A stretch of DNA of 64,000 nt, from NCBI RefSeq assembly GCF_037042905.1, contig NC_087251.1, positions 32,986,001 through 33,050,000 of the forward strand. The letters run 5' to 3'. Origin of the DNA: Lytechinus pictus. Its lineage: Eukaryota. Below, piece by piece: positions 1 through 64,000 of this stretch. The notes below the pieces were generated by a model that saw only the letters and a program-made list of their open reading frames with translations, was not told the origin of the DNA and did no database searches. A program made the position numbers and the translations under genes. The first letter of the stretch is position 1. Every line of letters starts with the position of its first letter.

Positions 1-238
1 ATACTCATTGATGAAATAGGAAACTACACTGTAAAAAATACTAGTAATTTTACGAAGAAAAAACGTAAATTTAAAGGATGTTTACCTTTTAAAAACAGAT
101 GACACAATGATTTAACAAACCAAACGTATTTATGCAGTGATATGTAACGTAGAATTACAAGTTAAATGTAAAACAAAGTAAAATATAATAATCTTTGTAA
201 AAATACCAACAAACTTTCGTGTTCGGAGTGGGTCTTAC

Positions 239-348
239 CATGGTGGCACCCATTGATTCAATGAGTAGGTGAAAGAGATCCTTGGTAAGCTGTGTTGAGA
301 GGTCGTCAGTCAGGCTAATGACTGGACGATAGGATGGGTGTGACAGAT
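239..348 (-). CDS. LYST: LYST exon (LSHPSYRPVISLTDDLSTQLTKDLFHLLIESMGATM)
   Basis: cattcattag / gtaaga; 110 nt, phase 1 to 0. Confidence 0.85.
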
Positions 349-3300
349 CTAATGAATGGAGAAAAAAAAGGAGCTTTACCAGAGTCTACAACCATGGTTA
401 CATAAAGTACTTTGTGACATGCATGAGTAAGTATTAAATGAGTATGAGCCCCCCCCCCAAAAAAAAAAAAGATAGATTTTCTTTCCACAAATGATTTCTG
501 GTGCTCATTAGCTCATTATGATTATAGCTTTAAAGTAAAAATCATTAATCATTACATTTCAATTTGTCATCACCACAATCTCCATCACAATTAGGAAGAT
601 AACAACTTACAACAATCACCACCATCGACCACCAGAACCTCAAATAAAATCCCCATGACCATTCTCATCACCATCTTCCCCTTCCTCCTCACCACCAACC
701 ACCAATGTGCTGATACCACCAAAATCACCATCATCCTCCTCCTCATCATTGTCATCAACATCACCAACACCATCAACTATATCCTCATCATCATCCTCAT
801 ACTAATCACCACCACCGCTGCGTCCATCATCAACAGTTATCCTCATCTCCATTCTTACCACTGTTAACAACCAGATTGACAGCTAGCAGACATAGCCTTT
901 GGAATCTCCTAGCCATCTCCTGCTCCGTGGCCGGCACACCGTCTTTGTTCCCTCCACGTCCAGATCCACCTCGATTCAAGCTATCTACTCTTCTTGATCG
1001 CAGCAAAGACTCCAGATTGCTTGAATAACGACGAGCTTCAATAGAGAACACATTCAATTGATCATTCCCATTCTACTACAGAATTGAAATGTGCATTGCT
1101 AGGCAACATAACTGCATCCCCAAGCACTCTGTCATTATGATTTCAGATTCAGATATTTTTATTGTTCACAATGCAATCAGGTACAAATGGAAATTCAATT
1201 TGTTCACACAAAATAATTTACAATGTCATATGATACACACAAAGTAATCATTATACAATCCAGCAAACAAAGATAAGAGAAATTAAGTTAAAGGCACAAG
1301 GGGGGGTAATATAATTTCAAGTATGGCCATTAAATGTACAGATTGAAACAGGAACAAAAGAATTAACGAAGCATGAGGTTCTGCCAGGAAGTAATCTCAG
1401 ACGTTTGCCTGACCTCATCAAATTATTATAACTCTAATCTTTCTCAAACAAAAGGATTGGACTATTGTTAATGTTAACAGCAGCATCACTAAAATTATTT
1501 TTGAAGTTGTTTTGTGACAATCTGACACATCTCTGTACAAAAGACCATAAATCAAGAAAAAGGGTGAAAAAGACATGGCCTTTGAGCCTTTGCAATACAA
1601 GAAGATGAGGGCAGCATTTTCAACAAGAATATTTAAGTAGATTGTATGAACTACCGTAATATCACTAGGGCAACAAATCATCATATCTACAATCAGGTTT
1701 GTTTTTTAAGACTAGATAATCTATCAAATGATGTTCTGTCCAAATATATGCATGTCCATCTGTCTCTGTCTCTCTCTCCCATTTCTCAATACAATCAAAG
1801 TCATTACACCATGTCAAAGTGTTCTCTCCTAAATAGTTGACCTATTTTGAGATATGAGATTTCCTCGCCCAGCAACGATATGGAATATGCATCTTTAAAG
1901 CCATACAAAAAAACTACAAAGTAATAGACACAGAATACATAAGGCACAATATAAATCCAGAATATTACACTCCTGATTATAACAAGCATCATCCATGTAT
2001 TAGTGCTCATAAATGACACATGCATGTGAGCGAGTGTTAGTACCTGCAGCAGCAGATGAAGGGAGCAGGTCCGTGAAGGAAGAGGAGTGATCCCTGTGGA
2101 TACTTGGTACTGAAGTCCTAGGTCTCTTGGTGTAGTCCCAGAAAGTATCATTAGTGTCTGGTTGACCTCTGCTACTGCTATGTATACCAGCTGTTGGATT
2201 AATAAGCAGGGGTTATGGCAACATGAAGATGAGCTGTTATTCTGAAGCAACAATTAGCAGGTCTTAGAGAAAATAATTACACAGGGGCTCGCAGCAATTT
2301 TGCCCTTTCGCCCCCGCAATGCTAAAAAAAGCCAAGGAAAAAATAAAAGAGTCCAGGAAAAATCCTATTCTCTGCAATGTTAAAGCTTCTTCCATGTTGC
2401 AGATTCAGTTGTTGGGTTTGGAAAGGAGGCCTCCAAAAATGGGGAAAAAATTACACATTTTTCACTTAGCAGGTATGTTGTTTATAGATTGTATTCCTTT
2501 TATTATATTGAATTCAAACCAAATTTCATAAAATTTGTTTTATAAACATCCTCATCATTTTAAATGTTGCACCAAATGGGCAATTTGCTATGAAAATCAA
2601 ATACAATCCAGAAGCAGCATCAATGCAATAGCAGCAGATGAAGACTCCAGTGTCAAAAGATGCTACAGCAATCCTTGTAAATTTACAGAAAAATTATATA
2701 AATTTATTTTATTCATATAACCTTTCCTGATATTTAGCAATGTAGAAAAACTGCAATTTGACCTCCTGGCTGCAAAGGTTGTCTTATTTGTGAACAGACC
2801 ATTTTGAATATAATAATAATGCATTAGTTTACCTCATTTTTATCAGGTCTCTCTTTATGAATGGTGATGTAAGAAAGTATTCTTTTCTATCATATTACTC
2901 TCAACTTTAGGTTAAAACTTCAATACAAAGATAGGTCTCGACCTTAAAAAAATATCTGATATAACTAAATTTTCATCAACAGTTTATAAAAAAAATATAA
3001 ATAATCGCATATTACTCTTCAGTCCCTGTGATATAATTCATACTGATAAATGGAGTCATTTAGAATATTGTAACATGAAAAATAATGAGAAAATGCAATA
3101 AAAATAAAGTTAAAATAAGCTTCAATGAGATAGCAGCAGATAATACAAAAGGGCATTTTTAAATTCATAAAAATCAACCATTACCAAACACACCTCTGCC
3201 CTGCAACATTACTGAGAGTGCTAATATAACTTAAAATGATTTAAGAGAATGTTAGAATAATAAACTGAGTTTATATACATGTATGCACGTATCATTACAT

Positions 3301-6300
3301 CAAAGCCAGATATGTCTTCTTTTTATATGGACATATTAATATGATGGTGGTGAAGATGTATGTAGGAATAGAAAAAAAAATTAACTGCCCCCCCCCCAAA
3401 TAAAGGAAAAATAAACAAAGGGAAAAACAACTGGTTTTTCAACATTTTCATTAACAATTCCAATACAGAATGACAACATTCCTTTCTATAAAGCCAGGGG
3501 CCCATTATGATAACAAATTTGCTATAACAGTTTTAGCTACTGAAATCATTCAAATTGATTGACTGGCTAATAGTAAACTTATTATAGAAACTGTGGATCT
3601 GTTCTTTATGAAACGGGTCCCAGGACTTCTTTCATCCCATTGGGATATTAAGTGATTACTTTTCAGTCTGGCCTAATAAAAATCTCATGCACATGGTCTA
3701 ATCCTATTTCCTTTATCATCAGTTCATCTCATAACCATTTGGTCTTATTGCCACTCAGCCCAATTGAAAGTCTTTCTACTTCCCATCTAGGATATAACCA
3801 TTTTGTATAATATTCACTTGGTCTGATATCACTTATACTGGTTTCTACAATTAGATTCCAACTCTTTTATGAAGCAAATCTAATTAAATTAAATACAAAA
3901 TAATAAAGAAGATGAAGGGGGAAGTAGACCATCTTGGCATAAGAATTAATTATAGTAAGCCCAGGGCTCCATAACACAAAGGTTTGCAATGAATTGCCAA
4001 TATGACAGAACCGCACTCATTGGCTTCCGGTCAGTATTTTAAACAGAGTGCGCATGCAACGATCATCTTGATTGGTCATTGGTATTTTAGCGATTGATTG
4101 CAAACCTTTGTGTTACGGAGCCCTGAAGATGGTAGGACCAGGGAAAGAGTTACACAGGGGCCCTGGGCAATTTTGTCCCCCCCAAAAATAATAGCTCAAA
4201 AGAGCCCTGGATTATCGCATTTATTGCGACCCAATTTTGCAGAATTAGGGAGTAAGTAGCCCCTGAAAATTGGATTTTTTTGCCTGACTGGACATTGTTG
4301 CATTTTTGCCAGATGGGCTTAGTCATGATGGTGTTAGAAGATCTTAGAATCAAACCATCTGTGAACATAAAACCGTCTATCTGGACCATACTCGTTTCCC
4401 TTGCATTGTCTGTATGGATGGGTTTCATTAGGATGATGGGAAGGTTAGATTAGAGGAAGATAAGAGAAAGGAGATGAATAATGACCTGCTTCCGGACTAT
4501 CTCCAATAGATTTCATCCGTTCTTTCCATCGGTATGCTTCATACTGTCGCTCTGATAAAAACATGAATATATATCAATGAATATGAATTGTATGAAATAT
4601 GGTCAAAGGAATGTCATAAATAACATAATCACTCTTTTTGAAATATACATTTCAATGAATTTAAAACAGTTTTAGAACATTGACAACAATGCCATGTGTA
4701 TCTATTTTATTCAATCCATGCAAAATCAACTGACTAGTAAATAAGATCATTTCTTTTTGTTATTCATGGAACAAAGGCGGCAAAAGCAAAATCTTATTTT
4801 CTTTTGATATATTAAACTGCACACAATTATAGTATGAATATAAACATAAAATTCATGAATATGGTCCAATGTATATACAATAATATCTATGGTAATGGGT
4901 TGTATTTCTTACAATCAAAGAGAAAAATTACACACAGTAGTTTTTCTTCATAAGTTAGAATAATTTAGTCACTGTTACATTAGATATAGCTGACACAAAA
5001 GAGCTGGCAAAAAAAAATTTGAGAAGGGAATTCAAAGTCTATCATGCATTTCAACAAAAAAAAAAAAAAATAGGATGTTTGTTTGTATCATACACTTTTA
5101 AGCCTAAAATATGGAAGATGGCTATATAATCTTTTCAAGCACTTTTGTGTAGCATTTCAAGCTAATTAATACATGGTGAGCAATGGTAGCCAAAACATGG
5201 GTGAGTGGTTAAAATGTATGAAATACCTGAGTAGCTGATGCTTCTTTGTAGTGTTCCTGATCTAGCACCAGCTGTTAGGCTAGACTCTATAGCCTTGGAG
5301 GTAGACTGAAAGTGTTCTAGGACTTCTCTGATGACATGGCACTCTACATCGTGAACCAGACGGCACGCAGCGGAGCGTGTGCCGTAGTTCCGTTGGAACA
5401 TCTCTTCCAGTCCACCCAGGAGGGTTAGCATATCTTCTAGGTGCTGAAGGTATTGATCACCTGATAAGCTGGACGAAGTGGAAAGACAAAAAAAGATGGA
5501 GTACATGTGATGGTCAGTCTATAACCCATAATGTGTTAGTAAAAATGAATTTGGACATTTGGAAAAGCAGATCCTCAGCTATAGCTGGAATAAAACTTGT
5601 ATAAAAATGATGAACTAGAATCATACACACAACAACAAATTACTGTTCTTTACTAGGGGTAAATCCTTTAGCTTTTCTAGTCTGGGGTTATTTTATAAAT
5701 CTGCTCATAAGTTATGGATGACATTACTGGTGACCTGTTTTTGTGTTAAATGGTTTAACCCCATGCAGCTGACTCAGTACCTAAGAAGATGTTCCATTCA
5801 GCGTAAAGTCATGCATAAAGCCATGCATAACTTACAAGCAGCTTTTTGTAACACCACACAGGTCTTATAGTGGACTCTGCATAATAATGTCAGGTTATTA
5901 TTACATTCTCTGCTCTAATATACCGAGCACTTAGCAACAAGGCAGAAGATCCCTTGTTGTTATCAACAACTGCTGAAAGAACTTGGTAAGATCTAAACGA
6001 ACTACAACAATCTACAATACCCAAGGAACACACTTACCTGAAGACTCTATTAGCAATGCAAGCCAGGATATGTCTGACGTCATCTAAGAGAACAGTCAAT
6101 GCCCTGCTACTCCATTCGTAGTCAACATCCTCCATTGAGGTTGTACACAGTGATGCCAGCGTGTTGGTGGTGGCTTCCAGAAGACCGTTCTCCAACAAGG
6201 CTGGTACCAGCTGGGGACCACCCTCAAACAACTGCATATGGAGAAAGGGTCCATATCATTTCAGAGTAAGACAACAGAATTATCATCTTTAATGTAGGAA

Positions 6301-9300
6301 TTATGGTTAGCATTGGCAAACATACTCGACTATACCTTTGACCTTGATAATGAGACCTGAAATTTATGAAAGATAATCAGTTATCTTTGATAACCCTTAT
6401 GTCCACATTTCAAAGAATAGGTCCATATTTATTTTTTAAAGTTATTAGGACATGGCAAAAAGGTGACCTTGGTTAATATTTCAATGTTGACGCCACTGCC
6501 TATAGTACTGCAAGTAAAGTTAAATGCAGAGTGGACTTATCTAAACAAATCAATGCCTCATACTAGTTTGCTGTGCAAATCCCTCACTCAAAGAAAGTAG
6601 TCTGAATATGAAGCCTAAAGTTCCTGGCTGTGACATGTGCACAGAAGTTCCCTCTTAGTTGCACTTGCACAAGTCTTGTGTGAAGACCCATTGTTGATCA
6701 GTGTAGATCAGGGTCTGTGCCTGCAGACTAGCCTCATACCATACCAACAAGCATAAATTGAGTTTTCTATGACTACAGCATGTTTTGATTAATGGACCTT
6801 TCTTGATGAACTTGCTACATTAGGAGTAATCTCAAAATGAAATCTCCATACACTGGTTTTAAACAACCTTTGTGACTTAGGGCTATAAGGACTCACATGT
6901 AATATTGCACATAAGATGTTATGACATAGCTGAGCATCATGGGTAGAATTCTCCATCAGAGAACAGATAAGAACCACCGACAGCTGTCGAAACCGAGGTA
7001 GGTCTTGAATCAAGGCTAGGTCAAGTCTGTTACGAGAAATGATGCAAAGATTTCTAAACAAACCTACATATTGGAGCAGCTGTATAAGAGTACTAGTTGG
7101 TAAATGAAATGAAGGATATTTTAGTTTAATTGATATCTTATAGAGCTTATAGTATATTAAGGCAAAATGGTGTCCCCCCCAAAAAAAAAAAAAAAAACAT
7201 GCCAAAACAATAAAAAATGTGCAACAAAATAATTTCCAAGAAATATAGAAAATAAGAAATTTCATAAAATATAAATGAATGATTTCCAGAAGAAATCAAG
7301 TCAATAATAGAAAATAATGGAAAATAAAGTCAATACAAATATAAAGGTAAAAGGCAACTGATAATTAATTTGTCTGATTAATAGAATCAAATACTAACAA
7401 AATTATGTATATCTTTACCTGTGTTTTCCATTTTTCAAAAAAGCTTGATATTAATATCTTTGATCTTTATCAAATGTTTATGTGCTTACTCTTGATCAAG
7501 ATGAACTGGTTTGCCGAAGGTGATGGTGAGACAAGCTTCAGCTAGTTCCTGCGTTACAGGATACTGATGAAGCTGATTGGCCAGCTGATGAAAACCTTGC
7601 ATTCTAAGGAAGCTAGACAGCTGGGCTTCGTTAGCACGGTGGAAGTATACATCAAGAAGCTGAACAAAAAAAATAAATGAAGAAATGCAAATGCAAAATA
7701 TCTTGCATACATATTCAAATGCAATGACAGAACTGATATTTTGCTCCAAGATAAGGTTGAAGATACTTTATACATGTACTTGATGAGATAATTCCTCTTG
7801 CAGCTCCAAAAAGTTAAAATAGAATGAACTTTGCTACATGTCGTGAAAGATTGTTGTCATAGTGAAGATCTCTTTTTTACAATAAAAGGAGAGTGCATTG
7901 TGCAAGTAAAAACCTGGATACATCTTAAAGAACAAGAGATCCGGTTGGAGGCTGCAGATTTCTAATAATGGGAAGCGCAGCCTCTTTGATAGTCAAGATA
8001 AAATTGTTCTCTCAGTATCAAAGAGGGGGTTGGTGAAAGTGAGTATAGGAGAGGGGGGCATGGATAGGGGTGGTGGAGAGATGACTGGGAGAGGGGGAAG
8101 GGCACAGATGCATAGACATACACACACATACAAATCAACAAGAGCACACAAAAAGTGAGTAAATGTATTTTTTTCACTGAAAGTTGACATGAGACTTTTC
8201 AATTTGTTATTAGTTTGTAGACAAACATTTTTGTGCATATTTGTGTGCATATGAATACCTAATAGTATGCAAATAATGAATGCTTATGAGTGCAATGGAC
8301 AGAATATTTCATGAGGTGAAAGATGAAATGATCCGCCGAGTTGAATGGATCATTATTTCATCTTTTACCGAATGAAGTATTCTGTCCATTGCACTCATAA
8401 ACATTCATTATTTGGTTTATATGACACCTAAAAATTGATTTCTTAATATAAATTTATGAATTTCGATGCAAAGCATGCTCATGCAGTGCGAGTTTGGTCT
8501 GTTGATTGTTACGTCATTACACCATGCGCACTGCTGGTGCCTGCAGCTGCAGCAGTCTCGGTCGCCGCGTGCAAGGGACAAAATCGTATGGATCCAAAAT
8601 TGCACGGTTGATGACGTCATTGCAAAATGGGCTGAATGAACGATATCAATCAAACAACCAATCAAATCACAAGGATCTATCTAGGTGTCATATAATATTT
8701 GACACCCTACAACTGTGAAAAATCATTATCGGTAGCCGTTGGCTACTGAATTATTTAATTTCCATGGACTTTGTATAGGAACAACCCAGTTCCAGAGGGC
8801 AATGGGTAAAGAATTCTGGCTAACCTTAACAACACTGGTCCGTATCTCTTCCGAGTGATGGTGCGCGATGACGATAAGGGTCTCTGGCTTCAATACAATC
8901 CCCAAGACCTTATCCAACTTGGACTCTGAGATGAAAATGAGACATTCTGCCAGCAGATCCAGCAATCCCGAGCAGAGACGGCTCAATGTGATGTCCCGAT
9001 GGCTGGCATCTAGACTATCAAAGCTTGAGACTACCAAGTTACCATCGTCTTCAATCATGGTGGTTTTGTCCTCAGAGGGTTGGTTCTTGGGATCCGACAG
9101 TGAGTCGTCATCAAGGGGGGAAGTGGCCATGTCATCGTCTGAGAAAGGGGATTCAACGAAATCAAGTTTCTACTATTAATTATTAACAATTAATTATCAA
9201 ATAGAGCATTGATCACCGTGATTTCATTTCAAAGGTTTTCATATATATATCTTTCAACAGTTTAAGAAAAAAAATCAAAAAAAAAAAACCCTTGATCAAA

Positions 9301-12300
9301 TACATAAATCAAACCACAGGTGGTACCAACTCTAATACAATGGGAAGTTGGAAATACATATACACTGAAACAAGGAGATTTGAACCTTGAAAAACTTCAT
9401 ATAAATTGTTTTTGAAAATTCTGACACAGAGTAGTGGCATATCTACTTAAGTAAACCACTGTTGATGATTCTTGGCACTTTTAAATGCAATCTTGTAGAG
9501 AGAGAATTATATTCTAGGGCCCCATCAGTTGTGAATGATCCAATCAACCTGAACTATGGAAAGCCATCAATGTTGTAATTCTTCATACAGGAAGTTATAC
9601 ACCGTCCCTTTAGAATTGGAGCACAATGAATAGTCAAGACACTGATGCTTGCATGACTATAAATCACAATCCAAGACAATTTGTACGAAAAAACGAATTC
9701 TAAATATTGGGATTGCTGGCTTCCCATAGTTTCGTTTGATCTGATCAATTACAATTCTTTGTGAGACATGGGCCTGAAGCGCTTACCACTTTGTGAGAGC
9801 TCTATCGATCCATCCTCTGGTATAGCAGCCAGCTGCATACCACCAAAATTAGCACTTTGGGCTCTCCGTTCTCTGACAGCTGGGGCCTTCCTCCCAACAC
9901 TGGTCCCGGCATCATCTTCTCCGACGTCCCCACCCGCAAAGGCATCATCTTCCGCATCTTCATGGTTGTCATTGGCAATCGCATCACCATCATGCCTAGC
10001 AGTGTAGTTTATTCCCTCTTCATCTGCCTCCTCCTCTTTCCTCTGCTCATCTCCGCTTGATAAGATCTCACTCTCCCCTGACGACGAAGACGTTGAGGAA
10101 GAGACTTCATCACTGGTATCGGTAGGAGAATCGGAAGGACTTCCCCGTCCCATCATCCCATCTGTTGAGTCTCTTGGAGTTCTTTTCTTGCGAGGACTGC
10201 TTGTTAATGGCCTTCCACCATCTGCTTCATCACCTCCACCACTAATTTCTTCATCTCTTGGTATCTGTACCCCCTCTCCGGATGGGTTATTATTGACTAT
10301 ATGCCGACTCTCATCAATCTTCCCCTCATCTGGGTGCTCAAAGGAGGACTGTGATTTCATTGTCTTCTCTGTAATTCAGATAGAGATGAAAGAATTAGCC
10401 AATTTCACAATTCCTTTCTTCCTTCAAATTACCAAATTTCATATATAATGAAATACTCTTTATCCTAATCTGGAAATTTAGTAAAACAGTATACTTCCAC
10501 ATTACAGACCAAAAAATAAAACTAAGAAAGCAAATATCAGAGATATGCATATATGCACTCTACAAATTAATAATTTATTACATAAGAAATTGAACAAATC
10601 ATCAATTTGAGTTTAATTAAATTACATTATTTTCCCTTATACTCAATATTATGCTACATTATACTTTACATCAAATATACATTGCTCTGCATTCTACTCA
10701 ATATCATACTATTGAATTAAGTACATTATGTTACAACAGTGAAAATAGGGATAAGTTTCTTCAAAATAGGAAAGACACTATGTGGCAAAGATTATGCAGT
10801 AAATTCACGGAGAAAAAAAAGGAAAATTATATAGAAACAAGACATCCGACATGGTCCAAAAAATTCATATTCTTTCCTACAAATTCAAATGGTGTGACTA
10901 TGCTGTGATAAAAAAACCTTACTTCTTTTCAGCATCTCCTCCCTTGATGTTGGGGGTAGGTTGAGCTTGAAGTCATGACGACGTACTTCATCCATGTCAT
11001 GGGATGAGACCTCCGATGGTGTACTAGACCGAGACTTGTACCATTTCCCTGAAGAAAAAAAATCCAGAATGTAGGTATATGTTCATTATGATGCTCAATC
11101 CTTCATCTCAGCTTCTCTCCTTTATTTCCCAAATGAAATGTGTTTCGATTCATACAAGGATAATAATAATCATGATGATGAAAATTATGATGGTGATGAT
11201 GGTGATAATGATGATGAAGATGATGAAGATGATGATGATTATGATGATGGTGATAATGATGATGAAGAAGATGATGATGATGATGGTGATGATGACGATG
11301 AAGGTGGTGATGGTAGTGATGATCAACAACATAATTACGTTTCATTCTTAGGTCATTTTCTGCTTGACAGAATCTATTCCTCCATGACAAAAAGGTCTAT
11401 AAGTTTTGGAATACGAAACTTAGCTTAAAACCAAACATTGGTGTGAAACACTACCTTTGTGTAAGAGGAAGAAGAAGCTTGACGGAGCATGGCAGACGAA
11501 GGTATTAACTGCAGGATGGACGGCCAGAAGGAAGTCACTGATCTCAGCCATAAGATGTGGGTCTGCTGGAATCCCTACCATCGTCTTGATAATCTCAATC
11601 AATGATGAGTAGGTGTCCACTGGGAGAGCAGGTAGATCCTCACTGTGTCTCTCCTAGAAATCATGCGAGACATGAGAAAGGTGTGATCTAAGAGTTATTT
11701 TAACAATATTTTTTCTAAATTTTTGTTCTTTTTTTCTATTTTCAATCCAATTTAATTCAATAAATAGAGTACTGCGTATAAAAATCCATAAATGGTTCAC
11801 AGCCGAAAGGCAGAAATTAGCATGTTTGCAACACTATATATTTACAATAATTTGTGTGCAAATGTGGCAAAACATACAGGTATGTGTAAGAACCCATGGT
11901 ATACTTGTAATAGATAAATAAATACATTTCAACATAAAAAAAAATTCACACATCAAACATAATTGTTTTATGCTGGTGCATGCTTCTGGACCAGTCTGAC
12001 TTATTTCAGCTGATTGTTATTCTTGGGGAGAAAGATCTGGGGAATGTCCTATGAAGCATGTGGTAAGTGATTTTCACAGACAAACGTACTCTGAGCCAAT
12101 CAGGTATAAGGAATTCAGTAGCTTATAACAAACAGTCAGCGAAGCCTTGCTTACCCTACAGATGGTGAAGAGCTTCTGGACCAGCCCGACCCGTTGCATC
12201 TGATTGATGTTGAAGGAGTAGAACGGATGGTCGTGTCTGATCAAGGCCAAGATGCCTTCCAGGAGTATCCTCCAGGCTCCTTTCCTGGCCCGATCCCATA

Positions 12301-15300
12301 CCCTCCAGTTGAGCAGCATCTGGGTGAAGAACTCTGTATCCTGTAGGATGGCCGTTGATTCCTCGTTCACTTTGTAATGGTGCAGGAGGGAGCACTGGAA
12401 GACCACGGACTCGCTACAGCAGGCATCAAACAGCACCTGTTGTACATATGGAATAAAAAAAAATCCTAATTTATTCAAATTGATGTCTGTTGCATATACT
12501 TAAAGAATGTGAGATACGACATACAGTCATGTTGAGTTCAAATATTAGATCTGGGCCCCATTGCATAAGAGTTACTATTATAGTAACTTCACCATTTAAT
12601 GGCAACTTTCCCGAAATTTGTCATTCTGATTGGCTGTTCAGCATTGTTACCATGGTACTTACCATTGGATGGCAAAGTTACTATAATAGTAACTTTTATG
12701 CAACAGGGCCCTGGAGTTTGATACCTTATGTTCTACATCCATATGAGATAATAATAATAGATAGTAATAATGGATTTTACATTCTTATATTTTGCCTATT
12801 CAAGTTCATTACACAATGTATGAACTGGACCCCGTTGCATAAAAGTTACTATGACGGTAAATTTGCCATGAAATGGTAACTTTCATGGAATCCTTGATTG
12901 TGATTTGCTGTTGATCAGCGATACCATGGTAGTTACCATTGGATGTCAGTTACCATAATAGTAACTTTTATGCAACAGGGGACATGTATCCATTATCCTA
13001 TCTGGAATGTGGGATTCTAATTCTTATAGCATTAAATAGGGCCTGAAAAACAAAACAATTTTCTTGGCTATATGCCAAAGATAGGACTGATTATTAGAAC
13101 AATGAAAAGGTCCAACTATCAATGCTATTTATACTCAGTTCCATTATAAATGTATCCACAGAATAATAATGAGAGTAAAACATATTACATATTCTAAATG
13201 TTGCTTGGTCTACATTTTTATATTTTGCCTATCAAGTCCATCAGATGTGTCCAATTATAGTGGAGTGCTATGAGAGAGTCGTTTCTACAGGCTCAAGTAA
13301 ACCATGCCTGTGTGGTATCTGCACTCATACAAAGCAACTTTTAATATTGATAAATGACAATCGAGATAAAAATGGGGATCAAGATGCATTAACAAATGAA
13401 AAGTAGACAAAGTGGGTCCAGTCCAAGCAGCAATATAACAATTACTGTACAATCCTACCTTGAGCATTTCCGGACCAACATGGCATCTCTCGGAGGCCAG
13501 GACCTTCGCGACCATCAGAGGGCCAGAGATGGAGCGGAACTCCCTGGCCATCTCATAGCTGCTGTTCTGAAGCAGCATCAGCAGCTGCAGGGCTCTGGCC
13601 TGTTGGTGACCATCATTGGACGTCTCAACAACCTTGAACAAGATAGCACAAGTAAACTTACAAATATATCTAAGTGTTTGGAGATATGGTTGTTTGGAAA
13701 AGGGGAAATAATAATAGCTTAAAATCATTAAAATCTGAGAATCATTGAATGGACGGCAAGACCCTGTGTCGCAGAGTTGTCAAACACGTCATTACAGAGT
13801 TTATTCAGTGATATTCTGTCAAAATCTTGAAAAATGAGGCTAATAAAATAATTATAATATGCATTTGTATAGCGCAAAAACTATTTCTATATATTCTATT
13901 GCGCTGCAAGAGCTTCCTAGGTGCTGTACATACTATTGGAATAGAGAGGTTTTTAATTTTAACTTGAAACTACATGTATGTAAATTTGTGGAATTCCTAA
14001 TGTTGAGGGGAAGTTTGTTCCATAGTCGTGGGGCTGACATCAGAAATGACTTATCTCGGATATGCCACATCAAAAGGGAATACAATGTAATTGGACAAAA
14101 TTAGCCATGTTTTTCATCTCAATACTGACCATTTAACTTTTTAAAATAATGAGGTTTAAATAAAAAAAAAGAAATTAAATCTCTATCACTGTGATTATCG
14201 AAGACCCATAAATGTGATTTTTCTAACAATTTTAATACCACTGATTATAACCTGAAAGACAAATGTATGAACGACTTCTTACAAAGCATACAGTTTGACA
14301 CTTTGTCAATTGGGTAGATTGCATTGAATCAACGTGTTTCTCAACATTATTATCAAAGGAAATTGTGACTCATTTTGGATCTCTACGTACCTTGGCAAAG
14401 AGGTAGACAAAGACACTGATGCCTCCAACTTGGTAGATTGCCTTGTGTAGTCCCATGTGATGCCTAACGGTGGGGTGTGAATGATGTATTGCCTGCATGA
14501 CGGTTGGTGAGTGAAGCAGGGAAGGGGGAATAATCTTTCCTGGGAGTACTTTACTCAGGGTACCGGATGATACAGACTGGTAGAGACTGAAGGTGGATGG
14601 AGACGAAGACGAGTAGGTGGCCACGAGGCTCTCCTGGAAGATGATACAAACAGAGGATAAAAGAGCATTGATGGTTGAAATAAGAAAATCCAGCCAAATT
14701 AAGCTTTTCTGAAAATAATGTTGTTTCTTGGCATTCGTGTTCAATGGTGAATTCTACCTAACCATCATCCGACATAATCTCCTTTGCTGAAGATCATGAA
14801 ACTATTTCAGAGACACATCACTCTTAAATAATGCCAGCTTGGCTCGTGTTAATGTTTTTCTTTAAATCAAGTTTTTCTTTCATTGAGAACTATTAAGCTT
14901 TTATTGCATTGAGACTTTTATTGTATTGAGAGGTTTAAACTCTTAAATAATGCCAGCTTGGCTCGTGTTAATGTTTTTCTTTAAATCAAGTTTTTCTTTC
15001 ATTGAGAACTATTAAGCTTTTATTGTATTGAGACTTTCATTGTATTGAAAGGTTTAAACTTAAATTTTTCCAAACTAGTTATTGTAATTACTCCTCTATT
15101 TTTAATAGTTTTTGTCTACCATTGCATCTTTTACCTATGGTAATAAAGAATTCTTAAAAATAACTCGAGCTCACCCTCAAGAATTTCTCATCAATTTCCC
15201 TGTCTCCAAAGAGGATATCAGGCTTGATGCCAGCGATCATGATGTCTTTGGTGATCTGACGACTGTAGAGGCGACTATGTTTGCTGCCCTCACACTGGCT

Positions 15301-18300
15301 GAGTGTATACAGGTCAGGTCCCATGGAGAAGAGGTGGAATGCAGCGGCTTCCTTCTGCAGTGCACTGGCATCTATAACAGGATGAGAATGTCAAAATAAC
15401 ACTTTAATTTGCTTACTCGTAAAAGTGTTTTCCCTTAGACTTGGAAGGAATGCTTCATGGTGGTGAATCTCAATGTTCTAAGTTAACAACAAGCCTTGTT
15501 ATACTTAGTACAAAAAAATAATTAGGTAATATAGTCCACACACTGTACAATTTAAGAATTAAAGGACAAGTCCACCCCAACAAAAAGTTGATTTGAATAA
15601 AAAGAGAAAAATCCAACAAGCATAACACTGGTAGTTTCATCAAAATCAGATGTAAAATAAGAAAGTTATGACATTTTAAAGTTTCGCTAAATTAAAAAAA
15701 AAACAGTTATATGCACATCCTGGCTGGTATGCAAATGAGGAGACAATGACGTCATCCACTCACTATTTATTTTGTATTTTATTACATGAAATATTCTAAT
15801 TTTCTCCTCATTGTCAAGTGATCCAATGATTAATTCCTCCTTGAACATGTGGAATTAGCATTGTTTAATACTATATGGTTCAGTCAAATTGGTCCTTATT
15901 GTCAAATCTATAAAAAATGAAATATTGTATGATTCAAACAATAAAAAACAAAAGAAAAAGTGAGTGATGGACATCATCGACTGACTCACCTAATTGTGCA
16001 TATCACTGTTTTGTGAAAAATAAGCGAAACTTTAAAACGTCATAACTTTTTTATTTAAAATCCGATTTTGATGAAATTTTCAGCACTATGCTAGTTTGAT
16101 TTTTCTCTATTTATTCAAGTCAGCATCTTCCTGGGGTGGACTTGACCTTTAATAAGGAATCTACTAGTACCCTAAGCAATAAAAAAAAATCAAAATACAT
16201 ATTCTGGAGATTAAAAGAAAATTTTGCCTTCAAATATTCATATACTTAAATCATTTATTCTTAATAATCTTGAAAACACCAACCGTTAAAGATGTGCATG
16301 TGTCCAAGACTCCATGCTCCCTGTGGCTTTGCATCATGCCCCTGTATCTGACCAGTGGTCAGTGAATGACCGATGAGACAGAACATGGGTTGCTGGGCAG
16401 TCTTGACGATCACTGAGGAGTGGTTGTAATCGACCATGACATCCTTTCTGTGATGACCATTCACTATCACAGAGATCTGATACAATCAACAACAAAAAAC
16501 CAATGAAATTATTGGATGGTCCTCATTCAGTTGTGAATTCACTTATTGAAATGGATATAATTTGCTTATTAATATGTATAAATTGAAAGGAAACATCACA
16601 TAGTAATTGAAAAAGTGTCATTAATAGATTATCATTAAAAAATCCCAGCCAATTAATCATTAACGACATGAAGGCTTTGTGAATAAATGTTTGCTCAAAG
16701 CCACCACCCCCAACTAAATATTATCTTGTAAAAATAAACATCATAATTGACACACGGATATATAACATTAAAATATAATTACGCATATGTTTGGCAACTG
16801 ATTTTTTTTCTCTCCATCTTCTCTAACTTTCGTCTGATAATTACTAATTGGCCTGGGTATCCAACATATTATTTTTCTCCATGTAGGATATCAGCTTTCT
16901 TTTATGAAGTACATTGATTAATGGATTTAAGTGTACACAGTCAGTCTAGCTTGATGCAACGGAAAATAAACTATGCATGAAGCGTTTAATGGGTCAAATA
17001 TTGAACTCATTTAAACCAATAAATTTACAAGAAAGGTAAATAATCAAGACCAAATATATTGGACTGGTTTCCTCACCATGCCAAGCACCATAGATTCATC
17101 TCTCCTTTCATGGTAGGTCACTACAAGATGTTCCCATTGACCACTGGTCAGCATACCACCACAGGTAGTCTCTGCTAGTATTAAAGTCCTCTGATGGTCA
17201 CTTGACGCTTGACCAATTCTAGTTAAAAATATGATAACAACAATAATAATAGTTAATGCATTTTTTAAATCTCGCATCAACTGTTCTGCCAAAGTATAAT
17301 TGTACCACATTATTGAAGACCGCTATGTGACTTTGTAAAGTAAATGATAAATGCTATCCATTCATGCCGACATTTAGTGGAACTAGGTACTAATTTCAAT
17401 TTCGTTCGTTTTGAATTCATCTATTTGTTCAACCATCAAGGGGCTTCGCAATGGTTTTGTTTTTCGCTTTTTTATTGACTTTGGAAAAAAATATGTGGAT
17501 CGGACAAAGGGATTTCATAAGATCATAGGAAAAAAAAAATATTTCATTAGGATTAAAGCAAGAAGAAAACCCTGCCTTTGTTTAGAAAATAATCATTTGA
17601 AATGACCATTAGTACACATGACTTTCAAGAAAACAAAAACAAAGCTCCTTGCATACGATATTTACACAAATGGTTGCAAAGAATTCCACACCCCAAAATT
17701 ATTATATTTGGAATTATCTCTTGATTCAGAGCAGAAGTTTGATGTTATGCCTACCTGAAAAAATAGACAATATAAAATATTTCTGAAAAAGATTTACTAT
17801 GGAATTTTGTAGATGTCATTGGCAACATGGATGCCAATTTTTGGCGTGCTCACTTGGTTGATTGCCTGAGATTTACCTGAAAACCAGCTTCATAGTCTTT
17901 GTCTCCAGCCAGACTTCAAAAGTGATGTCACGGGTACCAAGGGTCACCAGATGTAGGTCAAGCTGATGACCTTTCAACCCTGACCTCGATGGCGATGAGG
18001 TTAGCAGGGGGTTCCTTGACACTGTTTAAATAAGTAAAACAAAATTACACTTCAGCAAGAAAACTTAATAAGTTATTGCTGGAGATTATATTTGTTTCAA
18101 TAATCACTCTTTTCCAGCAAAACAGGGTGTTCCTTGATATATGCACTGTTCAAGTAAATCAAACAAAATTTACGTTTGTTGCAAATAAATCATACAATAC
18201 ATTGCTGAAGATATTCTTTTGTCTCAATTATCATAATTTTTTCTCCAAAAAATAAAGTACACATAATTAGACTGATTTGAAAAGTTTAAATTCAATGTCT

Positions 18301-21300
18301 GTATCAGTATCGGTACAAATAACTTAAATCAAATCGTTATTAGAAAAGAAGATGAATGAATCTCATTTTGTTGATTAATGGACACAAATGTACAAGATTA
18401 TATTTGTGGGTCTTTTTTTGGAACAAATTGATATAATCCACACAAAAGAGAGCACATAATGCAGACAGCATACATAGCAATAATATCAGTCATATTCTGT
18501 TGGCTTTATAAAAGTATTACAATTTTTTTTATACATTTCCTGCAATAGAAACGTGTAGTAGTACAATGATTTTGTCCATGAATTGTGAAGTATTTTAGGC
18601 AAATATACAGAAAAAGAAGAAAGAGTTGGCATATGATAATATAACTAAGTTTTTTATTAAAAGATATCAACAACAAAAAAAAGAGAACAAATTTTTTTCT
18701 TACAGCTGGAGAGTGAGGATGCACTAGATGAGTTTGGCAGGTATCTTGTTCTTGTTTTACTCTTTTTCATCTTCTCTCCCAATTCTCCTTTCCTCCTTTC
18801 TTCCACCTTCAACCACATAGCAACACCCACCCCCTTGTTAAGTGGTACAGTCCATGTTACACTATTCCTGAGAGGTAGCTGTGTTGCAGCAACAGTCCAT
18901 GCACTGATGTCTGGAGTGCTGGAAGACTCCATTTTCATTGGCAGAGGGGTGTTTTGTGTGTTGGAGGGATTGGGAAGGAGTGGAAAGGTGATGGTGGTGG
19001 CTGGCTGGGTGACTGTACTACTGGCTATGGTCAAGAGCGATGATAATAGACAGCTCTGAAAAAAGTTGAAAATCAGGAAAAATACATCTAATTTTTTACC
19101 CTCAGAAATGACTAATAAATGAATTCTTGAAGAGATTGAAACTGACATGACTGTGTCTTTCCAACAGCCTGAATCCAGTCCAGTTAGGTAAATCCATAAC
19201 TCTACTGAGGCAATAAATACTCTTGATGTATGTGCAACAAAAAGACATACCATTTGGCGTATTAATTGAGTGGTATTGAAGTACCCCACTGCTACGTTGG
19301 CATGCGATGGGCAAGTGTCAGAATGTTCAAATTGCCTTGACATCAGTCCACAGTGCATAGTTGCTGGAACGCTGATTACTTAAACCAAGGTCCCAGATTC
19401 AAATCCCAGTTGAGGGAATGTAATTTTTTTCACATTTTTGTTCTCCAAAATTAGTACTGCAGTAGTAATCATGGTTTTTAGGTCTTACCGCTTCCCTCCA
19501 CTTTGGTACTATTCTGTGCATCCCCCTCCTTAATTTCAACCATTACATGAATATCTCCTTAGCCAAAATGGTGTAATACAGATAGAGAAAGATGTAACCC
19601 CAAAGATTAACCATAAGACAGCTTACCATACATGACCATCGTATAGCTTACCATAGGCGATGACGGTGATTGGAATAGGGAAAGATATCCTCTTAACTGA
19701 GATGATGTAATACTCCTCTCAACCAACTCAGAAAATAACTCTAGGAGTAAAGCCCTCTCAACTATGAAGAAGCAGAAACAGATAAAAAGTCACATTTAAT
19801 TATAGGATTAATTAGAGTTAGCTTTAGGAGATTATATAATTCACATCAAATACTTTCATTCAATATTACTACAGAATATATCAAGTAATACCATCTGTTG
19901 TCGACAGTTTTGATTTAATATCCACATACTCTTTACATCAGAGATCTTCTTCAATTCAAAGTTCATGCCAATATTTTCTGTCTTTTTTTTTTTTCTTCAT
20001 TAATTGTTTTTCAGACCACACTCTGTCTTGTAGAGATTGCTTACCACTAGTATCTTGATGGTTATCTTGTAGAATGGTGCGGTATCCATCCAAGATGATG
20101 GTAGGGATCCCACATTGATTCAGACTCGTCTTACAGGAGTCATTACCCTTCACAAGGGAGATGAGTTGATTCAACAGAAAGTAGAGGACTTTCTTCTTAG
20201 CACACCCATCGGTGGTTGAAAGGACCTCTAACATCAGCTGACACACCTACATTAAACACATATTCAGAAAGAATCTCAAACATTTGAACATGTTGTTCAC
20301 ATTCTATTAATGAACATGTCTCATCAGGCCTCTAAGGAGTTGCAAAAAAACTTACTTTCAATAACAAATCAAGTATAAGTCCCAAAATCAAGTACAATGT
20401 GCATTGCAAGAGAGTTGAGTTGAGTTGCAAAATTTGCATTTTGTAATCAAAGGACTTGATTTTCGGATTTGAGCTTGATTTAGAATAGGACATGAGTTTC
20501 TTGTAACACTGCACTGATCTAAGCATGGCAGATATGTATTCACATTCCTATTTATGCAAAATGATAGAATGATGGACAAATCAACTTACTACAAACAAGT
20601 TTGCCTGAAGGGGCATTAAAGGGGGGGGGAGCAATGTCATGAGTAAAAAGGCAGATAGGACAAGAGGCAAAGAATAGCAGCAATGCACTGGGACTGTATA
20701 CACAGAATCTATCTCACTGTCATTAATTCTTAACAATCACAGAGAATACATATTTAAATCTTGTACGTATATATTTAATACAGACATAATTCAAGAGTAA
20801 ATATCACAGAATCTCCCATGAAACCTAATAGCAGCTATGATATTTTTCATGATATTGAAAATATATTTTACAAATAATGAATGTTTATGAGTGCAATGGA
20901 TAGAATACTTCATGAGGTGAAAAATGAAATGATCCATTCAACGAGGCTTAGCCGAGTTGAATGGATCATTATTTCATCTTTCTCCGAATGAAGTATTATA
21001 TCCATTGCACGCATGAAAAAACATTCATTATTTGGTTTATATGACACCTGAAAATTGATTTTTTTTTTTTTGTTCACATGAAATTTATGAATTTCGATGC
21101 ATGAAAATATGCTCATGCAGTGCGAGTTCGGCCTGTTGATTGTTACGTCATTAAAACATGCGCACTGCCGGTGCCTGCAGCTGCAGTCTCGGTGTGCGCG
21201 TGCAATGGACAAAATCGTATGGATCCAAAATTGCACGATGAATGGATCCAAAATTGCACGGTTGATGACGTCATTGCAAAATGGGCTGAATGAACGATAT

Positions 21301-24300
21301 CAAACAACCAATCAAATCACAAGGATCTATCTAGGTGTCATATAAATACTTCTGATGAACTTCCAGATGTTCTTTTATTATTGTTACCATAGCAATCAAG
21401 TACATAATGAATGACCTTTGACACGAACCTCAGGGTAAACCAATGACTGTTGAGATTGAGCAAAAATCAAGTCTTCTCTGTCTGGCTTGTTATCTGTAAT
21501 TAAAGAAAACAAAGTGGGAAATAATATTTGAAATTGGCATGATGTAGAAAATCTGAATGAGAACATTATTTTAGTTTTTTCAGCAGGCTACTGCTGCTGT
21601 AGAAAGAGAATGTCACAGTCAAGGGAGGGCATGACCATTTGTAATCAGAGAAAAGCAAACAGGAATATATGGGAAATTTAAAATGAAAGAATACTCCAGT
21701 GACTGACACTGCTCATATTGTTATCAAATTTCCATAACAGATCACTTTTTAATATGAAAAAAAAAATGCTTTAAATCTTTTCATTATCAAGTTTATCATG
21801 ACCTTTTAATCAATTGTAAGAAACTTTGGATCATAACTGTTTGTTAGGTGACTCAACTTCTATTGTATTTATTTTTTTAACAGCAGGTGGCATGTGCGAA
21901 GAACCGTAAAACTGTTCATGTGAACTATTATGAATACTTCACTAGATCATGGTAAACATGGCTCATACCTTGTTTGACAAAAGACTTGTAAAGCTATAAT
22001 TTTCTGCATCAATATAATTGATTTGCCTATGTTCTCTTCAACAATTACTACATCAACCTTGTTAAACTGAGAAAGACTGTTCAGTAATTTTGCTTCAATG
22101 CACAGATTCCCAAGTCCATTTTGGTGATTTTATTCAAAATATGCACATGAAGGTTCAGTATATCTAGACATCAAACACTGACTGATTTTTGAATTGCAAT
22201 GATTCAAACAATAATACCATGCAGGATACAAAGCTCTAACAGTAGGCCCCATAGCATTCTTTATTGACCTCAATTTACAGTTCTAATCATCAATAGCATA
22301 TTGACAGCACAAGGTGTATACAGTCAAACCTGTGTTTAGTGGCCACCTCTCAATAGCAGCCAGCCACCTCCCTATAGTGACCACTAAAACACACTCCAAT
22401 AGAGGCAGATTGTGTGTATAAGAACCTGGCTATGGCAGCCACCTGTCTATAAAGGCCACATCATGCGTTTTCCTTGGTCACTATAGACAGGTTCCACTGT
22501 AGATCTGGGTCCTGTTTCATAAAGACTCGTTGTAATAACAAATGCAAAAATTCTATATCTAACTGACAATAAGCCAATCAGATTGAAGGATTTCAATAGC
22601 TTATAACTGTTATTGTAATTTGTTACTGAAAGAAGTTTCATGAAAGGGACCAAGAAATAAACTAATACCGAGTGATTCTGCCATCTAGCTAGTTCAGCAG
22701 CAGGCTTTACTAGACCGAATCAACTACTAATCCATTTATGGGGCACTGATGGTAACAATGCCTGTTGCAATGGTTGTAATTTGTACAAGTGGTAATAATA
22801 AACCTTACTTGTTAGTGCATCATCTCTTTCATCTCTCTCGCTGTCGGCCTCATACCCTCCTTCAGCACTCCATAGATCACTCATCTCACTGCTTTGGTCA
22901 TCAGAGGCTTCTTGGAGCTCCTCAAGATTCCAACTTAATCCATCTACACTATCATCCTTAGGCTGGGTAAGAACAAATAGTGTTTTCATTAAACCATGAA
23001 AAATTGAAAAAATATAGCTCATTTTAATACTTGAAAATTCTTGCTTTTTTATATTACTCTCATCCTCAGTTTGTCGAGAAATATACAAAAATCCAAATAA
23101 TCCTTACTATAAAATTTCCTCTTTATTCCTATGAAACATCCTAAATATCATTTAGAATTATTGTAACCATGATGCCTTTTTTAAGTCTATACAGTTGAGT
23201 CTGCCGGAGTTGATAAATTGCCAAAGTCAATTGTCTTAGTTTGATTTCTAAACTTAAATTTGAACAAACTTCTGTGGTTACAAAAGATTTGACTGAGACA
23301 GACTGATCTGTTCTCTGCAAAACGTGAGATCGTGCCATTATGCCAAGTACAAGCATAAGGAAAAATATTGGGCATCTTACATAATACTTTATATTCCAAT
23401 CACTTGTGAATTCATATCTTTAATACTTGATGAAACACCAAGACCCATGTAACACTGAAATTCAAGATTGATTGCTGGGCTAAAATCTATGACTGATTCC
23501 ATTAATAATATGTGCAATCAATTGCATTTATTGATTGCGTGAACAATCACTAATCTTTGTGTTACAGTACCCTGTCCTAGAGCCCTCAACACAAAGCTTA
23601 GCAATCATCATAGAAGAATATCTTTACGATTGATTGCATTGACTACAATGCACAATCAATCGTGAAAATCAAGTGTACAATCAATCGCTATCCTTGTGTT
23701 ACAGGACCCCGGTCTGTCTTTACAATGGGCTAGCATACTTACTGAATTCCTTGAGAGGCTACAGATCTGATACTGTGATGAGTCTAGGGGTTCTAGTTGG
23801 GCCAGCTTTAGCAAGGTATCAGCTACAGTTCTACCTAGGTTGGATCCTAAGAGGTCTGACTCAGTCAAGTGATGCTTCACACTCCGAAGAATGAGGCTCA
23901 TCCCTTCTCCCTTAAATGAAAACATAAATTATGAAATAATATCATAGCACGTGGTGCACCTCAGGCAGTCTCACCTGGATTACACTATTCAATATAGAAG
24001 CAGTACTACTTTGACAATGAAAATAGAATAATATTCACAAAAAACACCAATCATATGATAATAAATACTAGGTTCATTGACCCTAAATGACATTTGACCT
24101 TGATCGTGTGACCAAGGACTTGTGCAAGATGATCATCGATACTTAATCACTCTTTATGTACCTAAAATTTACCTAATGGTTTGGACATAAGATAAGTTTT
24201 AAATGTTAGACTGATCTATAGTCTTTTAGTTTAGTTGGAAGACTGTTACATAGATGGAAAGCATCAGATGCAAATGTGTGATCTCCCCATGACCGACTGG

Positions 24301-27300
24301 TTTTTGGAATAGAAAGATCAAGAGAAGAAGTCTTAGAAGAGTGAAGACCAAAACGACCAGGGTCCTGTAACACAAAGATTAGCAATTGATCATACGATTG
24401 ATTGTACATTGTAGTCAATGGAATCAATCGCAGACAAAAGTTCTACGATCATTGGTAAGCTTTGTGTCATAGGCCCCAGAATTATGAAAGTAAAGAAGAG
24501 ATGAGACGCATTCTGGTGAAGACGTCAGAGAACGATATGCTATCAGAGGAATTTTATTATTAAAAGCAATTTTACAGTTAATATAGACATTACATTGATC
24601 TAACTTTTAAAATTTGAACTATACAATCCTATTTGTTACATGTGTCTGTGATGCGTGGTAAATATGAGGCCCTGTAAATATTGCACCAAAATCATCAGTC
24701 TTCAAAAGGCGAAAATTAAAGAGACCGGAAAATCATCACAATTTCATTCAATATGCTACATGTATTGAAATTAGAATCCCCAGCATCAAAATTATTATGT
24801 ATCTTGAAAATAACGGCACAACATATACACGACGCATCAAGTTCAGGATTTTTTTTAAAAGACCCTTGCAATGCTTATAACTCATATGTCTGTACATAGT
24901 GACCTTGAATATAAACAGATATTCTATAATTAAAGCTCCATTAGAATTCATGGTCCAGTGGAAGTTTAAGGATTTCCTATTTCCTTGATTAAAATATGCT
25001 GCTCTCTGAGAATATGAGAATTATCAACAACAAAAGGGTGACTTTACTTTTATGATATTTGCTTATCAACAGCACACAGGGCTGAAGGAAGTCAAATGCA
25101 GATAGGTATAAACAATATGAGTGGATATTTGACTTACTATGATTGTATTTTTTCACAAATACCTTTGGAATGTGTCTCAATTAAATTGGGCATTAATTTA
25201 AAATTATTATTATCATTATTATAATTTATTTTATTCATTTATTTGTATTTCATCTATTTACCTATTTACCTATTTATTTATTTTTATTTATCTATTTTAT
25301 TACTATTATTATTATAATTATTTTTTTTTGGGGGGGGAATGCTCCAATTGTACTAATTCATCTTAACATAATTTATTATTTCCATCTTACAAGCTACATG
25401 TTATAACTGGACGTTTCAACTAAATCCACTCAATTTATTCTACAAAATGCAACACAATGTATTATCTTGCTTTCGTCAAGCGTCAAGGGTCTATAGAACA
25501 AGTAAGTACAATAGTACTATCAACCCAAGTATGCAAGGAATTTCTTCCTGTTGTGATTCAATTAATATTTATTGGGCACAATGAGACATATTAATTTCTT
25601 ACCTTTAACTTTAATATTCTTAGCAATTACGGTGCACTTTGACATACAATTACGTATTGGGCAATTTCGCACTATCAAGAATGTCTTACAGGTACAAAAA
25701 CATTATGATTTGAAGCATTCAATTATCCCAATTCAAGATTTAAATATCAATTATATAGAAAAGTAAAACAAGAGCTGATAAGAATGATAGCAAAGGTGAA
25801 CCAAAGTGCAATTCACTTCAATTGAGAAATTTACTTGGGAGGTCACGTACAAAGAAACAATTTTTTCCAGTTCCCATCTCATTATGGATACATGTCATTA
25901 TCTAAAAACATTAAAGGTATTAATATGATGGCAACTAGCCCCATTTCAATTTTTGATAAATAAGATGTATTTTCAACTTGTGAAAAATTCAAGCCGTTTG
26001 AAAATAAAAGTATCAAACTATCAATCTTCAGAACAGTTTGTTGTTTTAACAAACTTGTACTGCATGCATTTCAGGTAGTTGGTTTCAATTATTAAAAGTT
26101 CAGTCTTACATTTAAAGTTTTATATATTACAGATATTAATTGAATGCTTGAGCGTCTACAATTGTGCTAGAAAGTTTGTGAACCCCATTACAAAATGCAC
26201 TCATTCATGCTGAGTGTTGAATGTAAACAACAACACCACAATGTTCAGTGAGCCCAGAGAAACAAACTTTACTGAATGTAATATTTTATCACCCAACTTT
26301 ATAATTAAATATCTCAAACTCGGCAGAAAGAAACAACAATGTGTCAATTTTCTGGTGGGGTTCACTAACTATTGAGCACCACTATATGGCAGCTCGGCTA
26401 CAACGAGGGTAATAATATGATACAAAGTGTTACGCGCAGTAGAATATATTAATATCGTAACTGCGCTTTATAAATGGTCCATATTATTATTTGGGGGGGG
26501 GGGTTCATGTACATGATCTAACCAATCTTGAGTGAAAAGCAAAAATTGGGATGATTTGAAGGCATTTGATACAAGTCTAAATAAAAATTAACTTTAATAT
26601 TGATGATGATCATCAGCAATGAACAATGGGCTAAGTACGCACACCTTCCTACCATTGTATAATGCCACACAATGTATTTTAATAATATAATAATAATAAT
26701 ATAGGCATATTTACCCAGGGAAGCCAATTTAGTTCTGATAACTGTTCTCCCAGCGGGCCCTGCTATTATTATTATTATTTTGATAATACCATGAGTATGT
26801 TGTTCTAAATCAAAGTTTATAATGATGACCATTTTGTAACTACATGTATGTTGTAGGGCCTCAAAAGAGTAAACAAAACTTAAATTCTGATAGAGCCACA
26901 AAACTAAAACAGGAGGTTTATCAATGAACAAACAAACATATTAATGGTAAAAGTAAATTGGAAACAGATTATTATAGCAAATGTATAAAAGAACAGGGAA
27001 TGATGAGCTATTCAAATACTAAATGTGGCAAGGAGAGCCTTTAAAGTGACAAATGTACTTTGAATATTGACATATTCATGTGCATGTTGCAAACAAAATA
27101 AATGAATGATAGGATTTTTATCCAAACCACATTAACTTGATGGTTAACCAAATATTATTACAGGAAACCTCAGATAATTCATGCAATGATTAATAAGATT
27201 AAAATTCAACAGTAAACAATTTTGATTTCAAATCAACACCCTAATAACCTTTTTCATATTGATGAGTGAAAAAAAAAAATCCAAGTTTTGAAGTGCATTA

Positions 27301-30300
27301 AAATCAATTGACAATCATTTTGAGACAGTTTCTTCCATGTTTACCTGGACCATACTTGAAGATCAGAGAAGTATTCAATTTAAAATCTATATGTTTAATG
27401 ATGCTTACCTCAAACTTGCCTGCTGCTACTTCTTTAGAAAGTTTAAGTTGTATCCTCATAAGAGATCCCACAATGCTAAGCATGATATGAAACCTATCCC
27501 TCTTGTTGATTTCATCATCAGTATAGTTCCTGGTGGTGTCCTGCAGAGACTCTAGGCTGATTTCCAACACTTCACATTCCTTGGTGATCTGAGCTAACCC
27601 AAGGAATGACTCATTCAAGATCTTGTAGATCTGACTGGCCACAGAGCTTTGCATGAAGTGTTCTGAGAAACCTTGACTGTACACGATTAGATTAGCACAA
27701 GTCCTCCAGACATCACTGGCCATGGCAAGTCTTGCATCTGGGAGAACACTAATACTGTCCTTTGGCATGAAGAGCTTTGGTGGTGTCATTGTGTTGTGTT
27801 GAGAGGAGTCTGAACTGTTGCTGTCTGACATTGTCCTATCAGGAAAGGCTGCTACCCCTTCATGGAGAGTGCCTAGTACTGACTCGATGCTTTGATGTGC
27901 CAAACTTTCAAATGGTTCATCTACGATTTCATAGGATGATAGAAGGCGGTCAAGAGAGCGTTCATGCAATCCTCCAGACTGATTTTGATAGCTACTTCCT
28001 TCGGAACTATCACTCTTAGAGTGAAGGTCGTCAGGGATAACTTCTTGGACAATGCCTGTAAAGGCATCTAGGACACTAACCACTGTGCTTGCATGGTCTC
28101 TCCGGCAATTAGATGTGTTGTATCTGACTTGTGAAGTAGAGCTTGTTGCAGTTAGAGATGATGCAGCACTCAGTACACTGTCTGCTGTGTTACTCCTGTC
28201 TCGTCTCATTTTCTCTTCATCACCAGAAAGGATGATGACCTCAAACACCTGAAGGACATGACGTCTTGTAGTGTCCAACTGCAGCAAGTGCAGAAGCTGG
28301 TTCAAGCCTCCTTGACTAAGAAACAGCTCCTGGGCAAACTTAGACGTTAATAGAATGGGTAAAGCACTAAAACAGTATTCTAAGACAGTTGATGAAGTGA
28401 TACGGTATGGCAGCCGAGGAGTAGGCACAACTGACTCCTCAGGGCCTATTGGTCTAGATGATTCAAAGCATGGCAGATAGACATGAAGATACAATTCTTG
28501 TTTAATTTGGTAGTTTCCATGCTTGACAAGATGCAGCAGATGCCTAGCCACCTGGACGCTCAAGACTTCATTCACCCCACTCGTGATTAGGTTAGCATAT
28601 GTTCCCAAGACCTGCCACCGAGACTTGGTGACATCCCAATCTTGGATGCTACCATCGCTTCCAATTGCGCTATCACTAGTCCTACTATCCGTGATGCTTC
28701 CAATGTCTAACTGACTGCCTGTCAACCTATGTTTCACATCTAACTGGACACATTCTGGACAAAGGTCGACTGGAATCGATTCAGCCTTCTCACCACCACG
28801 CAACTGTTCCAGGATCAACTTTGCTACGACACTGAGCAGATAGTTCGATAATGCTAGGGATCTGTTTTCAATGGAATGCAACAGTTTGCTGAGGATTACA
28901 TGTGGAGGTATGCAACAGCAGATCCCTCCTTGTTCCAACATTCCTAGTAACCTCACAAGGGTTACTCGACATTGCACTTTTGATATCAATTCTAAGACCA
29001 CGTCCACTACTGTAGCGATGCAACACTTGCTCCTGTTTGCCCTGATGGGATTCCTGTCCACCAATCCACCACTTGCAACATGACCAGCATCAGGGTGACC
29101 CTGCTTATCTTCTTCAAAGGCAGTGTAGGTCATTCCCAGCATGCTGTGATGGTGATGCATGTAATGACTGTAATCGCAATTACTGTGTGTTCTCTTCAGA
29201 CACTGGAACTTATGAAGGTACTCCAGCTTCGCTTTCTTAGTAGCAGTGGTAAGCTTACACATGGAGGTTATCAAAGAGATGATGATCTCCTTGATGTTAC
29301 GGACCTTCTCACCATCATCCTCGCCACTTGACAGCAATCCATCCATTGCCTCGATTACCATGAGGAAGAGCTGATATCCTCCATACTCTTCAAACTCATT
29401 TAACATGGATAATCCCTGCGTCAAAACAGTTTGGTTGTCATGGCAACTATACATCACAAAGGAAAGGAGTAGAATCACACCTTGCAGAATTTCGCTAATG
29501 TATGTCATACCTGCTGAATCAACTTTAAATCCGGGCACAGATGAATCCTTCTCTGGCAAACTTCCATGATCATCACCTGATCCTTCAAACACAGAGTCTG
29601 ACACTTCAGGCTCATCTGCCTCATCTCGCGCAAAATCATCTTCTTTCTCTTTAGTCCTTTCCGACAGAGAATGCATGATCTTTTGAGCAGAGCTCTTTGC
29701 CTCCGACAGGAGAGATTGCAGCAACCCACTAGACGATAGCTCTTGAATCTTCTGATGCTGCGTTAGACTGTACAAGCAAACCTTCAAGACAATGCGCAGG
29801 ATAAGTCTCTTCAATGCACCAAGGAGTTCCGGTCCCCAGTTGTAGTCCAAGTTGATACCCTGGCCTGAACACTTGTGATCAATCTTCACAAGCAAGTTGG
29901 TGAGCTGCGGTGCAAGGAAGAGACTAAGTGAGTTTCTATGAGCTGCGTTCATGGCTTCACTAGAACACAGCTTCTCCAAGAGAGACAAGAGAGTTATGCA
30001 CAGGTCGAATGGTGTAGTGCTGGATAGATCCATACCTGAGAGTCCATCATCAACACTCATCCTGTGCCTAATGATTAGGTTTCCACCATTCCATTGGTAC
30101 TTTGGAATGGAGTTCCTGAAAGCCATCAGGTAGTTAGCAGTCACTTTGTGCTTTCTGATGTTGCCCGAGATATGCCTGCTCCTGTACCGTCTCCCAGGCT
30201 CATTTTCAGAATCTGTGCTTTCTTGCTCTCCTCTGTTCCGTGGTAGCAGGCTCTTCTTACGTTGACTGCTCACGCCTGTCCTCTGTACCCTCCCACCTCC

Positions 30301-33300
30301 CTGGTAGGAAGTGGTTGTCCGAAGAAAAGCCGTCTTCTTGCGGTAGACATCATGGGTAAGATGAGAAGCCATTGCTGTAGGTGAGTCTAGTTGACTGGTC
30401 TGTCTTAGGTTCTGTCTGGCAGGAAAGCACGTCTCCATCGGTGGCACCAGAGTGCCCACATCTGCAAGAACAATAAAGGAAAAGGTATTCCTGTTAAGAG
30501 TACTGCTGGGCAGGAAAGGCTTTTTTTCTTCTTGAATAAACAGGAAATATATACTCATGTAGTAGCTACATCCCTTTACTCAACAAATAAAACTCTCTTT
30601 CCATTAAAAGGTCACATGCTTTCTCAAAAACAGAGAAAGAGCAAGAGAGAGAACGAGAGAGGGGACAGAGGGGTACAATGGGAAGGATTGTATATTGTGA
30701 ATCTGCCTCTCATGCAGGTGATGCACAACAATAAGCACCAAGATCTCTTTTGCTTCCTGTTACTTGTGATGAAAAATGATGTTGGAAATGTAGACCTCCA
30801 CCAAATATAATGTAAATACAAACCAAAAAATAATTTGAATATTTTGATAATATAATTGAAGATGACATATCCCATTACTTTCAATTTGAATTTTGAATAT
30901 AAAAATGTAAAAAAAAAATCCTTCAATTATGATTTTAGTAGGAATCTCACTGAGAATCTGTTATTTCTTGGTAAATAAATAAATTTAGTATCACAAAGCA
31001 ATAAAATCCAATGTGCAGTGAAATGATTCATGGCTTTTAAAAAATACATTATGAAGGCATTTCTCAATATTACAACAGAAATTTCATGGTCTATATTGTT
31101 TGTTCACAATGGTGCATCCAAAGAAAGTGTCTAATCCGGATAGATATCACGGTGAACAATTGGCCGTTTTGTAGCCATTTTCTAGGGATTTTCCCTCCCT
31201 TTTTATTGTCAGTTTACAGTCCTTTTAAAAAATGGCTAGCAAAATGGCAAATTTTGTCCAATTAAATTTCTCCATACACCACTATTCTAAGCTTTGAAGA
31301 GCATAGACTATAGGGTCTGGGATATAATTATGGGAAGCCAGAAATATCAATCATTTCTGAACCCCTTATGCTTCAGTAAGTTTACTGGGATCTTTCCCTT
31401 GATTTAATGGTGAAGAAAGTCATTGTATAGATCATTTCAAAATGGTTTACAATGCTCTGAGTGCAAACTATGATGATAAATTGAATGATCAGGTAGTTAT
31501 GGAGATCCACGTCACATTTGGCACCCCATAGTCAAAGTACAACTTTAGACAAGAATTTGAATTTTGAAAATAATACCCATTGGGTTTTAGTTCATGAAAC
31601 TGCTCTGAATCTGCAAATTTTTTTCCATTTTGCACCACTAATCTTTATGGTTCAAAGCATGAGATATACTCAGGCTTGGTTTATAGGTTATACTGAACTA
31701 TGTCAATGCTTGTACATATAAACAGTATGCAAAAGGGTACAGGTAAATAATCAGGCAAAAAAAATATATTTTTCGCAACTTACTGCCTAAGTCTGCAACA
31801 TTATAAAAGTTGTAACATTCAAATGAATGGGGATTTCCAGGGCTCCTTCTTGAGTTTGAATGGCTCTTTTGAGCACTACTTTAGGGGCTAAATCACCCCG
31901 AGCCCCCATGCATTTCTTTCTGAGGCCCTATATTATAACCCTGATAACTTATATTTTGTATGTTATAAGTACATATATATGCACATCCATAGCCTGCCAA
32001 TACCATGTTTGTACAAGTATGTAAATCAATAACTCTCAAGCAACTCTCTGGTCATGTTTGTCACATTCATCACTTTGCACTCTACAATGTACATGTACCT
32101 TTAGTCCAGGATAGAAGGGGTCGAACCTTGTTTTTTTAGATATACAATGTTTTTTTATGGTTTCTTGTCAATTCGAGGGTGCTGATTCCGAATCTGAATG
32201 ATGCCACTCGTGTAACCTTGAGCATTTTCTGCAAATTGGAAAAATCCAATATGGCTGCCAAAATATTCAAATTACCCATGAAAATCATAAAATTGTCCAC
32301 GCATTGGCTGTAAAGTACATGCAATTGTGCTGCCGGAGTGAAATAATATCTGAAAAAAAATATTTGTTACAAAATATTTATTTTCTTGATATTCAAAATG
32401 GCCGCCATAGACCCCTGTACAATATGAATGGGGAAAATTAATTTTCACAAAAGTGCCAGCTCTGAAATGCAAGTAATAATGATCTATGAGGGAAGTAATG
32501 TCTGAAAACATGATTGCTAATGATATATATCATTTGTTATGTCATGTATGTGATAAATCCTGTATTTTGATATTCAAAATGGACTCCAAAAGCCCTAACA
32601 CTATTATGTACAATGTGAATGGTGAAAAAAAAAATAACAAGAGTGAACACTAAAATGCATTTTGTTAAGATTAACGAGTGGAATACTGACTAAAAAACAT
32701 TATTGTTAGCGAAATTTATTATTTAACATGCCATGTATGTGATAAATCCTGTATTTTGATATTTAAAATGGCCGCCAAAGGCCCTAAAATTATAATGTAC
32801 AATGTGAGAGAGGACAAAAACAATCACAAGGTGAGCGCTAAAAACACATGTTTTTGTGGTAAATTAGTGGAATACTGCCTTAAAATATAATTGTCAACGA
32901 AATATATAATTCGGGATTCATGTTTGTGTAAAATATTGTATTTTGACTTTCAAAATGGCCGCCAAAGACATTGACTGTATTATGTACAATCGATCTGGGA
33001 AACCAATTTTCACAGGAGTCAGCACCATAAAATTCATATAATTGTGATCTAAGAGTAAAGTATTGTCTGAAAACATAATTTATAACAAGATATATCATTT
33101 ATTCTGCCAGGTAAGTGATAAATAATGTATTTTGAAAGTCAAAATGGCCGCTACAGGCCCTAACTGTAGGCCTATTATGTACTATGTGAATGGGAACATA
33201 TAATTTGACAGAATTTGGCTCAGTTACATGCTTGACTAAATGGTGTTGCATGTTTGAGTGAAATATCGTCTGAAAATATGATTTCTTATGAAATAGATCA

Positions 33301-36300
33301 TTTCTTATGTTATTTAGGTGATAAATGCTATATTTAAAATTCAAAATGGCTGCAATATGCTTTTTTTGTGGAAATTATCGTTCCCCATTCAAATTTTACA
33401 TATTTAGATAAGGGACTATGACGGCCACTTTTCAATTTCAAAATGCAGCATTCATCACCTTTATGGCACAAGCTATGATATATTTCGTTAGAAATCATTG
33501 GGCTTAGACAATACTTTACACTTACATCAAAATTAAGCATTTTTTTATAGTAAAAATTATCTGTCCCCAGTTACAATGTACATACTACTTTGGGGTCCTA
33601 TGGCAGCCATTTTGAATTTCAAAGTAAGGCCTTTATCACCTTCTCGACCAATATGAGATGTATTTAGTTATAAATCATGTTCAAGACAATATTTAACCTG
33701 TACATCACATAGTTACGTGCGTTTTTGGTTCTCATTCTGGTGAAAATTATTTTCCCTATGTGCATGTTACATAATTTAGTCAGGGCTTGTAGCGGCCATT
33801 TTGATAGTCAAAATACAGTATTTATTACCTACATGGGAGAGGAAATGCTATATTTCATAAAAATCACGTTTTCAAACAATATTTTCCTTATACAACAGAA
33901 TTATATGGATTTCATAGTCAGGCAAATCCTAATTCTTTTAAAATTATTTGTCCCCATTTACATTGTAGATAATAGTGTAAGTGCCCATAGGGGCCATTTT
34001 GAATTTCACAATATAGCATTTATCTCATGCATGACAAAGGAAATTATATGTTTCAATAGAAAACATGTTTTTAGAGAATTTTTCACTCGTAGATAACAAT
34101 TACATTCATTTTATTGTTCTTACTCTAACCTTGTGAAAATTAGTTTCTTCATTCGCTTTGATACAAATAGGGCCTATGGCAGCCATTTTGAATGTCAAAA
34201 TACAGCATAATTACCGAAATGGCAAGGGAAATGATATGTCTCGTTAGAAATCATTGTTGTCAGACATTGTTACACCAATATTTCACAATTGTTGGCATTT
34301 TATAGTCAAGCAAATTCAAATGTGAAAATTACTTGTCCCCTTTTATATATTGTACATGTATACAGTATAAGGGGTCTATGACAGCCATTTTGAATATCAT
34401 AATACAGCATTTATCACGTTAGATAGTATAAAAATGACATAGTTTTGTTAATAATCATGTTTTCAGACAGAAGTCCACTCGTGGGTCACAATCACATGCA
34501 ATAATAGTGCTCTTGTTCAAAAATTATTTTTCCTATTCATATTCTACATAATAAAGTATACAGGTGCTTATGGCGGCCATTTTGAATATCAATGAAATCA
34601 ATATTTTGTCAAATATCGCTTTTCCAACGAGTATTTCACTTCTGCACAACAACTACATGTACATGCATTTTATGTGTGGGCAATTTTATGAATTTCATGG
34701 GTAATTTGCATATTTTGGCGGCCATATTGGGTTTTGCCAATTTGCCGAAAATGCTCAAGGTTACAAGAGTGGCATCATTCAAATTCGGAATCAGCACCCT
34801 CGAATTGTCAAGAAACCATAAAAAAACATTGTATATCTAAAAAAACAAGGTTCAACCCCTTCTCTATGGGGCCTATCATGGACTACTTTGGTTCTATAGA
34901 AATGCACTGTGTAATTTGCCTACTGCATTGATCTGAACAATTCTATTGACTTTTCTTCCACTACATTGCAAACAATGGGCTTCCAGACACCAGACCATGA
35001 ATGCGATCTTTGATGCTTTCAGATGAACTGAGATAATTGTGATACAGTATATTGACTATCCTCTACAATACAAATATCCAGTATTTAGTTTATAAAAAAA
35101 AAGAAGCAAATTTTAACGATCCAGGGCAGCATCAATGTTAGCATTTCAACACAAGGTTTCACATACATTATTGTTAAGTGCTCTCTCCCCCCAATATAAA
35201 ATATGTACAAATACGTAGATATGACCATCCGATTGTTATTTTCTATAGGGTCAGCGCCCCCCCCCCCCCCCACTTTCAAAACCATTCCGTGGACCCTGGA
35301 TACTGTACATTGGACTACCCTCAACAAATATCCATTATTCGCGTTAAAACCCCCACAAACTTTCAACGATCCAGATTCTAGAGTATCATCAATGATGGGC
35401 TAGGTAATAATATTTCAATACAGGGGTTCAAATGTACATTATTGTTTGGACTCGTGCCAGGTTGACCTGGGTAAGGTCACACACAGATCATTTCTCCTCA
35501 CATGTATGGAAAGTTTGACTCAATACAAAACTATTACTTTTGAGCTACATGTATTTAACTTGACTTGAATTCATTGCACCGATTCTAAATACACACAAAC
35601 GTAGCACTAATATTAAATATTATTCAAGAGAACTGTTTTTTTATGAGCACTCCACAAATTAATGCAAACATCTCTGTAAAATTGGTTTGCTTTCAGATCA
35701 TAAACTAAGCAATCAATCTCAAACAGTTTGTAGAAAACAAAATTATTCAACAAGGTTTATCATGAAGGGTGTCGGCAAGTGTTCCGACTTCCGAGAAATA
35801 TGAGTTTGGCTTTCATGGTTTTCTATTCAATTCAAATCAAAGTTCAGTATTAAAGAAGGATGAGAAAGAAATGATGTGCATAACTTTTTTTCTAGTCCTC
35901 TTTTACTACATGTATTTTACGAAGAAGAAAGTTACTTTTCAGGAATTGGGTAGTATACACAATGAATGGCAAATGAAGCTGATCGAGAATTTTGCTTTGC
36001 AGGTATTCCAAATTTATGAATCCTCTGAATATTTTAAAACTCATTCTTAATCAAAATTGAGCAAATTTCACCAAAGTGACCAAACTATTTTTTTTCTTCT
36101 GGAATACATGAAACGAAACCCCAACCAACTTTAACTGATGATCTTCCCTTTAAATCAAGTTGTGAACTTCCGTTTAGTAGTAGAGGTCATCACCTTACAG
36201 TCCAAAGGTATAGGAAAGGAATATTTAAAGCACTAAAAGGTAGTGCATCAAATTCAAGCAATGGAATATACAGTATATGCTTACATTGTATGTGCTACTT

Positions 36301-39300
36301 GTATCAAAATACCGTCAGACCAGCCAAAATATCACAAATTATATCCCTTACTTAAGATTGTTGTATTGTGAGTGTACACAAGGAGAAAATGAATAGTTTT
36401 ACTACGGAAAACGTTTGCCATGAAATAGTTCATTTTCCTTGCTGACGTCACGCATAGTCCATTTTTTCCCTAGGGAAAAGTGAACTATACGTTTTTTGAC
36501 CCCCCCCCTACCTCGCGATTCGCGAGCTGTGCGGCGCGATGCGAGCAGAGCGCTGCTCAGCCAAACGGTACTCTCCACTGCATGCCACGGGAAACTTTCG
36601 GCGAGCTGCACTTACCAGGTGCGCTCGCCGAACACTGATCCATACGGCAAGACTTATTATTTTCTCAACGATTGTTCTATATCGACTTATTAAAAATCGT
36701 TTTGCTGTAAAATGGTATGAGTGGAAGGGATATAAAACAAATATACAATGACCCATTCTCGGAACAGGCCGAGGGAGAATAGTACTATGTGATGTTCCTT
36801 CGATGCGAATAGTTTTAGCCAGATCCTCGAGTGTCATTGTATATTTGTATACTATGCACCGACAGTTGTGCTCGATAGTTAGTGAACCCCACCACAAAAT
36901 GCACTCATTCGTTCTCTGAGTGTTGAATGTAGACAGCCACACTACAATGTTTGGCAAGCCCAGAGAAACACAATTTATTGAATGTAATATTTTATCACCT
37001 TTACTTCACAATCAAATATCTCAAACATGGCATAACATGAATGTAAATGTTCATTTTCTGGTAGGGTTCACCAACTGTTGAGCACCACTGTACATGTACA
37101 TGTACATGTATATGCATGCGAGCATCAAAGAGGCCAAAATTTGGGACTGAATTCCAAGCCCCCTGGATCAAAGCAACAACCAGCATCATTTTTACAGGAA
37201 ATAGTCTGAATTTTTCAGATCTGAGCATGAAAGCTATTGCAGGGAGTAGGTTCACCATGGAAACCAGCCTTGAATAGACCGAACCCATTTTCACAATGTA
37301 AAGCAATACTTTCATAGAACTTTATTTGTTAATTAATATGATTTATTTCGATATGAATATAGATTTTGCAAGGATTAAATCACTACAGATGGAATGGTAC
37401 AATAGTGGCCAATAACTAGTCTGCTGCGCAAACCCTTCACTCGAGTAAAGGGTCTGAATTGCAGCCTACTCATGCATTGTGTACTGAAGGCCCTCTCACT
37501 TAGGAACAGCCAGCAAGTTTTGTATGTGCTAGTCTTTGCTTGGAGACACATTTGTTGATCAAAGTTTCAATCAGGGTCTGTGCCTGCAGACTAGCCAATA
37601 ACTAAACAATGAGACAAAAAATGTATTTACATTCAGTTTCAAAGTTGTTGTAGCAATATCATTTTCCCGAGCAACCATATTCATTTAAGTTAAGAAATAA
37701 TGTAAGCCACTTTTCGGCTTCTTACTACTAGAGGAAGAGGATGACAAAGGGCTACCCATGTACAGGAAGAATTACCATCCTGTCAATATTTCCTGTAAAA
37801 AAATAAAATACCCTCTACAAGTATGTTTTTCACGTGATCACTCTCTTTCCAGACTTGTCATTTTCTTCTCCCATAATAAACACGTATGATAGCCTGGGCT
37901 ATGAAAACTCTTTAGTGCACAATGGTTGGAGAGTTCAGGTTTTGGATATTTAACTACTTTTTGTCAGCTAGAATGTGAATGAAATAAATCTTGATATTAA
38001 TGGCGCAGTCACATTTCCTCTACGGCGGTCATACGGCGAGTCAAAAGCAGCCGTTGTAACATTTTTGTAATAGCTACATACAGGTGGTTTGAATATAACA
38101 GCTGTTTTCGACTCGCCATACAGCCACCGTAAGGGAAATGTGACTGCACATTAATCTTAAATTTCAAACACTAGAATTTAATTGAGCAAATTTGTTCAGA
38201 ACCAGATTAAATATCAATACTGTGATCACTGTGTAAGCATCATACAACTCTTTGGAAGGATCAATGAGACTTTATTTTCCATTAATGTGTAATGAATGCA
38301 AACTGGGTTCGAGTATTGTTTATCATTAAGAGAAATAATTCACTAATAGGCCCCATGAAACAAAATGTCCCCTAAATTTAAATCCCCAAAGATGCCTTAG
38401 TCAACAAACAAAATCAAGGATATCATTTTTCATTCTTCTTCCAAAATGCTAAATAAAACGTCTTATACATTTCATGTACTTCTGGAATGGACATCTATAT
38501 CATTATTAAGGATCTCCATTAGATCTCAAAACCAGGAGCTAAAAGTTTAAATTTTCTGAATTAGGGATATCATTTATTATCAAACTTTAATATATTGTTC
38601 ATTCTTCTTCAAAAACGCAGTTAACAATAATAATCATAAATCATAAAATGTACTCACTTTCGGATTGGACATCTATATCATTATTCAGAAAGTCCATTAT
38701 GATGAACAATCTCAAAACCGGGAGCTCAAAGTTTCAATTTTCTGAATGAGGCAATCATGACAAATCTTCCTATCTGCTAACATCCATTAATACAGTATGT
38801 TCATGTAGGCCTATCTGGTATAATCAGCACGGGTAAATCAGTTCAATCCAAGACATATCACATCATGTACATGGAGCGGATCCACCCATCAAGGTATCAT
38901 CTTCATAATTAAACATGTACCACTGTATAACACTACCATCCTCTCAATTTATATCAAAAGATGTAGATCAAATCAAAATGGTAGAAGTCCACTTTCTCAG
39001 CACAAAGCTGGCAATTCACTGGCAAAGGCATGGTCAGACAGTCAATCACTGAAATCTTACATCAGAGATGGGATTACAAAATGATATAAGCCTTGCATTA
39101 TATACATAATTTTTTTTCTCAGAGTAAACATATGAAGAGAACCTACAGACCAAAGTACGATCATTTTAAACATTGACACGGGGAGGCGTATCAAGCTAGT
39201 AGAAGGGGGAAAGAGACACCAGCCCATAATTCTGGAATTTGGTTTAGCTTTTAATAAGTGGTTTCAGACTTTCAAGTAGCCAAAAAATGTGAGTTATAAT

Positions 39301-42300
39301 TAGAGTTCAGAATATATGGGCCATAGAGTTTAATTACTTATCCGATGTATTTTTGATCTACCGTAGAATGAATAGTGAACCGATTTTGAAAAAAAATAAC
39401 TGAGCTGAACTAAATGAAACTGAAATGAAATGATTTGTATTTGAATTTTGATGATATGGAGAAAGGGTGCTTTGAAGTTAGTCTGCAGCAAAGACTCTAA
39501 TTTGACACTTTCTGCATATATATCTAGACTATTTAGTGGAGACTACGCTCAAAACTCAATGGAAGAAGCAGTCAAAGAATTGAATCTCATCTCCCTACTC
39601 CAGACCCTGCATTATGCAATTTGCAAGAATCAAAGGTATAGTTTTTAGTGTCATATATCATAATAAGGTGTAAAGTACTGTTTATTATATTGTAAAGTTG
39701 TTGGATTAACATGTACTATGCTGTATATTGATTGTATTTATTTGTATGCAAACTATGCATGGTACGCTTTTCAAATAAGGAAAGTACACATTCTTATTAT
39801 CATTTCGAACGTGCATGAGCAAATATGACTCCAGAAAAAATGAACTTTGAAGTTTACAGCAATCGCACAGAGCTGATAAAACTCAGAGGGGTATTTAAAA
39901 TGAAGTATTACATACATAAATATAGAGTAAACAATGGTTTGAAAACCAGTTCAAGAGGCTGTGTGGACTACCCGTTCATAAAAATACCTGTAAATTATAA
40001 ATTCAAATTATTGATGCCTTGTAACACCTGATGATTATTTAAGCCAAATCTATAAAATGTTTCATTCTGGTTAATCTGTAGGTTTCAGGTGCTTTTTATC
40101 AAAGTAACTTTAAAGAAAATCACTATCTCATCTTGGCTTGGATTTTCAAAGAATCCTATTTACAGACAAATTAATATTCCTTCAATCTTTAATGTGCACC
40201 TGGGTATATTCCTTACTACTTAAAGGTCAAGTCCACCCCAGAAAATTGTTGATTTGAATCGATAGAGAAAAATCAAACAAAAATAACGCTGCAAATTTCA
40301 TCGAAATCGGATGTAAAATAAGAAAGTTATGACATTTTAAAGTTTCGCTTATTTTTCACAAAACAGTTAAATGCACAACTCGGTGATATGCAAATGAGAG
40401 TCGATGGTGTCCATCACTCACTATTTCTTTTGTTTTTTGTTTGAATAATACAATATTTCAATTTTTACAGATTTGACAATAAGGACCAACTGAACTTAAC
40501 CATAAACTGTTAAAATAATGGTAATGCCACATGTTCAGGGAGAAATAAAACTTTGTTTCACTTGACGAGGAGAAAATTAGAATATTTCATATAATAAAAT
40601 ACAAAAGAAATAGTGAGTGGGTAACGTCATCAGTCTGCCAATTTGCATATCGACCAGGATGTGCATATAACTGATTTGTGAAATCAAGCGAAACTTTAAA
40701 ATGTCATAACTTTCTTATTTTACATCCGATTTTGATGAAATTTTCAGTGTTTCGCTTGTTGGATTTTTCTCCTTTTTTTCAAATCAACTTTTTGTTGAGG
40801 TGGACTTGTCCTTTAATAAGGAATCATGTTCTCTGCATCTGAAAACTTTACAATGCAAAACTTTATCTGTGGCTGTTGCCACTACGGTACTGCTATTTGT
40901 TTTACATTTGCTTTTTTTTTTTGGGGGGGGGGGCTGAGGGGTTGGGGGTGTTTGGGGTGGGAGGTTTATTAAGAAGGAAGTGTCTTTTACATGTACATAC
41001 TGTATATATAGACTTTTTATCAAACTTCACTCATCCTCATCTGTCCACCTTCAACTCGCAAATGGTCCTTGAACCCAGACCCGCTAGTCCTCAAACCCAG
41101 ACCCTCTACGGTGATCAATTAGATTGAATACCTACCTTTTTAATCAGTAATAAATCATAGTAATTTTTGTTGTTACTAGTATTTGATATATTATTCTTTG
41201 TAATTTGTTAAATAATCCTCCATGCATTTTTCCTTTAATTTTTGGTAGTGTTAAGTTTATATTATTTTGTATTTCATTAATTCTATCTAGCTCTTCAACT
41301 CATTTGTTTAAAGGGTATCTAGCGCTTAAGACAATGCGTATTATTTGCTTTAAATGTTATTACTTATCATATACATGTAGGCCTATAAACATGCATGATG
41401 TGATGGAGGGACTGTTTCTCAATGACAACCTCAATGACGAACAGTTCCTCCAGAACTAACAGGGTCCTCAAGAAGAGATTTGTAATTTTAGGTATTGACT
41501 GAGACTCTACCATGTAGACCTGTATATAAGGATAGGTATACATGTAAACATGAGGCCGTTCTCATTACGCTTTCTAAAACTAGTTTACTGGAAACCGATT
41601 CAGGAAACCACTTTGGAAGATCGCTTTGCGAGCGTTCCCACTTGATCACACGAAAGTGGTTTTCAAAATCACTTCACGTAAAGAGCTCTTGTTGCTATGG
41701 AAATGCTCTCAGTGGGGTGACACGTTTCGCGCGAAATTCGAAACCGCAGCATAGGCATTCTACACCTGTCATGTGGAGTAGCGCGCTCAAAATGTGCGAA
41801 GATCGCTTCCCGAAGAACGGTTGTGTCCTCACTTACGCTAAAACCAGTTTAACGAGGCAAAGCAATCTTCAAAACTACATCGCAAGGTGGTTTTCCAAAC
41901 TGGTTTGGAAGATCGCTTCCAAGACCGCTTCGACTGTTCTCACTACGCGTTAAACTAGTTTCCACTAAACTAGTTTCCAGTAAACTAGTTTTAGGAACGT
42001 AGTAAGAACAGCCTCCATGATGAGGCCTTGTAAGGAAGTAGGCCTATATCCCTTGTCACACTGCAGACTTACCATGTACTAAGAAATGTATCAAACAATA
42101 AAAGTTATGATGAATACGAAAATAGGAAACAAAATTAAATGTGGACGTTACTTCTTTTTTCTACTTTTTTTTACAAGCAAATAGGAACAAACCCCCTCTG
42201 ATAACCTTACATACATATTCCAATCCAGTAGATAAATATAATTCCAGAGTTCTCAAATTTATGGTGACCCAAACTAGGTTATGACATGAGCCAGGTGTGT

Positions 42301-45300
42301 TGTTATGTGAGTGTATCAATCATATTTTGTGAAGCGAACATGAAGTCCCTCGGTTCAAAATTTATATATGTACTACACCCAAAATATTCAAAATGTTCAA
42401 AATATTCAAAAAATTCAAAATGTTTTGAATGGAAATGAAATAAAAGAATTGAAAATAAATTTATCTATAAATATCAAATTTGTTACAGAAAAGTCATGTA
42501 GATGAAAAATATAATGAAATTCAAATTTGAATGGCATCCCAATCAAAATGCTGCACATACGGAAGGTAGAAGGGGGACTTCCATCTCCCTATTTGGGGCC
42601 CCTGTGCCCCCCCCTTGCCGCATCTGTGCCTAAATTCAAATTAACAAAGCACACATAACTATGATGCTTGCGTTCCTTGACCATACAAGCCATTCATGCT
42701 TGCTTGAGAACGATTGAAATTAACTTTATGACCTTTGTAAATTTTTCAATTCAAATGAAAAGATAATGGTTATACTAATATAGGAGTGCACCCAAAGTCC
42801 ATGTCTAACCATCCATGTCAATACAGAATGCAAGCTTAATTTGATAGAAATTCCACACACTACAAAATGTATAAGAAGCTTTGTTTCACATTACAATACA
42901 CTTAATCTGTCTAAATTTGATTTTTGTATATAACTGGTAATTATTTAAATAAGAAATACATTTCATGAGCTTTAATAATGAAACAATTATTTATTAATGA
43001 TGTAGGTTTTTACAATTTCTCTTCCATTAAAATCATAATAGCTTAATTGGTGAGGATGGTAAGGAAATATCACTCACAATAAACACCATCAAGAGTTTTA
43101 TTTTAAATATTTTTTATTCTGATTAATTTGATGTGGACATATCTTTGCATGTTTTGGATGGTGACACAGCATTTGCTCCTGCGACAATTACTCCGGTCTT
43201 AATATCTCAGAGGGCATAGGGTTAGAGTTAGGATCGTGATAGAGTTTTTGGTTCAGAATGTAAAGATAAGGATTGAGGTTTATTCAGTTTTGGAGGTAAA
43301 GTTTTATGTCTTGCTTGGAGCAGGTCCCCATTGCATAAAGGTTTACTTTGTCATGCAATGGCAACTTCCCTGAAATCCTTGATTTTGATTTGGTTGATTA
43401 GTATTGTTATCATGACAGTTACCACTGGATGGCAAAGTTATCATAATAGTAACTTTTATGCAACAGAGCCTACATTTTCCATCTGAGCAATTGTCCCGGA
43501 GCTGATGTCATGGAACCGCTTGGGACAATAGGCTATTGGCAATACAGAATATTCATGATGTGGATCCTGTGGGATACATATGTACTTATTGCAATATTTT
43601 ATCATTTTTCTTCAAAAAGATACAGAGGCTAACTTCACAAGACATACATAATGTGGCTGGGCCGATAACACCTTGTATCTCAGAATTTAAAAAATTTGAG
43701 GGCAGCTCAGAAAAGGCTGTACATTTAAACAATTTAGCAAAAATGGCAGTCTCATATTGCCTGAAAACAGTCTGCTGATACCCATGAAGAGCTCTCTTAA
43801 GGCAAAAGAAGGTTGCTACCCATGTTATAACTCTAAAATCTAGCTTATTCTGAGCTGTCATCAAAATGTTTGAATTTTGAGATATGAAGTTTTTTCAGCT
43901 CAGCCACAATAAACCATGAAAATGTCTCATGCATTAACCAGTATTATAAATACCTGAAAAGAATTTAGTGCTTACCTCGAATTGGTCTAGTCTTTACCGG
44001 CAACTTCAATGTCTCTTCCAGGAGAGCAATGAGTAGACGGATAAATTCAACATGGTGTGACAAGGCCTGCAATGAGAAATTCAAAGAAGACTTTAAGGCT
44101 GTCTGCATCAGCCCGAGTTTTCAAATTAGCGCGCTATTTCTGTTCCGGCAAATTATCCCGATCTGAACAATCTCGAGATTATTTGTAATGGAGACGCAAT
44201 TATCGCGCTAGTTCGTAGGATTAATCTCGAGATTGCAATCCCAAGTCAAGATTATTTGCAAAATAATGCACGCTATTTTATGAATTATCCCGCTAATTCG
44301 CAGGTGCAGACGCACTCGGGATTATTTATTCATGGCGTCAGACCATAATGCATCGATGCCTCGCTCGAGCAGGAATCGCTCTTCTTGCGATGGTGGAGAC
44401 GGGGTTTCTTGAATCTCGAGATTAATCGCGAAGAGGGCAGATTGGGTTAAAATCTCGAGATTGAGCAAACTCGGGCTGGTGCATCACCGCCTTTAGATTG
44501 GATGAAAGCATTCCCCCCTTGTCACTCAAAATTGAATAAAAACTCAAGTAGATAGTAAATAGATTGTAAATCTGAAGTATATAGTACATTGCATACATGT
44601 GCAATAGATTACTGAATTAGGAAGGCATTAAACAAGTATTCAAGGCAGAGAGAGTCTACATTTGTACTTTGGTGTAGTTGTGACTGGATCTTTGCAGGCA
44701 CAAAAAACTGACGGGGTGGTGACCTTGGCAGAAATCAATTTTAATGAATTATATGAATATTACAGTAAGTACAGAAATATTAATCATGAAGACATGATTG
44801 ATATGCTTTCTCATATCAATTATAATCAAATAGAACTTGATCTACATTTAAGCTCTACTCCACGACTCCATTTTAAAAATAATAAAATAAAAGAACGAAA
44901 CTCTGTATTTCATATTGGTCAATAAAATGTAACAGTGTTATTGGACTAGCTGCAAGCAATGAACACATGGTATCTTAAATGATCAAATGAATAAATGATT
45001 ACAAATCTTATCATTTGATGAGTAATTCACTGTACTCAGGGTTGGAATGTTTGTTCGTAGCATTATCTAGATACTTGCCCATGCAGGTTAACTTGTTTGA
45101 TTACTTGTTTTATCTTGACTCATGCCAATGTAAACATGAACAAGTGAATGGACACTGTTTAATGTTCTTACAAAAACTTTGCCATTAAAGGGGAAGTTCA
45201 CCCTCCTGACCATTAAGTTGATCTTAATTAAAGCCGGAAATATCGGACAAAGTATTGTAGTTTGGTGAAATTCTTTCCAAAGTTGATGGATTTTGAAACT

Positions 45301-48300
45301 TTAATTGTGTGAAATCTCATGATCTGCTGCTTGATATTAGCTACAAAAATGTCAATTTTTGTGATCCTTGATGGATAAATAGTATTTAAGAGTGTACGGT
45401 ATGTATACTGTGTCTGACTTCATAAAATTATTTCATTCACTGATAGAATAATTTGAAATCTCTAAAATCACTTCTTATAAATTTTATTTATAATCCCTCC
45501 TTTTCCCTAGAATTCTGAAAGATACGGTAATAATTCTTGCTTAAATTTGTTCACAAATAACTACAAACATCTTCAATAGTGAAATTCTCCATATATACTA
45601 TATGTTCAAGTTACAGGTCTATTTTCAGATGTGTTGAGCCAAAAATGTTATGGTGTATATGTATGGGGTAAAACTTTCTAGAAAGCTGTGAGCGAGTGAG
45701 CCAAAACTTTTGCCCTTTTCCATAAAAAAACTAATTTGTGATCGATTTTGACATCATACTCGGCAAATAATATATATCAACATTTTCTTTCCCTTTTCAT
45801 TCCTGTTTCACCATTTTTTTTTCTTGGCTGTGAAACTGTTTGAGGAGCATATGGCCCCAAAGCTCCCCTCTCCAAGACTTCAATTCATAATAATAATCAT
45901 TGGTTTCTTTTTCCTATCTACGACACACTGTACAAGGACACCTTTACATACATGTACCAATAAATAGGCCTACATACATGTACATAGAAAACTAAAGTGG
46001 TATAAAGAAAGGTAAGAAACATTCATGATTCTGAATCACTTGTTAACTGCAAATTTCATTGAGATTTTGTCAGCATCAGTTGATCCCTGAAAGATATATA
46101 GAGAAACTTAAAACTAATAACATACCAATTATAAAAACAATAACTTACGCAAGACTGGCAATACACACCCTTGTAGATAATACTTTCCAAAAATGAAGGA
46201 CTTTATCCTCTTCTTATATGGCTATAAATCCTATAATACGGTACATATCTACAAGGAAACAGCAGCTCCACCATACATGTATACTACAGTAAAGCTCTAT
46301 AAAGGTTCAACATATGGTTTTGACCTCAAAGTCATGTGACAAAAACAAATGTGACCTTTTTGAAGTCTAGGTCATGTAATAACACAATACTTGTCTAATT
46401 TCCAGCCATGTGACTTTGACTGGAGTGTCTCCAACAACTGTATAGGCTACTGTACAGTGCGTCCCATAAAAAAAGGAAACTGGGATTCCCACGTTGTTTT
46501 TCTTCAAAGGCAAATAAATAATGATATTTCATTTACATAGTCATATAATTCAATTATTCCTCTTTATTTCAATACTTATCATGAGACGAACACTTCACGC
46601 ATTAATGAGCAAGACGAATTTGAAATTTTAATATCAAAACCAGGTTACGCAGAAAAATGGGACAAGATTGGTTTGAGATACGACGAGAGTGCTCATTTGA
46701 CGATTGGCTCATTAGCATTTCTTTTTTATTCTTTGTCAAGATTCTCTCACTGATCTCTGAAATGAGAGTGGATTTAGATTCACATGTGAGTTTCTGCGCA
46801 ATTCGTTTCTGATATGCTTCATTATTTATTGTCTGTAATCTGCCATGCATGAACGATTTGCTTGGCTGTTGGTTTCGAATTCGAGATGAGATTCCACTCT
46901 TGCCATGAGTATCAAATTTATAGTTAAAACATATAGTGAAATCTATCGCTGAAAACGAGTTTCCTTTTTAGTGGGATGCACTGTATAACAAAATACAATC
47001 AGTAAAAAATGTAAAAATTGCAATTAACTAGAAAGTTGGCCAAATTCACATTTAAAAAATCTGACGAATCAATTTGTGTGCTACAAGTACATATACCCCT
47101 TTTAGTTTCAGGGACCAGTGGCAAATACTTTCATCAAATACCCCCCCCCCCCTGGAAGAAAATCTATCTAGAAAAAAGAGACATTATAAAGTAGGCTGCA
47201 TAAATATATATACACACTCAAACTGGCATGAAACCTACCTAGGATATTGAATATATAGGGGAGACCGGGGTTAGTTGGAACATGGGGTAAGTTGAAACAT
47301 TGTAATTTTCTTTAACGTCTTTAAATAAATTTCTGCAATACTGCCCTCAATTTATTGTCATTATCAACAGCCATCCACCATATTACAGACAACACATGTG
47401 CAACAAGCCTGGTGAAGTTAGAAAGGAATTTTTGTTTTTTGACCTTCTGAGTAATTTTTTTCTCTTTCAGAAATGTTTGATTATCTCAGAGAAGTTTATA
47501 GATCAAGTTGGCCAGTTTGGGGGTATAATAGACACTTATACCAAGCTACAAAATGAGGTTATTAATATGCCATGGTGAAGTCCCTTTTTTGAGCTGTAAG
47601 CTGGAACACAATTGAAGGGGCTAGTTTGAACATGTTCCAACTTACCCCAAACATAATTATGAATAAAAACATTGGATATGAGAAAAAAATATATAAAGTA
47701 TTTCACACTCTTCTGAACATGTACTGTATACCTTGCTTGTTTTGTTTATCAGTTAGGTCTGAGTGTGCATTTAAGGCCTATTATAGGCCCCTAATGCAAT
47801 ATTAACCCTTATCAAACTGGGGGGTCAATTGGAGCCCCCCCCCCCGAGAAAATTGTCACTACGCCGTCGCACGAAATTTTTAGACTACACTGCTCGCTGA
47901 CTTTTTACTTTCAAGTCTTGCGCATCATTTGAGACCAAATTTGCGATGCCCGTGTGTGCGGTTTCTAAATTACGCAACATTTTGTACGTGCATGTTTGGA
48001 CCCAAAATTGTTCAAAAAATGTGATTCCATGTACAAGGTCAATGCAAATTGTGTTTTTCAACCAAAAGTAATAAATGTATGATTATTTTTTTACTTTTGT
48101 TGGTTCAAATAGATTCATTTTATGCTATTAATGATCGCAAAAGAGTCCCGACAAAGTTCATCAGAAAAAACAAAGGTTCAAAAAAACAAAAATACAAATA
48201 AAAAAATACATAAAATACATAAGAAATTATATTTTTTGCAATTTTTTGTGGATATTTGTTATAAATGTGAAAAATGATACTCTCACCAAAAATTTGCATT

Positions 48301-51300
48301 CTATTAGCTTAATAAATAGAGTTAAAGGCAAAAACATACCAAAAAAAACAAATTTAGGGCAAATTTCATATGCTTATTTGCATAATTAATTAATGAAAAA
48401 AGTATAAACAATTAATTTTTGTCTTATAAATTTGATGCAGAAGTACATGAAATTGCTGATAGTACACTTAATTGCATGTAAAATCAAATGCATCCAAATA
48501 TGTGGAATTCTAATATACAGTCTGCTTATGTGAGTGGCTGTATAATAGAAAACATAAAGTTCAACAAATCCACACTTAAATATTTTGAACTTGAATAAAA
48601 TAAAGCAAATAGGCTAAAACCATGTAATATTACAGTTTTAAGTAGTTTTAGTATAATTCTTAATTGACCATGCAGTGTTCCAACTTACCCCATACCATGT
48701 TCCAACTTACCCCGTATTGGGGTAAGTTGGAACGTTTGCGATGGTCTTGTTCAAGATGGATTTTTTTCAGTAACCATAATAGAGTTAAAAATTTAATGGG
48801 GTACATTTGAAGCCCTTAGATATATGCTTCAAGCTGATATATTGATTGTTTCTCGAATAAAATCTATTTGGATTTTACAGCCATTTTTGTCAAAAATGTT
48901 CCAACTAACCCCGGTCTCCCCTACAGTGCGTATGAAAAATAAACGGGACAGTTTTGAAAAGTATATAAAAAATTTGTTTAAAATTATGATATCTATATTT
49001 TGATGTTAATAGATGCTCTTAAATCTTATCTTTTAAATGCCATTTAAAAAAATAAATTTTGTTCATGCTTGAGCGAACATGGGACGTTTTTGTTGGGGGT
49101 TCAAAAAGAGGCTTGCGCCAAAATGGCAGAATATGAGTAATATGATGATCAGACTTTTTGCTAATCAGCAGACTTCCTCTTCACCTTTTCATTACCTTCG
49201 CCATAATTTTCGAATTATGCTGTCAAATTTTATTTACAAATTTATTTATTTACTTGAATTATTTTGGTTTTTTTTTCATTTAAACTTCTTTTACCTTTGA
49301 ATTTTAAGAAAAGAAGACTTTTTGTCAACCCAAGCAAGAAGATTTGCATTATTAATTGAGAGACCTTGTAATTATTCAAATCCTTTTATTATAATAAACA
49401 AATGTGATGTTATGGTACCTGTAAAAGACATGAATCCATTTATCAAGGGGTTATTGATTCCTTGACCAAGTTTAATTATATGCTTGAAAGGACAAACAGG
49501 AATGGATTCATGTCTTTCAATGGCAATGGTTTATTGAGTCAATTTTGAAGGAGCTAGATATGGCAGCTCGGGTAAAATGTATTAAAAAGTTGTGAACAAG
49601 CAAAGCGAGCAAGCAAAAATTTCCACTTGTTTATTACAATATCCAATTTTGTGATAGATTTTGACATATTAAAAAATAATATCATATTTCACTTTCTATC
49701 TTTCCTTTTATTTCCTTTCCACTTTTTTCTTGACGGTCATGATTTTTTTATTGAGGGGGGGGGGGGGAGAGAGCATCCCCGAGCCCCTGCCCATCTGTAT
49801 GGCACTGTTCAAAGGCACCATAACCTTTGTAGCACACAATAAAAGGATTTTAAAAAATAAACGCTCTCTCATACTTCGGTAAAAAAAAAATGTTTTTGCT
49901 TAAAGAAGGAATATTCAAAGCTAAAAGGGAACATATTATAAGTATTAAAACAGAACAATTCAAGCAAATAAATAGATTTGAAAATGAATTTTGACCGCAT
50001 AATTTGGAAATTATGGCAAAAATAATGAGGTTAAAGGGAAGTCTGCTGATTAGCAAGAAGTCCGATCATCATATTTATCATTTTATGCCATTTTGGCGCA
50101 AGCCTCCTTTTTAACCCAAGACAAAAACATGAACAAAACTAAATTTTTTAAATGGCATTTGAAAGATGAACAAAACTAATTTTTTTTTAATGGCATTTGA
50201 AAGATAAGACTTCAGAGCACCTACTAACACCAAAATAAAGACATCATAATTTGAAACAAAAATTTCATAGTCTTTTAAAATCTGTCCCGTTTTTTTTTTA
50301 TACGCACTGTCGAGCGAAGTAGGGGTATAAAATCTTTTATATTACATCCTCTTTATTTTGCTCTTGGTCTAGACTAGTGGTACATGTATAAGCAACAGGT
50401 TGAAGTTGTATGCTTCACTGACATAATGGCACAGGTTCAAATCCTCCTCTTGAGTGCTATATTTTTTCAGTAATTATTGATTGATATTGGACCTGAAACT
50501 GAATTTTAATAATGGAAAAAACACAAAACAGAAACTTAATATTAACTGAACATTATGCTGTTAATATTTGACCTGAAACTGAATTTCAATAATGAAAAAA
50601 AAAACCGAGAAATTTAATATTACTTGAACATTCACTTGAACTTGTGGATTTGAAGGCAGCTAGGCAAACAAAGCTAGGCAAACAAAGTTGGCCAGATCGA
50701 CCATAATACTAGCTAATAGAATAACTATAAAAACAGTATGAACTTACTTTATTTCTAGCAGAAGTAGTTCAAAATGACTTGTAAAATATGATATATCCAA
50801 ATAGTATATTCCCATGCATCAGTTAAAATCTTGAGCATATCACACCAATCATGATTTCACATTTTTCCATAAAAAGAGAATATCCCTGGGATGAAACATA
50901 CCTGGATAGATCCTAACAGTTCAGCAAATCATTCATGATTAACATGCTTACATGTATATCACACAGCGTACGTACGCTCTGGTCCTAATCAACGACAGTG
51001 AACTGGACCAAGACATTTTCAATAGTACACTGTACCTTCCATATGAAAAGCCTTGAATAGAACGCTCACAAACCTCACTCAATTCCTGTGGTATTGTTTG
51101 GCAAGCTTTCATGACAGGGGATTGGAATGAAGGTAGAATGAGGATAATAGATTTGTTTGCTTCAAGGATTTCCATGCCTGAGAGGATTCACATGGAAAGA
51201 TCTAGTCTTTCCCTCAGTCTCACTTATTACAACCTAAATCAATCATTATATTACATTGCATATTGTGGGGAAGGGGATTTCAGAAGTAGAGGCATATCAT

Positions 51301-54300
51301 CCCCCCCCCCTGGTCATCACTTAAAAATCAGACACCTTCTCTCTCAACAACAACAAAACATGAATATAAAGGGTCTTCTAAAAGTAAAAAATCACCAAAC
51401 CTAACCTAATTTTCAGCCTCCCTTCAAAATAGAGGGAGCACATTGTATATATCACATGGTTCTACTTCTGTACATATTTGTATTTAAAAAGTGGGACATA
51501 TGCACTCCCCCATGATTTGCATGGGGCATATTTAAAAATAAATTATATTGTAACATTAGCTCGTACAATCCTTAAATTCCAATGCACCAATTACTAACCC
51601 TTTCCACGCGTACTTCGAACCAATGCACACTCGGTGCCGTGCGAACTTCGCATTTCACACTCAACAAACAATGCATTGTTTCCCTCCCTGAAAATAATTC
51701 AGTACAGATGGGTTTGTGGTCCAGCGCACAAAGAGTTAAATGAAGTTGCCACCCCGGGGGGGGGCCACTTCCATTGACGAGTGGATACCATGCGCGACCA
51801 AGGGGTCTCGAAAAGCACCCTTAACACGTATTTTCCATATTCTGAAAATGCACCCCTTAACACGTATTGGCGTCTGAAACCCTACCCTTACCAAGTATTG
51901 GAAACAAAACGATACTCTTAATTGGCAAGTATTCCCTGAAATGAACCCCTAAACAAGTACAGATATATTTTATTGTTATGTCACATGTCCGTCGGTCGTC
52001 GGTTTTACCTTCACAGTTTACACACCATTTGGTTTAGTACGGCCCCATCTTCCACACCTTGCGCAAATTGGACTCTAAACACGTATTGTTGGGGCAAAAA
52101 GGTCATCCTTTATAAAACATTTTAATTTTGTTTTATCATCCCCGCAAATTTGGCCCTAAACACGTAGCTTTCCTAGCGAAATAGATACCCTTTTTTCATT
52201 ATTTTTGTGTTTTTGACACCCTTATCACGTTACGTACGTAACGTGCCCTATCTTGAAAAAGACATCCCTTTTACGTGTTTTTTTGGTCGCGCATGGTATC
52301 CACTCGTCAATGTAAGTGGCCCCCCCCCCCAACCCCTTGAATAAAATGAGAAAATGTGAATGAAAGTTTGATGAAAATCCATCAAAAGTGGAATTCTTTA
52401 TTTAATTTGGAAAAGAAATGAATTTCCAAAGTTTTTTTAATTCTAGAATATCACTTTCAAACAGATCCACTGTATATATATATATATGACTCTGGCGTAT
52501 ACACATGTACAAGTAGAAAAAGTTCAGGATTTGTGGCACTATAAGGTGTTCAAATTAGCCACACTCAACCCATGTGAGGTTAATGAGTACCTGACAGGTA
52601 TTCACTCCATGAAATGCTGATCAAAGCACCTTACAAGCAGAATATTGGGGTGGTATAATTTGTGGAGCAATATGAGTTATATTTCACAGACATACATGTA
52701 TGTGCTACTCACAATAATTATTATAACGTACAGAGCACTTCATAAATTACATCAATTTACATTTTCAAAATAACAAAAGCATATTTGTGCAGAGATTAAC
52801 ATCATTCAAAATCTCTTAAAAAGTCGTGAAATTTTAGTAAATGGTAAATGAAATACATTTAAACCTCATTCTTCTGGACAGATTTTTATCAAACTTTCTT
52901 TGATACATGTTCTATCCTTTCCAAAAAATCAATATCTGGGTGTACTTGCCCATCTCCACAGTAACCAACAGATTAACAATGTTATACATTGGCATACCTG
53001 GCCAAAAAAAACTCAACTATGTTATTGCTATTGATTACAATTCAAATCATCAATTAGATCAATAAGATAATAACAATTAATGATTCAGACCTGCCAACAC
53101 CTGGGAATGAAAAACTGTATTCTGTGATAACAAAAACTGTATTTCCCCCCAAAAAACTGTATTTTATATTTTTTTTTAAATGCGCGGAACGCGCAAGGGG
53201 GGGAGTTGTCCTCCCCTCCCACAGTATGAGTAGGGATCTTTTTTTTAAGCTGGAAAAATCCACACATGTCAATCAAAAACTAATAATATCATACGATAAA
53301 AATACTTTAAAATATCCTTTAACCTTAATCAGATGGCCTGAATTTCAACTCATGCAAAATTATGAGCGATAATTGATTACTCTAATGTCCAAGTTTCATG
53401 AACCAATATAGGTCTTGAACTAACTTTTTTTACATTCAAAGTTATGACATTTAAAAAACTTAAAAGATTTGTGAAAATTGTTCAGATATTCTGAAGAGTC
53501 AATCAAGTACTGCCTTCATATAAATTGTGGTCCACGTGTAGCTTACGCTAGACTCCATTATGCACAACACGGCCGCGGAGCCAGTGCAGTGCAGCAGCGC
53601 AGCGCGATCATCAGGACAGGCCGCGGCGCGGCCGGCCTGGCACTAGCAGACACATCCCCAAGCGCCTTATCCGCTAGGCCGGGAGTTTGCATTTTGACAA
53701 ACTTACTTATCACCGCTACTCATTCTCCATCTTTTTGAATGTCCAGAGTGAGAATCGCCTCTGTTAAGTACTCTCCTTTTTCTTTGGTATGAATCCATTA
53801 TCCGAGATGAAAATATCGAGAGTTCAAGCAAACACCGCGGCAATGAAATGCACATGAACCGCGAACAACGTAAACACGAAGCGCCAGGCCAGCGCTCCCC
53901 GGCGCGGCCCACTTGCTAGCGCTAGGCCACCGGGCACCAGCACTCACGCTTCGCCCGTTCAATCACCAAAGTCTTATCTAATTGAATGGATATTGTGCGC
54001 TTGATCACCATTATCCACCATCTTGCAACCCCACAATGCATCGCCGTATACATAATGTTGGAACAACAATTACACCAGCCACATGTTTCTATATGACACA
54101 AAATGGCGGCAGACCATTTTCTTGCGGCGTCAGGGACTGTGGGGCGTTTAGCATGTCAGTTTGCGAAAGTGCCGATCTATGCCAGTGCGCGCGCCACTGA
54201 GCTTCGAAATCGCTTTATAGTATAGAACGCCAAAATCGCAAATATTTTTTTTTAAACGTAAAAAACATATTTTTGAACTTGAAAAATCGTATGCCCGTAT

Positions 54301-57300
54301 TTTAATTAAAAAATCGTACTAAATACTGGAAAATCGTACTGGTTGGCAGGTCTGTTGATTGCATTGTATATTTCCATGAACTGTTTAAATCATTCACCAC
54401 TAATACTTCAAAGTTGACAATCCATGTTTTACATTGACCATGCACAATACCTTGCTTGGAAAGTCCCCTTCCCCCTTTTCAACCATGCTAGTCTGCTACC
54501 ACAGACTCCAATTTGACACTTTGGCAAATTATACCATGTCTAGTTAGGAGACAAGATTCAAAGCCCTGTCTATGTATGAGCAGTCACAGTACCCAAGTAG
54601 GAAATCTAGTCTCCTATTTCAGCCTCTGCATTTAGGACTGTATGGAAACCAAGGGTCTGTGCTAGCAGACTACCATCATGTACATGTTAATTATCTCACC
54701 TGTGTGGCTAATGTAGACATAGCATTGAGGAGCAACCACCCACGTCCATGCATCAGAAAGTCCATCAGGTCAGCCTGTGGAAGCTCTGGTGAAACCTGAC
54801 TAGAGATGGCGCTGTCTAGGGTTCTATGGAAATCAGTCATTGATGACGCCGGTGCAGCTGCTGGTGGCTGGGTTGAGATGTCCTTCACAGAGGTCATGAA
54901 TTCAAGGGCGAGTATGTTGAAGGTGCTGTGTACGTCATTGCTGTCAAATAATCAAAGATTACATAATAGTGCCAAGAATGGTTGGTGTAAACATGTCATG
55001 TTGATAAATTTAGCCACACATGCAAGAAAACTTTGACCAGACTACATCAATGAGAGGACTGTTGACAACTCATTCACAAATCATAGGTTATTATAATCCT
55101 TACGAGAAAAGGGGATCCAAAAACAGAAAATAGAATGAAAAAGGTTGAAAGCCTAAGCTGTAAAATAAAGTTAGATCACATCCATGCAGTTCATGAATAT
55201 TGAATAAATATTAGATGAAACATAATATTCCTTTCATGTACATGTAAGTCTGGAATAAAGTTCTTTAGTCGAGACTGAATGAACTTCATTGAAAATATAT
55301 ATCGAGTTAATATAATTAATTTTCTATTACTTTCCAACAGAGACTGTTAAATTCATGGGCTTTCCCTTACTTTTTGCCTCTGAAAAATAACTGGAAGAAA
55401 AGGAAAGAAATTATTGACTCTTTATGAGCCCCGCAGATAATAATACCTAACAGAAACAAATCTCATTTTGATTTCAATGAAAACAGTAAAATGAGAGTAA
55501 AATAATATTCATTGATGTCTGGTAAAAATCCTTTTAAAACTAATTAGCTTTTAAAGGCTATCCTTAGCTTTGGCCAATCCCCCCTCCCATACTGTATGTC
55601 TATCATTATGCCAATTCATTTAGACAAGACCAATATGGGGAGAACTTGAGTTCAAGGAGCATTTTGGGGTAAAAGTTGGAAACCGATCTATTTCACCTAA
55701 TTTGAATGTGCTGAATCTGATAAGACCGGTTCCCAAGCCAATTTTTCATGTTTTGACCACCTAATTTGCATAAACAAAATGGCTGCCAAATTGACAATTT
55801 ATAATCTTATTTCTACAATATTCTTTTATAATATTCGCTTTCACCGATATGGATAGTGCAAAATCCTGCATACTTAACATGTACCATTTGCGAAAATTTG
55901 TTATTTCTGTTTGCGGCTAATTAATTATGCAAATTTATGCATATTTTGCAATATTATGCTATTAATTGATAATTACACCTAACATGTTTATTATTTTGGG
56001 TACAAACAGCATTTGTATCATTATGATAATTGTTTGGCCCTTAAATATAATACTCAAGTCAATTTTGATATGTATTTTATTGTTCTTTGATATTTCTTTT
56101 GTGTTCTTGTATTTTCTGCCATTTGCTTTGTATATGTTTGATATGAGATCTTAAAAAAACTAATATCAATGGCAGACAAATATTAAGCTTCAATGATTGA
56201 ATCATTTGATAAACTTCTTTTGCCACAACTGTTAATTGTACTCAGGAACAAATACACACACATGCTCCCACACCCACACCTGTATATAGAAAGTAATATA
56301 CTTGCAAGGTATATGTAGTAGACATGCCCAATATAAAAACATTGATGCTGATCCTATAATCATGATAATTACCACATTCAATGAACCCGTAAGAAAAGAA
56401 GAGTTTAGAAGTTGGAAAACCTGTAATCATGCTGAACTTAAATTTCTTGAAATAGATATATTAAAATGTTTTATAACAGATCAAATAATCAATCAAACGT
56501 ATGATTTACGCAGTGTAGTTTATCAATCGGATATAAGTATCAGTACATTGTTATTATCCTTGTGGCAAAATTATATCTTTGATTCAGCTCCATCAGAACT
56601 GCAATGATGGCAGTTAACCAAAGAACAATTTGTAATAAATGCAAAGGGTCTGTATTACTGGATCACTTACTAGTTTTTTTGGTCATTACCGATTTATTTA
56701 TTTATTTGGCAATGGTACATTTTCCCCAAGTCAACCATCAAAGTGATAACTGAAAACCACAGCTTTTATCCAATCCTTGCCTTGGAAGATTCTTTGACAA
56801 ACGATACTGAATACAGAAGAGGAATTGATAAAAACATGGGGCTAAACACAGATTAGCTCCATGGTTATAACATGGGCAAAACAAGGTTTCCAGCCCAGCC
56901 ACTGCCCAATGCAGAACAAATTTTCACAGTGTGTCCTAAGGTTAAAAAGTGCTAGAGATGCATGTTGAAGGTAAACCAGCATGGAGACAGTTGCAGAAGT
57001 CCAGTGGCAGTCTAGAGGTTATACAGTCATGGATGATATTTTCTGCACCACCTCATGTAAGACAATGTCTGATCTCAGCAATTCTGTGGAGCAGGTAATA
57101 TGCAGATTGGCAGACATGTGATGTGTGTTTCTTCATGCTCATTGTTCTATCAAAGACTATGCCAAGAGATCTAGCCTTGCATACTGGAGATATATAGCTT
57201 CCTCACCTATTAAGACTGGAGTTGTAGTCATAATAATTACGCATATATGGAGATGACAGAACAAGATACTTCGCTTTTTATTGTTAAGCTCCAGGAAGTT

Positions 57301-60300
57301 GACCTTCATCCAACATCGAATCCTCAATGGCAGCACCAACAACAGCAGCTGCACGAACCTCTGTATATTTACCTTTTGGATCAAAAGTGAGGTATACAGC
57401 TGGATGTCATCTGCATAAAAGTGTATACCAAGACCATGTTGCCACATTACAGAGCCAAGAAGAGTGATGTACAGTTTGAATAACAAGGTACAAGGACAGA
57501 CTCCCAAGGAACTCCATATCAAAGGGTAGTCACAGGAGACTGCATGACAGTGATGAATACAGCTTCATACAGCTCTGTTGGCAAGGTAAGAGGAAACCTG
57601 CCATTGGAGTGCATAATCATCAATTCCAAAACAGACTGTCAGTCTCCTAAGAAGAATGACATGTTCACTGGTATCAAAACCGGTTGACAAGTCAAACATA
57701 ACTTAGGCAGCTGCTTTCCTCATAGAAAGAGAAATCCTGGCTCCACAATCGAAGAAATTCTCGACTTAGACTTTGATGGTGATATCTCAGACTTGCATGC
57801 AGCCTATCAGAGCTGGGTAAGCTATTGGATGCTGTTGGGTTTAATACCGATCAAAATAAGTGGATTAATAATCACCTACAGGAACGCCAAACATGCCAGG
57901 AACCCACCATCCTCTGAAAGATATCTTCGTTATCAATTTGAAATAGTCTATCTTATGAAGATATGAAGATGTGTGAATATTAGAAGTTCGATAAATGGCC
58001 TAGAAGACATTACACAATTCACTGCGGTATTGAAAAGGTGCACTCCGAGCATTTTAACACCTGAAACAAGATCTGGTTAGACAGCAGATTCTCTCTTAAG
58101 ACAAAAGTTTAGGTTTTCTCTATGGATCTGTGACATGAGAATCGGACATATCTCAAGAACACAAACACGATGACTTCGATACGAACTGCCTCCGCAAAAT
58201 ACTTGTACTAAATTGGTTTGATTTCAACAATTATAATATGAGGCTGCCCTATCAATCAAGCCATCCAATGGAACACCAAATCGATGATAACTGACATTGA
58301 TAATTCAACACCCCGAAGGTAAAGGTGTATATCAAGCTGGGGGAAGCTGGATGCCTGTAAGTTGGATGAAGCGGCAATCATTGATAGGACAGGTGCAGTA
58401 CTGCATTGGAAAAGATATATTATGGAGATGCACATGTAATCCGTTAATGAAGTCCAATGATTTTAAAAAAAAATATTAAAAGGATATGCAGTGACTTATT
58501 CGTTGTGGAACTTAAGAACATCACAGTCTGGCTTTTAAAACACGGAAAATGGTCTAATTGATAGGCAAAATGAGAAATTAGATGGATTATATGTGGGTTA
58601 AGTTCTGAGAATTTTTGTTCAATATTGGGACAATTTGACGAGCGTAATGGAGTAAAACACAGGACATCTCATTTTCAGCAGACGGTTTTCACTTCATTTT
58701 GCTGAAGAAAAACACACTAAATATATATACATGGATGTGTGATCAGATTCTGCTGGTCGGGAACATAACTACTCCAAAGGATATTAAATGCAACTGATTG
58801 ACTATTAGGAGTTGAGAATTACAGTACTGTTATGATTCAAATTTAATAATTCATCATCTAAAATTGTAAATATGAATGAATTGATTGATATCATAATTCA
58901 AGATACCATTTTATAATAAAAATATAAGCAATTAATAGTGACATTCGCTTGAATACAGATAGGTTCATGATATTCGTCGGATCTCCACCAGTGTGCTTTT
59001 AAATGGGAAGGCCCTCCGTGCAGGAGTTTACCTTTGTATGCAGATGTGGGTGTGGGAGTGCGTGCATCTGTAAATGCCCATGGATATATGCGAATAAAAA
59101 AGTGATTACATAATTAAATCATTGAAGCTAATTATTTTCTGCTATTGATAATCAATAATTTGACAGATCCCATAACAAAACATGTACAAAACAAAAGGTA
59201 CAAAATACAAAGAAATTCAAAAACAATAAAATACATTATTATTCACTGTGATATTATATTCTAAGGGCCGTACAATTATTTATAATGATGTAAATGCTAT
59301 TTGTACCAAAAATATAAACATTTGAGCTGAAATTATCAAATTATAGCATAATGATCCAAAATATGCATAAATTTGCATAATTAATTAGCCGCAAACAAAA
59401 ATAACAAGTTTTCCCGAAAGGTACACGTATGTATGCAGGATTTTGCAGTATTCATGTCTGTGAAAGCGAATATACATGTAATTAAAGAACATTGTCGAAA
59501 TAATATTCTGAATTGTCAATTTGGCAGCCATTTTGTTTATGCAAATTAGGATATAAACTTCATCTGTAGAGCTCTGATATCCAATCACCAGAGTTGTAAG
59601 ATAAGAGCTAAAAGAAAAGAAACCCCTTTTCAAGAAAATATATAGCACAGAGAAGGCACTAGATATCTAAGATTTGAATACTTGACATTTTCACAGAGAA
59701 ATGGCAGTTGACAAAAATTGAATAGGTACTACACTTTTTGCAAGATTGGCAGGATAGATACATTTGTATTATAATTCACATTACTGACCCTTTACCAAAG
59801 ATTCATCTGAGTTTTTAATAAAGGGATGCTCCGGGGCTGAAGATATTCATATCTAGATAAATAGAGTAAAATTCACAGAGCAAAATGCTGAAAATTTCTT
59901 CAAAATCGGATAACAAATAACAAAGTTATTGAATTTTAAAGATTTGCATCATTCCGGTGAAATAGTTCTTGGCATGGCTTCATGAATATTCATTAGGTGG
60001 GCTGATGATGTCACATCACCACTTTCCTTTTTCTTATGTTATTACATGAAATCATAACTGTTCTATTTTGTTCATAAATGTGTAAATACTGTGTCTCCAT
60101 TATTATGAAATAAGTTGCAGCAAGAAATTACTAATGCAATAATCAGTTGTAAAACCAACTGGAATAGTTCTTGTAGAAAACTTTGAATAAACCTAATTTC
60201 ATATAATAAAATACAAAAGAAGTGGGGATATGACATCAGCCCACCTAATAAATATTCATGAAAACATGCCCAGAACTGTTTCACCAGAATAATTCATATC

Positions 60301-61492
60301 TTTGAAATTCAATAACTTTGTTATTTGTTATCTGAATTTGATCAAATTTTTTGCAGTTTGCTCTGTGAATTTTACTCTATTTCAAATTATTGAGATATAA
60401 ATATCTTCAGCCCGGAGCATCCCTTTAAAGGTAAAGTCCACCCTAGGAAAATGCTGACTCGAATAAATAGAGAAAAATCAAACTAGCATAGTGCTGAAAA
60501 TTTCATCACAATTGGATGTAAAATAAGAAAGTTACGACATTTTAAAGTTTCGCTTATTTTTCACAAAACAGTGATATGCACAACTAGGTGAGTCAGTCGA
60601 TGATGTCCATCACTCACTATTTCTTTTGTTTTTTATTGTTTGAATTATACAATATTTCATTTTTTATAGATTTGACAATAAGGACCAACTTGACTGAACC
60701 ATCTAGTATTAAACAATGCTAATTCCACATGTTCAGGGAGGAATTAATCGTTGTGTCACCTGACAATGAGGAGAAAATTAGAATATTTAATATTTCATGT
60801 AATAAAATACAAAAGAAATAGTGAGTGGGTGACGTCATAGTCTCCTCATTTGCATACCAGCCAGGATGTGCATATAACTGTTTTGTGAAATTAAGCGAAA
60901 TTTTAGAATGTCATAACTTTCTTATTTTACATCCGATTTTAATGACATTTTCAGTATTATGCTTGTTGGATTTTTCTCTTTTTATTCAAATCAACTTTTT
61001 TTTGGGGTGGACTTGTCCTTTAAGTTTGAATATAATTGACGCCATGAATGTGAACAGTGTAAATTCATGAATTGCTATTTTAATGGTTCAAAAGATCAAA
61101 AATATTGTAAAGTATGCATGCATAATATTTATCTATTACACATTGAATACGCAGGTAAAATAATAATTTTCTGAGAAAATGACATTTTATAAAATTTATA
61201 TTATAAGTATATTCTCAAATATTGGGGGCTGCTTGTGAAGTCACAAAATGAATTCAAAAAATCAAAATCCAATTACAGATATCTTGTAATAGACTTTAAA
61301 AAACATAATGAATATTCATCACTCATTTTTTCTACTATTAGCAAAATAAATTTGTAATTTGCACAATTTTCCCTTTTGATTATAAGAGAGCGTAACTCAC
61401 CAGAAGTTGTAAAGATCCTCTGTATCAATAGAAGAATTCATAGACATAGAGTAAAGAAGTTCCAGGAAGTAACCTAGGTACTGAGACTTCTT
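239..61492 (-). CDS. LYST: Lysosomal trafficking regulator (LYST/CHS1/beige) orthologue, multi-exon, 3'-truncated by the window (BEACH/WD40 region lies below position 1)
   Basis: 30 GT-AG exons join in frame (8415 nt). Motifs recalled from vertebrate LYST occur in the expected order: HGRGWLLL, CDYSHYMHHH, GICCCIP, EGGYEADSE, GGISVFVYLFAKV, LLAVHPAVNTFVCH, GFHQLANQL, EMARRFQRLCLLAVN. Confidence 0.95.
568..850. repeat. Degenerate (CAT/CAC)n trinucleotide low-complexity tract
   Basis: Directly visible; produces spurious Ile/Thr/Met-rich ORFs. Confidence 0.9.
859..1035 (-). CDS. LYST: LYST exon (RRYSSNLE...PATEQEMARRFQRLCLLAVNLVVNS)
   Basis: Donor gtaaga; acceptor ctattgaag chosen for phase 1; resembles SELAQRLQRLTVLAVN. 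Confidence 0.85.
2044..2190 (-). CDS. LYST: LYST exon (GIHSSSRGQPDTNDTFWDYTKRPR...SSAAA)
   Basis: tccaacag / gtacta; 147 nt, phase 1 to 1; read in a different frame from the ORF-track entry. Confidence 0.65.
3962..4125. mobile_element. Short MITE, family cagggctcc(a/g)taacacaaag; related copies 23438-23574, 23577-23712, 24357-24479
   Basis: ~29-bp terminal inverted repeat cagggctccataacacaaaggtttgcaat / attgcaaacctttgtgttacggagccctg. Confidence 0.85.
4356..4409 (-). CDS. LYST: Tentative LYST small exon (NARETSMVQIDGFMFTD)
   Basis: Long pyrimidine tract then catacag / gtttga; 54 nt, phase 1 to 1; 76-nt intron to the previous exon. Confidence 0.4.
4486..4551 (-). CDS. LYST: LYST exon (RQYEAYRWKERMKSIGDSPEA)
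   Basis: ttttatcag / gtcatt (weak donor); 66 nt, phase 1 to 1. Confidence 0.6.
5227..5468 (-). CDS. LYST: LYST exon (LSGDQYLQHLEDML...SISYS)
   Basis: cgtccag / gtattt; 242 nt, phase 2 to 1. Confidence 0.88.
6038..6231 (-). CDS. LYST: LYST exon (LFEGGPQLVPALLENGLL...)
   Basis: atatgcag / gtaagt; 194 nt, phase 0 to 2. Confidence 0.9.
6562..6731. mobile_element. Short TAG..CTA-ended repeat; copies 37416-37594 and 54488-54672
   Basis: ctagt(c/t)tgc...cagggtctgtgcctgcagactag shared among copies. Confidence 0.7.
6897..7026 (-). CDS. LYST: LYST exon (LDLALIQD...LCHNILCAILH)
   Basis: cgtaacag / gtgagt; 130 nt, phase 2 to 0. Confidence 0.9.
7490..7659 (-). CDS. LYST: LYST exon (LLDVYFHRA...GFHQLANQL...)
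   Basis: tttgttcag / gtaagc; 170 nt, phase 0 to 2. Confidence 0.93.
8270..8695. mobile_element. Double-inverted-repeat element, copy 1 (unclassified)
   Basis: Hairpin 8270-8414, 2-nt spacer, then ttatatgacacct..aggtgtcatataa; near-identical to 20871-21345. Confidence 0.85.
8825..9138 (-). CDS. LYST: LYST exon (DDMATSP...LKPETLIVIAHH...SVVK)
   Basis: ccctttctcag / gttagc; 314 nt, phase 1 to 0. Confidence 0.88.
9514..9776. mobile_element. Degenerate MITE ending 10 nt from a LYST donor site
   Basis: Inverted segments gatccaatcaa..aactatggaaagcca / tggcttcccatagtt..ttgatctgatc; gggcc-type termini. Confidence 0.55.
9787..10368 (-). CDS. LYST: LYST exon, acidic and Ser-rich low-complexity linker
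   Basis: aattacag / gtaagc; 582 nt, phase 1 to 1; overlaps the 203-aa ORF. Confidence 0.85.
10923..11048 (-). CDS. LYST: LYST exon (KWYKSRSSTPSE...EEMLKR)
   Basis: ttcttcag / gtaagg; 126 nt, phase 1 to 1. Confidence 0.8.
11159..11330. repeat. (GAT)n microsatellite, intronic
   Basis: Directly visible; source of the poly-D/H/M/I ORFs. Confidence 0.95.
11455..11653 (-). CDS. LYST: LYST exon (ERHSEDLP...LLAVHPAVNTFVCHAPSSFFF)
   Basis: tttctag / gtagtg; 199 nt, phase 0 to 1; strong LYST motif. Confidence 0.93.
12155..12436 (-). CDS. LYST: LYST exon (VLFDACC...LLNWRVW...FTICR)
   Basis: acaacag / gtaagc; 282 nt, phase 0. Confidence 0.92.
12551..12713. mobile_element. Short MITE, family gggccccattgcataa(g/a)agttact; copies 12825-12985 and 43321-43471; related 3495-3623 and 22505-22652
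   Basis: ~35-bp terminal inverted repeats; internal CCAAT/ATTGG. Confidence 0.8.
13459..13632 (-). CDS. LYST: LYST exon (VVETSNDGHQQARALQ...GPEMLK)
   Basis: gttcaag / gtagga; 174 nt, phase 0. Confidence 0.9.
13848..14075 (-). mobile_element. L2/CR1-clade LINE 3' fragment
   Basis: Minus-strand SFLMSAPRLWNKLPLNIRN motif typical of the ORF2 C-terminus, followed by a (TAT)n-like tail. Confidence 0.6.
14391..14633 (-). CDS. LYST: LYST exon (ESLVATYS...GGISVFVYLFAK)
   Basis: cttccag / gtacgt; 243 nt, phase 0. Confidence 0.9.
14821..15060. repeat. 119-bp direct tandem duplication (2 copies)
   Basis: 14821-14939 vs 14940-15058, only a few substitutions. Confidence 0.95.
15175..15371 (-). CDS. LYST: LYST exon (ASALQKEAAAFHLFSMGPDLYTLSQCE...EKFLR)
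   Basis: gttatag / gtgagc; 197 nt, phase 1 to 0; resembles EAFYLYACGPN. Confidence 0.88.
15563..16148. mobile_element. Kolobok-type palindromic MITE, family K1
   Basis: TTAA|AGGACAAGTCCACCCC...GGGGTGGACTTGACCT|TTAA; long imperfect inverted arms. Confidence 0.85.
16284..16476 (-). CDS. LYST: LYST exon (ISVIVNG...FCLIGH...WSLGHMHIFN)
   Basis: tgtatcag / gttggt; 193 nt, phase 0 to 1. Confidence 0.88.
17077..17218 (-). CDS. LYST: LYST exon (IGQASS...GQWEHLVVTYHE...)
   Basis: taactag / gtgagg; 142 nt, phase 2 to 0. Confidence 0.88.
17877..18021 (-). CDS. LYST: LYST exon (...LHLVTLGTRDITFEVWLETKTMKLVFR), ConA-like region
   Basis: tttaaacag / gtaaat; 145 nt, phase 1 to 2; resembles HLISLGSKALMIQVW..LIFR. 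Confidence 0.88.
18704..19055 (-). CDS. LYST: LYST exon (SCLLSSLLTIA...GVGVAMWLKV...)
   Basis: tttttcag / gtaaga; 352 nt, phase 0 to 1. Confidence 0.88.
19652..19761 (-). CDS. LYST: LYST exon (ERALLLELFSELVERSITSSQLRGYLSLFQSPSSPM)
   Basis: cttcatag / gtaagc; 110 nt, phase 1 to 0; needed to reconcile neighbouring phases; absent from the ORF track. Confidence 0.85.
20045..20246 (-). CDS. LYST: LYST exon (VCQLMLEVLS...QDTS)
   Basis: aatgtag / gtaagc; 202 nt, phase 0 to 1. Confidence 0.88.
20871..21345. mobile_element. Double-inverted-repeat element, copy 2
   Basis: Homologous to 8270-8695; hairpin centre intact (ttcaacgaggcttagccgagttgaa); internal duplication of atggatccaaaattgcacg. Confidence 0.85.
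21429..21493 (-). CDS. LYST: LYST exon (NKPDREDLIFAQSQQSLVYPE)
   Basis: aattacag / gttcgt; 65 nt, phase 1 to 0; gives YPE|VC, resembling LYST IYPEIC. Confidence 0.8.
22321..22499. mobile_element. pogo/Tigger-like MITE
   Basis: TA|CAGTCAAACCTGT...ACAGGTTCCACTG|TA; internal (g)gccacct repeats. Confidence 0.75.
22809..22962 (-). CDS. LYST: LYST exon (PKDDSVDG...EGGYEADSE...)
   Basis: cttacccag / gtaagg; 154 nt, phase 0 to 1; GYEADSE motif. Confidence 0.9.
23743..23910 (-). CDS. LYST: LYST exon (GEGMSLILRS...SLSRNS)
   Basis: tttaag / gtaagt; 168 nt, phase 0 to 0. Confidence 0.85.
24200..24356 (-). mobile_element. L2/CR1 LINE 3' ORF2 fragment, bounded by a MITE
   Basis: LHSSKTSSLDLSIPKTSRSWGDHTFASDAFHLCNSLP resembles the LRS...L.VP...G.RAF...P.LWNSLP motif. 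Confidence 0.6.
26159..26384. mobile_element. Tc1-like MITE; second copy 36863-37090
   Basis: CA(g/a)TTGTGCT..GTGAACCC / GGGTTCAC..GAGCACCACT(G/A) termini, TA flanks, shared interior. Confidence 0.8.
27409..30461 (-). CDS. LYST: LYST giant exon, 3053 nt
   Basis: Within the 1084-aa ORF; ttcttgcag / gtaagc; phase 1 to 0; contains CDYSHYMHHHH and GICCCIPP. Confidence 0.95.
32102..34885. mobile_element. 2.8-kb non-autonomous foldback DNA transposon, Academ-like
   Basis: CTT|TAGTCCA...TGGACTA|CTT (3-bp TSD); outer inverted repeats of ~300 bp; inner ~190-bp modules mirrored on the two arms; no ORF. Confidence 0.85.
36339..36847. mobile_element. Double-inverted-repeat element of a second family, GC-rich core
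   Basis: ttatatccctt(36339)..aagggatataa(36735), aa, caaatatacaatgac(36738)..gtcattgtatatttg(36847). Confidence 0.7.
37997..38154. mobile_element. Short palindromic MITE
   Basis: gcagtcacatttcc...ggaaatgtgactgc with inverted arms of ~55 bp. Confidence 0.75.
38420..38750. repeat. Degenerate ~180-bp tandem duplication
   Basis: ttcattcttctt..tggacatctatatcattatt..tctcaaaacc.ggagct.aaagttt.aattttctgaat present twice. Confidence 0.75.
40224..40812. mobile_element. Kolobok-type MITE, family K1 copy
   Basis: TTAA|AGGTCAAGTCCACCCC...GTGGACTTGTCCT|TTAA; homologous to 15563-16148. Confidence 0.88.
41552..42015. mobile_element. MITE with putative 3-bp TSD (CAT)
   Basis: CAT|GAGGCCGTTCTCATTACG..AAAACTAGTTTACTGGAAAC / GTTTCCAGTAAACTAGTTTT..AACAGCCTC|CAT; internal gaagatcgctt repeats. 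Confidence 0.75.
43140..43518. mobile_element. MITE (ttgctcc.gcgacaatt / aattgtcccggagc) containing a nested MITE at 43321-43471
   Basis: Inverted subterminal motifs; interior interrupted by a copy of the 12551 family. Confidence 0.6.
43976..44066 (-). CDS. LYST: LYST exon (ALSHHVEFIRLLIALLEETLKLPVKTRPIR)
   Basis: cattgcag / gtaagc; 91 nt, phase 0 to 1; resembles [23 protein letters not shown]. Confidence 0.88.
44096..44492. mobile_element. PIF/Harbinger-like MITE
   Basis: TTA|AGGC.GT.TGCA.CAGCCCGAGTTT...AAACTCGGGCTGGTGCATCACCGCCT|TTA; repeated internal aatctcgagatt palindromes. Confidence 0.8.
46455..46983. mobile_element. Tc1/mariner-like MITE
   Basis: TA|CAGTGCGTCCCATAAAAAAAGGAAACT...AGTTTCCTTTTTAGTGGGATGCACTG|TA. 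Confidence 0.82.
47258..48921. mobile_element. TA-flanked non-autonomous DNA transposon (Tc1/mariner/pogo type) with a nested TTAACCC-starting (piggyBac-like) fragment from ~47802
   Basis: TA|GGGGAGACCGGGGTTAGTTGGAACA...TGTTCCAACTAACCCCGGTCTCCCC|TA; internal gttccaacttacccc repeats. Confidence 0.85.
48924..50309. mobile_element. Tc1-like foldback MITE abutting the previous element
   Basis: CAGTGCGTAT..AAACGGGACAG / CTGTCCCGTTT..ATACGCACTG; long inverted arms (aggcttgcgccaaaatggca / tgccattttggcgcaagcct). Confidence 0.82.
51594..51738. mobile_element. Short piggyBac-like MITE
   Basis: taaccctttccacgcg...gcgcacaaagagttaa imperfect termini. Confidence 0.45.
51752..52330. mobile_element. MITE with G-run/C-run ends
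   Basis: gccacttccattgacgagtggataccatgcgcgaccaa / ttggtcgcgcatggtatccactcgtcaatgtaagtggc; internal ccc(t)taa(a)cacgta repeats. Confidence 0.88.
53086..54354. mobile_element. hAT-like (possibly hATx) non-autonomous element with a CpG-rich core
   Basis: 13-bp perfect TIR CAGACCTGCCAAC / GTTGGCAGGTCTG; flanks ATGATT / TTGATT (6 bp, 1 mismatch); subterminal aaaactgtat and aaaatcgta repeats. Confidence 0.75.
54700..54940 (-). CDS. LYST: LYST exon (NDVHSTFNILALEFMTSV...DFLMHGRGWLLLNAMSTLATQ)
   Basis: tttgacag / gtgaga; 241 nt; resembles the LYST N-terminus (LAREFL..., HGRGFLLL). Confidence 0.9.
55759..59550. mobile_element. Large degraded DNA transposon with ~500-bp inverted arms (true termini unresolved)
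   Basis: cctaatttgcataaacaaaatggctgccaaattgacaatt (55760) mirrored at ~59511-59550; arms align out to ~56280 and ~59047. Confidence 0.75.
56940..57720 (-). pseudogene. Degenerate L2/CR1-clade reverse transcriptase fragment
   Basis: FDLSTGFDT..HVILLRRL..FGI, LLFKLYITLLGSVMWQHGLGIHFYADDIQLY and ITSRL..DFCN motifs, with stops and frameshifts. Confidence 0.85.
59822..60424. mobile_element. Kolobok-type MITE, family K2
   Basis: ATAA|AGGGATGCTCCGGGGCTGAAGATAT...ATATCTTCAGCCCGGAGCATCCCT|TTAA. Confidence 0.85.
60429..61019. mobile_element. Kolobok-type MITE, family K1 copy
   Basis: TTAA|AGGTAAAGTCCACCC...GGGGTGGACTTGTCCT|TTAA; shares its left TTAA with the K2 element. Confidence 0.88.
61401..61492 (-). 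CDS. LYST: LYST most-5' visible exon (KKSQYLGYFLELLYSMSMNSSIDTEDLYNF); candidate start ATG at 61447-61445
   Basis: Pyrimidine-rich acceptor ..cattgcag, donor gtgagt, 92 nt, phase-2 end joins the next exon in frame; no recalled homology. Confidence 0.6.
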
Positions 61493-61744
61493 CTGCAATG
61501 AGAGGAAGAAGAAAAAAGAAGAAAAATTACCTTTAAAATTTACTAGTAAAGTAGTGAGGAAATCAGAGAGGATATGGAAATTAATTAGATATTCAGATAT
61601 TCTGAAAATATTTCTTATTTATTATAATGCACAAAATAAACAGAAATCTTCAATGGCATGAAAATCATACTTCGGCTGCTGGTACACAAACTACAATACA
61701 AATTACAATAATTTTAGAATCAAACACACTATGTGACCACCAAG

Positions 61745-62112
61745 AATTGAGACTTGTAATTAATAAAATATGACCAGGGAAGATAAATATACATAACCCA
61801 CCTTTGGACAACAATGAACACAACAATCTGGAGACACATGTATATGCATGTGATGGCGATGACCATTGAAAACAAGATATAGGGCCCAGCATGTACACTT
61901 TAAGGATGAAATAAACTGCATGACCATACAGTGGACTTGAACCTTGTTAACAATTAGTAAAATATACTGGGAGACCATTAAAAATTGAGTCTTGTAATAA
62001 ACGAAATATGACCAGGGAAGGTAAATATACATGATGACCCACCTTTTCACAACAATGCACACAACAACCTGGAGACATGTGTCCATGCACATGATATTAG
62101 CGTGTACACTTT
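61745..62112. repeat. Degenerate ~238-bp-period tandem duplication
   Basis: aattgag.cttgtaat..aaatatgaccagggaag.taaatatacat..acccaccttt..acaacaatg at 61745 and 61983. Confidence 0.8.
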
Positions 62113-62116
62113 ATAA

Positions 62117-62679
62117 AGGGTACTCAGGGCTGAAAATATCCATTAATGACAATCAATGTACAATTTACAGAAATGCTGAAAATTTTGTCAAAATCTGACA
62201 ACAACTAGCGTTATCGAATTTTAAAGTTTAGCAATACTGTGAAAACAGTGAAATGCGTATATCGTCATGAATATTCATTAGGTGGGCTGATGATGTCACA
62301 TCCTCACTTTCCGTTTTCATTATGTTATTACATGAAATCATAATTGTTCCATTTTTTCATTCAATGAAAATAATGAATCTAATGCACTAAATCAATTGTC
62401 ATTCCAACTTTTGGGGTTCTTGAAGGAAAAAATTTAAATAAACCTAATTTCATATGTAATACGATACAAAAGAACAAGTGGGGGATATTACATCATAAGT
62501 TTGCTCATTGAATATTCATGAAGACATGCCTAGAACTGTTTCACCAGAATAATGCAAATCTTTAAAATGCCATAACTTTGCTTTTCCTTGTCCCAATTTC
62601 GATCAAATTTTCAGTGTTTTGTTTGTCTAATTTTTCTTTATCTGTTCAAATCATATTATTTTCAGCCTGGAGTACCCCT
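62117..62679. mobile_element. Kolobok-type MITE related to K2
   Basis: AGGGTACTCAGGGCTGAAAAT...ATTTTCAGCCTGGAGTACCCCT|TTAA; interior homologous to 59822-60424. Confidence 0.8.
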
Positions 62680-62889
62680 TTAACAATCAAATAAACTGGA
62701 TGACTATTCATACAAAGTGGAATAGAACCTTGTTCTGAAGATAATTAGTCAAATAATCGGCAGACCAGTGAGAATTGTGTCTTGATTTATTTACGACTGA
62801 CATTGTTATCATATCTTTATTCTCAATTACTTTAAAAAAAAAACAACCTTACAGTATTTCATCAAATGATGTATCATAGGCCTACTTAC

Positions 62890-63087
62890 GGGAGATCGGG
62901 ATTGATAGTAATTTTTAATTTTCTTTAACGCCTGTAAAATAAATTTATGCAATACTGCCCTCAATTTATTGCTATTAATAATACAACAGTAAATTGAGGG
63001 CAGTATTGCATAAATTTATTTTACAGGCGTTAAAGAAAATTACAATGTTTCAACTTACCCCGCGTTCCAACAAACCCTGATCTCCCC
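62890..63087. repeat. Foldback made of two left ends of the 47258 transposon family; perfect 53-bp stem
   Basis: 62916-62968 is the exact reverse complement of 62990-63042. Confidence 0.9.
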
Positions 63088-63224
63088 TACACTGAATTGT
63101 ATCATAGGCTTACTTACACTGTTCTTGACTGTTGACCAATTTATCTTTCAAGAACAGTTTAAAATTGATACAAGAGATTAAAAAGGGGAAATACAAAATA
63201 ACAATGTTTTATCCTTGGGAATTT

Positions 63225-63618
63225 GGTGGATTCACCTTACAGTGCGCAACCAATCGGTTGCAGCGGACAGGCCGAAATTAGCAATGCCACATGGGAAAAA
63301 GTTGACATATCTGCTGAGCGCTTGTGCATATGCATGCGATTATGCGCTGACCGACGCGGCTCGGCCGGTTTGCATAAAATTATGCTGTTTACCAGGGTCT
63401 AGGAGGTAGGAGAGAAATTTGCTGCAGATGCCTTTGGGGAATTTAGACCGTTCTCAGTGAATTCTTCTTCTGGTTATCATATGGTTTTCATTTTTAAGCA
63501 TATTTACACCAGCACTATGCGCTGGCTGCGCATAGCCTGCACGTGATGTCGAACAACAGTTAGAAATTGGCCTGTCCGTTGCCACCCGATAGATGGCGCA
63601 CCGTATTGTGATTCCACT
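63225..63618. mobile_element. GC-rich MITE
   Basis: cagtgcgcaaccaatcggttgcagcggacaggcc / ggcctgtccgttgccacccgatagatggcgcaccg imperfect inverted arms. Confidence 0.6.
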
Positions 63619-64000
63619 GAATTGTTGTTAGTGAGATTTAACTATGATCTTGTGAGCTGTGTATCAATGAAAACAACTCACACATAACTGCATTGGGATA
63701 AAGTTTCTAAACACAATTTGCAGGAATAGCAAATGACAAGCTCATAATAACATTTTAGGGATGGTACATTAATAATGCAATTACTGCATAAATGGTCCAT
63801 TGAGACAAACTATTGTTTTTTGGGGTTTTAAACAGAAAGCTATTTGTAAACTGTAATCTGACCGACTACATATCATAAAGATAAAAATTTATAATTTTTT
63901 TTTACTATCTTTCTGTAGTGCTTACCCATTAACTCTAATTTCTTTAATAAAAAGGAAGTACTTCAAGTTGTTAGAAGTGAAAATCTTAAGGCTGCAATAA

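What the first reader, a model, noticed from the sequence alone, without database searches (positions are those of the whole stretch)
36339..36847. Two unrelated repeat families share an A..A'-NN-B..B' double inverted-repeat architecture (tyrosine-recombinase-type logic?)
Seen: this element reads TTATATccctt...aagggATATAA, a 2-nt spacer, then CAAATAtacaatgac...gtcattgtaTATTTG. The family at 8270-8695 and 20871-21345, read on the minus strand, is TTATATgacacct...aggtgtcATATAA, a 2-nt spacer, then CAAATAatgaatg...cattcatTATTTG. The interiors show no visible homology, yet the hexamers and spacer length are identical. The two outer ends are not inverted repeats of each other and I see no clear TSD, so these are not ordinary cut-and-paste MITEs. 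Joining the outer ends in a circle (TATTTG-NN-TTATAT) would recreate the reverse complement of the internal junction. Known: DIRS internal complementary regions and Crypton tyrosine-recombinase elements use end-matching logic of this kind with circular intermediates. Inference: non-autonomous members of a YR-mobilised class with a conserved recombination-site code. They may already be catalogued as Crypton-like repeats.
Basis: partly seen in the sequence, partly recalled or inferred. Interest (0 to 1): 0.72.

Follow-up and report, generated by a model that had tools for sequence, protein, structure and literature searches.

The report
Hairpin-ended non-autonomous Crypton transposons
These repeats are gene-less copies of a small animal jumping gene that moves with a cut-and-rejoin enzyme, and their shared end structure looks built to fold as one particular single DNA strand, which suggests a testable way these poorly understood elements move.

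Summary
The pattern occurs 3 times in the window against 0 in simulations. A metagenome scan with the end code gave 24 loci, 19 of them related hairpins. One, L024, is a complete 2,035-nt element with the same A..A'-NN-B..B' layout around an intact tyrosine-recombinase/DUF3504 ORF. The 8270 and 20871 copies are homologous to both ends of L024, so they are non-autonomous CryptonA-type elements. The 36339 copy is a high-copy sister family linked only by end code and hairpin design. Corrections: the right end runs 4 nt further (TATA) and is followed by host N-TAT, so the internal junction is 2 nt shorter than the end join. The hairpin is strand-asymmetric: 23 of 31 tandem mismatches are TC/TC (GA/GA on the antisense strand), and DNA mini-hairpin loops sit on the antisense strand only (7 against 0 of 22). 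The best mechanism, inferred and untested, is integron-attC-like recombination of folded antisense ssDNA. My literature searches found no description of this layout, but this scan already noted it on other DNA of this genome and of another genome.

The parts
36339..36851 (+). E1: non-autonomous element, 513 nt; right end extended to include the conserved TATA
   Evidence: (depth step at 36339; other copies start at 36338)
36339..36349 (+). E1 arm A (left end, begins T-TAT)
   Evidence: score reached by 1 of 100 shuffles
36725..36735 (+). E1 arm A', inverted copy of A
36736..36737 (+). E1 2-nt spacer AA (AA in 20 of 22 hairpins, AC in 2)
36738..36847 (+). E1 terminal hairpin B..B', 110 nt, with a TC/TC mismatch at 36759-36760 / 36827-36828; the left arm of this copy appears to lack about 35 nt
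   Evidence: 44.2 bits, E 7.5e-7, model built without E1; table 5c (one contig has 40 extra letters between 36766 and 36772)
36848..36851 (+). E1 conserved 3' tail TATA (element end, inferred)
36852..36855 (+). Variable base plus TAT: inferred host target half-site
   Evidence: flank contigs leave the window sequence at 36342
8266..8695 (-). E2: non-autonomous CryptonA-type element, 430 nt; followed by C-TAT at 8265-8262
   Evidence: (70% over 119 nt at the 5' end, 78% over 190 nt at the 3' end of L024)
8682..8695 (-). E2 arm A
8417..8430 (-). E2 arm A'
8270..8414 (-). E2 terminal hairpin, 145 nt; apical loop deleted, one TC/TC mismatch kept
20867..21345 (-). E3: non-autonomous CryptonA-type element, 479 nt; followed by A-TAT at 20866-20863
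   Evidence: (70% over 168 nt at the 5' end, 84% over 187 nt at the 3' end of L024)
21333..21345 (-). E3 arm A
21037..21049 (-). E3 arm A'
20871..21034 (-). E3 terminal hairpin, 164 nt (same length as in L024), two TC/TC mismatches kept

Best explanation
E1-E3 are non-autonomous CryptonA-type DNA transposons, moved in trans by a tyrosine recombinase (YR) like the one in L024. Shown: the architecture, the homology of E2/E3 to an intact YR element, the ends, and the strand asymmetry of the hairpin. Inferred: the right end works like an integron attC site. The antisense strand folds as ssDNA, for example during replication. CAAATA/TATTTG forms one binding box, a small unpaired asymmetric spacer follows, and A' supplies the second box. 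In the chromosome that second box can pair with only 3 nt of host DNA (TAT); once the ends are joined it pairs fully with arm A. The YR exchanges one strand between the folded right end and the left end, which releases a circle carrying a complete folded site. That site recombines with an AT-rich host N-TAT site, and replication resolves the one-strand junction, so copy number can rise. Confidence is about 0.93 for the class (E2/E3), 0.85 for E1 and 0.55 for the folded-ssDNA mechanism; the figure below is for the mechanism.
For: Autonomous partner: L024 has A (30-bp inverted repeat), a 421-aa ORF, A'-AA and a 164-nt hairpin followed by TATA-C-TAT. Its protein hits Pfam phage integrase (31.9 bits, cut-off 27.1) and DUF3504 (27 bits, cut-off 29.7), has 225 homologs, the named ones from echinoderms, molluscs, a coral and a fish, keeps its catalytic residues in 39 aligned sequences and has a Cre/Xer fold (Z 16.6). 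A and A' change together across families: significant in 9 of 21 testable loci, at spacings of 73-1,862 nt. Hairpin: 18 of 38 pairs show double-sided changes, 93% of cells pair, and 0 of 500 shuffles reach this. 23 of 31 isolated 2x2 mismatches are TC/TC, none GA/GA, in 12 of 22 hairpins; the antisense strand folds more stably in 18 of 22. GCGN(N)AGC lies on the antisense strand in 7 of 22 hairpins (6 exactly at the apex, five loop variants) and on the sense strand in 0; this motif is an exceptionally stable DNA mini-hairpin and much weaker in RNA (PMC13037366). Joining the ends extends the antisense fold by 5-24 kcal/mol in 6 of 6 elements tried (partly expected by construction). attC sites share this logic: bottom-strand hairpin, unpaired central spacer, conserved triplet, 5'-GAA-3' terminal loop, replicative resolution (PMC5027507). 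Active CryptonF both excises cleanly and gains copies (PMC9977147).
Against: Nothing here shows ssDNA, circles or cleavage. No contig joint from the element's end back to its start appeared among the 15 joints shown (52 not shown). Only one autonomous element was seen, and it is from a marine metagenome, not this genome; two scans for more found none. 15 of the 19 outside hairpins come from one assembly, so the counts are not independent events. The search pattern fixed the outer stem letters. Arm-to-arm correction of palindromes can create covariation without selection (established knowledge), although it should erase the TC/TC mismatches rather than keep them. The YR model is closer to Cre and XerA (Z 16.6, 16.5) than to the integron integrase (Z 13.0). 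E1 has no alignable interior with L024. None of the three window copies retains the GCGN(N)AGC loop. 12 of 21 testable loci show no significant A arm (short contigs or truncation, not resolved). The exact exchange point is uncertain within about 4 nt.
Confidence: 0.55

Rival explanations
1. CryptonA moving by the classical double-stranded Cre/lambda-like route (the Goodwin model). A, A', B and B' are duplex binding sites; the internal junction is an accessory or dimer-resolution site; the palindrome only extrudes as a cruciform or is incidental.
For: This is the standing model: a circular dsDNA intermediate (PMC13565253; PMC3212892). Starship YR elements form circles that integrate (bioRxiv 10.64898/2026.09.21.753150). 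The fold is closest to Cre. Some ends show an imperfect ATA-N-TAT direct repeat (E2, L014).
Against: It gives no reason for strand-specific TC/TC mismatches at three fixed positions or for an antisense-only mini-hairpin loop. The gaps between hexamers (2 and 4 nt) are short of the 6-8 bp typical of YR sites, though cuts could lie inside the hexamers. Conservative excision alone does not explain hundreds of copies.
Confidence: 0.22
2. An ssDNA intermediate exists, but the hairpin is a replication signal (a primase or second-strand origin, or nuclease protection) on the excised antisense strand. The YR then recombines a double-stranded circle, as in copy-out elements such as bacterial SEs.
For: The same mini-hairpins mark phage ssDNA priming sites and resist SSB and nucleases (PMC13037366). 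[quoted passage not shown]
Against: The most conserved letters lie at the stem base next to the exchange point, not at the apex. The apex is lost in E2 and absent from one sister family, and minimal 204-232-nt elements keep the base. No flip/flop isomers are seen (0 GA/GA), which argues against rolling-hairpin replication.
Confidence: 0.14
3. DIRS-like route: the element is reverse-transcribed in trans; the antisense strand is the cDNA, and the internal junction acts as an ICR that rebuilds the ends.
For: The structured strand is the antisense strand, and DIRS-1 makes antisense single-stranded cDNA, needs its ICR and is flanked by a trinucleotide (PMC7192593).
Against: L024 has no RT. The mirror of the left end is only 11-35 nt and is 2 nt short of the join, so it could not restore a promoter region lost from a transcript (inference). 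Fungal CryptonA elements show widespread intron gain (PMC13465315).
Confidence: 0.05
4. Helentron/Helitron2 non-autonomous elements (HINE/DINE-1 type): subterminal inverted repeats plus a 3' stem-loop, moved by Rep-helicase.
For: The outline is similar: 12-15-bp subTIRs and a 3' palindrome (PMC4067079; PMC3627910). Two earlier scan notes filed similar hairpins this way.
Against: The only full-length relative encodes a YR and nothing else. The palindrome is 110-164 nt against 5-10 bp. A' lies more than 110 nt from the end against 20-60. The flanks are N-TAT, not TT.
Confidence: 0.04

Closest known systems
CryptonA elements of animals and their non-autonomous derivatives (CryptonA-2_SP, CryptonA-1_OL with 1N1/1N2; Kojima and Jurka 2011, PMC3212892)
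   Same: Single YR/DUF3504 ORF, no C-terminal domain, about 2 kb (1,248-2,289 bp in supplement 1), no TIR pair at the two ends, no TSD, abundant 350-550-bp non-autonomous copies.
   Different: That paper states that no terminal repeats were found in animal Cryptons ('n.d.' for all CryptonA). Here there is a conserved A..A'-NN-hairpin layout, a TATA-N-TAT end and a strand-asymmetric fold. The Repbase sequences could not be compared.
Integron gene cassettes and attC sites (PMC5027507)
   Same: Imperfect hairpin on one strand; two boxes separated by an unpaired spacer; one box completed by the far end of the cassette; a conserved triplet next to the exchange point; purine-rich unpaired bases and a GAA-type loop on the structured strand.
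   Different: Eukaryotic; carries its own recombinase; no attI platform or arrays; triplet TAT instead of AAC/GTT; tandem GA/GA pairs rather than single extrahelical bases; the enzyme is not closest to IntI; ssDNA use not shown.
DIRS-1 retrotransposons and their internal complementary region (PMC7192593)
   Same: YR; an internal sequence complementary to both termini; a trinucleotide at both flanks; antisense strand implicated.
   Different: No RT or gag; the internal mirror is short, sits at the base of the terminal hairpin and is 2 nt shorter than the join, whereas the 88-bp ICR is an exact complement.
HINE / DINE-1 / Helitron2 non-autonomous elements (PMC4067079, PMC3627910)
   Same: Asymmetric inverted repeats followed by a 3' hairpin; no TSD.
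   Different: The partner is a YR, the hairpin is more than ten times longer, and the target is N-TAT instead of TT.

Membership tests
CryptonA | Autonomous partner encodes one tyrosine recombinase / DUF3504 protein and no RT or DDE enzyme | tested here: met
   L024: one 421-aa ORF; PF00589 31.9 bits (above cut-off), PF12012 27 bits (just below 29.7), PF11917 weak
CryptonA | Catalytic R-H-R-Y residues | tested here: met
   R171, H291, R294 invariant; K204, H317, Y326 at least 90% conserved in 39 sequences
CryptonA | No C-terminal GCR1_C domain; length about 1.2-2.3 kb | tested here: met
   No other Pfam family; 2,035 nt; published lengths
CryptonA | Non-autonomous copy shares both ends with an autonomous element (E2, E3) | tested here: met
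   5' E 3e-8 and 6e-12; 3' E 5e-38 and 3e-53 against L024
CryptonA | Non-autonomous copy shares both ends with an autonomous element (E1) | tested here: inconclusive
   Only 14-nt exact matches at the junction and the right end; covariance model built without E1 scores it 44.2 bits in the right orientation against 23.5 reversed; no partner found
CryptonA | No terminal inverted repeat pair and no target-site duplication | tested here: met
   Ends T-TAT and TATTTG-TATA are not inverted copies; the base before the right-hand TAT varies (C9 A8 T4 G1 of 22) while the left one is T in 9 of 9
Crypton (fungal/oomycete definition) | 4-6-bp terminal direct repeats | tested here: not met
   Only TAT is shared (exact in 13 of 22 right flanks). 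Animal Cryptons were reported without such repeats, so this does not exclude CryptonA
CryptonA | YR groups with Repbase CryptonA in a phylogeny | not tested
   Repbase sequences not available; homologs are named KIAA1958-like or ZMYM-like in echinoderms and QRICH1 is the top Foldseek hit
Crypton | Extrachromosomal circular intermediate | not testable with these tools
   Only assembled contigs were available
Helentron/Helitron2 (HINE) | Rep-helicase partner | tested here: not met
   The only full-length relative found encodes a YR; the whole genome could not be searched
Helentron/Helitron2 (HINE) | 5-10-bp 3' palindrome, with the 3' inverted repeat 20-60 bp from the end | tested here: not met
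   Hairpins of 110-164 nt
Helentron/Helitron2 (HINE) | Insertion into TT / T-rich sites | tested here: not met
   Right flanks read N-TAT
Helentron/Helitron2 (HINE) | 12-15-bp asymmetric (subterminal) inverted repeats | tested here: met
   11-14 bp in E1-E3, up to about 35 bp in relatives
DIRS-like | Reverse transcriptase / gag | tested here: not met
DIRS-like | ICR exactly complementary to the circle junction | tested here: not met
   Internal spacer 2 nt against 4 nt in the end join in 6 of 6
Integron attC (works-like only) | Imperfect hairpin with one strand favoured | tested here: met
Integron attC (works-like only) | IntI-type integrase | tested here: inconclusive
   VchIntIA chain 2a3v Z 13.0 (rmsd 7.3, 245 aligned), below Cre Z 16.6 (rmsd 7.3, 294 aligned)
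Integron attC (works-like only) | Recombination of folded ssDNA, one strand exchange, replicative resolution | not testable with these tools
   Needs biochemistry
MITE (cut-and-paste) | TIRs at both ends and a TSD | tested here: not met

The most novel reading that the evidence does not exclude
Animal CryptonA transposons are self-mobile eukaryotic counterparts of integron cassettes. Their tyrosine recombinase reads a folded antisense ssDNA hairpin, picks the strand by tandem G.A pairs and a GNA/GNNA mini-loop, exchanges one strand next to a TAT triplet and leaves resolution to replication. A sequence-tolerant structure code then lets unrelated interiors share one enzyme class.
Probability: 0.5. 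Interest if true: 0.85.

Novelty: new variant of a known kind. Interest (0 to 1): 0.62.

Why it matters
A 2026 review says the Crypton transposition mechanism has not been shown experimentally (PMC13565253), and animal Cryptons were described as having no terminal repeats. The end code defined here gives boundaries, a target consensus and a named strand to test with short oligonucleotides and one 421-aa protein. If the folded-strand model holds, structure-specific ssDNA recombination, as known from integrons (PMC5027507), also runs in animal nuclei. That would offer an explanation for how a recombinase-only element gains copies, and a starting activity for the domesticated DUF3504 proteins (KCTD1, KIAA1958, ZMYM). 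In practice the hairpin test should reclassify repeats that look like Helentron HINEs.

Tried and rejected
No whole genome is held, so no genome-wide count or in-genome partner search was possible. IMG/VR scans: family pattern 0 hits; loose pattern 7 hits, all chance, with no stem and no A arm; protein profile 0 of 21 candidates. GTDB scans: profile 0 of 63 candidates; E1 pattern 0 hits. Of 24 metagenome hits I dropped 5 before counting: L015, L016, L025 and L026 (prokaryote- or virus-like coding DNA, stems of 6-7 bp) and L030 (a 16-bp stem, but spacer TT, no TATA-N-TAT and no match to L024). Laying contigs did not show an empty-site joint: 15 of 67 joints and 24 of 968 loose ends were displayed, the neighbouring MITE dominated the lists, and 37096-37149 had no cover in three of four runs. 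E1's right boundary is therefore taken from the cross-family consensus. Only 4 of the 16 listed runs were laid. Sequence look-ups in earlier findings returned nothing. The covariance-model hit at 62919-63049 (36.5 bits) is a different palindrome without the end code; the hits at 26680-26798 and 37987-38174 also lack it. The hits at 12572-12852 and 32941-33802 in the architecture scan come from other repeats. The structure search gave no specific link to integron integrase or protelomerase (TelA Z 6.6). Pfam and PDB did not name the host gene. MITE, Helentron, DIRS and rolling-hairpin readings were rejected for the reasons given under rivals.
Full report
1. Observation. I call them E1 (36339-36847, plus strand), E2 (8695-8270, minus) and E3 (21345-20871, minus). 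The junction ATATAA-NN-CAAATA occurs 3 times against 0.06 expected. The full four-hexamer pattern occurs 3 times against 0 in 150 simulations; the patterns were picked after the fact. A scan for any adjacent pair of inverted repeats finds these three and two unrelated repeat clusters. E2 and E3 are one family; E1 does not align with them beyond the ends. They lie between exons of a large minus-strand gene that I recognise from memory as LYST-like; the Atlas gives LYST only as a lead at 0.87.

2. E1 is a mobile repeat. No genome was held, so I laid contigs of 4 of 16 listed runs on 35800-37400. Depth rises about 200-440-fold between the bin left of E1 and the first bin inside it in X1, X5 and X6; the tool warns that this is not a copy number. 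Two contigs from other copies align from 36338. In X5 and X6 the only contig covering the left flank aligns up to 36342 and then continues for 129 other letters; the distance-to-end values for X1 point to the same stop. I read these as alleles without E1 (inference; the letters were not shown, and the runs hold only 4-14% of the words, so they may be other individuals or a close species). A stop at 36342 fits an empty site ending in TAT followed by the G of the right flank.

3. Relatives. E1 and E2/E3 share more than hexamers: CAAATA-NNN-AATG ... CATT-NNN-TATTTG. A metagenome scan with this code returned 24 loci. I kept 19 and dropped 5 (see Tried and rejected). Fifteen of the 19 come from one assembly. 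L024 is a complete 2,035-nt element: arm A, one intronless 421-aa ORF, A'-AA, a 164-nt hairpin, then TATA-C-TAT. The protein hits phage integrase above the Pfam cut-off and DUF3504 just below it. It has 225 homologs, many from echinoderms and molluscs and named KIAA1958-like or ZMYM-like. It keeps R171, K204, H291, R294, H317 and Y326 and folds like Cre and Xer (pLDDT 80.8). E2 and E3 match its 5' end (70%, E 3e-8 and 6e-12) and its 3' end (78% and 84%, E 5e-38 and 3e-53). E1 shares only 14-nt exact matches at the junction and at the right end. A covariance model built from 17 hairpins without E1 ranks it as the next locus after E2 and E3, at 44.2 bits in the expected orientation and 23.5 reversed; an unrelated palindrome scores 36.5, so this margin is modest.

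4. Ends. After TATTTG the 22 hairpins continue TATA (79 of 88 letters), one free base (C9, A8, T4, G1) and TAT (52 of 66 letters; exact in 13 of 22). None of this was in the pattern. Left ends read T-TAT in 9 of 9 elements listed. An inverted copy of A' was significant upstream in 9 of 21 testable loci and borderline in one; it was not found in the rest. I infer that the element runs from T-TAT to TATTTG-TATA and that N-TAT is host DNA resembling arm A, so there is no true duplication. The exchange point is uncertain within about 4 nt.

5. The hairpin is built for one strand. In 17 aligned hairpins 93% of cells pair and 18 of 38 pairs have double-sided changes; 0 of 500 shuffles reach this and slid controls give 35-44%. 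Relatedness and palindrome self-correction can inflate such counts. More telling are the imperfections. Of 31 isolated two-by-two mismatches, 23 are TC opposite TC, none is GA opposite GA, and they recur near positions 22, 48 and 77. On the antisense strand these read GA/GA, which can form tandem sheared pairs (own knowledge). E1 has one at position 22. A contig in X6 carries 40 extra letters that, by eye, are the missing left arm of E1's hairpin (35 of 41 positions match the reverse complement of 36779-36819), with a second TC opposite 36800-36801 (table 5c). The motif GCGN(N)AGC lies on the antisense strand in 7 of 22 hairpins and on the sense strand in none, in five loop variants. It is an unusually stable DNA mini-hairpin with a sheared G.A pair and is far less stable as RNA (PMC13037366, passages). 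None of the three window copies keeps it. The antisense strand has the lower folding energy in 18 of 22. The lead to look for GA/GA pairs and this loop came from an earlier scan note (e1-7811539).

6. Mechanism. Shown: class, ends, target consensus, strand asymmetry. Inferred: the antisense strand folds into an attC-like site with two boxes and a small asymmetric spacer. The second box is completed by 3 nt of host DNA in the chromosome and by arm A after end joining, which lowers the folding energy by 5-24 kcal/mol in 6 of 6 cases. One strand is exchanged and replication resolves the junction, as described for integrons (PMC5027507, passages). This would fit active CryptonF elements that excise cleanly yet gain copies (PMC9977147, passages). 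I put this at 0.55. Rivals: classical duplex recombination 0.22; the hairpin as a replication signal of an ssDNA copy-out intermediate 0.14 (PMC10214605, abstract); an RT-dependent DIRS-like route 0.05 (PMC7192593, passages); Helentron 0.04 (PMC4067079 and PMC3627910, passages). Against my reading: there is no direct evidence of circles or ssDNA; only one autonomous example was seen, from another organism; two further scans were empty; and the enzyme is not closest to IntI. The integron analogy was prompted by earlier scan notes.

7. What is known. Kojima and Jurka 2011 (PMC3212892; passages and supplement 1) describe CryptonA and its non-autonomous copies and report no terminal repeats in animal Cryptons. 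The 2026 Glomhopper paper (PMC13465315; passages) finds poorly conserved repeats; 'hairpin' and 'palindrom' do not occur in its main text, and 'palindrom' does not occur in the 2011 paper. A 2026 review says the mechanism is undemonstrated (PMC13565253, passages). Starships form circles (bioRxiv 10.64898/2026.09.21.753150, passages). Searches (listings only) showed no paper describing this layout. Repbase Reports, Dfam, Goodwin 2003 and most subscription journals were not searchable, and the other supplements of these papers were not read, so a curated entry may already note the palindrome. Within this scan the layout has been noted before: e1-7880952, e1-7880953 and e1-7787368 in this genome and e1-7362032 in another. 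Two notes filed similar hairpins as Helentron-like (e1-7811539, e1-7768963). My data point to Crypton if these are the same design; I could not see their sequences.

8. Verdict. The elements are non-autonomous CryptonA-type transposons (about 0.93 for E2/E3, 0.85 for E1) with an end architecture that my searches did not find in print: a new variant of a known kind. Interest 0.62. It makes an open mechanistic question directly testable, but the mechanism is inferred and the element class is known.

Noticed in passing
window 1804-30579 (minus-strand exons, longest 27304-30579): Large multi-exon gene hosting the repeats; looks like LYST from memory. Atlas lead 'LYST (Fragment)' at 0.87; Pfam and PDB uninformative.
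   Followed up: partly
window 36862-37091 and 26158-26383: A very high-copy MITE with about 39-bp TIRs starts 10 nt after E1's inferred end; loose ends of more than 100 contigs per run stop at 36862 with a consensus ending in TAT.
   Followed up: partly
window 8684-8706: E2's left host flank and arm A form a 23-nt near-palindrome, so this target resembles the element's own A' side. One case; may be chance or a target preference.
   Followed up: no
window 8270-8414 and 21216-21260: E2 has lost the apical loop and turned one TC/TC mismatch into a perfect pair, as L020 and L023 did at another position, which suggests arm-to-arm correction. E3 has a 23-nt tandem duplication in its 5' part.
   Followed up: partly
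window 36443-36450, 8612-8619, 21266-21273: All three elements carry TGACGTCA (CRE-like, label recalled) 70-105 nt inside the left end, despite unrelated interiors; it occurs 6 times in the window.
   Followed up: no
window 62870-63116: A different long palindrome (about 62905-63050), flanked by a 20-nt direct repeat with one mismatch 228 nt apart; scored 36.5 bits with the hairpin model but lacks the end code.
   Followed up: partly
window 15552-16159, 40213-40823, 60425-61030 (related 59857-60382, 62171-62686): About 600-bp MITE family with long TIRs ending CCTTTAA; TTAA-target type, Kolobok-like by recall.
   Followed up: no
window 32113-34863: Foldback element with 192-nt arms (94% complementary) and internal 189-bp tandem units in both orientations; further inverted pairs at 48923-50310 and 55760-59550.
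   Followed up: no
window 12541-12948: Tandem 274-nt units with palindromic modules that trip the double-inverted-repeat scan.
   Followed up: no
P0014: A toadfish protein is 72% identical to the L024 recombinase over 72% of its length but has lost the second Arg and the C-terminal motifs; close relatives are otherwise echinoderm. Possible horizontal transfer, untested.
   Followed up: no
P0007, P0022, P0025, P0038, P0050 and others: Many echinoderm proteins named KIAA1958-like or zinc finger MYM-type-like are probably Crypton transposon ORFs rather than domesticated genes.
   Followed up: no
L010 and L031: Minimal elements of 204 and 232 nt with only about 70 nt between A and the junction; natural test substrates.
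   Followed up: partly
L019 right flank: The 9 letters at the element end recur 13 nt downstream, a small duplication seen in this copy only.
   Followed up: no
window 11132-11350: GAT-type microsatellite.
   Followed up: no
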